From positions 4,288,001 through 4,352,000 of the forward strand of contig CAVWVQ010000003.1 in NCBI GenBank assembly GCA_963758525.1: a stretch of DNA of 64,000 bases. Direction: 5' to 3'. Source of the stretch: an uncultured Phycisphaerales bacterium. GTDB lineage: Bacteria > Planctomycetota > Phycisphaerae > Tepidisphaerales > Tepidisphaeraceae. Numbering within the stretch: position 1 is the first letter of the stretch; the number at the start of each line of letters is the position of its first letter. Both the position numbers and the translations under genes were made by a program. Under the pieces are notes generated by a model that ran no database searches, had not been told where the DNA came from, and saw nothing but the letters and a program-made list of their open reading frames with translations. Below, piece after piece: positions 1 to 64,000 of this stretch.

Positions 1-1582
1 GTGCAGAATATTTACAGCCAGGTGCTGAACCTGGCGAACACGAATTTCGGCGGCTCGTTTATCTTCGGCGGGGATAAAAACACGACCGCTCCGTTCGTCT
101 CCGCACAGGGAGGCGTGCAATACGTCGGATCGACGACAGTCCTGCAAAACGCCGCGGCCGACAGCACGCTTCTTCCTTTGCAGGTTAGCGCTGCCACCAC
201 GTTCGGAGCGCTCTCGTCGCAAGTGCAGGGGACTGCCGACCTGACGCCGACCGTCGACACGGCGACCCGGATCATCGATCTGGGGGGAACCGGCGGATCG
301 GGAGTGCAGCTCGGGGAGATTCAGATCGGGAACGGCGTCACCAGCAAGATCGTCGACCTCAGCGGCGCCGACAGCCTTGGTGACGTGATCAACGACATCA
401 ATTCGGCAGCGGTCGGCGGCATTACCGCGTCAATCAATACTGCTGGGACCGGAATCACTCTTAGCACCAGCGGGGCGGACAACATTACCGTGAAAGATGT
501 CGGCGGCGGAACCACCGCTGCGGATCTGGGCATCGGGCAGGCCGCGGGCGCCGGACCGGGAATTTCCGTCGTCGGCACCAGCGTGAACGCGAAGGTAACC
601 GGCCTGACGACGCTGGCCTCGCTGCGCGGAGGCGCGGGCATCGATCAAACGCACGGCCTGACGATCACCAACGGCACAAAAACCGCCACCATCGACCTGT
701 CGTCGGCGCAAACAGTCGAAGACCTGCTGAACGCCATCAACGGCTCCGGGACCGGCGTCGTTGCGAGCATCAATTCTGCGGGGACGGGAATCAATATCGT
801 CAACTCGATTCAAGGCACGCAGATGACCATTGCTGAGAACGGCGGGACCACCGCCGCCGATCTGGGCGTGCGCAGCTACAACCCCGCGACCCCGCTTTCG
901 CAGCTCAACGGCGGAAAGGGCGTGCAAACCGTCGCCGGCGGCGACTTCCAGGTCACGCGCACCGACGGGACGAACTTCAGCGTCTCCCTCACCGGCGCAG
1001 ACGGTTCAGGACGTGATCAGCGCCATTAATCTTGCGTCGGGCGGAACCGCAACCGCCGGCGTTGGAGTCAACGCGTCGTTCGCGACCACCGGCAACGGGA
1101 TCGTCCTGACCGACAGCGTCGGGGGAGGCGCATCGCTCACCATCACCCCGCTCAACGATTCAACCGCGGCTGCCGATCTGGGTCTGACGGCGGCCGCCAC
1201 CTCCGGGGGAACTGCCATCGTCGGGATCGACGCCAACCCGGTCGAGACATCCGGAATCTTTTCCGACCTGGCGAATCTGCGCAACGCGCTGAATTCAAGC
1301 AATCAGCAGGCGATTACTGCCGCGGGCGCGGCATTGCAGAATGATTACAACCAGATCGTCACCGCCCGCGGCGCCAACAGCGCGCAGCTGCAGGCAGTCT
1401 CTTCCCGGCAGGGCAACATCACTGACGAGAACCTCGCGACCACCACACTGCTCTCTTCCCTGCAGGATGCGGACTACACCACCGCGGTGACCCAGTTTCA
1501 GACGATCCAGACTTCGCTTCAGGCAACGCTGCTGACGACGTCAAAGGTGCTCAGTCTCTCGCTGCTGAATTTTCTTTCGTAG
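1..1582 (+). CDS. flgL: Flagellar hook-associated protein 3 (5'-truncated by window edge; frameshift near 1000)
   Basis: N-terminal ANT..G.FIFGG motif and C-terminal DADYTTAVTQFQ..SLQATL..LSLLNFLS typical of FlgL; split over ORFs 1..1029 and 830..1582; lies upstream of fliW-csrA. Confidence 0.85.
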
Positions 1583-1856
1583 TGGAACGGGCTTTGCAAA
1601 TGAGGGACGATGTCTGCATTGCGATGATATAGGACGCATTCAAATGCAGATCGCGCAGCAAAAGATGCGCACGCCGGCAAGTCCGGCGCTCAGGACGCGG
1701 AGAAATGCAGAGTTGAGGGCGGCGGAGGATCCGCCGTGGGTGGAAGAAAGATGCACCGCACCGGGCAGGATGCCCCTGCGGGTTCAGTGCCCGTACCGGA
1801 TGGAACCGGAGGGTTTTAGACCGCGGCGACGAGCCGCAGCGACAAACGGAGTTCGC

Positions 1857-2306
1857 ATGGAGATCCAGACAACGCGTTTCGGACAGCTCTCGGTGGAAGA
1901 TGAACGGATCATGAGCCTGCCCAGCGGGCTGCTCGGATTCCCCAATCAAAACCGCTTCGCGCTGATTCAGACCGGAACGGAAAACTATTTCTTCTGGCTG
2001 CAGTCGCTCGACGACCCGAACCTCGCGTTCGTCGTCACCGACCCGACCATCTTCTTCAAGGACTACGACGTGCCGGTCCGCGAGGAGACGCAGCAGGAGC
2101 TGCAACTCACCGATCCCTCCTTCCTCCAGGTCTTTGTGATCTGCAACAAGGTCGGGGACTGGCTCACGGGAAATCTGCTCGGGCCGATCGTCGTCAACGC
2201 GGAAAACCGCCTGGCACAGCAGGTCGTTCTCACCGAGAAGAAGTGGACGACCCGCCAGCCTCTGCTCCGCCTCGCGGCGGAGCTGCCGTTGGCCAAATCT
2301 GCATAG
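1857..2306 (+). CDS. fliW: Flagellar assembly factor FliW (CsrA antagonist)
   Basis: MEIQTTRFG..GLLGFP..FFWLQS..LAFVVTDP..NLLGPIVVN signature; synteny with csrA and flagellin. Confidence 0.95.
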   Translation: MEIQTTRFGQLSVEDERIMSLPSGLLGFPNQNRFALIQTGTENYFFWLQSLDDPNLAFVVTDPTIFFKDYDVPVREETQQELQLTDPSFLQVFVICNKVGDWLTGNLLGPIVVNAENRLAQQVVLTEKKWTTRQPLLRLAAELPLAKSA

Positions 2307-2551
2307 GCTGCAGAGCGAATCACCGGGAGACGGCCCATCCTCCCGGCCTGCCCGCGCCGCACGCAATCCGTGCCGGCGGCGGCGCGGGATTTGTGCGAGG
2401 GCCGCGTCCACCAGGCTCTGTTGTTTCTTTGAGCCCGGTGGCGCCCCGCGAAACGGAAGTCGCGGGAACAAGGGCACGCGCCGCAATGCAGGCGCGGCCC
2501 GCGGGTTCGAGGGACGTTCCTCGAACCCCTTACCCAGGAAGGAGCCAGACA

Positions 2552-2803
2552 ATGTTAGTGCTCTCCAGGCAACGGGACGAGACAATCATGATCGGGGACA
2601 ACATCGAGGTCACCGTGGTCGATATCCGCGGCGACAAGGTGCGGCTGGGGATCAACGCCCCCAAGGAAATCAGTGTCCATCGCAAGGAAGTGTACGACGC
2701 CATCCGGCGCGAGAATCGCGCCGCGGCCCAGGTGAAGCCCGAGGACCTCTCCGGGCTCGGCAAGATGATGCCCAAGCCGCCGGACAAGGATCAGAAAAGG
2801 TGA
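2552..2803 (+). CDS. csrA: Carbon storage regulator CsrA
   Basis: MLVLSRQRDETIMIGDNIEVTVVDIRGDKVRLGINAPKEISVHRKEVY; SD AGGAAGGAG upstream. Confidence 0.97.
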   Translation: MLVLSRQRDETIMIGDNIEVTVVDIRGDKVRLGINAPKEISVHRKEVYDAIRRENRAAAQVKPEDLSGLGKMMPKPPDKDQKR

Positions 2804-2945
2804 CACTCACGTGAGTGTCCGCGTCAGAAGAGTGATTCGGAACCATTTGTAAGCAAATTCGCCGTTTTTTCCGGGCCCCCGGATCGGGGCTCCTGCCGCC
2901 CGGGCATGTCGCCCGGGACGCCATTATCAATCATGGAGGATTGCT

Positions 2946-4376
2946 ATGGCCCGTATTAATACCAACGTCGCCTCTCTTATCGCCCAGCGCGGGCTGGCGC
3001 AGTCGCAAGGCGCTCTCAACACGTCGCTGCAACGCCTTTCGACAGGACTGAAGATCAACAGCGGCGCGGACGATCCCGCCGGGTTGATCGCCAGTGAAGG
3101 GCTGCGCAGCGAGATCTCTGGAATCAACCAGGGCATCAGCAACTCGCAGCAGGCCAGCAACGTCATCTCAACTGCCGAGGGCGCGCTGGGCGAGGTCGCC
3201 AATCTGCTGCTGACCGTAAAGGGGCTGGTCGTCCAGGCCGCCAACAGCGGCGCGCTCTCTCCGGACGAAATCGCCGCCAACCAATTGCAGGTCGACTCGG
3301 CCGTCCAGAGCATCACCCGCATCAGCAACACGACCACGTTCGCGGGGCTGCAGCTCATCAACGGCAACCTGGGCTACGTCACCAGCGGCGTCGACAACAC
3401 CAAGATCGACGCGCTGAACATCTCCCAGGCCGACTTCGGCACCAACTCAACGGTGCCCGTTGACGTCAACGTCCTCACCAGCGCGCGCACCGCCGCGCTG
3501 GAATACACCGCCAGCAGCGTCCCGACCTCCGTGACCCTGCAGGTCAGCGGAAACCTCGGAACCCAAACGCTGACGTTCACCAGCGGGACCACCGCCTCGG
3601 CAATCGCGTATGCCGTCAACAGCATCAGCGATTCAACTGGAGTCGCGGCAAAGCTTACCCAGGCCGGCTCCGTTGCTTCGGGTCTGACCTTCACCAGCAC
3701 CGATTTCGGGTCGAAGAATTTCGTCTCCGTCACGGCGCAGAAGGGGACTTTCAACACGGTTGACACTTCCGGCAATGCCAAGACAAGAGTTGTGGGTCAG
3801 GACGCGGTGGCCACCATCAACGGCGCGTTGACGACCGGCGATGGTCTGGACCTCAAGGTCAACACCAACGCCCTGGACCTGGACCTCACGCTCGACAAGT
3901 CGATCGGAATCGGCAAGACGAGCTTCGCCATCACCGGCGGCGGCGCGCTCTTCCAGCTTGGGCCGCAGGTGAGCAGCGGGCAGCAGGTCAGCATCGGCAT
4001 CCAATCCGTTGCCGCCAGCCAGCTCGGCAATTCGACGGTGGGATACCTCAACGACATCGTCACCGGCGGCGGCTCGACGCTCGTCGGCGGCCAGTCCGGG
4101 AAGGCCAGTCAGATCATCGAGCAGGCCATCACGCAGGTTGCCGATATTCGCGGACGCCTCGGCGCCTTCGAGGCAGACACGTTGAACACCAACGTCAACT
4201 CTCTGAACGTCGCGTTGGAGAACGTCACCAGCAGCGAAAGCCAGATTCGCGACGCGGATTTCGCCGCTGAAACGTCGAACCTGACCCGCGCTCAGATCCT
4301 GACCCAGGCCGGCACCAGCGTTCTAGCCACGGCGAACAGCACGCCGCAGCAAGTGTTGTCGTTGTTGCCGCATTAG
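2946..4376 (+). CDS. fliC: Flagellin 1
   Basis: MARINTNVASL..RLSTGLKINSGADDPAG and C-terminal IRDADFAAETSNLTRAQIL. Confidence 0.97.
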   Translation: MARINTNVASLIAQRGLAQSQGALNTSLQRLSTGLKINSGADDPAGLIASEGLRSEISGINQGISNSQQASNVISTAEGALGEVANLLLTVKGLVVQAANSGALSPDEIAANQLQVDSAVQSITRISNTTTFAGLQLINGNLGYVTSGVDNTKIDALNISQADFGTNSTVPVDVNVLTSARTAALEYTASSVPTSVTLQVSGNLGTQTLTFTSGTTASAIAYAVNSISDSTGVAAKLTQAGSVASGLTFTSTDFGSKNFVSVTAQKGTFNTVDTSGNAKTRVVGQDAVATINGALTTGDGLDLKVNTNALDLDLTLDKSIGIGKTSFAITGGGALFQLGPQVSSGQQVSIGIQSVAASQLGNSTVGYLNDIVTGGGSTLVGGQSGKASQIIEQAITQVADIRGRLGAFEADTLNTNVNSLNVALENVTSSESQIRDADFAAETSNLTRAQILTQAGTSVLATANSTPQQVLSLLPH

Positions 4377-4557
4377 GCGCCAAACTAGAGGACGGCGCGC
4401 TTCACCGGTACTCCTGCGGAGGAGGGGAGCCATTGATCTTACGGTGACGGTACGCCTCGAATACGATGAGGCGCCACGATCGCGGGCGGGACGATGTCGG
4501 GCACGACGCGGTAGCTGCTATTTAGGCACGACTCAAGGTCGTGATCGCACCTGGCAG

Positions 4558-5175
4558 GCTGTTAAGGTGACATCCATCTTTCTTGACGATGCTCATCCGC
4601 TGGATATATCATGCGACCATGCCCCGCACTTCTCGAGCAGCGATCGGCGGTCTGGCTTATCACGTTCTCAACTGCGGCAACGGCCGGCTGGAGATCTGGC
4701 GAGATACTTCGCCTGGCTGACCATCACGCACCTCAAGCGTTACCGTGCTCATTACCGTCGGACCAGCGGCCATCTGTATCAGGGCCGCTACAAGAGCTTT
4801 GTCGTCCCGGAGGACGGGCATTTGCTGACGCTGCTGCGTTGTGTGGAAGCCAATCCGTTGCGGGCGAAGATGCTGGAGCGGGCGCAGGACTGGCACTGGT
4901 GCAGCCTGGGCTGCGAGAAAGAGCTGGCACGAAAGCTGCTCGACGATTGGCCGATCAACCGTCCCCGGAACTGGACGGCGCTGGTCAACGAGCCGATCGA
5001 TCCCGCCGCTGCGAAACCGGTGGCGCTCAGCTTCGAGCGTGGCCGGCCGCTGGGCAGCGATCCTCGGACGCTTAAAATGGCCGGCCGAATGGGCCTGCAG
5101 CACACTCTGAATCCGCGAGGCAGGCCAAAATTGCGGAACGGTGACAAATAAAACGATGGATGTCACCTTAACAGC
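4558..5175 (+). mobile_element. RAYT-like Y1 transposase element, copy 1 (internal 139-bp deletion, non-autonomous)
   Basis: 21-bp perfect TIR GCTGTTAAGGTGACATCCATC / GATGGATGTCACCTTAACAGC; near-identical to 10074..10830 but lacks the segment between two GATCT microhomologies that encodes the HUH motif. Confidence 0.9.
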
Positions 5176-6227
5176 TTCCCCATGTTGGGGAATCGTTTCG
5201 GATCGGGCTGGATTGCGTTCAACGGTCCGCCCCGCGCACCCTGCCAGGCATCATCGATATTGATGTAAGTCCATCCGTGATTCGCCAGCCCCGAGTCTGC
5301 CATCGCGTGCGCGGATCGCAGAATCTTGCTCTGATCGACGTTGCCGCCCCAGCAATTCCAACTGTTCCATCCCATCGGCGGCGTGAGTGCGATCTGCTCG
5401 CCGGCCACGATCTTGAATTTCAACTCCGCCGCCCCGTTTGCATTGGTGGCGCGAAAGGTGACGGGAAATTCGCCTGCGCTCGCCAGAGCGCCGCTCACCT
5501 GCCCGGTAGTTGCGTCGACGCGGAGGCCCGCCGGAAGGCTGTCACCAGAGAATGTCATTGGGCGATCGCCGGTTGCGGGGATCGTGTAGAGAAACGGGTG
5601 AGCGGGCCGCACCCCGAAGAGCGTCGGCCCATTGATTCGAGGCGTCCGCGGAGGCGGAGGGGTGAGGATGTTCAACGTCGATCCGGGTGGATCGACCGCG
5701 ACCGGCCGCGTTCCGTCGAACTCAATCTTCGCATCGGCCCAGTCGGCGTGGCAGAATTGGTTGCCGTCTCCAACGAGTGCAACGAGCAGCGTCAGAGCCT
5801 TCACTCCCGACAGATTGACGTCCGCTTCTTCGGCGGGCATCCCGGCAACGAACGCCTTGCTCTGCCAAAGCAGCTTGCCGTCGCCAACGACCTGAAATTG
5901 AACTGCGTCAGACGTTTTGCCCGCATCGTCGTCGATCCCGACCCAAGCCGTCAGTCCCTTCGCGGACCCCGCGAGATCGACGCAAAAAATGCCGGCCGCG
6001 TGCGTGCCCACGCCATGATCGAAATGTTTTCCGGCAATGGAAAGCGGGTGTCCGTCGACCGAGCGGTCCGCTTGAGCCGCGCCCCAGTCCTGTTGAACCT
6101 TGTGCAGATCAAGTTCGTCGAGCCAAACGGAATCAGAGGCGCCCATCGCCGTTGAACACAGCAGCGACATCGCAAGAAGCACGACGGGGAAACACTTTCC
6201 ACGAATCATTGATGGAGACATTACCAC
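5163..6227 (-). pseudogene. NPCBM/NEW2 + Ig-like + GH27 alpha-galactosidase, 3'-truncated at the element TIR
   Basis: GVGTHA NPCBM motif, then ALTPPMGWNSWN and YINIDDAWQG (GH27); the stop codon lies inside the TIR. Confidence 0.85.
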
Positions 6228-6430
6228 GGACCACTTGCTACTTCCCGGATAAGGATGCGTTGCACGCTGGAAACTGCGGCGGGGAGATCTGCGCGAATTT
6301 CCACGGCACCTTCTCGCTTATTCCTCGACCGAATTCGATTTAGAGATCCAACGCCAGGGCGGAAAGATAGACGTCGCAGCCGGGATTTGCCGGGACGGAA
6401 TCCCTGGACCTGCTGAGTTCCTGCTGGTCC

Positions 6431-7360
6431 TTACGGTTTCGAGCCCGAGGGTACGTTGCCAAGATTCGGATTCATCATTCTGGCATTTTCCAAGTCCTCC
6501 TGATCGTGCTTCAACTTCGCGTCTGCGTCAGCTGCTTGATCGTGCTGAACCCACACAATCGAAGCCGGCACCGCAATCAGCAGTGCGACCAGCGCGATCC
6601 ACCACCATAAGCGCGTTCTGACAAACAGCGCATCGGGACGGCCCAGAATGCGATCGCCAATAAGCACCCCGGCCATATGCACAATCACGACCGCCAGCAT
6701 CGAGACGGTCAACAGCGTTACGCTGTAAGCGGCCACGTCCACTCCCATGCCGCGCATGACGACGGCCGTGAGGATAAAAACACCCCAGAACGCGAGAATC
6801 AGAAGTCCCTTGGCAAGCGGCCCGACAAAAACCCCTTGCCATTTTTGCAGGTTGGACATTCGGCCGACTGATTCCGTGGCAATCGCGCCTTTGGGGAAGA
6901 GAATCTCGCAGGAATTGGGGTTTGCCGGGTCGTATATGACCGGAACCTGTTTGGTCCCCATCACCCTTCGAAGCAGTACTTCCGGGGTGTCACGCTTGAC
7001 CTTGTAGGTGAGCGGCCCGACTTGAAACGAATACGTGACGGGGCGAATGTCATGATTGGAAGCTGCACTGATTTTTACGATAGTCGCGATCGTCCGGACG
7101 CCGGTGCTTGAGAGTTTCCTGATCTTGGCGATCGCCAGCCAGATCAGGACGGGACCGGCGACGGTAACAACCAGCCCGAGCCAGAAATACGCCTGGGCCT
7201 TTCCCTCACTGGGTTGCGGGTCGGTTCCGAGCAGGTCGTGGTGAAACGCCGTCACGGCGATGAGCGGCACCCACGAAAGCGCCATCATGGCGGCAATGCC
7301 ATAGACCTTCCCAAGCAGTTTTCTCTTCAGCTCCGCCGAAGTGCCCACCTTTTCAATCAT
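6431..7360 (-). CDS. Membrane protein (DUF3592-like)
   Basis: Several hydrophobic helices and the V.YDPANP motif. Confidence 0.6.
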   Translation of the reverse strand: MIEKVGTSAELKRKLLGKVYGIAAMMALSWVPLIAVTAFHHDLLGTDPQPSEGKAQAYFWLGLVVTVAGPVLIWLAIAKIRKLSSTGVRTIATIVKISAASNHDIRPVTYSFQVGPLTYKVKRDTPEVLLRRVMGTKQVPVIYDPANPNSCEILFPKGAIATESVGRMSNLQKWQGVFVGPLAKGLLILAFWGVFILTAVVMRGMGVDVAAYSVTLLTVSMLAVVIVHMAGVLIGDRILGRPDALFVRTRLWWWIALVALLIAVPASIVWVQHDQAADADAKLKHDQEDLENARMMNPNLGNVPSGSKP

Positions 7361-8249
7361 CGGAGGATAGTAATTTTCTTCTGACGCCTGGTCAATTGGA
7401 TCCTCCGATATCGTCGGAGATGGCACGTCGATCGGCGGGCGTTACTGTAGAAATTACGCTAAGGCGGGTCGATCAAAATCCGGGAATCATTGATAAAGTG
7501 ATGGATCGACAGAAAGTGACGGTGCGCTCTGAGCAGTTCAACGCGTATTTTCAGAGGCGACTGGTTCGCCTGAAAACTGACTCGTGAGCTGCGAAGGGAG
7601 ACTCTGACGACGTTGCAGCCGTCCCCGCCGCTTAACGTTCCGAGCGAACATGGCGTCTGCGCCGCCCAGGATCAAAGGCGAGGTGATCCGCCGTACGCTT
7701 CCGGGGAACTCCTGCCGTGGGCGCCTGTTCCTGCGGTGCGGAAATTGCCATCGGCGGCCGACGCCGCGGGCATCGCGCGTTGAGGCCCGAAAGCACGCCA
7801 GATGCCGCTGTCGCGATCGACGCCAGTGGCGAAGGATGGCAAATCGCCCAGATGAGCGATGCCGCCAGAAGGATGTCAATAATCAAATTATTGCGACGCA
7901 TCGCGAGCCCCCGATCAGCGAGGTCGATTCGGTGCGCGATAACGGCGGACCATAATGCTCAATGCGGAGATGTCCCCAACGACAAAAAAACCGAGATACG
8001 ACTGCGCATGAAGTGCCACCGCGACCGGCAACAGCGCGATCGGCAACAATGCAAAAAAGATGCCGAGGTACAAAGCGTAGACCCTTGAATGCATATTAGA
8101 TCTCCATCGAAGTGACGTTGGTTTGATGCACCGGATTCGTCGGCGATTACTATTCAATCTACACCTCACTGGGGGCGCAACAATGGGGGAGATACATGAA
8201 ACGGCTGTCGGAGAAATCCCGAAAATAAGGCCCCCAAAGCGGACCGCCT

Positions 8250-8942
8250 CTATTCTCTGGTAGCGGGCGTTTCGCCACCGGCATATTGACTATATTGAAT
8301 AGCAACTTTCAGCAGGTCCCATCTGTCGTTGAGCCGAAGCTTTTTCTTGATCCGGGCTCGATACGTTTCGGCCGTCTTGAGACTCAGGAACATCGAGTCG
8401 GCAATCTCCTGAAGACTCATTCCTTGACCAATGCGGCAAAAAACATGCAGCTCTCGATCGCTGAGGCGTTCGGCAACCGGAACAGGACCGAGCGAGCGAT
8501 TTCCCGCTATGCGGTTCACGAGTCGGTCACTGATCGCAGCGCTGACGTGGACAATCCCGCTGTTGACGCGTCGAATTGCCTCGTGCAATTCGGGCGTCGT
8601 CGCCCGTTTCGTGAGATATCCGCTGGCGCCAGCACGTACAACTCGCTCGGCGTACACCAACTCGTTCAAATCTGAGAGAACCAACACACGTGCCTTGGGA
8701 AAATTGGCACACACTTCTCCCAAAACCTCGATGCCATCCTGCCATTCAAAGTTAATGTCCATGAGGATGACTGAGGGTACGCACGATCCAACGACCGTCC
8801 GGGCCTCTTGCAGCGTGGCAACGGCCCCGCAAACATGTGCGCCCAACTCCGCGTGTAGAGAATGAGCTAGCGCGTCTCGAAAGATAAGGTGATCATCGAG
8901 CAACATGAGTTGAATCGTCGGTGATGAACGGTACGGTTCCAT
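8250..8942 (-). CDS. NarL/FixJ-family response regulator
   Basis: Receiver (LLDDH..ILMDI..GYLTK) plus LuxR HTH (LSDRELHV..IA..LSLKTAETYR). Confidence 0.9.
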   Translation of the reverse strand: MEPYRSSPTIQLMLLDDHLIFRDALAHSLHAELGAHVCGAVATLQEARTVVGSCVPSVILMDINFEWQDGIEVLGEVCANFPKARVLVLSDLNELVYAERVVRAGASGYLTKRATTPELHEAIRRVNSGIVHVSAAISDRLVNRIAGNRSLGPVPVAERLSDRELHVFCRIGQGMSLQEIADSMFLSLKTAETYRARIKKKLRLNDRWDLLKVAIQYSQYAGGETPATRE

Positions 8943-9524
8943 TTTCAGTCAAGTGAAATGTTCTCGACTTAGCACACCACTGAACTGTCACCCAAGTGAT
9001 TCTTAGCTTTTGGCTCGATTCAACCCCGGACGATAGTAATGGCCGTTTGTATAACCATGGATCCGCGACGATCTTGGATTTGGGCTGCGGTACGTGACCC
9101 GGTCATTCTGAAGTATGCGGCGAGCCCATTCGGGCAAGAATCCTTCCCGCGAAAAAGTCCAGGCCGCCCGTCAGACTGCCTGCCAGCCCGGTCCCAATAA
9201 GATTCGCTCGAAGTGAAGTCCCCAGGAGCTGCATCATCCAAGGCATTGGTCCATCCCCACACCGAACGGTGATGCATAACCTGCGTTTCGCCAAGCCCTG
9301 CTGGCACCCCTGCGCCAACGTACCGTATAGGCGTACGCATTGTGAAGATTCTGTTTCCGTTCTGCAATAGTAACGGGCCTGAAATAGTTGTCCGAAGAAC
9401 TTCGCAAAGGGTTGTGGGGGTCTGCCACTACAGGCACGTTTCTCGCGTAACGGTGTTTGGCGAAGCCCGGGTAAGAGAAGCGATGGCAAACGTGTGGCTT
9501 GACTTGACTAGTCCTTAAACAAGC

Positions 9525-9643
9525 GGGAGAACTAAAGGTGACGGGAGAACTAAAGGTGACGCGAACCTTTAGTTCTCCCAACAATCTTCAAGATCTTACG
9601 ACCTTTCTAAAGGGGAGAACTAAAGCTGACGCGGGAGAACTAA
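9525..9643. repeat. Cluster of GGGAGAACTAAAGGTGAC repeats with one inverted copy
   Basis: Direct copies start at 9525, 9543, 9613 and 9633; 9543..9579 forms a 15-bp-stem hairpin. Confidence 0.85.
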
Positions 9644-10070
9644 GGGACTGTAACAAAATAACTTAAACAATTGGTCTGCAATTTGCATGGCTATGGACGG
9701 TACGTACACGGAGGTGCGTAACGTGAGCATCACGGTTCAATTCAAGTATGATACACTGGCCGGTGCGATGAACGAACAGTTTCGACGGCGTTGGGCTGGC
9801 TGCGAGGCACTTGCAATGGGCCGGGGCGGCGTCAGTATCGTCGCGGCGGAGACAGGGATGTCGCGTAATACTGTTCTGCGGGGGATCGCGGAGATTCAGG
9901 AACATTTGCCGGAGTTGGCTGGCCGGATTGGCCAGGGACGCATTCGACGGCCCGGAGGCGGTCGTCGGACGCGCGCCACCGAGGATGCTTCGCTGCTGCC
10001 CGACTTGCAGGCTCTGCTGGAATCTTCGACGCGTGGCGATCCGACCAGTCCCTTGCTGTGGACCGCCAAG
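9644..10070 (+). mobile_element. ISAzo13-family IS, left end plus truncated transposase
   Basis: End GGGACTGTAACAAAATAAC; ORF with RRRWAG.EA..GRGG..GRIRRPGGGR..RGDP.SPLLWT.K; cut by the RAYT-like element. Confidence 0.8.
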
Positions 10071-10073
10071 GAG

Positions 10074-10830
10074 GCTGTTAAGGTGACATCCATCTTTCTT
10101 GACGATGCTCATCCGCTGGATATATCATGCGACCATGCCCCGCACTTCTCGAGCAGCGATCGGCGGTCTGGTTTATCACGTTCTCAACCGCGGCAACGGC
10201 CGGCTGGAGATCTTCCGCAAGCCGGGGGACTTCCTGGCGTTCCTCGATTTGATGGTCGACGCCAAGGAACGGGCGGAGATCGAAGTCTTCGGCTTCTGCC
10301 TGATGTCCAACCACTGGCACATGGTGGTGCGGCCGCGTCGGGATCAGGATCTGGCCAGGTACTTCTCCTGGCTGACCAACACGCACGTCAAGCGTTACCG
10401 TGCTCACTACCGGCGGACCAGCGGCCATCTGTATCAGGGCCGCTACAAAAGCTTTGTCGTCCAGGAGGACGGGCATTTGCTGACGCTGCTGCGTTATGTG
10501 GAAGCCAATCCGTTGCGGGCGAAGATGGTGGAGCGGGCGCAGGACTGGCACTGGTCCAGCCTCGGCTGCGAGAAAGAGCTGGCGCGAAAGCTGCTGGACG
10601 ATTGGCCGATCGACCGTCCCCGGAACTGGACGGCGCTGGTCAACGAGCCGATCGATCCCGCCGCTGTGAAACGAATGGCACTCAGCTTCGAGCGTGGCCG
10701 GCCGCTGGGCAGCGATCCTTGGACGCTTAAAATGGCCGGCCGAATGGGCCTGCAGCACACTCTGAATCCGCGAGGCAGGCCAAAATTGCGGAACGGTGAC
10801 AAATAAAACGATGGATGTCACCTTAACAGC
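10074..10830 (+). mobile_element. RAYT-like Y1 transposase element, copy 2 (intact, 757 bp)
   Basis: Same 21-bp TIRs tightly enclosing a promoter and the transposase. Confidence 0.9.
10135..10806 (+). CDS. HUH Y1 (REP-associated tyrosine-like) transposase
   Basis: YHVLNRGN, CLMSNHWHMV (HUH), GHLYQGRYKS, RYVEANPLRA, W.WSS. Confidence 0.92.
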   Translation: MPRTSRAAIGGLVYHVLNRGNGRLEIFRKPGDFLAFLDLMVDAKERAEIEVFGFCLMSNHWHMVVRPRRDQDLARYFSWLTNTHVKRYRAHYRRTSGHLYQGRYKSFVVQEDGHLLTLLRYVEANPLRAKMVERAQDWHWSSLGCEKELARKLLDDWPIDRPRNWTALVNEPIDPAAVKRMALSFERGRPLGSDPWTLKMAGRMGLQHTLNPRGRPKLRNGDK

Positions 10831-11317
10831 TTCCCTAAAAGCCAATCAGCGTTGCAAGCAACCGAATCGCGCGCCGAACAGTAAGATCGACCCGCAGCAT
10901 CGCAACGATGGTTTGAGGAAGGCGCAAAAGCAAGGCGGCAAGATCGCTGAGACAATTGATAAGGATAATCAGAAACTCGATGAGCACGACCAAAATGAGG
11001 GGAAAAAGGCAGAGGACGACCAGAACGCAGCGAGAACTTCCGCTGACGAGTGGCAAGACTTGGAGGCGCAGATACAGCGCCTCCGGGACTACCAGAAGTC
11101 GCACCCCCTGCCACCTCCCAGACCAGCCCCAGCTCAGACTCCTAAGCCAAGTTCGTGGTTTGGGAATATTCGCGACTATCTGCATGACCACCTTCACGAA
11201 GATACGCCAGTTCTCAGAGGGGGCCAGCCGACTTTCCCGGGCGAGTGGAGCCCTGGATCTGGCACGGCTTGTCCGGATGCCGTCGGGATTCCTGATTTCA
11301 TCTTTGCACCAGCATAA
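10831..11317 (+). pseudogene. Putative orphan polymorphic-toxin C-terminal fragment
   Basis: Open frame with no start of its own, begins at the element TIR, tightly followed by a small TPR gene; Rhs remnants nearby. Confidence 0.4.
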
Positions 11318-11322
11318 GTTAA

Positions 11323-11913
11323 ATGAGATCCATGGATTTACCGGACATCCTTAAACTCGCCCTTGATGCACGCAAACGGAGAAACGATGCGACGGCATGT
11401 GAATTGTTTTCGATCATGCACCTCGCGAACCCAGAAAATCAGCGCTACCAGTATTTTTACGGGGACAGCCTCCGCTTGCTTGCGCGGCATGCACAGGCCG
11501 AAAAGCAACTTCTTGCGTCCTACCGCCACGAGAATGCGAATCACTTCCTAGTCAGCATCGCGCTCGCACGACTTTGCGAAACCACCGGCCGGCTTTCGGA
11601 AGCTGAAGGATGGCTTCGAGTCGCAACGGAGTGCAAGCCCGACGATACCATTCCGTGGGTCTATCTAGGCAATTTCCTGTATAAGCAGGCCCGATCTCGC
11701 GAAGCAATCGAAGCGCTCAAGCACGGCATCGTAGCCAACGGTCCGCTGGACGAAGTTCACACTTGCATCGCCCTGTGCTATCGAAGTCTTGCGGAATACC
11801 GAGCGGCGAGAGAATCATGCATCGATGCGCTGCGGTATGACCCATCAAACGAGCCGGCTAAGGAACTTCTGGTTGATCTTGATGGGGTCATCGGCGTTAC
11901 TTCGAAGGAGTGA
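11323..11913 (+). CDS. Tetratricopeptide repeat protein (possible immunity protein)
   Basis: TPR-like repeats (PWVYLGNFLY..EAIEALK; AL.YDPSNE.AK). Confidence 0.75.
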   Translation: MRSMDLPDILKLALDARKRRNDATACELFSIMHLANPENQRYQYFYGDSLRLLARHAQAEKQLLASYRHENANHFLVSIALARLCETTGRLSEAEGWLRVATECKPDDTIPWVYLGNFLYKQARSREAIEALKHGIVANGPLDEVHTCIALCYRSLAEYRAARESCIDALRYDPSNEPAKELLVDLDGVIGVTSKE

Positions 11914-11943
11914 ATTCGGATAGGGGGCCGTCGGCCTGCATAA

Positions 11944-12066
11944 AAACGTCTAACGAAAACGTCTGACGGGACGGGTCCAAATACCGAAACGTCTAACGGG
12001 ACGGAAACGTCTAACGGGACGGGTCCAAATACCGAAAAAAGTCTAACGGGAGGGGTCCAAATACCG
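11944..12066 (+). repeat. Nested tandem array of AAACGTCTAACGGGACGGGTCCAAATACCG
   Basis: Five abutting copies sharing a 5' end, truncated at different lengths, no spacers. Confidence 0.9.
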
Positions 12067-12331
12067 AGTGACCGATTGACCCGGATTCGGTACCCAACGG
12101 CGTCGCTGATGCGGGGGAAGGTCTCTTTCGTGAATGGCAGTATGGATGGCCCACCGACCAAACCCGGCGTTTCCGGCCTGAACAAGGTATTGACCGGCGC
12201 GGTCGGCATCACCAAGGCGGCGTTGGTGAAGTAGTGGATAATTGATAGTGGCGAATGGATAGCGAACTGCGGGGCGCGGCTTAATTGGTCCGGATGATGA
12301 CGCGTGCGGAAGGTTCTGCGTGGATAACAGA

Positions 12332-12586
12332 ATGGATGGCCCAACGATCAAAGCCGGCGGCTCCGGCCTGAGGAAGGTGGTGACCGGCGCCGTCGGCATC
12401 ACCAAAGCGGCATTACACGTCGATCGCACCGATGAGGTGTTGATCAGAAAGCGTCGATCTCTCTGTACCGCCTGCCCAAATGCCAACGCTGGCTCGTCGA
12501 AGACCAGCCGATGCGTCGCCTGCTCCTGCTTCATCTGGCCCAAGACCGCCACCGCCTCGGAGAAATGTCCGATTAGTCGATGGTGA
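12332..12586 (+). CDS. Small Cys-rich protein (DUF6171-like)
   Basis: R..LCTACP..CVACSCF..K..CP..W pattern; truncated paralog at 12142..12234. Confidence 0.6.
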   Translation: MDGPTIKAGGSGLRKVVTGAVGITKAALHVDRTDEVLIRKRRSLCTACPNANAGSSKTSRCVACSCFIWPKTATASEKCPISRW

Positions 12587-12622
12587 AGTCCCTGCCGGCA
12601 TCGTGGACCGTTGATGGAGCGC

Positions 12623-12820
12623 AATGACTGGTGAGCAAAGACGACCGAGACCAAACCGGACTGCAATCAGGTCATCGCCTATACCAACGTCAATCAGGAT
12701 GCGCTGCTGCGATCACCGCCGACAACTACGATCCGGGCAATCCGTCCAACGTCGGCAAGGACTGGATCACCGACGATCAGTACGATGTCACGGGCCGCCG
12801 GACCGAGTCGATCGGCGCCT
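12623..12820 (+). pseudogene. Rhs/YD-repeat protein remnant
   Basis: KTTETKPDCNQVIAYTN..ALLR in one frame and ITDDQYDVTGRRTESIG (YDxxGR) in another. Confidence 0.55.
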
Positions 12821-12836
12821 CGGCAATTCTCGCACA

Positions 12837-13634
12837 TCACCGCTTTCCCACGATCGCGGTGTCGTCGATTACCAGGTCCGAACCCGAATCGCTGTAGGTT
12901 GCGCTGATCCGGATTCGATAACGGCCGCTCTTCACATAGGCGTGGGCTCCGCTGACCGCAAAGATCTCCGAGCTTGCGCCCGGCGACACTTCGCCGCCGC
13001 CGCCCACATCGGTGAATGTGCCATCCGTGGTCGTGCCGTCTCCCCAGTCGATGCTCACCTCGGTCGGGGAGGCGTCCTCGGGTCCGACCTGTTCGCTGGT
13101 GAACCTCCCAAGCCGGCGGGTGAAACTGGTCCCGGCAGTGGTCGCGATCGTCAGGCCCTTTCCCCCAAAAGGCGAATCGGAATCCGCCCGGCTCAACGTG
13201 GAGTTCTGCGTCACGGGGATCGCGACCGTCGCTCCGGCCAGACGCTTCGCGTTGCGATACACCTTGATCACGGCTGAGTACGTGCCGGGTCTGGCGAAAG
13301 TCGGAACGTCAACGCTTAGGTTCAGGGCCCCCATATCATCGAAGGAGGGCGAAATCGACTGCGCCGGCTGGCCTGTGAACTTGACGGTCGCGGTGTATTG
13401 ATCGGCCGCCGCCTCGTCGAAGGCGCCGCCGGCAAACTCCGCAAAAATCTGGGCGACGCTTTCGCTTTCCCCGGCGACGATTCCCGCTCCACCGGGATCG
13501 AGCTGCACGGTTCGCGTTATCGCGCCGGCCGCGCCACTGAACAGGCATCGGGACTCCAGCGGTTCGACGACCGAGATAGGCGCGTTGGACACCCTCGACT
13601 GCCGCGTGCTCAAATGGCCGACGATGTGCAGCAT
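12837..13634 (-). CDS. Planctomycete extracellular protein (LEPR-XLL-type N-terminus, PKD/Ig-like domains)
   Basis: VEPLESRCLFS; IDWGDGT..V.G.HAY..SG.Y. Confidence 0.75.
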   Translation of the reverse strand: MLHIVGHLSTRQSRVSNAPISVVEPLESRCLFSGAAGAITRTVQLDPGGAGIVAGESESVAQIFAEFAGGAFDEAAADQYTATVKFTGQPAQSISPSFDDMGALNLSVDVPTFARPGTYSAVIKVYRNAKRLAGATVAIPVTQNSTLSRADSDSPFGGKGLTIATTAGTSFTRRLGRFTSEQVGPEDASPTEVSIDWGDGTTTDGTFTDVGGGGEVSPGASSEIFAVSGAHAYVKSGRYRIRISATYSDSGSDLVIDDTAIVGKR

Positions 13635-14018
13635 CAGAGTCTCCTCGACCGTTACGGAATCACGAAACGGTATGACGCCCATTCGGCTCCTGCAAGCGGG
13701 GCGTTGCGACCATCTATCACCGCCTCCGTCGTTCCAAGCGACTGCGGTTGCGGAGAAGCCGGAGGGAGGCTGGACATAGTCGCCGTTGGAACCGGCTGAG
13801 ATCCGGCCCCTGCGGTCCGCGGTGGAACTTCGGATCGTTTGGGCGAATGCAGCCGTCGTCCTCGAGCGCGTACAAAACGCCGGGCTGTCTTTTTGCACCA
13901 CTCCATTCGCGCATTTCTCGCTCGTCCCATAAAAGCATTTCCGCTGCTAGGCAATTCAGCCTCGTTCGCAAACCCAACGGCCCCATAACGTTGCCGCAAA
14001 ATCCGTCGGTTTCGGCTC

Positions 14019-14047
14019 TAAAGTGAGGGTGTTATCGGGGTCGATGA
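14019..14047 (+). promoter_or_regulatory. Possible sigma28 promoter of flagellin 2
   Basis: TAAA-N17-GTCGATGA resembles TAAA-N15/16-GCCGATAA; spacing is slightly long. Confidence 0.35.
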
Positions 14048-14334
14048 AAAGCACGTCGGAAAAGGCCGCACAGGCCGCAAGGCCGGCGCAGGCCGTACGG
14101 ACTTGTCGGAAAGGAGCGCGCAAATGAACTGAACGGTCGACGTATCGGCGGCACGCGAGAGCGTCTGGCCGCATCGACCTCAGGCCGCTGGTGTGGCGTC
14201 CCCTGGCACTACCAGCATCGTGCCTCAATTCAAGGGAATGAAAGCGTCCGACGGAACGCAGACCGGAAGACGCAAAACCAAACGGAAGCTTCAACCCCCC
14301 AGCATCAAGCTTCCGTAGTCACGGAGAGACAGTC

Positions 14335-15744
14335 ATGAGCACTATAAACACCAATGTTACGTCGCTCATCGCGCAACGCGCGTTGGCGACGAACAACAAA
14401 AATTTGAATACGAGCCTTGAGCGGCTCAGCACCGGTTTGAAGATCAACAGCGGCGCCGATGATCCGGCAGGACTCATCGCGTCGCAATCCCTCGGCGCCG
14501 AGCAGGTTGGTCTCCAGGCTGCCATCAGCAACGCCACCAGCGCGACGAACGTCATCGGAACGGCCGAAGGTGGTTTGAACGAAGTCAGCAACCTGCTGAC
14601 GCAGCTCAACGGCCTGGTCAACTCCTCAGCCAATACCGGCGGTCTGTCATCAGACGAAATCGCCGCCAATCAGCTGCAGGTCGACTCGATTCTGAGCACG
14701 ATCAACCGTCTGGCAGGGTCCACCACATTCAACGGGAATCACCTTCTTGACGGCACGCTGGACTACACCACCAGCAGCGCCGCCGCGTCGGCCTTCTCAT
14801 CCATTGCGGTGAATCAGGCGACTCTTCCGCAGAACAAGACCGAAAGCGTTGTCGTCAACGTCCTCAACAGTGCCACCGTCGGCAATGTTCTCTTCACGGG
14901 CGCAGCCACCGTCAGCGCCACCACGCTGCAGATTGCGGGCGCCCAGGGCACGCAGCAACTGAGCTTCGGCAGCGGCACCACCGTGGCCCAGATCGCCACC
15001 GCGGTCAACGCCTTGTCCTCGACCACCGGCGTCACTGCCTCAGCCACGGCCGGCAAGCTCAACTTCCTCGCGTCCGCCTCCGGGTCAAAGAACTACGTCT
15101 CGGTCCAGTCCCTGTCCGGCACCTTCGCCATCACCGGCGGAACCAGCGGCAAGGCGTTTGGAAAAGACGCGGTTGTGCAGGTCAACGGAGCCCAGGCTCA
15201 GGCCAACGGCACCGCCGTTCACTACAGCAGCAACAACCTGGATCTGAACTTCACGCTCAGCACCGCGCTCAATGGCGGCAAGAGCAAGACGTTTGGAATC
15301 ACCGGCGGCGGGGCGACGTTTGCGCTCGGCGCAACGGTTTCCGACAGCACCAACGCGAGCATCGGCATCAAGTCGGTGTCCACCGGAAGCCTCGGCGACG
15401 GCACCACCGGGTTCCTCAACACCCTGGGCTCGGGCGGCACGAACTCCCTGAGTGCCACCAGTCTGGTCAACGCGCAGAAGATCGTGACCAACGCGATCAG
15501 TCAGGTCGCTTCGCTTCGCGGTCGGCTCGGCGCGTTCCAGGACTTCACGATCGGTTCGACGATCAACAGCCTCAACGTCGCGTATGAAAACGCGTCGTCG
15601 GCCAAGAGCGCCATTACCGATACCGACTTCGCCGCGGAAACCGCCAATCTGACCCGCAATCAGATTCTTTCTCAGGCAGCCACCAGCGTGCTGTCACAGG
15701 CCAACGCGGCCCCTCAATTGGCCCTCAAGCTTCTCGGAGCATAA
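14335..15744 (+). CDS. fliC: Flagellin 2
   Basis: MSTINTNVTSL..RLSTGLKINSGADDPAG; C-terminal ITDTDFAAETANLTRNQIL. Confidence 0.97.
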   Translation: MSTINTNVTSLIAQRALATNNKNLNTSLERLSTGLKINSGADDPAGLIASQSLGAEQVGLQAAISNATSATNVIGTAEGGLNEVSNLLTQLNGLVNSSANTGGLSSDEIAANQLQVDSILSTINRLAGSTTFNGNHLLDGTLDYTTSSAAASAFSSIAVNQATLPQNKTESVVVNVLNSATVGNVLFTGAATVSATTLQIAGAQGTQQLSFGSGTTVAQIATAVNALSSTTGVTASATAGKLNFLASASGSKNYVSVQSLSGTFAITGGTSGKAFGKDAVVQVNGAQAQANGTAVHYSSNNLDLNFTLSTALNGGKSKTFGITGGGATFALGATVSDSTNASIGIKSVSTGSLGDGTTGFLNTLGSGGTNSLSATSLVNAQKIVTNAISQVASLRGRLGAFQDFTIGSTINSLNVAYENASSAKSAITDTDFAAETANLTRNQILSQAATSVLSQANAAPQLALKLLGA

Positions 15745-15812
15745 GAGGGCCCTACCCGAGACTCGTGAGGGATTGAGCTGACCCCCGAGTTTCACTTTTC
15801 CGACAAGTCCAA

Positions 15813-15849
15813 CCACCCCCGGTCCTGCGACCGGGGGTGGATTTTTTTT
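15813..15849 (+). terminator. Intrinsic terminator of flagellin 2
   Basis: CCACCCCCGGTC-CTGC-GACCGGGGGTGG followed by A and T8. Confidence 0.9.
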
Positions 15850-15906
15850 GGCGCGACGGGTTGTCGCCAATCAGTCCAAATACTTTGGAAGCCCGCGGGG
15901 CGCCCC

Positions 15907-15962
15907 GTAGCACAGCCGTCTCGGCTGTGACGCCAAAGCCACAGCCGAGACGGCTGTGCTAC
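15907..15962. repeat. GTAG-type REP doublet (REPIN-like)
   Basis: GTAGCACAGCCGTCTCGGCTGTG and its exact inverse. Confidence 0.85.
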
Positions 15963-15990
15963 ATTCCGCCTCTCAAACGCGTGAAGAGTT

Positions 15991-16254
15991 TTACCTTCCG
16001 CCTGCCCCGGCCGCGCCGCTGCTGCCGCCGCCGACGGCACCGTTGCCGGTTCCAGCGGTTCCGGTTCCTCCGGAACCAATGTCGGGGGCCCGCGTCGGGT
16101 TGTCTGTCCTCTGGTCCGAGTAGCCGCTCGGGGTAGCTCCGGTACCCGTCGGGTTTCCATTGCCGCTGCCTCCGTTGGCACAGCCGGCCAATGCGATAAC
16201 TCCTGCTAGGGACCCGACTACGCAAAATGATCTGATCAGAATTGAGCTGCGCAT
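15991..16254 (-). CDS. Small Gly/Thr-rich lipoprotein
   Basis: Signal peptide ending in lipobox LAGC. Confidence 0.65.
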   Translation of the reverse strand: MRSSILIRSFCVVGSLAGVIALAGCANGGSGNGNPTGTGATPSGYSDQRTDNPTRAPDIGSGGTGTAGTGNGAVGGGSSGAAGAGGR

Positions 16255-16401
16255 GGTTTCTCCAAAGTTCTTGGCTGCTTTGATCCACTGGGGAACTGCC
16301 CAACGCATGCTCATGTTCAGCAAACCGAAAGCCTGACGGCGAACGCCGCTCCGATCGCCGGGCGGACCGCCCGCGGATTATCCTAACATATACCGTACAA
16401 A

Positions 16402-16641
16402 ATGCGGCAGCTTCAGGGTAAGGTGCGCTGCATGGATACGGCAGGCCTGACCTCCGAACAGCGCGATCGTTTGAAGCGAACGATTATTCTGCAACGCGAC
16501 GCGTTGTGGAGGATCCACAAACGTATGGAGGCAGTCGGCTGGTTTACAGACGATCCGCTCTATCAGGCCGTCCTTGCCGCATATCACGCGCTGCACGCGA
16601 CTGTCAACGTCATCACCGCCGCGTCCAAACGCCCGCGTTAG
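16402..16641 (+). CDS. Hypothetical protein
   Basis: 79-aa ORF with protein-like composition. Confidence 0.5.
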   Translation: MRQLQGKVRCMDTAGLTSEQRDRLKRTIILQRDALWRIHKRMEAVGWFTDDPLYQAVLAAYHALHATVNVITAASKRPR

Positions 16642-16764
16642 AGAAATCCGGTTTGGCTGTTCTGCGAATCCGCTTTGTCCAGGGGGGCGGCATCCTTCCC
16701 CGGGCTCCTTCTTACTAAACGACCGCGCGCGATCCCGCCGGGTCCGCGGGTCCCTAGAAAGCAG

Positions 16765-16860
16765 AACACGAATTGACACGAATGTCGCACGAATCCTCAC
16801 GAAGCAGGCTTCCCGCGTTTATTCGTGATATTCGTGCTTCATTCGTGCTGATTCGTATTC
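16765..16860. repeat. CACGAA / TTCGTG periodic palindromic repeat
   Basis: Four CACGAA units followed by four inverted TTCGT units at 9-11 bp period. Confidence 0.8.
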
Positions 16861-16927
16861 CCTCTTCCTGGGTTCGCGCGGCACTTGGCAGATGGACAGC
16901 GCGTGTTCGCGGACGGGCATTTAGAAA

Positions 16928-16949
16928 AAAAAAGCCGCTCTGGGCAAGA
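16928..16949. repeat. att core, left junction
   Basis: AAAAAAGCCGCTCTGGGCAAGA, identical to 27728..27749. Confidence 0.92.
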
Positions 16950-17018
16950 ATTTTATTTTGTGCTTGACACGGTATCGCCAGTTGCGTTTTGGCCAAAACT
17001 GTGGCAAGAACTGACGAC

Positions 17019-17222
17019 TCAATTTTCGTCCCTAATTGCTTTGATTTCCGTTTCGATAGCGGTCAATTCACCTTCGGTCATGCGGTGATTTTTCCGCTCT
17101 GCCAATTTCGGCACTCCCCTGTAGACACCGAGATAAAATTGTTCTTCGGTGAATGCTCCGATTTTCTTTTCGATGATCCCCTTCGCTTCCCCCAGCGTAA
17201 ATCTGTTTCTCGCCTTTTTCAT
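17019..17222 (-). CDS. Small basic protein (candidate excisionase / DNA-binding protein)
   Basis: 67-aa MKKARNRFTLGEAK.. next to the att site; function inferred from size and position only. Confidence 0.45.
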   Translation of the reverse strand: MKKARNRFTLGEAKGIIEKKIGAFTEEQFYLGVYRGVPKLAERKNHRMTEGELTAIETEIKAIRDEN

Positions 17223-17799
17223 CTTGTTCCCTTTCCGTCGGCCTGCATGGCGGCGATGGTCATTTCTTCGTCGGCGGCGTTCAGTGTTGCGGCAAACTCT
17301 GCCATTCGCTGGTCTTCGGCCATACTGGTGAGCGTCGCTGCCAGTTGCGCGTTCCGCACGATCCACGCGGAGAAAACCCGTAGTGCATCGAACTGGTTCC
17401 TACCTCAAATACTTTCGCCGAATAATCTGTAGCGGCGTCATCGTCCCGACACATCGATTGCGGCCAATTATCTGGGGGATCGGCAAAAAAGGAAATCCAC
17501 ATCTTCGCGCGCGGTTAAAAATCGTAATTGCCGAAAATATTCAGGGTTACGGCGGTTCCTCTCCGTGCTAATTCCTGCGGAGTTGCACAGAAGGGCTTGT
17601 TTTGTAGGTTCAAAATAAAATGTTGCGCACAGAAGGCTTGTTTTCTACGTCTGCGGGAATGCTCTTGGGGTGCCCCGCGGAGTGACTGGCCGGGGTGTCT
17701 CGCCTCGGTGCGTCGGCCCCGCCAGCGTTGCGGTTTCCCGGCCCCACACCGCGAAACGATTGGATACTTGGGTCGTTTGTGCGATTGGATACTTCGCGA

Positions 17800-18180
17800 T
17801 CATGCGCCGGTGGCGGGCTCGTCGGGGATTTGCTTTTTTAATCCGTGGCACACGGGGCATTCCAAGTCGTTTCGGCCCGTTGCCCCTCGGTTCCCATAGC
17901 TCTTTGGTGGTGGTGAACCCGTGCCCCCGCAAGCGGGGCAATTTGGCAATGATGGGTCCACAGTTCCAGCGGCAACCACCTTGTCAATTGCGATTTTTGC
18001 TTCCGCAAGGGTCTGCGCCGTGGGAATCTGGATCAGGTATCGCGTCCGTCCACGGGCTGGCCGGATAATTCTGAATACCGTTCTAGGCTGCCCGCTTTCA
18101 CCTGCTTCGGGTGTCTCCCGTACTTGCTGAATGAAGTAGCCGTTGTGCTCAATCTGCTTGCCGATATTCTCTGTTTTCAT
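17800..18180 (-). CDS. Small protein with DnaJ-type zinc finger
   Basis: CPACGGTG and CPVCHG motifs. Confidence 0.6.
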   Translation of the reverse strand: MKTENIGKQIEHNGYFIQQVRETPEAGESGQPRTVFRIIRPARGRTRYLIQIPTAQTLAEAKIAIDKVVAAGTVDPSLPNCPACGGTGSPPPKSYGNRGATGRNDLECPVCHGLKKQIPDEPATGA

Positions 18181-18444
18181 TCTGCAAAGCTTATGCGTCC
18201 GCAAGGCCGATGCCCAGCCCCTAAAAGACTCACCGGGGGCCGGTTTCAGTCCTGAACGGGGCGCAAACGGCACTGTATTTCCGGTCCGGGTTGTCGGCGT
18301 CAATCGATTTGGCTACGCGCTGCTCGCCGTGGGTGGCAGCCGCGCCTGCTCGCTGCTTCAACAGCGTATTCAGCCTTCTTCCGCGAAATTTGACAGTAGA
18401 GTAGCCCACAAGATACTAGACGATCACAACGAAGGGATCGACCC

Positions 18445-19677
18445 ATGAACCGCAATGCATTCGCTGGGATCGTGGCACTTCTGCTTGTTCTGGCTTGGCC
18501 AAACCTACAGCCCACCTACGCCGGAGACGACGACAAACAGATCGTTGACTCGTTTAAGGCGTTCGTTCCAAAATTCATTGAGGGCTGGAAAAAGCATAGT
18601 ATTGATGTCTACAAAACTCCCGCTGTAGTCACGCACATTCGATTCGACGTAAAAAAAACGGACAGTGCGGTGAATCCGCTTGTGGGCGTGTTGGAATGGT
18701 GGCAGCCGAGCGCTACCGGGAAGTGCGACGACGAAAACCACGACGACCGGTCTCTAACCATACAAATCAGCGACGGGAAATGGGTGGTCACCGAGGCTAT
18801 TCTCACGATTCATATTTCCGGATTTCCACCGATGCATTTAGACCCGCCCGATGCTGAAACCGACACGATGAAAGAGGTTGCCGCAGACGTGCAGAAAATC
18901 GAGGAACCAGTCTCAGGAGGGGAGACGAAGGTTTCCGAAGACGATGAAGCGGCGTTTCAACGGTATCGTAAGGCGGCAGAGGCTGGGACTGCAGTGGGAA
19001 TGTATAATCTCGCAGGGCTGTACGACCTCGGTAAGTATGTAGGCCGGAATGATGCAGAAGCTGTTAAATGGTATCGCAAGGCATCAGATGCCGGCCTGGC
19101 AGTAGCGATGAACGCCATGGGCCGCATGTACCAGCTCGGCAGGGGTGTTCCTCAGAATGATGCAGAAGCTGTTAAATGGTATCGCAAGGCATCAGATGCC
19201 GGCCTGACAGTCGCGATGAACGCCATGGGCTGCATGTACCAACTCGGCAAGGGTGTTCCCCAAGACCATGGCGAGGCGTTAAAATGGTATCGCAAGGCAG
19301 TGGACGCCGGGGACGCGGACGCAATGGTAAACGTGGGTGTCATGTATGAAGACGGCTATGGCGTCGAAAAGAACGATGCGGAGGCGGTTGCGTGGTATCG
19401 TAAGGGAGCGGAAGCCGGAAGCGTTGGGGGGATGAATATCCTCGGACTGTGGTACCGGAACGGAAGAGTTTTGGCCCACGACGACGGCGAGGCAGTGAAA
19501 TGGTTCCGTAGTGCAGCAGTTGCTGGCAACGCGGACGCAATGAATAACTTGGGCTTCATGTACGCCACAGGCCATGGCGTGGTGCAGGATCAAAATCAGG
19601 CCGAAGTGTGGTTTCGCAAGGCCGCCGCGGCCGGAAACGAAATCGCAAAGGCTAATCTGTTGAAATTGGGGCGTTAG
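18445..19677 (+). CDS. Secreted Sel1-like repeat protein
   Basis: Signal peptide; repeated A.KWYRKA..G...AMN.LG.MY..G.GV. Confidence 0.92.
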   Translation: MNRNAFAGIVALLLVLAWPNLQPTYAGDDDKQIVDSFKAFVPKFIEGWKKHSIDVYKTPAVVTHIRFDVKKTDSAVNPLVGVLEWWQPSATGKCDDENHDDRSLTIQISDGKWVVTEAILTIHISGFPPMHLDPPDAETDTMKEVAADVQKIEEPVSGGETKVSEDDEAAFQRYRKAAEAGTAVGMYNLAGLYDLGKYVGRNDAEAVKWYRKASDAGLAVAMNAMGRMYQLGRGVPQNDAEAVKWYRKASDAGLTVAMNAMGCMYQLGKGVPQDHGEALKWYRKAVDAGDADAMVNVGVMYEDGYGVEKNDAEAVAWYRKGAEAGSVGGMNILGLWYRNGRVLAHDDGEAVKWFRSAAVAGNADAMNNLGFMYATGHGVVQDQNQAEVWFRKAAAAGNEIAKANLLKLGR

Positions 19678-19701
19678 CTGCGAGCATGGTAACGTGGGGG
19701 A

Positions 19702-19914
19702 ATGGAATGCACGATGACGTTCCGCGTTAGCGATCAGGAGAAGCTCGACAAGGTTGTAGGCCGACTCTTGGATCACGCTGTCAATAGTGGCCATATGCCG
19801 GCGGGTGAAGCCAAGGAGATAATGGAAAAGCTGCTGGGTGAAATTGATACTTTGACCGATCCCGAAGTTGCGTTCATTCTTAATGGGGACCAAGGGGAAC
19901 AACCAGTGGTGTAG
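19702..19914 (+). CDS. Hypothetical protein
   Basis: 70-aa acidic ORF with GGGGG SD. Confidence 0.45.
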   Translation: MECTMTFRVSDQEKLDKVVGRLLDHAVNSGHMPAGEAKEIMEKLLGEIDTLTDPEVAFILNGDQGEQPVV

Positions 19915-20035
19915 AACGTCACGGCCAATCCGCCTTCTCACCAGTTCCCGAAATTCTTCATCGGACATGTTCTGCAAGGCGCGAACCGCCCGCTCACGAG
20001 TTTAATTTGTGGCGATTCAGCAGTAGAATGATGCC

Positions 20036-20251
20036 GTGCCGAAAAAGACGATCAAAGTGGGCGATACGGTTATTCATGCTGAGAGTCACTATCGGGGAGT
20101 GGTCACAGCGGTTCATTCAAACGACACGATTAGCATCCGGCGCAGCGCCGGAATAACGACCTGGCGCAAAAGCGACGTTCATGCGATCGCTACCGCCGGT
20201 GTGGTATCCACGAAAAAGAAGAGGAGCCCAAAGAAGACCAAAAGCGGCTAA
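20036..20251 (+). CDS. Small basic KOW/SH3-like protein
   Basis: IKVGDTV..GVVTAV motif and Lys-rich tail. Confidence 0.5.
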   Translation: MPKKTIKVGDTVIHAESHYRGVVTAVHSNDTISIRRSAGITTWRKSDVHAIATAGVVSTKKKRSPKKTKSG

Positions 20252-20650
20252 GGCAGGCGACAGGTGGCGAAAACCTTCTCCCTTTTTGCGTAAAGACGAA
20301 ACGCAATTCCTTCCCGTCGCCCATTGGGCTGGGGCCGAGCTTTTCGACCGGCTCTCGTGTCCCACTGCGGGATCGCGCCAGTGACGGGATGGCGTTGGCA
20401 GCGCCCACGTTCGCTTCCCTCGCCGCGGCTCGGTTTCATCTGCTACGGCATCATCACGCGCGCAGCTACGGCGGCGGATCGTCACGGCATGATGCAAGAG
20501 ATAATCTCCTGGCGGGGCAAATAAATCTGGCGGCCGAATTTGTTCGGCCTGGGGGGCTTACGTCGCGTATGTCGCGTATAATGCTTCTGGTTCTTTTGGC
20601 GTCGGCTCCGCGCGTCGCGTTGTCCTGCCACAGAACGGCAAGGAGGTTTT

Positions 20651-20842
20651 ATGAAGATCATGTTAGTCGGCGGGTCATTTGATGGCGAAATAGATTTGCC
20701 TGACTCAACAACCGTGGCACAGCTTCCCGATGTTCTTGTGTGCCGCTCAACTCTGGACTTTCCACACAACAACATTGAAATGCGGCGGGAAGAATATAAG
20801 TTGCATGATCCCCGCTCCACGCCAGCTATTTACAAGCATTAA
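20651..20842 (+). CDS. Hypothetical protein
   Basis: Strong SD AGGAGG; LVGGSFDG N-terminus. Confidence 0.55.
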   Translation: MKIMLVGGSFDGEIDLPDSTTVAQLPDVLVCRSTLDFPHNNIEMRREEYKLHDPRSTPAIYKH

Positions 20843-20855
20843 GAGAGTCAGCAAC

Positions 20856-21893
20856 ATGAAATTCCGAAGGCAACCTGGACCTGCGTGTCTCGTGGCTGTA
20901 TTCATCGCGCTCATAATCATCTCAGGCTGCAAGAGCGAAGAAGAAAAGGCGCGAAAAGCAAGAGTCGTGCGCGAGGGGCGAGATTCGGCGTACGCTAAAG
21001 TCGTGGACCTGATAGAAAAGGGTGACCAAGCTGAGAGTGCCGGTGAACATCAATCCGCTATCGACAGCTACTTGTCCGCCGAGGACGCGGCGGAGGACCA
21101 AACGAGACAAAATGGTGATGCGAGATTTGCCGCTAAGTATGAAGAGGCTCGTCAGAAGTCTGACAAGGCACGTTCCGCCGACACAGCGGCGCTTGATAAA
21201 AAGCAAGAGCTTGAGCGTCTCCAGCAACTGCAATTTGCTCAGTCCGAACGGATCAAACGTGAGGCCAATGAAAGCCAAAGCGCGGACATTTTTACTGCCG
21301 CCCGCCAAGGCTATAGGGAACGCATTGAAGAACTGCTAATGGTCAGGCCAGAGTTGGTCAACGAGGAAGAGAACGGAGAAACACCTCTGTTCGAGGCGCA
21401 CACGAAAGAAACTGCCGAGCTGTTAATCAAACACGGCGCAAATGTCAAATTCGGTTCGGGTTTTAATAGAACGCCACTTCACGCGGCAGCCGAAAACGGC
21501 TGCGTTGACGTTGCAGAGGTTCTATTGCAACATGGTGCCGACGTAAATGCGCAATACGTCTACGGAACGCCTTTGCGCGCTGTGTTCCCCATCATGATTT
21601 GCGATTGGGCGCGACTGTCTCACGATGAACACGTGATATCGGACCAGCAACGTGCGATGTGCAGATTCCTTGTGGCTCACGGCGCTGATGTCAACGCCGA
21701 GTGTCGGTCGGAGACGTTGCTACATGAATTTGCATCAAGCAGCCGACCCCCTGAAGGATATGAAATCGATCTTGATTCTGTCCAATTCATCGTTTCGCTC
21801 GGGCCGTCGCCTTCCGTAATTGATGAGGCATATCGGCAAGCGGTGGTTGATGGAAATCAAGATATTGCCGACCTGCTTCGCGCGAAGAAGTAA
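20856..21893 (+). CDS. Ankyrin-repeat lipoprotein
   Basis: Lipobox ISGC; GETPLF, TPLHAAAENG..LLQHGADVNA repeats. Confidence 0.88.
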   Translation: MKFRRQPGPACLVAVFIALIIISGCKSEEEKARKARVVREGRDSAYAKVVDLIEKGDQAESAGEHQSAIDSYLSAEDAAEDQTRQNGDARFAAKYEEARQKSDKARSADTAALDKKQELERLQQLQFAQSERIKREANESQSADIFTAARQGYRERIEELLMVRPELVNEEENGETPLFEAHTKETAELLIKHGANVKFGSGFNRTPLHAAAENGCVDVAEVLLQHGADVNAQYVYGTPLRAVFPIMICDWARLSHDEHVISDQQRAMCRFLVAHGADVNAECRSETLLHEFASSSRPPEGYEIDLDSVQFIVSLGPSPSVIDEAYRQAVVDGNQDIADLLRAKK

Positions 21894-22467
21894 TTGCGGT
21901 ATCGTCCGACGGGTGGCGCTTTCGTCTTGCTGCGCCCGCATCATCCGCCCTCCCCTTGCGGCCGTGCCCCGTGGTTCCACGGCCACCTTTGGCCCACGGA
22001 CCCCGCGAGTCCAGTTGAGTCAAGAAACTCCTCAATCTTCAAAAAATGGTCAAAAAACGTGGAAAACGGCGGTCGGTCTTTCGGGGGAAAAAGTTGTAGA
22101 TATTTCGACTACCCCTTGGGGTCAACGGCGCTGGTGTGGTGAATGATCGGCGCGCGGTCCCTCGGATTTCCCTGGCTCGCGTCGCCCCCGAATTTGGGGA
22201 CACTTCACACAATGATTGCGAGTCGTCTTCTGGGGTCCGCGAAGCCAGTTCCCTTTTAGGATTTTCTACGGAAAAAATGCGCAAGATGGCGTGCGGTCGG
22301 TTGCGGTGTGTCATTTTCCTATTTCACCTCCCCCCTGGTGGTTGGATGCCACGCGGCGTTCTGTGCCTCGCCGGCGAAGCGGGTAGGTGTGGTGCCCGTC
22401 TACTGCGGTGGTGCAGTCGCGGCGGTGGGGACGACGTGGGAGCGAGTGAGGCAAGAACGGAATCGGC

Positions 22468-22577
22468 GAAACGAGCGTGAAACGGTGGTGAAAGCGGGTC
22501 GAAACCGGGGTGAATCGGGGGTGAAGCTCGGTCGAAACCGGGGTGAAGATGGGGCGAAATGGTGGTGGAAGTGGGGT
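22468..22577 (+). repeat. Ten degenerate 11-bp tandem repeats (consensus about GAAACCGGGGT)
   Basis: GAA recurs at exact 11-bp period from 22468 to 22556, with a tenth variant unit at 22567. Confidence 0.85.
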
Positions 22578-22722
22578 GCCTGTTTCCGCCATCCACCGAG
22601 AGAGTCACCAGCGTTCACTTGCGGGCGCGCGCAATTATGTCGTGCCGATGGATTCGGCCCGACAGGGGGCGGGTGATTTCATTCCTACTCCCCCTGTAGG
22701 AGCGAATGTTCGTAAACCCTTG

Positions 22723-25386
22723 TCAATACTCATTTCCCTTTCCCACCGTCCCCCCTCTTTTCTCAAAAACACCCCCGACGGTGGGAACCGTGGAGGCTAC
22801 TTTTTCATAACGGAGGGGCCTCAATTTATCATCAGCCATGTGAGTATGAACCCGCGAAATGCCCTGGGGGGCGAATTTCTCAAACCACTTCGCCGGCTCC
22901 CCATGATCGACTTTCTTACGATTGCGGCGGTGCTCAAAGTCTTTGTTATCCATCATCGGGAAGTGGGTGTTATTGTATCGCGCCTCATGCTCAGCGGCGG
23001 GGACATCATCTCCTCGGCGCAGGTGCCGTAGATTCTCATAGCCATTGCTATTTTGGATGATCTGGTACTTTCCCACCTTGAGAAGTCCCCCCTTTGAGTA
23101 CGTCATTGACTCGGGAAACACGTCGGACCCGTCGAGGATACGATCTAAGAGAGTGTAAGAGGGATGCGTTTTCCTATCCCGGTTCGTTTTCCCTTCCTTG
23201 CCCCGCAGGGCATACACTGGCCCCTCTGTTGATATATTCAGGGCGTAGTCTGATTTCGACCAATAGGCAGCGCTCGCGAATGAGTTCCTTGCTTTATGTT
23301 CCAATTGAAACTCCAGCTTCAACCCATAGGGTTTCCAGAAATCATCAACGTGCATCATCGCCAATTCATCGACATTGGACGGTGGGTTGAGGCAGTCACC
23401 CTCATCCCACGCCTGCCCCCTCATGCCCGTGTAGCCTCGTTGTTGATTCTTCGCATCCCTCCATTCCCATTGCCGGCTCAGGATGTCCAAGCCCGGCTTT
23501 TTTCCCCGCCAATAGCACACTTTGCCCGGAGTGTAGATGCCGCCATCGGTGATACATTGACGGAGTCCAAGCGCCTTGGCCAGCATCCATACCCCAACTC
23601 GGGCCTTGGCGGTTATCACATTGCCCATGATGGAATTGCCAACGGAGAAATAGCGGGAAGCAAAGTCACCGTAGAGCGTATTCACGATCAGCTTCAACAT
23701 CGAATCCAGCCCGGCATACCGCACTCGTTCATCCTCAGAGACCGTCTTATCCTTTCCACGGTGCTTGTACTCCCGGCGACGATCTACCAATCGACCGATG
23801 AACCCTTCCAGCGGCACCCCGTACCATGCTCGCGAGCGACTGTCCCACGAATCTCCATTCTTTCGCGTCCCATATGAACCGTTGTGCCTCAGAACATCCT
23901 CGGACCACTCTTTCACACCCGCACGCCGATCGGACTTGAGATAGGCTGCGGCGGTCACAATCTCAAGGTTTTTAATCCCCGCCCATTCGGAATTGGAGCA
24001 TACTGCTCTCAATACTTTGAGAACGTCGGACGTGATGACGCCGTTCTCTATCTGCTTTCGAAGCATTACAAAATCACTGTTCACGTCGGATTCATCGTCA
24101 ACGGCAACGTTGCGGATGATGTCGCCAACCTTGGCCAGTTTGGAAAAGATCAAGTCTTGCTGATACTCCAACAGGCCCGATACGGTCGCACACCAGAAGC
24201 CGTCAATCAATTCATCCTGAAAACGGTCGAGCCACTTTCCGAAAGTTATCGGTTCATCATTCGGCGATCTGCTGAATGAATACGGTAGTCCTACCGGATA
24301 GATCAAGCCCCGCAGACTGGAACCATAGCATCCGGCAATATCAACATCCAAGCCTGGCCCCGCCCTGTATTCAAATGGGTTCTCATTCAAGCATCGCCCA
24401 CCTTGAACAAGTGCGTTGTAAACGCGCGACTCTGTAGACGGGCGTGATCTCCACCAGCGTATACCTGAGCCGTCAAGAGCGGTGAACATGAATCGTGCGT
24501 CGTCCATGAACCAGTTGAAGTCTTCGCCAACGTCACTGAGCGATTCCATCGTCTTGTACCTCTTTGTGGCACTGATGAAGGCCCATTGATCCTTCTTGTG
24601 TGCGCGCGCGTCGGGGTCGAGTATGCCCAGTTTGCGCACGCAGAACTTCATGGCCACTTCATCCGGTCCAGCCTGTGAGTAAAGCCATCGCTCGAAAGTC
24701 TTGGCCACCAACGATCCCACGGTCATCGGGATGTCATCTTCGGTCCACACTGTCTCGCCCATTCCAAGGCATTCACGTTGAACCGTATTGAAGAGAGAGA
24801 TAAATTCACGATGAACCTGGAGGAGCACGCGGGCATCGTCAATCGCGTATCTCAGCCATTCCTCGGGGGATTCCATCAGCCCAGTCCACATACAGGATTT
24901 GTATTTGTCCATGCTGCTCTTGTTCACCATTGGAATGCCAAGGGCTTCGGCGAATTTCACCAGTTTCGTTTTTCCGGCCCATCCAACGATGTCCTTCAAG
25001 TGAACACAATCGACGTTCCCGGAAAGATTGTTTCGTTGGCGGATGTCGCCGGCCTCGATAGCGGCTTTCCATCTCTCCCATCCGATGGCATATTCAACGT
25101 CTTTCGGTGTGAAGAACATTAGTAGACGGCACGGCCCTTCCCAATAGCGACCCAGCAGATTCGTAGTGTCATCGCGACTAGTATAGATGAGAGTGGCATC
25201 ATTTTCGTGTGCGGTCATGTTCAGGCGTGCCCGTATATATTCTGGAACATCATCCCGCATGAATACGGTGGTGCCATGTTCTGCGGATGCGAACGCCGTG
25301 CTTATCCATGGATCGGATAAGGATGTATCCCATTCGCTATCGGTGGCGATAAACGGCCCCTTCGATTTCCTCTTCTTCTTTACCAT
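22723..25386 (-). CDS. Family B DNA polymerase with 3'-5' exonuclease, piPolB-like
   Basis: ExoI DSE, ExoIII YAIDD, GGRC, motif A DIAGCYG, motif B KLIVNTLYG, ITAKAR, motif C ITDG. Confidence 0.88.
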   Translation of the reverse strand: MVKKKRKSKGPFIATDSEWDTSLSDPWISTAFASAEHGTTVFMRDDVPEYIRARLNMTAHENDATLIYTSRDDTTNLLGRYWEGPCRLLMFFTPKDVEYAIGWERWKAAIEAGDIRQRNNLSGNVDCVHLKDIVGWAGKTKLVKFAEALGIPMVNKSSMDKYKSCMWTGLMESPEEWLRYAIDDARVLLQVHREFISLFNTVQRECLGMGETVWTEDDIPMTVGSLVAKTFERWLYSQAGPDEVAMKFCVRKLGILDPDARAHKKDQWAFISATKRYKTMESLSDVGEDFNWFMDDARFMFTALDGSGIRWWRSRPSTESRVYNALVQGGRCLNENPFEYRAGPGLDVDIAGCYGSSLRGLIYPVGLPYSFSRSPNDEPITFGKWLDRFQDELIDGFWCATVSGLLEYQQDLIFSKLAKVGDIIRNVAVDDESDVNSDFVMLRKQIENGVITSDVLKVLRAVCSNSEWAGIKNLEIVTAAAYLKSDRRAGVKEWSEDVLRHNGSYGTRKNGDSWDSRSRAWYGVPLEGFIGRLVDRRREYKHRGKDKTVSEDERVRYAGLDSMLKLIVNTLYGDFASRYFSVGNSIMGNVITAKARVGVWMLAKALGLRQCITDGGIYTPGKVCYWRGKKPGLDILSRQWEWRDAKNQQRGYTGMRGQAWDEGDCLNPPSNVDELAMMHVDDFWKPYGLKLEFQLEHKARNSFASAAYWSKSDYALNISTEGPVYALRGKEGKTNRDRKTHPSYTLLDRILDGSDVFPESMTYSKGGLLKVGKYQIIQNSNGYENLRHLRRGDDVPAAEHEARYNNTHFPMMDNKDFEHRRNRKKVDHGEPAKWFEKFAPQGISRVHTHMADDKLRPLRYEKVASTVPTVGGVFEKRGGTVGKGNEY

Positions 25387-25415
25387 AACGAATCCCCCTG
25401 GTACTTTGCACAATA

Positions 25416-25448
25416 GAAAAACCCAGCGGGTAGACCGTTGGGTTCTTC
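25416..25448 (-). terminator. Terminator-like hairpin 30 nt upstream of the polB start
   Basis: Minus strand GAAGAACCCAACGG-TCTAC-CCGCTGGGTTTTTC. Confidence 0.6.
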
Positions 25449-25676
25449 AATAGCTGGGATTCGTTCGGCGATGTGCCTATGTATTATTATCGTCCAATAG
25501 AGAATCTTCCTGTACGTCCCAGCTATGGTTCGTCAACGGGTCGTCCCGATAATATGTAATCGTCACTTTATGAAAACGTCAATAGCAATGTCATAAAGAT
25601 TAACGTTGTCAAGACATAGTTTCAGTATGCCGCCATGAAAGGCAAAACCCCGCTGGAGGTCGCGGGGGGTGTGGGG

Positions 25677-26042
25677 TCATTTTGTTATTATGTTTTCGGG
25701 GGCGTCCGACTGCTCGGGGAAAAACCTGGTTAGTTGCCGCGCCGACTTTAGAAAAGCTTCCTCGTTGTCGTAAGCGTTGCAAAGGAATATGTATTCAGCG
25801 GGCGGATTGGCTACTAACTTGAATCCGTTGTTTTGCAAAAGCAGCCGGATATGGGGGTTGTCCGCCTTTACCAGCAGAGAGACCATCCAGTACAAGGTCG
25901 GCTTATTGGCGTAGACCGGAAAGGTTATGCGGTATTTCCTTTGTTCGGTCAGCGCATCCGCAGACATTTCAAGCAACTGCTCCAAAAATGCTGGCTCGAT
26001 ACGAGAAGCCAGCCCGTTAAGTATGCGTTCGACAGTTTTCAT
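25677..26042 (-). CDS. Hypothetical protein
   Basis: 121-aa ORF between integrase and polB, followed by a GC hairpin and T4. Confidence 0.6.
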   Translation of the reverse strand: MKTVERILNGLASRIEPAFLEQLLEMSADALTEQRKYRITFPVYANKPTLYWMVSLLVKADNPHIRLLLQNNGFKLVANPPAEYIFLCNAYDNEEAFLKSARQLTRFFPEQSDAPENIITK

Positions 26043-26146
26043 AAACTGTGTGCAGGGGTATTTTGGTCAGTGAGAACCGATTCCCCTATACGTGCGACTC
26101 AAGGGCAGGGAAACCACTTACCGCCTTCCCTCCTGTTGGTGCAACG

Positions 26147-26180
26147 AAAAGGCACGTATGCCATTTTGGCATACGTGCCT
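26147..26180 (-). terminator. Perfect 14-bp hairpin downstream of the integrase
   Basis: AGGCACGTATGCCA-TTT-TGGCATACGTGCCT with a short T-tract on the minus strand. Confidence 0.65.
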
Positions 26181-26207
26181 ATATGGAGTGATGATCTGGC
26201 CAGCGGA

Positions 26208-27581
26208 TCACGCGGCGCTGCTCGTGGCGGCGGTGGCGGCGCTCGGGAAGTAATGACGATGCACGGCGTCACAAGCGGGGCGGACGATCTCGGGGTTTCT
26301 CAGAACGTAGTGGTCCTGCATCCCGCAAGCGTGCCCGGCAAGAATCTTCGGAAGTCGGGCGTCGGTGGTCCCCTGGCAAGCGGCGGTGTACGCTCCATCG
26401 CGCAGGTGACTGAATGAAACTTCAGGGCATCCTGCGGCCTTGGCCAGCTCGTGGAAACTCGCGGCCCTGGTGGTGGCGGAAGCGTAGCGTGTGCCATTCC
26501 TGCTGGCGAAAAGGTACTTCTCGTTGGGGCGCAGGGCACGGATGGCGGTGGTGGTCTCGGGCCATAACGTCGCGGCCCTGGGGATACGCTTGCGCTCCGT
26601 CTTCGCTCGGATCATCGCCAGTGCGCCGGCCTCAAGGTTCACGGTTTTGCGGGGCAACGGGCACAGCTCGCCCAGCGTCATGGCGGTATTCAAGCCGAAA
26701 AGAATCCACGCCCGCCACTCTGCTGATGCCACGCTCAGAATCCTGTGAAGGTTTTCTCGGCTGATAGGTTTCGGATCGACGGCGGGGGCGGCCTGTTCGG
26801 TCCAGAGAAGTTTCAAGCGGTCCAGCGTCGTGGTTATCTCCGTGGCGTTACTGGTGGGGTCTTTCTTCCCGAACGAAATCACGGCTTTGATCTTGGAGTA
26901 CATGAAAATCTTCGTGCCCGCGCTGGTGTATTTCGGATCGGACTCGACGGCGGTTCTGTAGGTATGAATCACTTCGTTAGTGAGGTCCGCCAACGTCTTC
27001 GCGCCCGTCATCGCGATGAAGCCGCTGAACACCCGCGTCGCTGCCGATTTATCTTTCGACGGGTTGGCGGTCTGATAGAATTTCAGGATCGCGGCCAGCT
27101 TGATCGACGGGCCGGCGGGGGCGAAATCCTTGTAGCGGGCAATCTCGGGTAGTCCAGTCATCCTGGCGACGTACTCGGGGCGTGTCAGAAGCATTTCGCG
27201 GACGTGATGCCACAAGGTCCACTCGTCCACCCGCTGGCCTACTTGAACCGGGCGCTCCTCGTTGGGTTGGATCGTAATCTCTTGCAGCGCGGTTCCAGCC
27301 TGCACGGCTTGGGTGAAGTCGTCGATTGCGCGGAGGGTGGGGGCGTATCCGTTAGCCTCGGCAACGGGGCGTCTGATGGTGATGATGTTCCCGGTGGGGG
27401 CGTGGTCCCGTTCCCATTCACGGAAGCGGTTCACGGCACGGCGTTCATCGGTCTCCGAGAATCGGAAGCCAGTGGCCACGATGCGCCAGCGGCCATCGTG
27501 TGACTGTTTGGCGAGTCCTGGTATGATTTCGCCCCATGTTGTCTGATACGGTTTCTGCTTGCGTCCGGTCTTCATGTTCAT
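26208..27581 (-). CDS. Tyrosine recombinase / integrase
   Basis: C-terminal RAKT, FSHLRD, ILAGH, MQDHY; adjacent to the att site. Confidence 0.88.
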   Translation of the reverse strand: MNMKTGRKQKPYQTTWGEIIPGLAKQSHDGRWRIVATGFRFSETDERRAVNRFREWERDHAPTGNIITIRRPVAEANGYAPTLRAIDDFTQAVQAGTALQEITIQPNEERPVQVGQRVDEWTLWHHVREMLLTRPEYVARMTGLPEIARYKDFAPAGPSIKLAAILKFYQTANPSKDKSAATRVFSGFIAMTGAKTLADLTNEVIHTYRTAVESDPKYTSAGTKIFMYSKIKAVISFGKKDPTSNATEITTTLDRLKLLWTEQAAPAVDPKPISRENLHRILSVASAEWRAWILFGLNTAMTLGELCPLPRKTVNLEAGALAMIRAKTERKRIPRAATLWPETTTAIRALRPNEKYLFASRNGTRYASATTRAASFHELAKAAGCPEVSFSHLRDGAYTAACQGTTDARLPKILAGHACGMQDHYVLRNPEIVRPACDAVHRHYFPSAATAATSSAA

Positions 27582-27727
27582 GCCTCGGCGGTAAGCGGGT
27601 CAACGGATCGGCCTTACACGCGGGGCATTATCAGGGCACTTCGGTTTTTGCTGGTTTTGCTTGGCAAAAACCTTGGCAAAAACTCAAAAACACCGTTCAT
27701 AAGTCGTTATTTGACAAGGGGCGCAAT

Positions 27728-27749
27728 AAAAAAGCCGCTCTGGGCAAGA
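27728..27749. repeat. att core, right junction (inside an intact terminator)
   Basis: Identical 22-mer; here it completes the hairpin AAGCCGCTC-TGGGCAA-GAGCGGCTT. Confidence 0.92.
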
Positions 27750-27876
27750 GCGGCTTCGAATGGGGCTGTTGAAGAGTTCTTCGGGTTGTGGGAGGAAAAA
27801 CTCTTCACATCGGGGGGAAGAATGGGCAAATTGTAAAAGTGTCCAAATACCTGCTTCGAAGCAGTCAGTCGGACGA
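27728..27876 (-). ncRNA. Putative ~150-nt small RNA (integration target)
   Basis: No convincing ORF; two stem-loops plus intrinsic terminator; -24/-12-like promoter upstream. Confidence 0.6.
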
Positions 27877-27886
27877 GAAACTATTC

Positions 27887-27902
27887 AACAACGCTTGTGC
27901 CA
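27887..27902 (-). promoter_or_regulatory. Sigma54-like promoter
   Basis: TGGCACAAGCGTTGT versus consensus TGGCAC-N5-TTGC; palindrome TGTCGC-N8-GCGACA at 28043..28062 as candidate enhancer site. Confidence 0.55.
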
Positions 27903-28168
27903 TCATTGTGCCTGAGGCTTCGATCTGCGGTGGCACCGGATATAAAAACTTACCGCCCAATTATTTATGTGAATTCGCATCGCAGCTAAGATTCTGTCAC
28001 CCCCAGCAAGTGCCACAAACCGCCACGACACGATGGCTGGAATGTCGCAGTGAAACGCGACAGCGTCGTTCGGCGGGCCCATGTTTAGCGGCGACAGCGT
28101 GATAACTGGTCGGACGAGCCGCGATCTGCTATGTTTTTCGGTAGTCCTCCCACTCATTCCACGCTGAG

Positions 28169-29086
28169 GTGATCGTGCGCGTACTTGTGACCGGCGGAGC
28201 GGGGTTTGTCGGCTCTAACATTGCCAAGCGGTGCGTCGCCGACGGATACGCGGTGACTGTTCTCGATGACTTTTCGTCCGGTGAATGGCGGAACCTCATT
28301 GAGTTCCAGGGGGATGTCCTGACCCTCGATCTGGCTGGGAATGTCGGCGCGCTCGCCTCGGCCCAGCCGTTCCAATTGATCTTTCATCAGGCGTCGATCA
28401 CCGACACCACGGTGATGGATCAGCGCAGGATGATGCACAACAATTTGGAAGGGTTTCGCCAACTCCTTGACCTGGCGGTGAAATGGCAGAGCCGCGTCGT
28501 CTGGGCGAGCAGCGCAGCCACCTATGGCAGGGGGGCATCGCCCAACCGGGAGTCGCAGCCGCCCGCTCCGCTGAATGTCTACGGCTTCTCGAAGTTGGCA
28601 ATGGAGCGCTTGTCGCAGCACTACGAGACACGGCTCAAGCACCCGATCGTTGGCCTGCGGTACTTCAACGTGTATGGGGCCGGCGAAGCCCACAAGGGCA
28701 AATTCGCGAGCATGATCCATCAACTGGCCAAGCAGATGCGCGCTGGCAAGCGGCCGAGAATTTTCACCGATGGGGAGCAGAAGCGAGACTTCGTGTACAT
28801 CGACGATGTCATCCACGCCAACCTCGCCGCCGCACAAACCAATGATAGCGGCATCTACAACATCGGGAGCGGCGCGGCCGCGAGTTTCAATGAGGTAGTG
28901 AAGGAATTGAATCGCGTGTTGAACACTGACTTGCCGCCGGAATACTTTCCCAATCCATACGACTTCTTTCAAACCTGGACGGAAGCCGAGCTGAGCCACG
29001 CACGCGAAGGGCTTTGTTACGATCCGAAGTTCGACCTCACAAAGGGGATCGATGCGTACCATGCATCCGGAGCGCTGGGGATCTAA
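28169..29086 (+). CDS. hldD: ADP-L-glycero-D-manno-heptose 6-epimerase
   Basis: GGAGFVGSN, ASSAATYG, PLNVYGFSK, LRYFNVYG.GE.HKG..ASM. Confidence 0.88.
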   Translation: MIVRVLVTGGAGFVGSNIAKRCVADGYAVTVLDDFSSGEWRNLIEFQGDVLTLDLAGNVGALASAQPFQLIFHQASITDTTVMDQRRMMHNNLEGFRQLLDLAVKWQSRVVWASSAATYGRGASPNRESQPPAPLNVYGFSKLAMERLSQHYETRLKHPIVGLRYFNVYGAGEAHKGKFASMIHQLAKQMRAGKRPRIFTDGEQKRDFVYIDDVIHANLAAAQTNDSGIYNIGSGAAASFNEVVKELNRVLNTDLPPEYFPNPYDFFQTWTEAELSHAREGLCYDPKFDLTKGIDAYHASGALGI

Positions 29087-29272
29087 GGCGATGAAGACGG
29101 GGTCTTCATTGGCAGCACGAAAAGTGGGGCCCCGGAAAAGCAGCACACCCACGTCGGCATCGTGCCGGTGAAAATCAGCGCCCGCTCTAAAGCGGTGTCT
29201 GCAACGCACGTTTCACAATTTACACTTCACCAGCTTGAGTTAGGATGATGTTAGGAATATCCTTCGGACGTC

Positions 29273-30525
29273 ATGGGTCTATCCCTCAAGCTCGCAATTT
29301 TGGCCGACGCGGCGAAATACGACGCGTCATGTGCGAGCAGCGGGTCGCTTCGTGCCAACCCCGGGCGAGGCATTGGCAACACCGAGAAAATCGGCATCTG
29401 CCATAGTTATACGCCCGACGGAAGATGCGTTTCGCTGCTGAAGATCCTGCTGACCAACTATTGCATTTACGATTGCCGATATTGCATCAATCGCGCCTCC
29501 AGCGACACGCCACGAGCGCGCTTCACGCCGGAGGAAGTGGTCCGGCTCACTCTCGAATTCTACCGTCGCAACTATATCGAGGGGTTGTTCCTCAGCTCGG
29601 GCATCATCCAATCGCCCGACTACACGATGGAGCAACTGGTGCGCGTCGCACAACTCCTCCGGGAGGTGCACGAGTTTTTCGGCTACATCCACCTGAAGGC
29701 CGTGCCGGGTGCGTCGCCGGCATTGCTCGCGCAGGCGGGGAAATACGCCGATCGACTCAGCACCAACGTCGAGTTGCCCACGGATGCTGATCTGGCCAGG
29801 CTCGCGCCGGAGAAGAAGCCGATCGAAATTCAGTCGGCCATGGCACAGATTCGGGATGGTGTTGCCGCATCGAAGGAGGAGCGGGCAAGTGACAGCCGCG
29901 CGCCCGGGTTCGCGCCGGCGGGCCAGAGCACGCAACTGATTGTGGGCGCTACGCCGAGCACCGATGCCACCATTCTTGCGACCGCCTCGCAGCTCTATCG
30001 TCGTCAGCAGTTGCGGCGGGTTTATTACTCTGCGTACAGCCCGATTCCGCGATCGGACGACCGACTGCCTGCGCAGTCTCCCCCGCTGCGCGCGAGCATC
30101 GCCTTTATCAGGCCGATTGGCTCATTCGCTTCTACGGCTTTTCGAGCTCCGAGTTAACGACGGCTGGCGAGCCGAACCTCGACTTGTCGATCGATCCGAA
30201 GCTCGCCTGGGCGCTGCGGCATCGCGAGTTTTTCCCGCTCGACATCAACAAAGCCTCCCGCTCCGCGCTCCAACGCATTCCCGGGCTGGGCGTGCGGAAC
30301 GTCGAGCGTATCTTGAGCTCCCGACGATTCCGCGCTGTGCGGCTGGGGGATTTGCAGCGCCTCGGCGTCTCCCTGAAGAAGCTACGGCCGTTTGTGCTTT
30401 GCGCCGATCACAACCCGGATGCGGCGATGATCGATCGCATCGATTTGCGCAATCGCGTTACGTCGGCACATCAGCAGTTGGAGCTGTTTCAGACACGCGT
30501 CGCTGTTACGAGTGGTGAGTTATGA
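29273..30525 (+). CDS. Putative DNA modification/repair radical SAM protein with HhH (frameshift near 30090)
   Basis: AKYDASCASSG, CIYDCRYC, PAGQSTQ, DPKLAWAL, RIPGLG. Confidence 0.9.
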
Positions 30526-32043
30526 CAGCAATCGTCACCGCATGTTTTGTTCATGATTTTGAGGATTGGCGTGCTGAAGCGCGTCGGCTGCTCGCCGAGG
30601 GGATTAGGCCGGACGATGTGTTATGGAGCGAAGAGGCCGAGAATTTGTTTGGGACGAAAGTGACGCTTCGAGAAGCCGGCGGCAACGCTCAATTGGGGAC
30701 GAGCGCCAGGCCGCAACTGGAATTCCCGACTTACGACGCGGTGAAGAAACGCGCGCTGCGCGCCCGTTTCTTCTCGATTTCACGTTCCGCCTCAGTTTGT
30801 GAAAATTGCCCGCTCCGTCGTTTATTTCAGGGCTGCCTCGGCAGCCCGCACGTTGTACCGTGTCCTCTGGCGGCTCACGCACGGCGAGCCCGAACTGCTA
30901 AAGCTGGCGATCGATGACGACGTTCACACGCTGTTGCAAATGGAGAAAGCCGTTCGCCGCGACGAACACAAGATGCACGCGTTCGTGCGTTTCCGCCGGG
31001 TGGAATCCGAAGGCGGCGAGGAATATGTCGCCTGGCATCGGCCGGACCATCCGATCGTGGCGCTCGCGGCCCCGTTTTTCGTACGCCGTTTCGGAGCGAT
31101 GCGCTGGACAATCCTCACCCCCGATGCCAGCGCACGATGGGACACCGCTTCGCTGGAGTTCGGTCCAGGCGCGCCACGATCCGCGGCGCCGGCTGATGAT
31201 GAGCTTGAAGACCTTTGGCGCACGTATTACGGGGCCATCTTCAACCCGGCTCGCATCAAGCTTCGAGCGATGCGGAAAGAGATGCCCGTTCGGCACTGGG
31301 CGACTCTGCCGGAAACGCGGATGATCGATCGTCTTTTGCAGGAAGCGCCGGCGCGCATGGAGGAGATGATGAAACGGCAAGCCGACTGTCCGACTGCCGA
31401 GTCAGCGGCGGAATTTCTTCCGAAACGGATTGAATTGCCGCTGCTCGCCAAAGCGGCGAAAACCTGCAAGGGCTGTTCGCTTTACTGTCATGCGACTCAG
31501 ACCGTTTTCGGCGAGGGACCCGCCGACGCGCTCGTTATTTTCGTTGGCGAGCAGCCGGGCGATCAGGAGGATCTGGCCGGCAAACCTTTCGTCGGCCCTG
31601 CGGGGCGATTGCTGGATGAAGTTATGGTCGAAGCCGGCATCGATCGATCACAGGTCTATGTCACCAATGCCGTGAAGCATTTCAAATTTGAAGAGCGCGG
31701 CAAACGTCGAATCCATTCCAAACCCTCGGCACGCGAAGTTGCCGCCTGCAAACCGTGGCTCGAGGCGGAAATCGCCGCGATTCAGCCGAAGCTGATGGTC
31801 TGTTTGGCGCAACCGCCGCGCAGGCGCTGCTCGGCCCCGCATTTCGCGTGACGCGCGATCGTGGAAAATTAATTCCCTTTGAGAACGGCGCGTCGGTCAT
31901 CGCCACGGTTCACCCTTCGTCGCTGTTGCGAATTCCCGACCCCGAAGGTCGCGCGGAGGCCCGCGCAGTTTGCCGACGACCTGCGCGTGGTTGCGAAGCG
32001 CATGAGCGGTGGCGTTACTGCTTCACCGGATTTCGCCCGATGA
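30522..32043 (+). CDS. udgX: DUF4130-UdgX uracil-DNA binding protein fusion (several frameshifts)
   Basis: RRDEHKMHAFVRF, FNPAR (DUF4130); GEQPGDQED, KRRIHSKP (UdgX R-loop), TVHPSS. Confidence 0.85.
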
Positions 32044-32785
32044 CGGGGAACTGATCCAGATCAACAACCGATCCCGAAATCGGCCGGCTTTCGTCCGACA
32101 GCCAGTAGACCGCGGCAGCGGCAATGTCGCCCGGCATGATCAATCGCCCCGACGGCGCGAACGCCGCCGGCGGATGCTCGTGCCAACCTGGCTCGAGACC
32201 TTCGCGAATTTTGAGGGTGCGTTCGTTCTCCGACAGCACCCAGCCAGGATTGAGTTGATTCACCCGGACCCGGTCGCGTCCCAGCGCATCGGCAAGATTA
32301 CGCGTCATTGTGATCAGCGCGCCTTTCGAGATGCTGTACGCCAACTGATTTGCCTCGCCGCAGTAGGCGTTGACCGAGCCGATATTCAGTACGCAGCCTT
32401 GCCGTTTCAGGAGGTGGGGAAGTGCCGCACGAACCAGCAGCAGGGGAGCCCGCACATTGATCGCCATCGCGCGGTCGAACACGGCGGCGTCGGTTGTCTG
32501 GATGTCGCTGCGGACAACCCATGCCGCGTTGTTGACCACCGCATCAATCTGCCCGAATGACGCGAGGGCGGCGCCGACGATGCGGGAAGGCGCATTCGGA
32601 TCGACCAGGTCGTCGATGTGCAAATACGCGAACGCTCCCAATTCAGCCGCGACTTTTTCTCCCAGTTCCCGTTCCAATCCGTGGACGAGCACTTTGGCGC
32701 CCTCTTCCACGCATTTCCGCGCAATGGCTTCGCCAATACCGGTGGTGCTGCCTGTAACGATGATGACTTTGTCTTGGAGTCGCAT
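32015..32785 (-). CDS. SDR family oxidoreductase
   Basis: TGSTTGIG, NNA, YSISK. Confidence 0.92.
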   Translation of the reverse strand: MRLQDKVIIVTGSTTGIGEAIARKCVEEGAKVLVHGLERELGEKVAAELGAFAYLHIDDLVDPNAPSRIVGAALASFGQIDAVVNNAAWVVRSDIQTTDAAVFDRAMAINVRAPLLLVRAALPHLLKRQGCVLNIGSVNAYCGEANQLAYSISKGALITMTRNLADALGRDRVRVNQLNPGWVLSENERTLKIREGLEPGWHEHPPAAFAPSGRLIMPGDIAAAAVYWLSDESRPISGSVVDLDQFPVIGRNPVKQ

Positions 32786-32870
32786 TCAGTTCACACGTCT
32801 ACCGAGCCCACTGAATCGTAATCGAAATTGTTTGTCCCCTCCGCTAGCACTGAGTACGATTTTGATCGAC

Positions 32871-33536
32871 ATGGTCACACTTGCAGATCCGATCGTCCAC
32901 ACCGCGCCGCTCACCATGGCTGATCTGCTGCATCAACTCGGCGACATTCCGCCGTTTCGCGTCCGGCTTCGGCCGCCCCCGGGAGAAGCAACCGAGAGCG
33001 ATGTTCTTGCCTTGCACGATCATGAAAATCGTCTCTTCGAGTTGGTAGACGGTGTTCTCGTGGAGAAAGCAATGGGGTTCCGGGAATCAGCGCTGGCGAT
33101 CTTCATAGCAGCGGTTCTGAGTTCGTTCGTCCGTCGCGCGAACCTGGGCATCGTCACTGGCGCGGACGGGATGATGCGTCTGTTTCCGAAGAACGTCCGC
33201 ATTCCCGATGTTGCTTACGTCAGTTGGCATCGGGTTCCCGACCGACGGATGCCTACCGCGCCAATTCCGGATTTGGCTCCCGATCTCGCAGTCGAGGTCT
33301 TGAGCAAGAGCAACACTGCCGCTGAAATGAAGCGAAAGCGCCGAGAATATTTCGCGGCCGGGTGCAGCTTGGTATGGATGGTTGATCCCGATACTCGAAC
33401 CGTGGCCGTTTTCACCTCCGAGGAAGCTGTGGTAATGTTGGAAGAAAATGCCCAATTGACTGGCGGCGAATTGCTTCCGGGATTCAGCCTCTCGATCAAG
33501 GAGTTGTTCGCAGAGTTGGATCGGCAGGGAAACTGA
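32871..33536 (+). CDS. Uma2 family endonuclease
   Basis: ELVDG, RIPDVAYV, PDLAVEVLS, K.REYF.AG..VW.VDP. Confidence 0.92.
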   Translation: MVTLADPIVHTAPLTMADLLHQLGDIPPFRVRLRPPPGEATESDVLALHDHENRLFELVDGVLVEKAMGFRESALAIFIAAVLSSFVRRANLGIVTGADGMMRLFPKNVRIPDVAYVSWHRVPDRRMPTAPIPDLAPDLAVEVLSKSNTAAEMKRKRREYFAAGCSLVWMVDPDTRTVAVFTSEEAVVMLEENAQLTGGELLPGFSLSIKELFAELDRQGN

Positions 33537-33606
33537 TTCTGATGACAAACGGCCGAACTTGCCCCGCTCGATCATCCGATATAAGATTTGGAGTTCCTTT
33601 ACCACC

Positions 33607-33988
33607 GGGGGCGATCGGTTTCGACCGGATGGCTACGGTGGCAGTGGCATGCCCAGGACGCACAGTTGGCCTGGTTAAACACCTGTGCAAACATTAACTG
33701 CTGACACCAACAGTGTTGCAGGCCGAATCGGCTTCGCGGCCGGTCCGGTTCGAATGGCTGCCTAATTTAGGTGGTCTGGGCATAGTGCGGACGCCCGCGA
33801 CGCGCTAGCCCAAACAGCGGGCTGGTTCCTTCATTCGGACGTCGATGAAGGAATGAGAAACAGACGTCTGGGTTTGGCCGAAGGGTGTCGCTCTTCGTCG
33901 GTCAGATCGAGATTAAAAGAACGACTACGCATGTAGAGGCTGCCATCCGTGTTATCTTGGGACGAGGGTTCAATTCCCTCCGCCTCCA
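33607..33988 (+). ncRNA. ssrA: tmRNA
   Basis: 5' GGGGGCGAT..TTCGAC; 3' GAGGGTTCAATTCCCTCCGCCTCCA; tag ORF 33700..33765 ADTNSVAGRIGFAAGPVRMAA*. Confidence 0.97.
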
Positions 33989-34115
33989 TTCGACTCGCTG
34001 CGCTCGCTCATGGCGAGCCAGCGAAGGAAAGTTAGGAACACCTGAGCGAGTAACGACGCTCCGATGTAAGAAGCAGCGAGTCGAATGCCCTGAGTAAGCA
34101 ACGCGCATCGAATGG
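33989..34115. repeat. GIY-YIG-associated palindromic repeats
   Basis: TTCGACTCGCTGCGCTCGCTCA followed by inverted TGAGCGAG..GCGAGTCGAA and TGAGT..TCGAATGG. Confidence 0.65.
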
Positions 34116-34140
34116 GCGCTCACCCAACAGCAGCTGCGCC

Positions 34141-34425
34141 AGTTCCTTTTTTGTCTGCATTCTCCAATGGGCCGATGGCTCTCTCTATGTCGGTCACACC
34201 CGTGACGTTAGGGAAAGAGTGCGAGCGCACAATGACGGTCGCGGAGCGACGTGGACCGCCTGTCGTCTTCCGGTTCGACTGGTTTACAGGGAACCTCGAC
34301 ATTCCGAAGGACATGCCGTAGCTCGCGAACGCCAAATCAAACGGTGGACTCAAGCCAAGAAACTGTCATTGATAAAAGGTGACCTAGGCAAATTGAAATC
34401 GCTCGCGAAGCGTCGAATTCGCTGA
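34141..34425 (+). pseudogene. GIY-YIG nuclease (YhbQ-like), no clear start, VYIL changed to VCIL
   Basis: FVCIL..ADGSLYVGHT..R..HN.G.GA.WT..R.PV.LVY..A..RE.QIK.W. Confidence 0.75.
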
Positions 34426-34670
34426 TTTCGCGCGCAGAGTCACGAGCGCGGATTGCCAATGTATCAGAACGGAAACTTGGATCGCGGATCGGCGCAGGAG
34501 TTTGTGCCTCTTCTGGAGGTGGCCCGGCGCAAAGACTCGGTTGCTGACGATGCACATCCACCGCTTCGCAAGCAGATCGGAGCGATTGCGAATATGATCA
34601 GCCAGCGGTTGGCAGACAGAGCCCCGTTCGGACACTAAACTGACGAAGAACCTTCTGGAGAAACGAGCAC

Positions 34671-35636
34671 ATGAATATGCAGAACGATCGCAACGGACTT
34701 ATCAATCGGCGTCATTTTCTTGCCGGGGCCGCGGCGGCGGTTGTCGGCGCATCGGCCTTGGGCGGGAGCCGCGCCTGGGCCGAGGAAACTTCCGGCGGCA
34801 GCGGAAAGCCGAACTCGGTCATCAGCGGTGTGCGCATCGGCTGCATCACCTACAGCTATCGCGACAGCGCCAAAACGGCCGAGCAGACGCTCAAAGCGCT
34901 CCTCGAAGACGGCCTGAGCGAGACCGAACTGATGGACACGCCGATCCGTGCGTACACCGGCATTGGCGGAGAGAACAAGAAGGGCCCCAAAGGCGAATTT
35001 CTTGCGCCAAAGCTTTCAGACGAGGCCATGGCCAAGGTCCGCGAAGCCGAGCTGGCCAAGTGTGTCGAGCTGCGCAAGATGTATAACGACGCCGGTGTCA
35101 ACATCCACATTCACAAAACCCCGTTCGGCTCCAGCGACGCAGACATCGAGTTTAACTTCCAGATCGCCAAGGCACTGGGCTGCAAAGCAATCACCACCGA
35201 GCGCAACGACAAGCTGGCCAAGAAGCTCGCGCCTTTTGCCGAGAAGCACAAGATCTACGTTGCGTTCCACAATCACACCAACAACGTTCCGAAGATCGAT
35301 GAGCCTGATCCGCTTTTCGAGATCAGTCCGTACATCGCGTTCAACCTCGATATCGGCCACTACGTCGCCGGCACCAAGGGGAAGAGCCCGATCCCGGTGA
35401 TCGAAAAGTACCACGAGCGGATTATCAGTCTGCATCTGAAGGACCGCACCGCTGACGGCGCCAACCTCCCCTGGGGTCAGGGACAGACGCCGATCAAGGA
35501 AGTGCTGCAACTGCTCAAGAAAGAGCAATGGCCGATCTACGGCGACATCGAGCTTGAGTACGCCATCCCCAAAGGCTCCACTTCCGTGGCGGAAGTGGCC
35601 AAGTGCGTGCAGTATTGCCGGGAGGCGCTGGCGTAG
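34671..35636 (+). CDS. Tat-exported sugar phosphate isomerase/epimerase (TIM barrel)
   Basis: NRRHFL Tat motif; HNH, DIGH, HLKD, IELEY. Confidence 0.88.
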   Translation: MNMQNDRNGLINRRHFLAGAAAAVVGASALGGSRAWAEETSGGSGKPNSVISGVRIGCITYSYRDSAKTAEQTLKALLEDGLSETELMDTPIRAYTGIGGENKKGPKGEFLAPKLSDEAMAKVREAELAKCVELRKMYNDAGVNIHIHKTPFGSSDADIEFNFQIAKALGCKAITTERNDKLAKKLAPFAEKHKIYVAFHNHTNNVPKIDEPDPLFEISPYIAFNLDIGHYVAGTKGKSPIPVIEKYHERIISLHLKDRTADGANLPWGQGQTPIKEVLQLLKKEQWPIYGDIELEYAIPKGSTSVAEVAKCVQYCREALA

Positions 35637-35659
35637 CAGCCCGTGTTGCGGGCTCTTCC

Positions 35660-35823
35660 ACTTTTAGCTTTTTCATTTTTCACTTCTCATTTTTCATTGC
35701 TGCCCAGCGCACGAGCAAGAAAGCTAAAATGATAAATGATAAATGAAAAAGCTAAAAGTTCGGGGAAGTCGACTCCCCGCTGAACCCTGAACCCTGAATC
35801 CTGAACCCTGAATCCTGAACCCT
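35660..35823. repeat. Heptamer-based hairpin and tandem CCTGAA(C/T) repeats
   Basis: 19-bp inverted repeat 35660..35678 / 35741..35759; about six CCTGAAY units to 35823. Confidence 0.85.
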
Positions 35824-35929
35824 CACAACCGGGTCGGCCCGGCGGAGTGTCAGAGCCCGACCAAATCATGGCGCGTTGTTGCCGAACCGCCGGGCAAGAT
35901 CGGGCCGGAAGAGCTTACGCACGGCCCGC

Positions 35930-37465
35930 ATGGACCATTCCGTACCCTCCACCAATCTGCCGGATATTTGCGGCTTGGAGTCTGCCGTCGGCGAAGCCAC
36001 GGCGCAGCGAGCCTCGGTATTTCTGCCGGAGAGCGGCGTGGATTTTGCGAGCATCCGCGGCGCTTTTTCGATAGCGCTGCATATGCATCAGCCGCTGATC
36101 CCCGCCGGGGGCGGTGATCTTCGCACCGCCGCAATCATCAGCAATCTGCGGTTCATGCGGGAACATCCGGAGGTGCAGGATGCTCACAACGCGCCGGTTT
36201 TCTTGTGGTGTTACCAGCGCATGGGCGAGTTCATTCCGCAACTGGTGAGGGAGGGCGCGCAGCCGCGGGTGATGCTCGATTATTCGGGATGTCTGCTGCA
36301 CGGGCTGCAGGAGATGGGCGCGCCCGGCGTGATCGAATCGCTGCAGCCGCTGGCTCGGGATCCAGAGCTGCGGCGGTGCGTCGAATGGCTCGGGACGGCC
36401 TGGGGCCATGCGGTTGCGCCGTCGACGCCGGTGCAGGATTTTCGTTTGCACGTGAGCGCGTGGCAGCAACACTTCGCGGCGACGTTCGGGCTTGAAGCGC
36501 TCAGCCGGGTGCGCGGATTTTCGCCGCCGGAGATGGCGCTGCCCAATCATCCGGACTGCTGCTACGAGTTTGTCCGCACGCTCCTCGACCACGGCTATCG
36601 CTGGGTGCTGGTGCAGGAACATTCCATCGAGCGCGCGGACGACGGCGGCAAGATCGACCGGCCGCATGTGCCTCATCGGCTGATCGCGCGCAACTTGCGG
36701 GGCCAATGCCTCAGCATCATCGCCATCATCAAAACGCAGGGGAGCGACACGAAGCTGGTCGGCCAGATGCAGCCGTTTTACGAGGCAAAGGGACTTCCCC
36801 GCGCACCGGTCGCCGGCCGAGAGATACCGCAAATCAGCACGCAGATCGGCGACGGTGAGAACGGCGGGGTGATGATGAATGAGTTCCCCTCCAAGTTCAT
36901 GCAGGTGATGCGCGAAGCCGCCAACTCCGCGACGCCGGCAATGAATGTGACGGAGTATCTGGAGCACTTGGCCGCGATGGGCGTGAGCGAAGTTGATTTG
37001 CCCGCGGCGCGTCCCATTTTTCAGAAGCGACTGTTCGATCGCCTCGAGGCTGAGTCAGGGCGCGATTCATTGCGCCGATTGATTGGCGCGGATGCAGAGC
37101 GGCGGGATGAATCCCGCCCTACGAAGCTCGAACGTGACGGCGGCGAGAGCCTGCCGGGCGTCATCGAGCAGCTTCGCCGGGAAGACAACCGATTCCACAT
37201 GGATGGCGGCAGTTGGACCGGCGACATCTCGTGGGTGCGTGGCTACGAGAACGTGCTGGGCCCGATGGAGGCGGTCAGCGCCCTCTTCTCAGCGAAAATA
37301 TTGCAGCCTGGCGTTTTGCCGTCTGATCCCCGCTATCGCAATGCGCTCTTTCATTTGCTGATCACCCAAACGAGCTGTTTTCGGTATTGGGGCCAGGGAG
37401 TGTGGACGGATTATGCGCGGGAGTTGTGCCGTCGGGCGACGCAACTGCTTTTGGGAGAATCGTGA
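35930..37465 (+). CDS. Glycoside hydrolase family 57 protein
   Basis: LHMHQP, GFSPPEM, DGENGG, TSCFRYWG. Confidence 0.88.
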   Translation: MDHSVPSTNLPDICGLESAVGEATAQRASVFLPESGVDFASIRGAFSIALHMHQPLIPAGGGDLRTAAIISNLRFMREHPEVQDAHNAPVFLWCYQRMGEFIPQLVREGAQPRVMLDYSGCLLHGLQEMGAPGVIESLQPLARDPELRRCVEWLGTAWGHAVAPSTPVQDFRLHVSAWQQHFAATFGLEALSRVRGFSPPEMALPNHPDCCYEFVRTLLDHGYRWVLVQEHSIERADDGGKIDRPHVPHRLIARNLRGQCLSIIAIIKTQGSDTKLVGQMQPFYEAKGLPRAPVAGREIPQISTQIGDGENGGVMMNEFPSKFMQVMREAANSATPAMNVTEYLEHLAAMGVSEVDLPAARPIFQKRLFDRLEAESGRDSLRRLIGADAERRDESRPTKLERDGGESLPGVIEQLRREDNRFHMDGGSWTGDISWVRGYENVLGPMEAVSALFSAKILQPGVLPSDPRYRNALFHLLITQTSCFRYWGQGVWTDYARELCRRATQLLLGES

Positions 37466-37548
37466 TTGGCGCCCGATTGTTTCTTCGTCGCCAAAGAACT
37501 ACCGTGTTCCACGAAGCAGCCAACTCCTACCAGAAAGTCGAAATTACC

Positions 37549-37680
37549 ATGGGCGACAGATCACCGAAGGCAGTTCAAAAACAAGCGTCACAGAAGAAAG
37601 CCAAGACCGACAGTGCCGATCAGAAGAAGAAGCAGGACCTGGCGGCCAAAGCCAAAGCGAATATTGGCAAGAAGAAGTAG
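37549..37680 (+). CDS. Small Lys-rich peptide
   Basis: MGDRSPK..KQ..QKK..GKKK, 43 aa. Confidence 0.6.
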   Translation: MGDRSPKAVQKQASQKKAKTDSADQKKKQDLAAKAKANIGKKK

Positions 37681-38132
37681 CGGGAAGCCTTCGCTATTTT
37701 GCGCTCTGCGAATTAGCAGGCAATGCGAGTGATCCGTGCCGCCTGCGCCGTTCGTCGCGGATGTTTTGCAGCCACGTGGTAAACTTCGCGAAGCGCTGGA
37801 AGTCGCTGATGATTGCGAGCGAAGGGACCGCACGTAGACTAAAGGCGTGCCACCAACCAAACCGCCGCTCGACTTCTCCAACCAGATCAACCTCACGAAC
37901 GTCCTGCACGGCATGCGGGTTTTCTGGTTGCCGCTGAGCGTGGCCTTTGGAGCGATAGTGATCATCGGTCTGGTACGCGCTGTATTCTCGCGCCCCCGCT
38001 CACGAGCCCGCGGCCGCTCCTAGCGACGCCGCTGACGTGCGATTGTGTCGAGGCTATTTTAGCCTGCCGAGCATTTTCCGCACATTCATTCGCAACAAGA
38101 CAAAGCCGTTTTACGAAACGAGGCAATGATCG

Positions 38133-40218
38133 ATGGAGAACGGTATGCATTCTGACGGCAGCCCCATGCTCAGCATCTGGTTCGGAAATTTCTTTGAGCC
38201 ATTCTTCAGCGACCGCGAAAGTGTCCGCCGGGGCATCGCCGAGGTGGCCGAACTTGGGTTCAACAGCATCAATCTCGACTCCAAGGCATGGGAGGACTTC
38301 TTCGCGCGCTATCGCGGCGAACCCGCAAGCCCTTACGTCGCGATGCAGGAATTCATGATGCAGGAGGCCGCCGCGCGAGGGTTGGATTACTCGCACCTGG
38401 CTCTGTATCTCTGCGGCGACAACCTCTATCCGACCATTCGCGACGTGCCGCCTGTGCGGGGCGAAGAGCCGATGCTTCCCGACGGCAAACCGATGGGGAC
38501 CTACAAATATTGGTCACCCCGCGCGCAGCAGACGATGGTCGATCACGTGCGCGGCCTGCTCAAGCTGTATCGCAACGGCATGCGGCGTCTGCCCGGCACG
38601 CCGCCGCGCATCGTCATGCAGACGATGTTTGAGCCGATCCCCAAACCGAGCTTCGACGCGGAAGGAAAGCAGCGATATCTGGCGTGGCTCGAAAGACGCT
38701 ATGAAGGCAATATTGCAAAGCTCAATCAACGGTACGGAATTTCCGCGACGGCCTTCGCGCAACTGAAGCCCTGCGAGTATTGGCTGCGCCCGGGGAATTG
38801 AACTGGGTGGATTGCGCGTCCGACCCTGGAAGATTTTGAGAAGCGGACGCCGGACTTTCATCGCTGGATTGACAATCAAACCTATCTGGCTGGCGAGCTG
38901 GAGGAATATCTCGCCACAATGAAGCGGCATTGGCGCGAGCTGGATCCGGAACTCTTCGCCGAACCGGTGCTCCATCAATGGGGCTACTTCTTCAATCCCC
39001 CGGGCCAAACGATGTGGCAGACAGGCCAGCGGGCGCTGGACATCTACCGCTGCGCAGCACACGTCGATGGTGTGTTATTTATCGCGTCTCCGCTGAATGC
39101 CGACAATCGCGCCGATGCGATGGCGCTGAGCGTTGAAGGTTCGATCATGCGCTGCGCGAGCGAGAGTCGGCCGTTCACCGCCGGGCTCTACCTCGGGCGT
39201 CATGTAAACGGCGACATTTACAGCGTCGTGCCTCCCGCCGAAGCGATCGGAACGCTCGTCGCCGCGGGCGCGAAGCGAATGCACAATTACGGCTATAGCG
39301 GTCTTGACGATGGCGGCGTTCTGTTCCGGATGGACCCGGTCTTCAAAGACTCCCTGCGCGGGAAATCGTTGGGCCGCGGACGTAATTCCGCTCCTCGAGC
39401 AGCCGCGCCGCCGTGAGGTTGCGATTTTGTTCCCCGCCGAGATGAGTCTGTATGAACCGCTCGAAGTCGATGTTGAAGGCCGGCATCGGATGGATTTGCT
39501 GGGCTGGTATTCCCAGTTCGCGGATCTCGGGTGGCATGTCGATATCCTGCATCCGGCCCAGGTCGCCGCTGGCACGCTGGCGCAGTACAAGCATCTGGTC
39601 GTTCCGCATGATTCACTCTACGACCTGGGCGACAACGCGGCGCTCGAAGCCGCGGTCAGCAAATTTGTGACTGAAGGAGGCACGCTGCTGCACGGGCCGC
39701 ACTGCGAATTGGCGCGGCGAGCGCTTGGCATCGAGGAAGCGGCCTGCGAATTCGACTGCATCCAGTGGGAGGAAGAGGTGATTCCGCACGGCTGGTCCAC
39801 CGTCGCGTTTCGCGGCGGAAAGGCGCTGGGAACGTACATCCGGACCGGCGATCGCGCGATCGCCCAAACCGACGTCGGCGCCGGACGCGTTCTCTCATTC
39901 GGCTTTCAATACGGCTACGCCTATTCGCGCCGCACGATGCCGATTGTTCCGCCCGCGTACGGCCGGCGTGAGATGCATCCGGTGGTGCTGCTGAAGGAAA
40001 CTCCCATCGCGGCGCTCATCGGCTCATCCCCGCTGCTGCCCATCGCGCCGGTCAAGGGTCTGGAGTTCGCACGATTTGGCAATCGTCTTGTCCTCGTCAA
40101 CCATCGGTCCAGCCCATTGGACATCAGCAAAATGAGCGCAGCGCGCACATTGCCGCAAGTACCATCTGCTCCCGGCTGGCTCGCCGCGCACTCCGCGACG
40201 TACATCGAATTGGCGTGA
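38133..40218 (+). CDS. GH42-like beta-galactosidase with trimerisation domain (two frameshifts)
   Basis: AELGFN, WLE.RY..I..LN..YG, Y.HLVVP..FV.EGG.LL; three consecutive ORF pieces. Confidence 0.7.
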
Positions 40219-40247
40219 GACGGGGCAGCGCGGGGTTCGCGAGCCGC

Positions 40248-40277
40248 TCGCAGCCGCGGATGTACATCCGCGGCTTC
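40248..40277. repeat. Palindromic REP-like element
   Basis: TCGCAGCCGCGGATGTACATCCGCGGCTTC, identical at 51285..51314. Confidence 0.85.
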
Positions 40278-40296
40278 TTTCCTGTTGGATCTCTTC

Positions 40297-42027
40297 TTAC
40301 GGGCCCGCAATCCGGAACGTCTGTTCCACCGGCTTGGCGGACTGAATGAGCGGGGCGGTCGAGCGTCCCCATTGCCAAGCCACGACAGTCACCAATATCG
40401 GATACTTGCTGCGGGGCGGGATTCGGGTGAGGGTGAGCGTGCCATGGTCGTCCACTTCGGCCGGCCCTTCGCGAACATAGTAGTAGACGGGGATGCGGGC
40501 GCTGGACGTTGCCTGCAGCTTGATCGGCACAGCGGAGTGCGCGGCCGGCTGATCCGGGATCTTCGGGAAATCGATCTCCTGCGGTTTGCCTTTCGTGTTC
40601 GTTAGCGGGAATCGCAATTCCGCCTGCTGAACCATTTTCTTGTACTTGCCATCCCCGGGATAAGTGAGGAAAAACCACATGTCGCTGGAGCGTTTGGGGT
40701 TATTGAAGCCGACACGATCGAACCGAATCACGAACGTATCCAGATCTTTTTGCAGCACGGGCCCGCAGATGGGTGAGATCCTCATTTTGTCGGATTCGTT
40801 TTGAGGATGATCGATCGGGTCATTCTGTACAACCAGTTTGACGCCTTCGCTCAGCCAGCCGTCCCATTCCGAGGGTTTGTCATCCGCGGTCTGCGGAACC
40901 TTGTCCCAGAAGCCGCCCGACAGCTTGAACGTCATGCCATCATCTATTGGCTGAAATTGCAGGTGAACCATCGCATGATCCGGGCGAGGCGGGCTGAGGC
41001 CTTCCCGTTGTCTGTAGCCGATCAGGACGTTGGGCTGACCGCGAAATGCGCTTTGGAAGTTCTCGATCGCTTTGGCCATCTCTTCATCGAAAGCCCAGAA
41101 GGAGCGGTCTTTCTTGCCGTTGTATTTGGAGACGGGACCGGCGGCGGCCGACGGAGGCGCGTTGAGGTGCCACACTTCGTAGCGCCAGCCGTCCATCTCC
41201 GCATCCATTGGGACAAGCTTGACCGGACCGCTCGAGACATCTCCCGCGGACAACCGGTATTGCGCGGCCTTGCGAAGATACATCCCGATCAACGCGATCT
41301 TCTCTTTCGATGCGCTGAAATGGCCGTCGCCCGGCTCGACAACCTGCGTGAACGCGGCATCCGGATGCTTCTGATAAAAGTCACCCTTCAGCCCGGCATA
41401 CCAGCCGCTCTCAAGATTTCCCTGAATCTCAAACTCGCCCTTGGTAGTGAGGCCGGGCACTTCATCGACGCTCCGATCGCCCCAGTACTTCGAACCGAAA
41501 TACGGCCATTGGCCGCTGATGGAAAGCACGCAGAGCACGCGTTTGGGATTCCACGCCGCCACGTCCCATCCCCAGCCCGCCGTCGCCGAGTGCCCTGTCG
41601 GCACCAGGGGAGCGAACTCAATTTCCCCGTAGCCCGACTGGCTCGCGAGCGTCTTCAGGAGTTTCTCGAGAATTGCTCCTTCACCCTTGTCAAAGCGAAA
41701 GCTGTCGGTTCCCATCGCCGGCGCGATCCAGATCTCGGCGAATCCCAGATCTGTGAGCGTTTTGCGAAAATCCGGATCCTGGAAAATCTGCTCCTCCTGC
41801 ATGTTTTGATCGGCGATCACCACCGCCCGCACACGCTGACAAATCTCGGGAATCCAGAGGAATGCGCGGGGATGGTCCTTCGTCTCGGGAGAAATTGCCT
41901 CGTCAATCGGGGCGGACCATTGGTAAACAGCTCCGTGAGCGGAGGAGAAGTCAGCCGAAAAACAGACCAACAGAATCCCGAGCCAACCAAGCGAATCGAG
42001 TTGGAGGTTTCTCGATTGAGTGCGCAT
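40297..42027 (-). CDS. Secreted protein, alpha/beta-hydrolase-like
   Basis: Signal peptide; GHSA nucleophile-elbow-like motif. Confidence 0.6.
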   Translation of the reverse strand: MRTQSRNLQLDSLGWLGILLVCFSADFSSAHGAVYQWSAPIDEAISPETKDHPRAFLWIPEICQRVRAVVIADQNMQEEQIFQDPDFRKTLTDLGFAEIWIAPAMGTDSFRFDKGEGAILEKLLKTLASQSGYGEIEFAPLVPTGHSATAGWGWDVAAWNPKRVLCVLSISGQWPYFGSKYWGDRSVDEVPGLTTKGEFEIQGNLESGWYAGLKGDFYQKHPDAAFTQVVEPGDGHFSASKEKIALIGMYLRKAAQYRLSAGDVSSGPVKLVPMDAEMDGWRYEVWHLNAPPSAAAGPVSKYNGKKDRSFWAFDEEMAKAIENFQSAFRGQPNVLIGYRQREGLSPPRPDHAMVHLQFQPIDDGMTFKLSGGFWDKVPQTADDKPSEWDGWLSEGVKLVVQNDPIDHPQNESDKMRISPICGPVLQKDLDTFVIRFDRVGFNNPKRSSDMWFFLTYPGDGKYKKMVQQAELRFPLTNTKGKPQEIDFPKIPDQPAAHSAVPIKLQATSSARIPVYYYVREGPAEVDDHGTLTLTRIPPRSKYPILVTVVAWQWGRSTAPLIQSAKPVEQTFRIAGP

Positions 42028-42028
42028 G

Positions 42029-42520
42029 TTATTGATTGGCGTTGACGAGTATCGGGGATTGCTGCGAATCGGCGGGGCAAACTGGTGTCACCGTACTCCA
42101 ATACTTCGCCTGTCCTGGGCTGACCCAATCGGTCCCGCCAGGCTTTTTCACCATGATCTGATCGGAGGCGGATTGCAGCGCAGAGAGACGGGCTTGCCAA
42201 TTATCCGGGAGCGAATTGATCCCCTCCCGCACCTGGTCCGGAAGTGCTTCCAGGTAGCCGCAGAACAGCTTCGATCCGCAGCGGAAAACTCTTGCGCGAT
42301 AGGCCTGCTTGCCGTCGTGGGCAAACGGAAATGCCGTGAGGCTGTTGGAGGTAAACCATGTCTTTCCGTCGTCGTCTGAGAAGAATTCTTTGTTTGCCGG
42401 CGCGGGCGGCGTGTTGCTGGAAACTTGGCGGATGATGGAGAATAAGCTCAGCAGCAGAGCCGCGCCTGCAACCGCGGCCGCTGGAGTCGAATTCTTTCCT
42501 AGTGATTCGCGCAGATTCAT
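42029..42520 (-). CDS. Membrane-anchored hypothetical protein (paralog 1)
   Basis: N-terminal TM helix; FSDDDGKTWF..AYRA..FRCG..VKKPG. Confidence 0.8.
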   Translation of the reverse strand: MNLRESLGKNSTPAAAVAGAALLLSLFSIIRQVSSNTPPAPANKEFFSDDDGKTWFTSNSLTAFPFAHDGKQAYRARVFRCGSKLFCGYLEALPDQVREGINSLPDNWQARLSALQSASDQIMVKKPGGTDWVSPGQAKYWSTVTPVCPADSQQSPILVNANQ

Positions 42521-42536
42521 TGTGGTTCGTGGTGTA

Positions 42537-43022
42537 TCAGTTCAGGTTCGCGTTGAGACGCTCGGCGTCGGTTCCGTCGGGACATTTTGGATGGGTGATC
42601 TGCTCGAACTGTTTATCGCGCCGATGCACCCATTTCGTGTCGCCCGGCTTTTTTACCGCAATTTGATCGGAGTCAGCCTGCAGTGCCGCGTATCGGGCCT
42701 GCCAGTTGGCGGGCAACGCATTGATCCCATCCCTGGCTCCATCCGGCAGCGATTCCAGATAACCACAGAAGGTCATCGAGCCGCAACGAAAAATCTCCGC
42801 TCGATACGCAGGCTTTCCATCACGATCGAACGGGAACGCGCGAACCATATCGTCTTTAAACCAGGTCTTTCCATCATCCGCGGAAAAATACGCGCTAACG
42901 CCCGACGCGGCGCCCACGCCGCCAGCCTGACGAAAGACGAAAAAGACGCTGACGCCGATTGCTCCGCAAGCAATGATGCCGGCGAGCACTTGATTTTTAT
43001 GGATATTGTCTCGCAGCGCCAT
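42537..43022 (-). CDS. Membrane-anchored hypothetical protein (paralog 2)
   Basis: Same motifs as 42029..42520. Confidence 0.8.
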   Translation of the reverse strand: MALRDNIHKNQVLAGIIACGAIGVSVFFVFRQAGGVGAASGVSAYFSADDGKTWFKDDMVRAFPFDRDGKPAYRAEIFRCGSMTFCGYLESLPDGARDGINALPANWQARYAALQADSDQIAVKKPGDTKWVHRRDKQFEQITHPKCPDGTDAERLNANLN

Positions 43023-43091
43023 ACACCGATTCCGGCAAAGCCACGGGTGAGAACCAATGCTTTCAAAGCACGGCAAATCTTGTCAAATCGC

Positions 43092-44060
43092 TCATGGCGC
43101 GACGTTTGGCACCAATCCGGTATCTGGATAGATGATGTAATTCAGCGGGCTTCCCGTGGGATTCGTTGTTAGTGACACCCCGCGGACCGATCCGTCGCAA
43201 TACAGAACATTTGATGTGCCAACCTGGCTGCCGTCTGTCCGGATCTTTACGAAGTGGACGATGCTGAAGTCGTGTATTTGCTGATGGCCATTATTGGTAC
43301 TGACCTTCCCCCCGGACACGTTGCAGGTCCAGCGGTAGCCTGACCAACCGTTGATGTAATAGCTCCCCTCTGCACAAAAGTTCTGATAGGAATCACAGAA
43401 GAGCCCGGTGCTCGCCCCGTAAACGCCTCCGCAGTCGGTCAGCTTCAACGGCCTGGAGTAGACAAAACCGTTCCCGCTCGTGTCGGAGGGATCTGCCTGG
43501 GGGCCCGGAAATCCATTTGTCGTAAGGCCACCACCAACCACCTGGTTATACCGATAGGAATACGTTTCGTTAGGATCGTACGAGCCGGCACTGGGCAGCG
43601 TGAGCGGAAGATTTGCCGCGATCGTCGGACACACTTTCGCGGAGCTGTTCAAGGGCATGCCATAATCGTTCAGCACACCATAAACGCCAAACGGCCTGTG
43701 CCCGAGCGGTCCACCAATGTAAGTGTTCGCCGGGGTGGTCGAATAATCGGTATAGAGAGGCGGGAGCTGCCCCTTGTGGTCGGCAGCGTACATGAAGCAG
43801 CATTGTCCGAGCTGGCGCAGATTCGCCTCGCAGGCAACCCATTGTGCCTGCTGTCGGGCAACGGAGAGGGCCGGCATCAGAAGAGAGATCAATACGGCTA
43901 TGATGCCAATCACCACCAGCAGCTCCACGAGGGTAAATCCGGTTCTCCGAAACTGCAGCCTGATCCGTTCCCGGCGGCTTGCTCTACGCGACTCAAATAA
44001 TGGATAGCCAGCGCCATTGGTGTTGACTCCATCCAATGCAAAAGGTGAGGTGTGAGACAT
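43092..44060 (-). CDS. Prepilin-type N-terminal cleavage/methylation protein (DUF1559-like)
   Basis: [32 protein letters not shown]-terminal [10 protein letters not shown]. Confidence 0.9.
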
Positions 44061-44309
44061 GATCGTTTCCTCGAGCGGGGGTGTGACGCCACGGCTCCGA
44101 CGAAGCGCCCTCGCGAGCGGCGGGAGCCTGCTTAAGATTTCGTTTATGCCACATATAATACGCCGTCGGCGGTGTGTCTCAAAGCTAGCTTTGCGTATTA
44201 CTCTGCTCAGTTTGCGTCACCAATGAGAAGCGCCGTTTGGACACGCTGGCGGCAGATGCAAAGCGAAGCACTGCGCAACGGCGCATCTCCATACCTGATC
44301 CCCAATCAC

Positions 44310-45365
44310 TCAGCCTGTGACCGTCGTCACCGGCTCCGCATGACGAATATGCGCTTCTACGGGACGATGCGACGAACGCATCGCCAACTCCTCCGTCACC
44401 GCGTATTTCAAGGGCTTGCCCGCCAGATATCGCTCGAGCTCATCGACCATGCATCGCCCCATCCGCCGGCACTCCGGGCCGGCCGACCCCGCGATGTGAG
44501 GGGTGAGCACCACGTTCTCCAGTTGATACAGCGGAGAATCAGGCTCCGGCGGTTCCTTGACTGTCACGTCCAATACCGCCTGCAGATCGGTTCGCCGTGA
44601 GAGCACGGCGATCAATTCCGCCTCGCGCACCAGTTCACCGCGTGCGGTGTTGATAAACGTGGCGACGGGTTTCATCGAAGCGATGTGCTCGCCGGTGATC
44701 ATTCCCCGTGTTTCGGGAAACGATGGCGTGTGAAGCGAAACCACATCGCTGCGCCGAAAGAGATCGTCCAGCGACACCTGCTCCACGCCCAAATCTTTGG
44801 CTTCCTCGCTCGCGAGGAACGGGTCGTGGACCAGCACGTTGAGATTGAACGGCCGGAGCAGCTTCAGAAATTTCCGGGCGATCGCGCCCAGCGAAATGAG
44901 CCCAACGGTGCTGCCATAGCAGCCGGGAACCTGATTGCGATCCGGATGCCGGCGATGTTCCCCCGTTTGCCGCGCCAGCCGCCAGCCGTGCTTCAGAGAG
45001 AATAGAGTCGCAGCCAGCGCATATTCCGCGACCGGGACCGCATTCGCTTCCAGTGCGGTGGTAAGGACAATCCCGCGCTCCCACACGGCGGCCGTGAGGA
45101 TCGAGCCGACGGATCCGGCCCCGTAGAAGACCGCCTTGAGACGGGGCGTGGCCGACAGGAATGCCTCGTCAAGGAGCGGCCCGCCCCAGCCGGAAAAGAG
45201 CACGTCGACGTGTGCCAGAAGTTCCTGGCGGCCGAGCAACTCACGGGTTGACAGAGGCGGGGCGACAATGTCGACCAATGCCGCAATGTCGCATTGTTCC
45301 TCAGGGCCATAGATCAGCCCGAAGGAGTTTGGGTCCAAAACATATAACCCGCGAAGTCGCGACAT
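44310..45365 (-). CDS. D-isomer-specific 2-hydroxyacid dehydrogenase
   Basis: FINTARG, LDVT..EP, LTPHIAG. Confidence 0.92.
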   Translation of the reverse strand: MSRLRGLYVLDPNSFGLIYGPEEQCDIAALVDIVAPPLSTRELLGRQELLAHVDVLFSGWGGPLLDEAFLSATPRLKAVFYGAGSVGSILTAAVWERGIVLTTALEANAVPVAEYALAATLFSLKHGWRLARQTGEHRRHPDRNQVPGCYGSTVGLISLGAIARKFLKLLRPFNLNVLVHDPFLASEEAKDLGVEQVSLDDLFRRSDVVSLHTPSFPETRGMITGEHIASMKPVATFINTARGELVREAELIAVLSRRTDLQAVLDVTVKEPPEPDSPLYQLENVVLTPHIAGSAGPECRRMGRCMVDELERYLAGKPLKYAVTEELAMRSSHRPVEAHIRHAEPVTTVTG

Positions 45366-45607
45366 CAGTAATTCCTCAACGGCGAGATTTTGAGCGTATC
45401 ATTCGCAGTCGCGATCATCCTTCTGCGTCGACGGCCTATCAGCATCGGCAGGGCTCCGCCCAAAACCAGCGTCGCGGTGGCGGGCTCGGGCGTGGCGCTG
45501 TACGTCAGCGCGAGACTGCCGCTGCCGCCGGTGCCCAGCACATCGAGGTGGAAGTAGCTGCCCGGTTCAGTAACTGTGTTTGTCCACGCGTCTATCAAAC
45601 CCCTCAA
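45365..45607 (-). pseudogene. PEP-CTERM protein remnant
   Basis: TPEPAT + TM helix + RRRRR with almost no passenger domain. Confidence 0.6.
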
Positions 45608-45795
45608 TAACCGCTTTCAGCACACACTTCTCGATGGTAACCATGCAGGGCCACCGCAAAAAAGCATCTTTTGCTTGTTTCATTGCTCATTTTGCGTCAT
45701 AACATAATTTGACGCACTCGGCGATTCCGCCTTGCAGTTGATTAGAAAGTTGGGGGCTTTTCCGTTCTTTGGCTGAGAAAAAAATTGGATCAAGC

Positions 45796-46959
45796 ATGGC
45801 GGACAAGCGGCTGATTGTCGGAGTAGCTGTCAATGGAATGACCAACTACGGCCGTGCGATTCTCCGTGGCGTGGCGCGCTACTCGAACACACGGCACGAA
45901 TGGCTGCTTCACGAGGATCTGCGTTTGCGGAATCCGGAGCGTCACCCTTGGCCGGAGTGCGATGGAGCGATTGTCGCCGGCGTCAATGCTCAGTTTCTCA
46001 AAGCCGTCCGGCTTCGCTCCCGGCATATCGTCAGTTGCTCCGGCAGTCACGATCCGAAACAATTTCCTGTCGTCTGCGCCGACAGTGTGGCGATCGGTCG
46101 CATCGCTGCCGAGCACCTCATGGAATGCCGGCTGCGCCACTTCGCGTTTTACGGTGCTGGGCGCGGAGGAATTACGACCCGACGTCTTGAGGGCTTCGAA
46201 GCGGCGCTGAGCGCACGCGGCTTTTCCTGCAGGCAGGTGCCATTGGACACGCAGGACCAAAATCAGTTCGTGGAGCATTCCCATTGGCCGGCGCTGATCG
46301 ACTGGCTTCAGGCTCTCCCCAAGCCGGCAGGCATCTTCGCCATTGATGATTCTCTCGCCCACGATCTCGCCGCCGCCTGCCTGGCAGCCGATATCGCCGT
46401 GCCGGATCGTGTCGCCATCATCGGCGCCAACAATGATGACCTGGTCTGCGAAACCTCATTTCCGCCTCTGTCCAGTGTCGAAGTCGATTTCAGCCGGGTG
46501 GGATATCTCGCGGCGCGCCAGTTGGATGGCCTGTTGCACGGCGACGCGCTTCCGGATGCAGAGCGGGTGATTCATGTTCCGCCGCTGGGCGTTGTCCAGC
46601 GTCTGAGCACCAATGTGCAGGCGGTCGATGATCCGCAGTTGGCCGCGGCGGTCGCGTTCATCCGCGATCACGCCTGCGATCCGTGCGATGTCAGCGACAT
46701 TATGAAGGAAGTGCCCGTAAGTCGAAGCTGGCTGGAAAGGCAGTTCGCCCAGAAGCTGAACCGCACGCCGCATGATGAGATCGTTCGCGTTCGAGTAGAG
46801 CGGGCGCGCCGGCTGCTGCTGGAATCAGATGAGAAGATCGAGCGTGTTGCGGGTCGCTGCGGATTCACGGCCGTGCAGAACTTCGGGCGTGTTTTTCGCC
46901 AAGCGATGGGGACAACGCCCGCGGCTTTCCGCCGGGCGCATTACCGGGGCGGCGTGTAG
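45796..46959 (+). CDS. XylR-family (sugar-binding domain + AraC HTH) regulator
   Basis: AAEHL..G/L.HFAF, VPD.VAIIG..ND; C-terminal AraC HTH (VA.RCGF..F.RVFR..G.TP..FR). Confidence 0.9.
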   Translation: MADKRLIVGVAVNGMTNYGRAILRGVARYSNTRHEWLLHEDLRLRNPERHPWPECDGAIVAGVNAQFLKAVRLRSRHIVSCSGSHDPKQFPVVCADSVAIGRIAAEHLMECRLRHFAFYGAGRGGITTRRLEGFEAALSARGFSCRQVPLDTQDQNQFVEHSHWPALIDWLQALPKPAGIFAIDDSLAHDLAAACLAADIAVPDRVAIIGANNDDLVCETSFPPLSSVEVDFSRVGYLAARQLDGLLHGDALPDAERVIHVPPLGVVQRLSTNVQAVDDPQLAAAVAFIRDHACDPCDVSDIMKEVPVSRSWLERQFAQKLNRTPHDEIVRVRVERARRLLLESDEKIERVAGRCGFTAVQNFGRVFRQAMGTTPAAFRRAHYRGGV

Positions 46960-47008
46960 CCTCCGAGCGGCGGGGTGGGTGAGTCTTCAGTTCTCAAGCC
47001 GCTTGGAA

Positions 47009-47779
47009 CTAACGGACCTCCTCCAACAGCGCACAAAGCGTGAGCACATCATTCTTAAACTGTTCGACGTCGCCGTCCCGGACAAATTCCAGCGAGGCGT
47101 GCCGTCGTACTGCGGTCTGTGACAGCAGGCGGAAATATTCTCGCCAGCGTGGCGCGCCCGCCTCCAGCGGCAGGCGATGCTCGTGATCCGGCCACCAGTG
47201 GAACACGTGGACGTTCTGGACGTGTTCGAGCATGAATCGCAACCCCCGCGCGCACTCGTCCTGCTCCACTCCGTTGGGCGGTTGCCAATAGGTCGTGAGA
47301 TTCGGCCGCGCGATTGCATTGACTAGTTGCAGCGCCGCTTCGGGTCGATCGCAGAGCGTCCCGGCGTGAAATTCCAGCGCCACGCCGATTCCGTCAGCGG
47401 CCGCTCTGTCACAGGCAGACGCAAGATCGGTGATGATCGCGCATCGCGTTGACGAGTCCGCCTCCGAAGATCCCATGTTCCCCGCCCAGACGCGGACGAT
47501 CGGAGCGCCCAGAGCCAGCGCCGTCTTGCATGCCGAGTCGAACGTCAGCCCCTGCGATTGGCTGACAGCCGCCCGGTAGTACGATCCATAGGCCGATACC
47601 TCCAAGCCGGAGGCGGTCGTCAACTGGCCCACGCGCGCCGCGGCCGCCAGATCTCCGTGCGGCACATGGACGTCGCCGCCCCATTCGATACTGCGCAAGC
47701 CGGCCTCAACACAGAGCGCAACGATCCTCTCCGGCGGCAACTCGCGAAAGGTGATGGAAACGAGTCCTGGAATCAGCAT
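47009..47779 (-). CDS. Sugar phosphate isomerase/epimerase
   Basis: SITFR, IEWGGDVH, RVWAG, EFH, YWQP, HVF. Confidence 0.85.
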   Translation of the reverse strand: MLIPGLVSITFRELPPERIVALCVEAGLRSIEWGGDVHVPHGDLAAAARVGQLTTASGLEVSAYGSYYRAAVSQSQGLTFDSACKTALALGAPIVRVWAGNMGSSEADSSTRCAIITDLASACDRAAADGIGVALEFHAGTLCDRPEAALQLVNAIARPNLTTYWQPPNGVEQDECARGLRFMLEHVQNVHVFHWWPDHEHRLPLEAGAPRWREYFRLLSQTAVRRHASLEFVRDGDVEQFKNDVLTLCALLEEVR

Positions 47780-48198
47780 GGAAATCCACGTGACCTTGCG
47801 CGATCACGCGCTTTGTGAAACCACATTGAGCGGCTGCGCCGCAGGGCAGCATCGCCTTCGCACTGGGTGTGTTCCCGCGCGTTCATTGAGGCTATATGAC
47901 CTTGCGCGATTACGCGCTTCCAAAAACCGTTTAGCGGCTGCCCTAAGGGCAGCATACTGCTGGCACGTGCGCGTAATCGCGCACGTTCCTTCAGTTAGAG
48001 CGCGTATCGTGTCAAATGGTGATCAGCGCACAAGCATTACGAAATTCTCGGGTGTGGCGATTAGTAGTGGCGATCGATCGCCTTGCTCCGCCTCTCGGAT
48101 AGCGATCGGTCGACTCTGGCTGCTTTGGCGGTAGACTTTGCCTGGTTAGGCGAGCTTCGTTTGGGCGCGATCGACTCTTTCTGCAAAACGAGTTTCTC

Positions 48199-51100
48199 AT
48201 GACAAAGCGATCCGCCCGGCGGCGAATTCCCACGGGATCTCCGATGATTCCGCGGCCAGCCTGCAGCCATGCGCTGGCGTCGGCATCTGCTTGGGTCGAG
48301 TTGCTCGAACGCCGAGTCTTCTTGTCTGCAAGTGTTCCGGCATTTCAGTCGCCGATGCAGGTCTCGGCCGGCTCTTCGCCGGTCGCGTTGACTACCGACG
48401 ACTTGGACGGTGACGGCAACGAGGATCTTGCCGTCGCCGACAGCAGCACTAACAGCGTGAGCGTTCTGCTCGGGAATGGCGACGGGACGTTTGGCAAGCC
48501 GGCGAGTTATCCGGTCGGCGCCGATCCGACGGCGATCGCGACAGACGATCTCAATGACGATGGCTATGACGATATCGTCACTGCCGATGCCGGCAGCGGC
48601 GATATCAGCGTCCTGCTCGCCAAGGTCGATTCCGACGGCAATCAAACCGGCGGCTTCGCAAAAGCGATGACGTTCCACGTCGAGCCCGGCGGGCAGGGGC
48701 CGGTGTCTCTCGTAACCGACGATTTCAACAACGACGGCAACGACGACATCGCCGTGGCCGGCGCCGGGGGCCTTTATGTCCTGCTCGGAAATGGGGACGG
48801 GACGCTTCAGAAGCCGATGAAAGTCTCGGGCGATCCGCTCGTCGGCATAGTGAGCGGCGACTTTAACCAGGATGGCAATGAGGACCTGGCAGTCACGAAT
48901 CCAACAGCGGGTAAGGTGGAAGTTTTCGCCGGTAACGGCGATGGGACCTTCGGCGCCCATTGAGCGAGACGGCGGCTCCGGGTGTAACGGGAATTACGAC
49001 AGGGGACTTCAACAGCGATGGCGTCACCGATCTTGCGGTCACCATGCCTGGACAGAATCAGGTCGACGTGCTCCTGGGAAACACAACGACGGTGACTGAA
49101 ACAGAGCCGCCGATTCCGATCGATCCGATTCCCGTTTCTCCGATCGCAACTCCCCTTGCTACCAACTCGGCGGTTTCATCCACGGGCCCGGTCTTCCTTG
49201 GCGGATCTAGCGGCAGCGACTTCACTTACTCGACCGGCACCGGCACGTTTGCTGCGCCGATCGTCATCCCAATCTCCGGCCGGCCGATGTCGATCACCGT
49301 GGACGATGTCAACGGCGACGGCATCGACGACCTGATCATTGCCAATGCCTCCGCGAATGCCGTAACGGTTGTCCCCGGCAACGGCGACGGCACGTTCGGC
49401 GCCGCAGTCGACGTTCCGATGGGCGCCAGCCCGTCGGCGGTTGCCACCGATGACTTCAACAACGACGCCGGGATCGATGTTGCCGCGGTCAACTCCTCAG
49501 GCACCGTGAGCGTTGCACTGCAGCAGTCCGCCGACGTCGGCGTCGCGCTGGCTGCAAGCGGCCCAAGCGTCGTGTTGAATTCCAACCTCACCTATACGGA
49601 ATTGGTGACCAACACCGGCCCCGGCTCGGCCTCCAATGTTACTCTTATCGATAATCTTCCGGCCGGAGCGACGCTCGTTTCGGCAACCAGCAGCACGGGA
49701 TCGGTCGATACAACCACCAACAGCGGCGAGGCGGACGTCAAACTCGGCAGTCTCGCCAGTGGGGCGTCGGCAACGGTGACCATTGTCCTCAAACCGACTG
49801 CCTACGGCACCTTGAGCAACAGCGTCTCGATCAACTCCGACTCGATCGATCCGTCTTACGACAACAACTATGCCAGCGTCGATACACCGGTCGTCGGCAG
49901 CAGCGGGGCGGAAGTGGCCGTCACGTCTGACGCCGGCGGTTACTTCGCGCAGGTCGGTCAGGACATCACCGATTCATTTACGGTCACCAACAACGGCCCC
50001 GAGGGCGCGAGCGGCCTCTCCTTCACCGACGCGCTCCCCAGCGGCGTTACCTATGTCTCCAGCAGCACGAGCCAGGGGACCATCACCGGAAGCTCGGCGA
50101 CGCAGGTCTCCGCGAGCCTGGGCGATCTCGCAGTCGGGGCGTCGGCAACGGTATCCGTCACTTTCACCGCATCCGCAACAGGTCAGCTCACCGATACCGC
50201 GGCAGTGAGCGCCGCTGATCCCAGCACCGACCCGTACGCCGCCGACAATACCGCGACGGCAAACACCTTTGTCTTCGGCCGATACCACCCCGGGCCGATC
50301 CCGATTTTGCCGATCAGCATTCCCGGAGGAGCGAACGGCGGCCTCTACACGCTGGCGTCGACCTCCGGCGCATTGTCGACTTCGGCCGCCGCTGGTCCTG
50401 CGGACGCGGCGCCAACGATCAGCATCGCCAATGTCAGGAAAGTCGACGTTGCCAAGGGAACCACCGACTTCACGTTCACTGTCACTCGATCGGGCAATCT
50501 GAATGGCACGTCATCGCTGCGTTACCAAACCGTCGATGGCACCGCCAAATCCGGCATCGCCTACCAGGCCAGCAAGGGGGAGCTTTCGTTTGCCGCGGGA
50601 GTTGCACAGCAATCGGTGACGGTGCAGGTCAACGGCTCCACGGCGCATTTGCCGGATCAGACTTTCGTCGTCGAACTGACCGGCGCGAATAATGCCACGC
50701 TCAAGCGCTCCCGAGCCACGGGCACGATCATCAGCGCCACGAAAAAGGGCGCCGCCAAATCGATTCCAAAGCCCAAGCCCGCGGCGAATCCAGCGGCGGA
50801 TGGATTGAAGATCAACTTCGAGCCTGCCAGCGGTCCTGCCGTCGCGGGTTATCTTGAGGATACGGGTCTGCCTTACGGCGACCGCGGCAACAGCCTCACG
50901 TTCGGCTGGAGCAGCGACAATACCGCCAATGCCGCCACTCGCCCCGGCGTGAAGGATCCGCGCAACGCCACGTTTAATCTGCTCGGATCCCCCGGTGCAG
51001 CGATCTGGCAGATCGCGCTCCCTGACGGGCGATACACCGTTCAGATCGGCGCGGGCGATTCGACGATTACTTCCGGCGCAGATGCCATCGAAGCCAACGG

Positions 51101-51251
51101 CAAGCTTGTCGTCAACGCCAAGCTCAAAAAGAATCATCCGTTCGTCTCCGGAACCGCGGCAGTAAGCGTGAGCAATGGTGTGTTGGCGCTGACAGATGCG
51201 CTATCGACCGCCGCGCCGGTGGATTTCGTGAGGATCAAATTCAAAGGGTAG
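48199..51251 (+). CDS. Large surface protein: FG-GAP repeats, DUF11, Calx-beta (frameshift near 48960)
   Basis: ELLERRVFLS; D(F/L)N.DG..D repeats; VTN.GP..A DUF11 motifs; Y.TVDGTA..G..Y. Confidence 0.85.
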
Positions 51252-51284
51252 CGCTGGTGCTCGCGTCTCACGTCAGCACGCCGA

Positions 51285-51314
51285 TCGCAGCCGCGGATGT
51301 ACATCCGCGGCTTC
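51285..51314. repeat. Palindromic REP-like element, second copy
   Basis: Identical to 40248..40277. Confidence 0.85.
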
Positions 51315-51464
51315 CGTCCCCGTTATGGCGAGGGTCCACCACAAGAAGTCTATGACGTGACCAGCGTGCGACATTCAGGCTTGCACCATCTCGAGTATAC
51401 AAGCCGGGACAATATGCGCCGTAGCACCGTCACGATAGAATACCAAGCGGAGGTACAGCCTACC

Positions 51465-51710
51465 ATGAACGTCATCCTTAGCGCCGAGACACAGCAACTG
51501 TTGGACGAACGAATGAAGAAGGCCGGATTCGCCAGCGCGGATGACGCGCTTCGCTTTGCTCTTCAGACGCTGGAACAACTCGAAGCCGAGGATCTGGATG
51601 ACGATACGTTGGCGGCCATCGAAGAAGGTCTCTCGCAGGCGAACCGCGGTGAGGGCAAGCCGTGGGAAATAGTTCGGGCAGAACTGCGGGCAAAATACAT
51701 CGCGGAGTAG
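51465..51710 (+). CDS. ParD-like antitoxin (apparently orphan)
   Basis: RHH-like N-terminus; AIEEGL.QA.RGEG.PWE.VR C-terminus. Confidence 0.7.
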   Translation: MNVILSAETQQLLDERMKKAGFASADDALRFALQTLEQLEAEDLDDDTLAAIEEGLSQANRGEGKPWEIVRAELRAKYIAE

Positions 51711-51741
51711 GGGAAATGCCGCCTAATCAATACGGCGCTCG

Positions 51742-53136
51742 TCAGCAGCTGCCGCACCTCGGGCGACCAAATGATTTCGAATAAATGGTAGCGAGACCCC
51801 TGCGAACGACTACTTCGTCGCCTGGGCCGTCGCCTCGGCCGATCGCGGCTTCCCATCCGCCCTTGCGCACGTACGCAACGTGCGTCCGCAAGTTATACAA
51901 CTGCTCCGCAAAGGATACGGGAAGCTTGAGCGTCCCCAGTTCTTTTTCCATCGCCGCCAATTGCTGCTGGACGCCGTCAATTTCCGCCGGCGAGGAGTTG
52001 CGGTTGAGCGTCTCTTCGAGCCGCCGCAAACGCTTGTAGCGGTGCAGGATCTTGCTCTGCATGCGCCATTTGTACGCGATCGGCATCATGCGGATCAGCG
52101 GCACCAGCACCACCAGCAACGGCACGATCAGAATCAGCGTGCGCTCGACCAGGGACGCGAGCCAGAAGGGGAGGATGCGCTGGAGGAAGTTGGGTTTGTT
52201 TTTGAGGAAGTAGAGAGCGTCTTTGTTGATCGGCAGCTCTGAGCGGTCGGCGCTGGGAAACGTGCCTGGGTCGGAGAGCAGCGTCGCGCCGCCGTTGGTT
52301 TGCTCTGCCGCGCGAACGAGAAGCTGGATGATCGCTTCATGCGTCGAATCGCGGATGGCAATTGTAGCCGGAGCGGCGATGAGCTGAACGTCGGCTTCGG
52401 GAAGATCTCGCTTGATGTCGACCACGCCCTGGTACAGCGTGATGGCTGAGAGGAACGGGTGCCGCCGGCCATACGCGCGGGCGTGATCGAAGCTCATGAG
52501 ATGGATGCCGGGTGTTTCGAGCAGACGGGCGATCAGCGGCGCATCGGGGGAGATGACATAGAACGCGGCATCGATCTGGCCGGACACGAGAGCATCGGCG
52601 GCTTTGTCGCCGCCCTCGTCGAGGAGCTTCGTATTCGCCGTGTTGTCGGAGACGCCTGCCTCATTCAGCAGCATCTGCGCCATCGCGCGCACTCCGCTTC
52701 CCTCGCCGCCGATGGCGATTTTCTTTCCGGCGAGTTGGGGCAATTCGGTGATCCGCGGCTCGCCACGGTAGAAGACCAATACTGGTTCGTAATAAATCCC
52801 TGCAACCGCCTGGATGTGCGGCCGATCCGAGGCGGGGGGCGAAGAGCCGCCCTGAACGATGGCGATGTCGACGTCCCCATGGGGAGTGTCGAGCAGCTTG
52901 AAATTGTCGAACGATCCGCCGGTTTCCCGCACTTCCAGCTCGATGCCGTTGGCAGCGAAATAGCGGGCGTACTTCTGTGCCGTCGCATAGTAGACGCCGT
53001 CTTTCGAGCCCGTCGCGATCACCACGCGATGGGGCGGGGCAGGTTTGACGAAATGCCATGCAGCCAGGAACGCCCCGATCGACAACAGCAGCACGGGAAT
53101 GCCGACGCGCAACAATTCCTGCCTTGATTCTGTCAT
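51742..53136 (-). CDS. TAXI family TRAP transporter solute-binding subunit (3' end uncertain)
   Basis: IATGS.DGVY, T.GS.DN, AIVQGG, IG.EGSG. Confidence 0.85.
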   Translation of the reverse strand: MTESRQELLRVGIPVLLLSIGAFLAAWHFVKPAPPHRVVIATGSKDGVYYATAQKYARYFAANGIELEVRETGGSFDNFKLLDTPHGDVDIAIVQGGSSPPASDRPHIQAVAGIYYEPVLVFYRGEPRITELPQLAGKKIAIGGEGSGVRAMAQMLLNEAGVSDNTANTKLLDEGGDKAADALVSGQIDAAFYVISPDAPLIARLLETPGIHLMSFDHARAYGRRHPFLSAITLYQGVVDIKRDLPEADVQLIAAPATIAIRDSTHEAIIQLLVRAAEQTNGGATLLSDPGTFPSADRSELPINKDALYFLKNKPNFLQRILPFWLASLVERTLILIVPLLVVLVPLIRMMPIAYKWRMQSKILHRYKRLRRLEETLNRNSSPAEIDGVQQQLAAMEKELGTLKLPVSFAEQLYNLRTHVAYVRKGGWEAAIGRGDGPGDEVVVRRGLATIYSKSFGRPRCGSC

Positions 53137-53340
53137 TCGATCCGAACGAGGCCGATCAGTTTTTGCATTGGACGACAACGAACTACCTCGCGCAATTTTC
53201 AAACGATCCGACCCAGGCGATCCGCTTCGCCGAGTTCGACGATTCGTTCAGGACGGCGGGATTGTAGCGAAATGGTTCGTGACAAAACAAAATTCGCGGA
53301 ACTTTCTCCACACGCCGTCGTCTACAGCACGCGGGGGAGC

Positions 53341-54560
53341 ATGACGGAGGTTCTGATGACAACCCGGCACGGATGGAGATGGATTCTGGCGACAATGATC
53401 CTTGCGGGAAGCTCCGGCCCCGCGTGGGGACGCGTCAAGCTGATCACGCTTCCGCGCGCGAACGCGTGGAGATTCAACTGGATAATCCAGGCGCAACGCT
53501 GGTGGAAGAGGAACGCATCATTCCCCTGGTGAAAGGGGAGAACCAGGTCGACTTTTCCTGGGCCAATACACAGATCGACCCAGACACGATCGTTTTCCGC
53601 GTGGTCGGAGCGGCGGGGGATCGCGGCTCTGACGTGAAGGTGCTCTCCGTCAGCTATCCGCCCGACGAGGCGGCGCTGGTCTGGTCGGTGGGGGCCTCGG
53701 CGTCGGGGCCGGCGCGGGTTCGCATCAGCTACATCCTCGGCAATCTCACGAAAAGCTTTGCCTACCGCGCAATCGCCGATCGCGATGAAACCTCGCTCTC
53801 GCTCAGCCAATACATGCGGCTGGAGAATTTTGCGAACGAGGAGTTCGGCAGCACCGGTTTATGGGCCGGCGTTGGCAAAGAGTTTCTGAAGCCGATTGGG
53901 CTGAACGAAACAAAGGAAATTCTCGTTTCGCGGTTTGCGAAAGTGCCGGTGCGAAAGACATACACATGTGATCCCGCGGAGTTCGGCTACATCGATCAGG
54001 CGGAAAATAAACTGCGGGTGCCGATGCACTACGTCCTGAAAAATGACAAGAAAGACGGCATGGGCGCCGCGCCGCTGCCGTACGGCAAGGTGCGCATTTT
54101 CATCGCTCCCGGTCCGAAGGATGCGGATCAGTCGACGACGTTTCTCGGAGAAGACTGGGGAAAGTTCACGCCGATCGATGATGAGATGAAGCTGTATCTG
54201 GGCGTGGCGCAGGACATCGTGGTTCGCCGGACGATCGAGAAGAACGAGAGGCATCGCATTGCCGGGAACCTCTCCGACCAGGAACTGACGGTGAAGTACG
54301 AGATCGAGAACTTCAAGAATCAGGCGGTCACGCTGGATGTGCAGGAGAACCTCCGCCATCTGCGCGACGAAGTGCGCGGCGACAGCGGTCGCGATGTGCA
54401 ATGGGAACTCGGCAAGTCGACCACCCTTGGCGCGCCTGACCCTGACCAGAGCACATTCGAGCAACTGCTGTTTCACGTGAAGCTGCAGCCTCGCAACGCC
54501 GACGGCAAAGCGGAGAAGGTCGTCCAGAAACTTAATATCACCCTTAAGAACGAGTGGTAA
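53341..54560 (+). CDS. DUF4139-like secreted protein (frameshift near 53460)
   Basis: PLP.GKVR, F.GED..FTP; paralogous to the next gene. Confidence 0.7.
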
Positions 54561-54563
54561 TCA

Positions 54564-56117
54564 ATGCGTAACAAAGTAGCGCCTAAAGTAGCGCCTCTCG
54601 ATGAGAGAACACCAAGTGCCGCTTCCTCTGATCCCCTCCATCCCAACCCTCCCCTGGAGTATCAGGGGAGGGGGAAGAGCTGCCGGGCCGCGCAATGGCA
54701 ATCGGTCGTTGCCGGTCTTCTCACGATTTTGCTAACGGCTCCGGCGTTCGCGCGCAACGTCGATCTGTCGACGGTTCCGAAGCGCGACAGCGTGCAACTG
54801 ACGATCTACAACAGCGAGGACATCACGCTCGTCCGCGAAACGCGCACGCTGACGTTTCGCAAAGGGGTCAATCCCCTGGAGTTTTCGTGGGCCAACACGC
54901 TGATCGACCCTACGTCGGTCGAGTTGAAGTTCATCAGCAGCCCGGAGAAGCTCGAAGTTCTCGACACCACCTTCCCGCACGACAAGCCGCAGATGCTCTA
55001 CTGGAATGTGCAGAGTGATTTCGACGGCGAAGCGACCGTTGAGATCACCTACTTCACCAGCGGCATCACCTGGAAAGCGGACTACCTCGCGATCGCCGAT
55101 CAGACCGAAACGCAAGCGAGCGTTGAAGGGTTCGTCCGCATCTTCAACCACAGCGGCGAGCAGTATGACGGCGCGCACATCCGCCTGGTGGTCGGCACAA
55201 TCAATCTCGTGCAGAAGATCGCGGAATTGGCACAGATGCCGATGGAGGAGCTGGGAAAACTGGACCAGGCCGAACGACGAAGCCTGGAGCGCGATGCCGC
55301 CAAAGACTTTCTGCGCGCCAAGGCGGAGGGCGCGGCGATGCCATCGAGCGCGCCGATGCCGGACGAGAAGCAGATCATCAAGCAGGGGCTGAGCGAGTAT
55401 TTCATTTTTTCCATCGAAGGGACGGAAACGATTCCCGACGGCTGGTCAAAACGCATGCGCAGCCTGGACGCGGCAAGCGTTCCCTTCAAAGTCACTTACC
55501 GCTATCGGCCCGCTGAATACGGCGAAGACCTCGTCCGGCTGTACCTTCTGACCAACAACAAGGAGTCGAAGCTTGGCGGGTCGCCGCTGCCCGACGGCAT
55601 CGTGCGGGTCTTCCGCGACAACGGCCGCGACGGGCTCTCATATCTGGTGACGCAGCACATCAAATACGTTCCCGTCGGCGACAAAATTGAAATGAATTTG
55701 GGTCCCGATCCGCGCGTGATGTTCGAGCTGATCAAGCTGCGGGCCTCACGCGACAACATCTGGATGCGGTTGAACGGCGCCGATATTTTTCGCCGGGTGG
55801 ATGACGGCGCGGATCTCATCGAGGTCCGCTCTTCGGTTGCCGGCTTCGATGCCCACGAGGTGTATACACAGCGTATCCGCAACTACACGGACAAGGCGAT
55901 CGACGTGGAAATTCGCCGGACGATTCCCGGCGACATCACCTTCCGGAGCAGGCTGACGCCAACGCTGCACGATTATCAAACCGTCGAGCTCAAGACGAGC
56001 GTGGAGGCGGCCAGCAAAGCGGATCTGCTCTTTGAGCTCGTTCATCACGAAGGCCGCAATGCGCATCAGAACAACGTCACGCTTGAGGTTGCCGGCGAAC
56101 CCGTTCTTCAGCGATGA
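54564..56117 (+). CDS. DUF4139 domain protein
   Basis: LTIYN.D..LVRE.R, GITWKADY, PLP.G.VRVF. Confidence 0.8.
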   Translation: MRNKVAPKVAPLDERTPSAASSDPLHPNPPLEYQGRGKSCRAAQWQSVVAGLLTILLTAPAFARNVDLSTVPKRDSVQLTIYNSEDITLVRETRTLTFRKGVNPLEFSWANTLIDPTSVELKFISSPEKLEVLDTTFPHDKPQMLYWNVQSDFDGEATVEITYFTSGITWKADYLAIADQTETQASVEGFVRIFNHSGEQYDGAHIRLVVGTINLVQKIAELAQMPMEELGKLDQAERRSLERDAAKDFLRAKAEGAAMPSSAPMPDEKQIIKQGLSEYFIFSIEGTETIPDGWSKRMRSLDAASVPFKVTYRYRPAEYGEDLVRLYLLTNNKESKLGGSPLPDGIVRVFRDNGRDGLSYLVTQHIKYVPVGDKIEMNLGPDPRVMFELIKLRASRDNIWMRLNGADIFRRVDDGADLIEVRSSVAGFDAHEVYTQRIRNYTDKAIDVEIRRTIPGDITFRSRLTPTLHDYQTVELKTSVEAASKADLLFELVHHEGRNAHQNNVTLEVAGEPVLQR

Positions 56118-56367
56118 GCCGGGCAATGTCGAAGCCATCGATGGTAAGACCCTGCACATCGCAGTCGTCGATGCGAACGCTGTTGAGGCTGACATTGCGA
56201 AATGTCGCGCCACGCAGATTGACGTCGTCGAAGCGCACCGCGGAAAGATCCGCGTTGTAGACGTTGGCGCAAGACATATCGACGTCGTCGAAGCGAACGC
56301 AGGACATCCGAACGTTGGAAAAGACTGCGGCCGCTAAGTCCGCATTTACAAACGATCTCTCAGCCAT
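56077..56367 (-). CDS. Pentapeptide repeat protein
   Basis: ADLAA/AVFSN/VRFDD/VNLRG pentads; GLTIDG tail. Confidence 0.75.
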   Translation of the reverse strand: MAERSFVNADLAAAVFSNVRMSCVRFDDVDMSCANVYNADLSAVRFDDVNLRGATFRNVSLNSVRIDDCDVQGLTIDGFDIARLIAEERVRRQPQA

Positions 56368-56600
56368 CAAGAACTCCCCGTTTCTCAGGGTCAATGTGGA
56401 TCTGCCCACGAGCAGTATAGCGACTTGTCGACTGCGGCGAGCGAGGAGTTGCCGCGGCAAATACCTGGGCATCTGCCTCATAGACTCGGTGACCTCGCGT
56501 TTGGGCTGTCCGTGTTTTAGAATGGTTCCCATCGACGACAGATCTCGCACCCGGCTGCGGACCGGGATTGTGTCTGATTGTTCAAGCGGTGGAGGTTTCG

Positions 56601-57773
56601 ATGGTGGCTGGGCGGCTGATATCCGGCGTGATTTCCTTTTCGGCGTTCACACTCGCCGCGCTGCTCGCGGCGGATGGCTATGCCGGTCCGATTGAAGCGA
56701 AGCCGTTTCCGGACGCGGAAGGAGTCATCCAATACACGCTAACCAATTCCAGGGGAGCCTCCGCTCAAATCATCAACTACGGAGCGACGGTCACGAACCT
56801 CTTCGTCCCCGACAAAGATGGAAAGATGGGCGACGTGGTTCTCGGATTCGACAACTTCAAGCAATACGAAGATCAAAGCCCCTACTTCGGAGCCGTTGTT
56901 GGAAGAGTCGGGAACCGAATCGCGCGCGGGATTTTTACGATCGAGAACGTGCGATACTGCGTGCCGGTCAACAATGGATTGAATCACCTCCACGGCGGGT
57001 TCAAGGGCTATGACAAGCGCATCTGGAACAGCGACACCGCGATGACTGCCGATGGTCCCTCCGTGCGATTCACGCTAACCGATCCCGACGGCACCGAAGG
57101 TTATCCTGGAACCGTTAAAGCAACGGTCATTTATTCTCTGACCGGCGACAACGCGCTCAAGATCCAATACTTTGCGACAACCGACAAAGCGACGCCTATT
57201 AACCTGACCAATCATTCTTACTTCAATCTGAAGGATGCGGGCAAAAGCAGCATCGGCGACCATTTGATGAAGATCTACGCCGACTCCTACACGCCGGTGG
57301 ACGACACTCTGATTCCCACGGGAGAGATCGCTCCGGTGAAGGGAACGCCGATCGATTTCACCATTCCCAAACCGATTGGCAAGGATCTCGAAGCGATGGG
57401 CGGAAAGCCGATCGGATATGACCATAATCTTGTGCTTCGCAATCAGAGCGGTTCGCTGGCGGAGGCCGTTGAGGTCTATGAGCCTGAGACCGGCCGTCTG
57501 ATGGAGGTCTGGACCACCGAGCCCGGCGTGCAATTTTATTCCGGCAATTTCCTCGATGGATCGATAAAAGGGAAAAACGGGACAGTCTACCAGCAGCACA
57601 ATGCGTTTGTTCTCGAAACCCAGCACTATCCAGATTCGATCAACCATCCGAAGTTCCCCTGCACCATTCTGCATCCCGGAGAAGTCTACCGGCAGGTGAC
57701 CGAGTATCGGTTCAGCACCCGGGAAAAGCGCCTTGGTGAACTGAAGGGTGCACGGCACTCCCGGTGCGCATAA
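56601..57773 (+). CDS. galM: Aldose 1-epimerase
   Basis: GRVGNRI, HLHGG, NLTNHSYFNL, GYDHN, LETQHYPD. Confidence 0.93.
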   Translation: MVAGRLISGVISFSAFTLAALLAADGYAGPIEAKPFPDAEGVIQYTLTNSRGASAQIINYGATVTNLFVPDKDGKMGDVVLGFDNFKQYEDQSPYFGAVVGRVGNRIARGIFTIENVRYCVPVNNGLNHLHGGFKGYDKRIWNSDTAMTADGPSVRFTLTDPDGTEGYPGTVKATVIYSLTGDNALKIQYFATTDKATPINLTNHSYFNLKDAGKSSIGDHLMKIYADSYTPVDDTLIPTGEIAPVKGTPIDFTIPKPIGKDLEAMGGKPIGYDHNLVLRNQSGSLAEAVEVYEPETGRLMEVWTTEPGVQFYSGNFLDGSIKGKNGTVYQQHNAFVLETQHYPDSINHPKFPCTILHPGEVYRQVTEYRFSTREKRLGELKGARHSRCA

Positions 57774-57811
57774 ACTGTGTGGAGAAAAACCGCCAGGAAA
57801 GGGAACTCAAT

Positions 57812-58795
57812 ATGCTTCGTCGGTCGATTCTCGCTTCGCTCTGCCTCCTCGGCCCGCTCGTCGCCGGTTGCAGCAAATCGGATGACAATTCGCCGGCAAA
57901 CGGCTCCGGTCAGCCGGGCAAACAATTAAACATCGGCTTCTCACAAGTCGGAGCGGAGGGACCTTCGCGCGCGGCCGAAACGAAATCGATTGTAAGCGAG
58001 GCGGGCAAGCGCGGATTCATCCTGAGCTTCGCCGACGCCCAGGGCGATCAGGAGAATCAGATCAAAGCGCTACAGGCGTTTCGCAGCGCCGGCGTCGACG
58101 TCATCATTCTCGCCCCAAAGACTGACAAAGGCTGGGAAGCTGCGCTCAAGGACGTAAAGACTGCCGGCATTCCTGTGGTTCTTGTCGGTCGCGATGTGGA
58201 CGTAACCGACCCATCGCTCTACGCCACGCTCATCTGTTCCGATTTCGTCGATGAGGGACGTCGTGCCGCGGAATGGCTCGTGAAGAAAACGAAGGGCAGC
58301 GCCAATATCGCCGAACTGCTCGGCGCACCGGGTGACTCGCAGGCGCTCGATCGCCAAAAGGGCTTTGAGGATGCGGTCAAACGGTTCCCCGGCATGAAAA
58401 TCGTGAAGCCGCAGAACGGAGATTCTGCGTCGACCAAGGGGAAGGATGTCATGGAAGCATTCCTCAAATCCCCGCAGGGTGCGAGCATCAATGCCGTCTA
58501 CGCCGTGGATGACGACCTGGCCCTCGGAGCCATCCCGGCGATCGAAGCCGCTGGCAAGGTGCCGGGCAAGGATATCATCATCCTCTCCATCGGCGGCACC
58601 AAAGCCGCACTGCAGGCGATTATCGACGGCAAGGTAAACTGCGTCATCGAGTGCAATCCATTGGTCGGCCCCGCGGCTTTTGATGCGATTAGCGCAGGCG
58701 TCGCCGGAAAAACTCCCGACCGTAAAATCCTCTCAAAGGACGCGCTCTTCGACGACACAAATGCGAAGGACGCGCTGGCCGGTCGAATGTATTGA
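57812..58795 (+). CDS. Sugar ABC transporter substrate-binding lipoprotein (YtfQ-like)
   Basis: Lipobox VAGC; IGFSQVGAE, SDFV.EG, ECNP..GP. Confidence 0.85.
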   Translation: MLRRSILASLCLLGPLVAGCSKSDDNSPANGSGQPGKQLNIGFSQVGAEGPSRAAETKSIVSEAGKRGFILSFADAQGDQENQIKALQAFRSAGVDVIILAPKTDKGWEAALKDVKTAGIPVVLVGRDVDVTDPSLYATLICSDFVDEGRRAAEWLVKKTKGSANIAELLGAPGDSQALDRQKGFEDAVKRFPGMKIVKPQNGDSASTKGKDVMEAFLKSPQGASINAVYAVDDDLALGAIPAIEAAGKVPGKDIIILSIGGTKAALQAIIDGKVNCVIECNPLVGPAAFDAISAGVAGKTPDRKILSKDALFDDTNAKDALAGRMY

Positions 58796-58879
58796 TCGGA
58801 CAGCCCCTCCATTTCGGGCGAAACCGCCGCTTTCTTCGCGTTTCATTTCAATCCGGCCTGATTGGCTTACAATCCCCCA

Positions 58880-60316
58880 ATGGCGTCTCCCCCAGTAGTT
58901 GCGATCGTAGGCCGGCCGAATGTCGGCAAAAGCAGTCTGCTCAATGCCCTGGTGGGCAAGCGCATCAGCATTGTGCAGGACATGCCCGGCGTCACGCGCG
59001 ACCGGATCGCGATGCCGTTGCTGATCGGGGATCGTTATATCGAATTAGTCGACACCGGGGGCTACGGCTTTGTCGATCCTGATCAGCTCACCGAGCACAT
59101 CGCCCATCAGATCGAACTGGCGGTGGCACAGGCAAAGCTCGTGCTGTTCGTCGTCGACTGCTCCGATGGGCTCACCAGCGCCGACGAGGAAATCGCGGCG
59201 ATGCTCCGAAAGAGAAACGCCAGGACGGTGCTGGTTGCCAACAAAGCCGACGGAGCCAAGAGCGACACCATCCTCGGCGAGTTCGCCCGATTGGGCCTTG
59301 GAACGCCCATCGGCGTCTCCGCGATCAACGACCGCAATATCAATCTGGTTTTCAGCGCCATCGAGCAGAATGTGGATCTTTCAGAAGCGCCGAGGGAGAT
59401 GCCCGCGCCGCAGATGATGCTTGCCATCGTCGGCAAGCGCAACGCCGGCAAGAGCACGCTGGTGAACACCATCGCCGAGCTGTACGAAGGGCACGGCGAC
59501 CGGGTGATTGTTTCAGAAATACCGGGCACCACGCGCGACAGCGTCGACGTGCGGTTCGAAAAAGAAGGCAAAACCCTCATCGTTATCGACACGGCCGGCG
59601 TGCGCAAAAAACGGCACATGGCGACCAACGACATCGAGTTTTACAGCTTCCACCGTGCCCAGCGCTCGATCCGCCGCGCGGATGTTGTGCTCATGCTGAT
59701 CGACGGAGCCGAGCCCGTGAGCGAGCCGGATAAGAAACTGGCTCAATACATCGGCGCGCAATACAAGCCGATTATCCTCGTCGTCAACAAGTGGGACATC
59801 ACGCGGGAAAAAGCGCGTGAGATGGACAAGTCCGGCGAGGTCGATGACGCGGAGCTGATGGAGAAATACCGCAAGTATCTCGACGAAGAGCTCAAGCACG
59901 TGAGTTACGCGCCGATTGCTTTCGTCACCGCCAGGGACGGCCGAAACATCCAGGGCGTCCTCGATCTCGCGCAGCATCTGTTTCATCAGGCCAATGAGCG
60001 CGTCACGACGCATAAGCTCAACACCGCGATCCGCAAGATTCTGGTGGAGAAAAAGCCGAGCACCCCGAACGGACGGATGGCGCGCATTTACTATGTCACG
60101 CAGACGCAGGTGGCCCCGCCGACCATCGTGCTTTTCGTCAACAACCCGGCATTTCTCGACGCCGCCTACCAACGATTCATGATCAATCGCATGCGCGAGA
60201 TGCTTCCGTATGGTGAAGTCCCGATCCGGCTGATCGTCCGCCAGCGCGAACGAAGAGCGGCCGCGGCGGAGGCTCCATTGGATGAGCCGGAGGAGTCACT
60301 GGATGCTGAAGGGTAG
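58880..60316 (+). CDS. der: Ribosome biogenesis GTPase Der
   Basis: Two G-domains (GRPNVGKS/DTGG/NKAD; GKRNAGKS/DTAG/NKWD) and a KH-like tail. Confidence 0.96.
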   Translation: MASPPVVAIVGRPNVGKSSLLNALVGKRISIVQDMPGVTRDRIAMPLLIGDRYIELVDTGGYGFVDPDQLTEHIAHQIELAVAQAKLVLFVVDCSDGLTSADEEIAAMLRKRNARTVLVANKADGAKSDTILGEFARLGLGTPIGVSAINDRNINLVFSAIEQNVDLSEAPREMPAPQMMLAIVGKRNAGKSTLVNTIAELYEGHGDRVIVSEIPGTTRDSVDVRFEKEGKTLIVIDTAGVRKKRHMATNDIEFYSFHRAQRSIRRADVVLMLIDGAEPVSEPDKKLAQYIGAQYKPIILVVNKWDITREKAREMDKSGEVDDAELMEKYRKYLDEELKHVSYAPIAFVTARDGRNIQGVLDLAQHLFHQANERVTTHKLNTAIRKILVEKKPSTPNGRMARIYYVTQTQVAPPTIVLFVNNPAFLDAAYQRFMINRMREMLPYGEVPIRLIVRQRERRAAAAEAPLDEPEESLDAEG

Positions 60317-60360
60317 TCGAAGGGCAACTTTTAGTGAGACCCGCTCGTCTTCATGACAGG

Positions 60361-60678
60361 TTACTTCAGGTCGTCGGGACGCGGCAGGCGACTGCCGTGT
60401 CGAAATCCGATAACCCGCACCGTGCGCGTATTCTCGTCGATCGTGAACAGAATTGAGTATTTGCCCAGAAGCGCCCTCCTCACCTCATATGGTTTGGATG
60501 CATTCTCGGCAGCGAGATTGTGGCGTCTGGGCATCTCCTCCCAGCTATCGATCACGTCCCACGCTTGCTCGAGCCAGCGTTGTGCATTCAGCGGAGACTG
60601 GCATTCGATGGCAATGTAGCGAGCCTGCGCGAGCATTGCTTCGAGCGCCGCGTCCGTAACTTCAACCGCATACTTCAT
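60361..60678 (-). CDS. RelE/ParE family toxin
   Basis: Y.V.VT..A..YIA..A.RW..MP.R..Y.ILF.I..V.V..RH. Confidence 0.85.
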   Translation of the reverse strand: MKYAVEVTDAALEAMLAQARYIAIECQSPLNAQRWLEQAWDVIDSWEEMPRRHNLAAENASKPYEVRRALLGKYSILFTIDENTRTVRVIGFRHGSRLPRPDDLK

Positions 60679-60974
60679 CGATCCAGCTTCAGCTTCAGCG
60701 CGTCGGCAATCTCGCGGATAGCCGCTTTCGCGGGTCGGGTTCGGCCGGCTTTGATGTCATCGATACTGCGATCAAGCAGCGACAGGCTCTTTGTGAGCTC
60801 GGCTTGATCCGTCAATTCATCAAAGGCCGACGCAGAGAGAACAACGGCTTCCGTCTCCCCATTGTTTGTGACAAACAGCGGGCGACCCGTGGCTTTTCTT
60901 TGGTCGAGATGATCCCGCAATCGAGTTCGGAAATCGGTGAAACTGGTAATGTCAGTACTGCGGATCACATGCAC
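60675..60974 (-). CDS. Phd/YefM family antitoxin
   Basis: SFTDFR..P..VT.NG...AVVLS; overlaps the toxin start. Confidence 0.85.
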   Translation of the reverse strand: MHVIRSTDITSFTDFRTRLRDHLDQRKATGRPLFVTNNGETEAVVLSASAFDELTDQAELTKSLSLLDRSIDDIKAGRTRPAKAAIREIADALKLKLDR

Positions 60975-60985
60975 CTCGTTGAATG

Positions 60986-61032
60986 ATGTACGTAACTCTG
61001 TACATTATTCACTCCCGGGCGGCCGCCGTCAA
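60986..61032 (-). promoter_or_regulatory. TA promoter with palindromic operator
   Basis: TTGACG-N17-AATAAT overlapping ATGTAC-N8-GTACAT. Confidence 0.65.
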
Positions 61033-61039
61033 TGTCTCG

Positions 61040-63519
61040 TCACACCGTCATTCCCGCCGCCTCGTCGCTTTGCTGCGACGCCTTCATCTGCTCCCACTGT
61101 TCCAGCGTGATGTTGCACTCGCGGGCCTGCGAGCCCTTGTATTCCCCGAGGATTCCTGCGATCGCCATTTGCTCGATGAGACGAGACGAGCGGCTGTAAC
61201 CAATCGTCAGCCGGCGCTGCAGCAGACTGACGCTGCCGCGTTTAGTCTCCAGGACGATGCGGACGGCATCGTCGAACAACTCGTCCTTCTCCATGTCTGC
61301 GCCGCCGCCGGGCATCGCCCTGATCTGTACCAGCTCGGGCTCGTATTGCGCGTCTGCCAGGCTGCGCACCAGCTTGACGCTCTCGCGAATTTCCTTGTCG
61401 TCAATAAACGTTCCCTGCGATCGGATCGGTTTGCTCGCTCCCGGCGGCAGGAAGAGCATGTCGCCCTGGCCGAGCAGCAACTCGCCGCCGTTCTGGTCGA
61501 TCACGATGCGGCTGTCCATCTTGGTGTTTACGCGAAATGCAATCTTCGACGGCATGTTGGATTTGATCAGGCCGGTGACCACTGTGGCCTGCGGGCGTTG
61601 GGTTGCGACGATGAGATGAATTCCGACTGCTCGCGCTTTTGCGCGAGGCGAACGATGAAGCTTTCGACTTCCTTGCCGGACGTCATCATCAAGTCGGCCA
61701 GCTCGTCGATGATGATCACGATATACGGCAAGTGTTTGGGGATCTTCGCCTCTTCCTCTGGGGTGCTGGGATTGAATCGCTCGACCAGCTCCTCCCGCGT
61801 GAGGCGGTTGTAGCCGGCGAGATTGCGCACGCCCGCCTCCGCGAGCACCTCGTACCGCTCGTCCATCTTCTCGCAAGCCCATTCCAGCACGCTCGTCGCC
61901 CGGCCCGTGTCGTTGATTACAGGGCACATGAGGTGCGGAATATCCTTGAACGGCGCCATTTCCACGACCTTGGGGTCGATGAGAATCAACTTCACCATGT
62001 CCGGCCGCTGCTTATAGATGATGGACATGATGATGGTGTTGATGCAGACGGACTTGCCGGACCCGGTGGTGCCCGCGATCAGGCAGTGGGGCATCGCAGC
62101 CAGATCCGTCACCAGCGGCTCGCCGCTGGCGTCTTTGCCGAGAAACAGCGGGATGGTCTGCTTGGCGGTGGCGTCCGGCGCGAGCTGCATCAGCTCCTTG
62201 AGGCGGACTTTTTCTTTCTGCGCGTTGGGCACTTCAATGCCGACGGTATTCTTTCCCGGCACCGGTGCGACGATGCGCACGGCCACCGCCATCAGCGAGC
62301 GGGCAATGTCGTTCGACAGCGCGGTGATCGAGGAGACTTTGACGCCTGGCGCCAGGGCCAGCTCGTACATGGTGATGACCGGGCCGGTATCGATCTCAAC
62401 GACGTGTGCGTCGATGGAGAATTCCGTCAGCGCCTGCTCGAGCACGGCGGCCTTTTCGCGGACAAATTGCTCCTGCGACTCGGCATAGCCGTGCTCGGCA
62501 TCGTCGAGCAGCGTCCAGTCGGGCAGGTTGTACTCGCCCAGTTCCTTCGGCGCCGGCGGCGGGGGGGACGTCTGTCGCGGTTTGAGCGTGTTGGGAAGCT
62601 TGACGATGATGTCGGCCTTGGGCGCGGGCGGCGGCGCGATTGCCTCGGTGATAACGGTCTCTTCATTTGCCGCTGCTTCCGAGGGAGCCGGATCGGACGC
62701 GTCCGCGTGCGCGGCTTCATCTGCCGCCGCGGATTCGTCGTCGTAACTGAGATCGATCAAATCCTCGTCTTGCGGCTCCCGCGCGACCGGCTCCCGCGTG
62801 AGCAGCACCGGCGGCTTCAGCGGCGCGTCATCCTCATCTTCCCGGGCCAGATTGCGCGGCGCGGGCTTCCTCTTGGGAGCCGCGGCATCCCTGGTCACAA
62901 ATTTCGGCAATGAAGGGAGCCGCGGGATGGTGACGAAATTCCAGTGAATGTTTGGGCGGTGCTTCTTCACCTGCTCGATCGCGGTGCCGACCATCGCGGG
63001 TGTGCGCAGGACCAGATCGTCTGCCGCCAGCAGCAGGCCGACGAGCATGGTGGTTGCCAGGATCAGGCGCGTGCCGGCGGTGCTGAAATAATGCTGCAGA
63101 AAGTGTGATGCGCTGATGCCGATGATTCCGCCCTGTCCTTCGGGGAAACCGTCGTAGGAGCCGGGCTTGAAGTGATGGATCGCGGACGCAAAGGCGACGG
63201 AAAGCAGCAGCAGCCCGATCGACCGCATCCACAAATCGCCGACGGCGTTGCGGAACGCGTGCAGCACAACGCACACGCCGCTGAAGAAGAGGATGGGGAA
63301 GATTCCCTGCCCGATGAACAGATACAGGTAGTAGGCGATAAATGCGCCCGCCACGCCGCAGAGGTTGCGCGTGGGGGGGTTGGGATCGACGGCATGGCTG
63401 GGCCAGTCGGTCGGGTGGAAGCTCCCCAAAGCGAGCAGCATGAAGATCCAGCCGCCGACGGCCAGATACATCGAGACGTTGCGAAGGCGATTGCGATCCG
63501 GTTCGAAATTTTCACGCAT
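61040..63519 (-). CDS. ftsK: DNA translocase FtsK (frameshift near 61640)
   Basis: 4TM domain, PH.LIAGTTGSGKS, IIDELADLM, ATQRP, LLGQGDML, gamma domain LLQRRL.IGY. Confidence 0.95.
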
Positions 63520-63530
63520 AGAAGATCTTC

Positions 63531-63983
63531 TCAGTGTCCCGTGTGACCGAATCCGCCTGCGCCGCGGTCTGTCGCTCCAAGCTCATCCGCCTCGACGATC
63601 TCGATCATCGGAAGCTGCGCGATCACCATCTGGGCGATCCGCATTCCCCGCTCGACGGCAAACGCCGCGCGTCCGAGATTGATCAGCGGCACCTGCACTT
63701 CGCCGCGATAGTCGGAGTCGATCGTGCCGGGGCTGTTCACCATCGTGATCCCATGACGCGATGCCAAACCGCTTCGCGGCCGAATTTGCGCCTCGTATCC
63801 GTGCGGCACCGCCATCGCGAAGCCGCAGGGAATCAATCGGATGTCGCCCGGCTCGAGCATGACCCGCTCCCGCACGGCCGCCGCCAAATCAAATCCCGCC
63901 GCATGCGCCGACATCTTGGCCGGGAGCGGAAGCCCCTCAGACCCTGCCAAACGCTTTACTTGAATCGTTATCGGCCTTTGCAT
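63531..63983 (-). CDS. dut: dUTP diphosphatase
   Basis: AGFDL, RPRSGLA, GTIDSDYRGE, RIAQ, RGAGGFGHTG. Confidence 0.97.
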   Translation of the reverse strand: MQRPITIQVKRLAGSEGLPLPAKMSAHAAGFDLAAAVRERVMLEPGDIRLIPCGFAMAVPHGYEAQIRPRSGLASRHGITMVNSPGTIDSDYRGEVQVPLINLGRAAFAVERGMRIAQMVIAQLPMIEIVEADELGATDRGAGGFGHTGH

Positions 63984-64000
63984 GCTCGAATCTCCTGTCA

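Follow-up and report, generated by a model that had tools for sequence, protein, structure and literature searches.

Several bacterial small RNAs (sRNAs) are transcribed from sigma54 promoters under dedicated NtrC-family regulators, like GlmY under GlrR and the Qrr RNAs under LuxO; GlrR recognizes the site TGTC-N10-GACA, and Hfq is needed by both, either directly or by way of GlmZ. C-rich boxes are a feature of other sRNAs, RoxS and RepG among them. In Myxococcus, Pxr has been described as a triple stem-loop sRNA with a sigma54 promoter and an enhancer site (PMC5568312), and Hfq-independent staphylococcal sRNAs pair with ribosome-binding sites through long unpaired C-rich stretches (PMC2790875). 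The integration attachment (att) sites in non-coding RNA genes reported in PMC12540744 lie in tRNA or tmRNA, csRNA and ffs genes. Sigma54-dependent sRNAs with an enhancer-binding protein, C-rich sRNAs that do not need Hfq and att sites within non-coding RNA genes are all, in this way, already described. In the Planctomycetota, post-transcriptional control is nearly a blank, and an RNA with its promoter, an activator site and a candidate sensor would offer a direct handle on it. The predicted sigma54 regulons of PMC12316311 include Planctomycetota and the main text of that paper has no mention of sRNAs. Our search of the open-licence literature returned neither a report of the RNA described here nor any sRNA family from its class, although the supplements of non-coding RNA screens could hold it.

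The window, that is, the whole stretch of 64,000 nucleotides analysed here, contains on its minus strand a predicted sRNA of 149 nt (27728..27876), whose 5' end is placed from the promoter (predicted +1 at 27876). A preliminary description of this DNA had listed a promoter-like TGGCAC-N5-TTGT motif and about 150 nt with a stem-loop, a pyrimidine-rich linker, a 13-bp stem exposing the loop CUCCCACAACCC and a terminator. The motif is present at 27902-27888 and all the other parts could be located on the same strand: a 5' hairpin (hairpin 1, 27841..27874); the pyrimidine-rich, single-stranded linker 1 with the conserved CCAUUCUUCCCCC (27807..27840); hairpin 2 with a covarying 13-bp stem (27770..27807) and the loop CUCCCACAACCC at 27794-27783; linker 2 with the conserved GCCCCAUU (27758..27769); and an intrinsic terminator found by a terminator scan (27728..27757), with a near-invariant UGCCC loop. 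The RNA strand folds with a z-score of -5.7, and none of 200 shuffled sequences was equally stable. Its divergent neighbour on the plus strand is hldD, for ADP-glyceromanno-heptose 6-epimerase (28169..29086; TIGR02197, 284 bits with a cut-off of 274.6). We consider it reasonably probable that this locus encodes a conserved non-coding RNA of three hairpins and about 150 nt, transcribed from a sigma54-type promoter, which would act on mRNAs as a repressor or an activator by pairing of its unpaired C-rich segments, with no need for Hfq; its terminator would, in the host, be the attachment site of a 10.8-kb island.

The RNA is conserved among relatives of the host. By BLAST, it was detected in 20 of 36 genomes from the host's own family and in none of 24 belonging to other families, and a covariance model found homologues, four of them weak, in 88 of 140 genomes of this single Phycisphaerae family (44 of 72 among the best assemblies). 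The same 88 genomes were recovered with a second, broader covariance model; these family tallies take in one unpublished genome, G004, on which no claim rests. Four genomes carry two or three dispersed copies. Two weak matches outside the family, in G257 and G301 (1/130 and 1/150 genomes, respectively), lacked the motifs and the promoter and were dropped. A strict pattern of the RNA matched 120 metagenome stretches, gave no hits in viral contigs and had no match in plasmids and phages; two named contigs bearing the RNA carry the label Phycisphaerales. The predicted length of the homologues ranges from 96 to 251 nt (median 149). In an alignment of 89 copies, which was fitted to the model, two-sided changes occur at 19 of the 21 modelled pairs and in both modelled stems, with 95.9% of the cells paired as compared to 81.2% after shuffling and at most 65% after sliding. 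An unfitted MAFFT alignment of 19 sequences still showed two-sided changes in 11 of the 21 pairs. The unpaired motifs are also kept (CCAUUC in 70/89, CACAAC in 60/89, CCCCA in 70/89 and UGCCC in 88/89 copies), and linkers 1 and 2 carry a near-duplicate motif. For the 5' hairpin the fold is conserved (z < -2 in 48 of 75 homologues) and the sequence is not. All these data suggest that the RNA likely represents a new family of sRNAs, belonging to a kind already described, from one Phycisphaerae family.

It would be very surprising if the RNA encoded a small peptide or belonged, as a diverged member, to an RNA family already known. In 45 of the 89 homologues, linker 1 is followed by an AUG-UGA start-stop, but it is lost in the other half, no ORF is conserved among the homologues and the longest one has fewer than 10 codons in 43 of 75. 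With regard to known families, only the tmRNA reached the gathering score when Rfam was run over the 64-kb window, where the best match at the RNA had 18 bits (E 0.51), and Rfam 15 covariance models gave no match at E <= 0.5 over the RNA in 20 homologous loci. The preliminary description had asked for an Rfam search and for homologues with covariation, naming a known RNA family or a conserved small ORF as what would speak against the RNA; the structure turned out to be conserved in relatives and neither of the two adverse findings appeared.

The location of the RNA beside hldD could point to a cis-acting element instead, either an attenuator or leader of the downstream gene or a DNA-level control region of the divergent hldD. 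In fact, hldD is the divergent upstream neighbour at 54 of 95 homologous loci, and a radical-SAM gene follows the RNA on the same strand in nine. Nevertheless, hldD is missing upstream in 37 of the 91 loci with enough sequence, the genes downstream vary in identity and strand and are often convergent, and the dispersed copies in four genomes do not fit with a cis role. An antiterminator alternative fold is absent and the covariation supports an RNA structure, so we regard a cis element as improbable and a separate sRNA as the preferred reading.

The sigma54-type -24/-12 element of the RNA (27888..27902, minus strand) is conserved in 75 of 94 homologous loci at a consensus of at least 8/10, as compared to 86 of 1694 control windows (5%); by a relaxed score that has no control set, 94 of 101 metagenome loci also have it. 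Upstream of it lies an array of TGTC/GACA half-sites (28025..28096, minus strand), which are predicted activator sites and include the palindrome TGTCGC-N8-GCGACA at 28062-28043 that had been noticed in the preliminary description. This palindrome is real, but another dyad that overlaps it, GACA-N12-TG(T/A)C, is better conserved in the homologues. GACA-N12-TGTC was the commonest of 1600 spaced dyads tried (25 of 87 upstream regions), lying mostly at -135 to -146, and in another 13 of the 87 regions the second half is TGAC in place of TGTC. TGTC-N12-GACA, found in 15 of 87, joins two GACA-N12-TGTC dyads. In the host, the dyad is inside 28048-28025, at about -144 from the -24 box, and has one half-site in common with the palindrome. 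When promoter and upstream activator site (UAS) matrices trained on the relatives only, leaving out the host's own RNA locus, were run over the genome, this locus ranked first of 1255 candidates (41.1, the next one 29.4). The host genome encodes rpoN and several enhancer-binding proteins, and the RNA is likely made from a sigma54-type promoter. The earlier idea of an enhancer-dependent sRNA is therefore borne out by comparison, as a conserved, structured and non-coding gene of sigma54/enhancer type, but the RNA itself is a prediction. Sigma54-like promoters were also seen ahead of groEL and a yciF-like gene (G000 C3:1644899 (-) and 1645897 (-), and L392), with a different upstream dyad.

The RNA shares with GlmY and Qrr the sigma54 promoter and the NtrC-family type of regulator, and the GlrR half-site words are the same as those found here. 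However, the spacing and order differ (GACA-N12-TGTC), Hfq was found in none of the 141 genomes searched and there is no Rfam match. The likeness to Pxr (PMC5568312) extends to the three stem-loops, sigma54 with an enhancer, restriction to one lineage and the presence of paralogues in some genomes, but neither Rfam nor sequence comparison gave a match and the phylum is another one. Moreover, Pxr adjoins the gene of its regulator, nla19, whereas the candidate regulator of the planctomycete RNA is 0.53 Mb away from it.

This candidate is a conserved NtrC-family regulator (G000 C3:4845806-4847203). The fourth-ranked promoter and UAS site of the genome is directly behind it and ahead of a gene for a zinc-ribbon-like protein of 75 aa (G000 C3:4845376-4845603; L311:3374-3601 (-)), an arrangement with a sigma54 promoter that is conserved. 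The zinc-ribbon gene was found in 103 of 140 family genomes; its product belongs to no known family and an atlas search gave it no name. Half-site words, which were picked after inspecting the data, are about threefold enriched upstream of both the zinc-ribbon promoter (3.33 vs 1.01 in shuffled sequence, n=27) and the RNA promoter (2.85 vs 0.93, n=75), as compared to 0.71 vs 0.47 at other sigma54-like sites of the genome (n=51); at the zinc-ribbon promoter the half-sites do not preserve the N12 spacing. Among the 88 RNA-bearing genomes scored, which include kin that are not independent, the promoter scores at least 9/10 in 66 of the 75 that carry the regulator, the zinc-ribbon gene or both; of the 13 with neither gene, 4 reach that score. 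Five genomes without regulator and zinc-ribbon gene were tested; rpoN is kept in all five, and their best match to the regulator is a paralogue of 40-49%. An hldD tree of 51 rows places two of the promoter-less groups apart from each other; a third genus has no hldD in this tree. Because the genera without the regulator mostly lose the RNA promoter, the NtrC-family regulator is the likely activator. The correspondence is incomplete in both directions: the regulator occurs in 26 genomes where no RNA was detected, the RNA in 17 that lack the regulator, and G014 (86% complete) and G110 (58% complete) keep the promoter with the regulator absent. In the genera without the regulator (loci L115, L118, L123, L137, L139, L143, L144, L146, L149 and L154) the RNA core stays, but most of the loci have lost the sigma54 element, with AT-rich DNA immediately upstream. 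A replacement of the promoter is possible in these genera.

A histidine kinase with a Tll0287/heme-Cache domain (PF11845, above cut-off) and a CxxCH motif is encoded divergently from the regulator (L311:5324-6979, plus strand), adjoins it in 26 of 28 loci and has the CxxCH motif in 22. A conserved TGAC-N4-5-GTC-like motif overlaps the predicted -10 box of the regulator gene, and this position suggests that the regulator may be autoregulated from it. According to PMC12889525, Tll0287-like heme-Cache domains act like sensors of NO when they are joined to signalling modules; planctomycetes are not mentioned in the available text of that paper. From phylogenetic profiles, which are correlative, the activator of the RNA is likely the NtrC-family regulator paired with this kinase, and the RNA is possibly under a heme-based gas sensor. 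The regulator would bind the GACA/TGTC array and turn the RNA on, with nitric oxide or redox state perhaps being the signal of the kinase. If true, this would make the RNA one of the first outputs to be named for a heme-Cache kinase; that the domain senses NO is a recent proposal (PMC12889525).

As for the function of the RNA, Hfq was found in 0 of 141 genomes, in a search that detected its control in 5 of 14. The most accessible segment of the RNA is linker 1, with an opening cost of 2.7 kcal/mol, and the ribosome-binding sites of the host are of the AGGAG/GGAG type. With RsaE and RNAIII of Staphylococcus (PMC2790875) the RNA has in common a 5' hairpin, a terminator, unpaired C-rich motifs and the lack of need for Hfq, but the sequences are unrelated, the control is by sigma54 here and pairing to Shine-Dalgarno sequences is putative. 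Since this build matches that of the Hfq-independent staphylococcal sRNAs and the host uses AGGAG/GGAG sites, base pairing is favoured: the transcript of about 150 nt from the sigma54-type promoter would pair with mRNAs, most likely through linker 1, without needing Hfq, and the variable 5' hairpin would shield its 5' end. The anti-Shine-Dalgarno role that the preliminary description gave to the loop of hairpin 2 fared poorly, as the CUCCC half is conserved at 56-84% per column, with 75-89% for ACAACCC, and no target emerged for it. A scan of 5745 host genes, defined with a crude gene caller, left no outlier that survived a conservation check, and complements of the seed were not enriched at start codons over shuffled seeds in the one genome analysed. 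The leader of an ECF sigma gene (not conserved in 5 loci), a pilC-like leader (site in 2/29) and the zinc-ribbon leader (-6.2 vs -6.6 kcal/mol for shuffled sequence) were rejected as targets. Of 5 genomes checked for a FixJ-like candidate, 1 had a match, a 14-nt complement ahead of a small ORF was at chance level in the host scan, and mcsB and hslV were further matches.

These results bear on another reading, in which the RNA is real and sigma54-driven but acts as a protein-binding decoy of the CsrB/CrcZ kind, with GCCC(C)AUUC, CCCACAACCC and UGCCC as sites for a protein that binds C-rich RNA. The short C-rich motifs, four in number and repeated, could just as well bind a protein, and the near-duplicate motif of the two linkers, the near-invariant terminator loop, the absence of Hfq and the failure to find an mRNA target would all fit with it. 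Against it, no partner protein has been identified, and long unpaired C-rich stretches are the signature of pairing in the staphylococcal sRNAs (PMC2790875). A sponge for CsrA, of the CsrB/RsmY type, was rejected: csrA genes are present in the host, but the RNA has no looped GGA, its only one being within the non-conserved 5' stem. On balance we find a decoy unlikely and keep base pairing with mRNAs as the favoured function.

In the host, the terminator of the RNA is likely also the end of an island. A 22-bp repeat is found exactly at only two places in the 6.47-Mb assembly (BLAST E 1.9e-4 genome-wide): the copy on the RNA side (27728..27749) covers the terminator loop, the 3' arm and the U-run, and the far copy (16928..16949) is without the 5' arm of the hairpin. 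The repeat matches the terminator variant of the host; it begins immediately ahead of a 7-base loop region and extends as far as the 3' end. tRNA-loop att sites likewise run from the loop to the 3' end. Between the copies are 10.8 kb (16950..27727) with a G+C content of 0.548, as compared to 0.61 and 0.595 in the flanks, and with a cargo that includes Sel1-repeat and ankyrin-repeat proteins. A tyrosine integrase of 457 aa (26208..27581, minus strand; PF00589, phrog_216) starts 147 bases from the RNA-side repeat. The core had been described as the 3' half of the terminator, which is right as far as it goes, but it is slightly longer, adding the loop and the top three bases of the 5' arm. The terminators of the RNA side and of the predicted empty site fold alike and the far copy cannot fold so; integration would therefore leave the RNA whole, and the claim that it restores the terminator agrees with this comparison. 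A tRNA/tmRNA-type integrase would recombine at the hairpin loop and deliver an identical 3' end, so that the terminator survives.

Could the repeat be a chance or captured duplication and not an att pair, with the ends of the island elsewhere? A second case is absent among the homologous loci, where no relative with the same flanks as the island was found, and neither an empty site nor excision has been seen. Nevertheless, the only other copy in the genome is 10.8 kb off, the two enclose DNA of low G+C content, and the integrase starts 147 bases from one of them; in addition, arm-type-like short repeats flank both copies, and the core is surrounded by an inverted repeat once the circle is joined. 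This makes a non-att origin of the repeat a poor prospect, and an island inserted into the RNA terminator, in the host genome alone, is likely. The non-tRNA attB of the preliminary description stands in that an att repeat lies in the RNA terminator together with an integrase island, but it is a one-off site and not a hot spot, since homologues do not neighbour integrases. Recombinases occurred in three of 216 other RNA-anchored loci (96 from genomes and 120 from metagenomes, scanned with a local tyrosine-recombinase profile), none at the RNA terminator: in L101 at tRNA-Glu, in L200 upstream beside the tmRNA and in L116 at 1.8 kb downstream with no repeat. L116, which comes from a family genome, also contains a 23S rRNA gene (1733-5499) with a match to a group I intron (RF00028). 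Downstream duplications of the terminator of at least 13 bases were absent from the genome loci (51 of 94 with at least 10 kb), and those of at least 14 bases from the metagenome loci (45 of 121 matches with at least 1 kb). With no tyrosine integrase or repeat at the terminator in any other RNA locus examined, over the lengths covered, the RNA was rejected as an integration hot spot.

Relatives of the integrase are present in 37 of 140 family genomes and gave no hits in the viral and metagenome scans. A tRNA or tmRNA lies within 1.5 kb at 19 of 29 fetched loci, one further locus has a tRNA-like 3' remnant, and the RNA is at none of the 29. The simplest reading is a recent target change of the integrase onto a look-alike hairpin. 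As in the non-coding RNA att sites of PMC12540744, the duplicated 3' part keeps the RNA gene whole; here, however, the core lies in the terminator hairpin of an sRNA restricted to one lineage, and the case comes from a single genome. A literature search for RyeB as a precedent found no paper. The att use is a minor addition, suggesting how an integrase that targets tRNA genes could shift to a hairpin of similar appearance. The tmRNA of the window (33607-33991, plus strand; tag ADTNSVAGRIGFAAGPVRMAA) is free of islands here, and tmRNA is used by related integrases elsewhere.

The island also encodes a divergent, piPolB-like family-B DNA polymerase of 896 aa (22723..25413, minus strand), in which ITDGG replaces the DTD motif; I-T-D-G-G is invariant among 15 aligned relatives, and the PolC motif of piPolB is of the SxTTDG type (PMC5695915). 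The predicted fold is that of family B, the top fold matches being archaeal RNA-primed PolBs (TM ~0.35). The protein is below the Pfam and NCBIfam cut-offs, and a PDB sequence search with this single protein gave no match. It has 72 relatives, the named ones from Planctomycetes and Cyanobacteria, and none in 300 genomes of the class. With pipolins the island shares the threonine in place of the first PolC aspartate, a tyrosine integrase, terminal direct repeats and no detected phage structural genes (PMC5695915, PMC11551731), but the target is a predicted sRNA, primer-independent DNA synthesis is putative here, and KH-X8-KTRG is partial, with a conserved HK and a later RG at longer spacing. 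Because this motif fits only in part, we call the island pipolin-like and not a pipolin. The polymerase group is probably a pipolin lineage of planctomycetes and cyanobacteria, and the main texts of PMC5695915 and PMC11551731 name neither group. A wider scheme, which we offer as speculation and rate as rather doubtful in its entirety, would have an NO-sensing kinase with a c-type-heme Cache domain and its NtrC partner drive, through sigma54, a family-wide Hfq-independent riboregulator, that is, a gas-to-sRNA circuit of the Planctomycetota in which the RNA would have passed to a different promoter wherever the sensor disappeared; the terminator hairpin of the RNA would stand in for the T-arm of a tRNA and would have captured an integrase of the tRNA type from a new pipolin lineage.

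Elsewhere in the window, two related elements at 4553-5180 and 10070-10835 have terminal inverted repeats of 28-29 bp and stretches of 92-99% identity, and are likely small insertion sequences. Also seen, at 1-4376 and 14335-15744, were a fliW-like gene, csrA and two paralogous flagellin genes; the paralogues are 11.4 kb apart, with DNA of lower GC between them.
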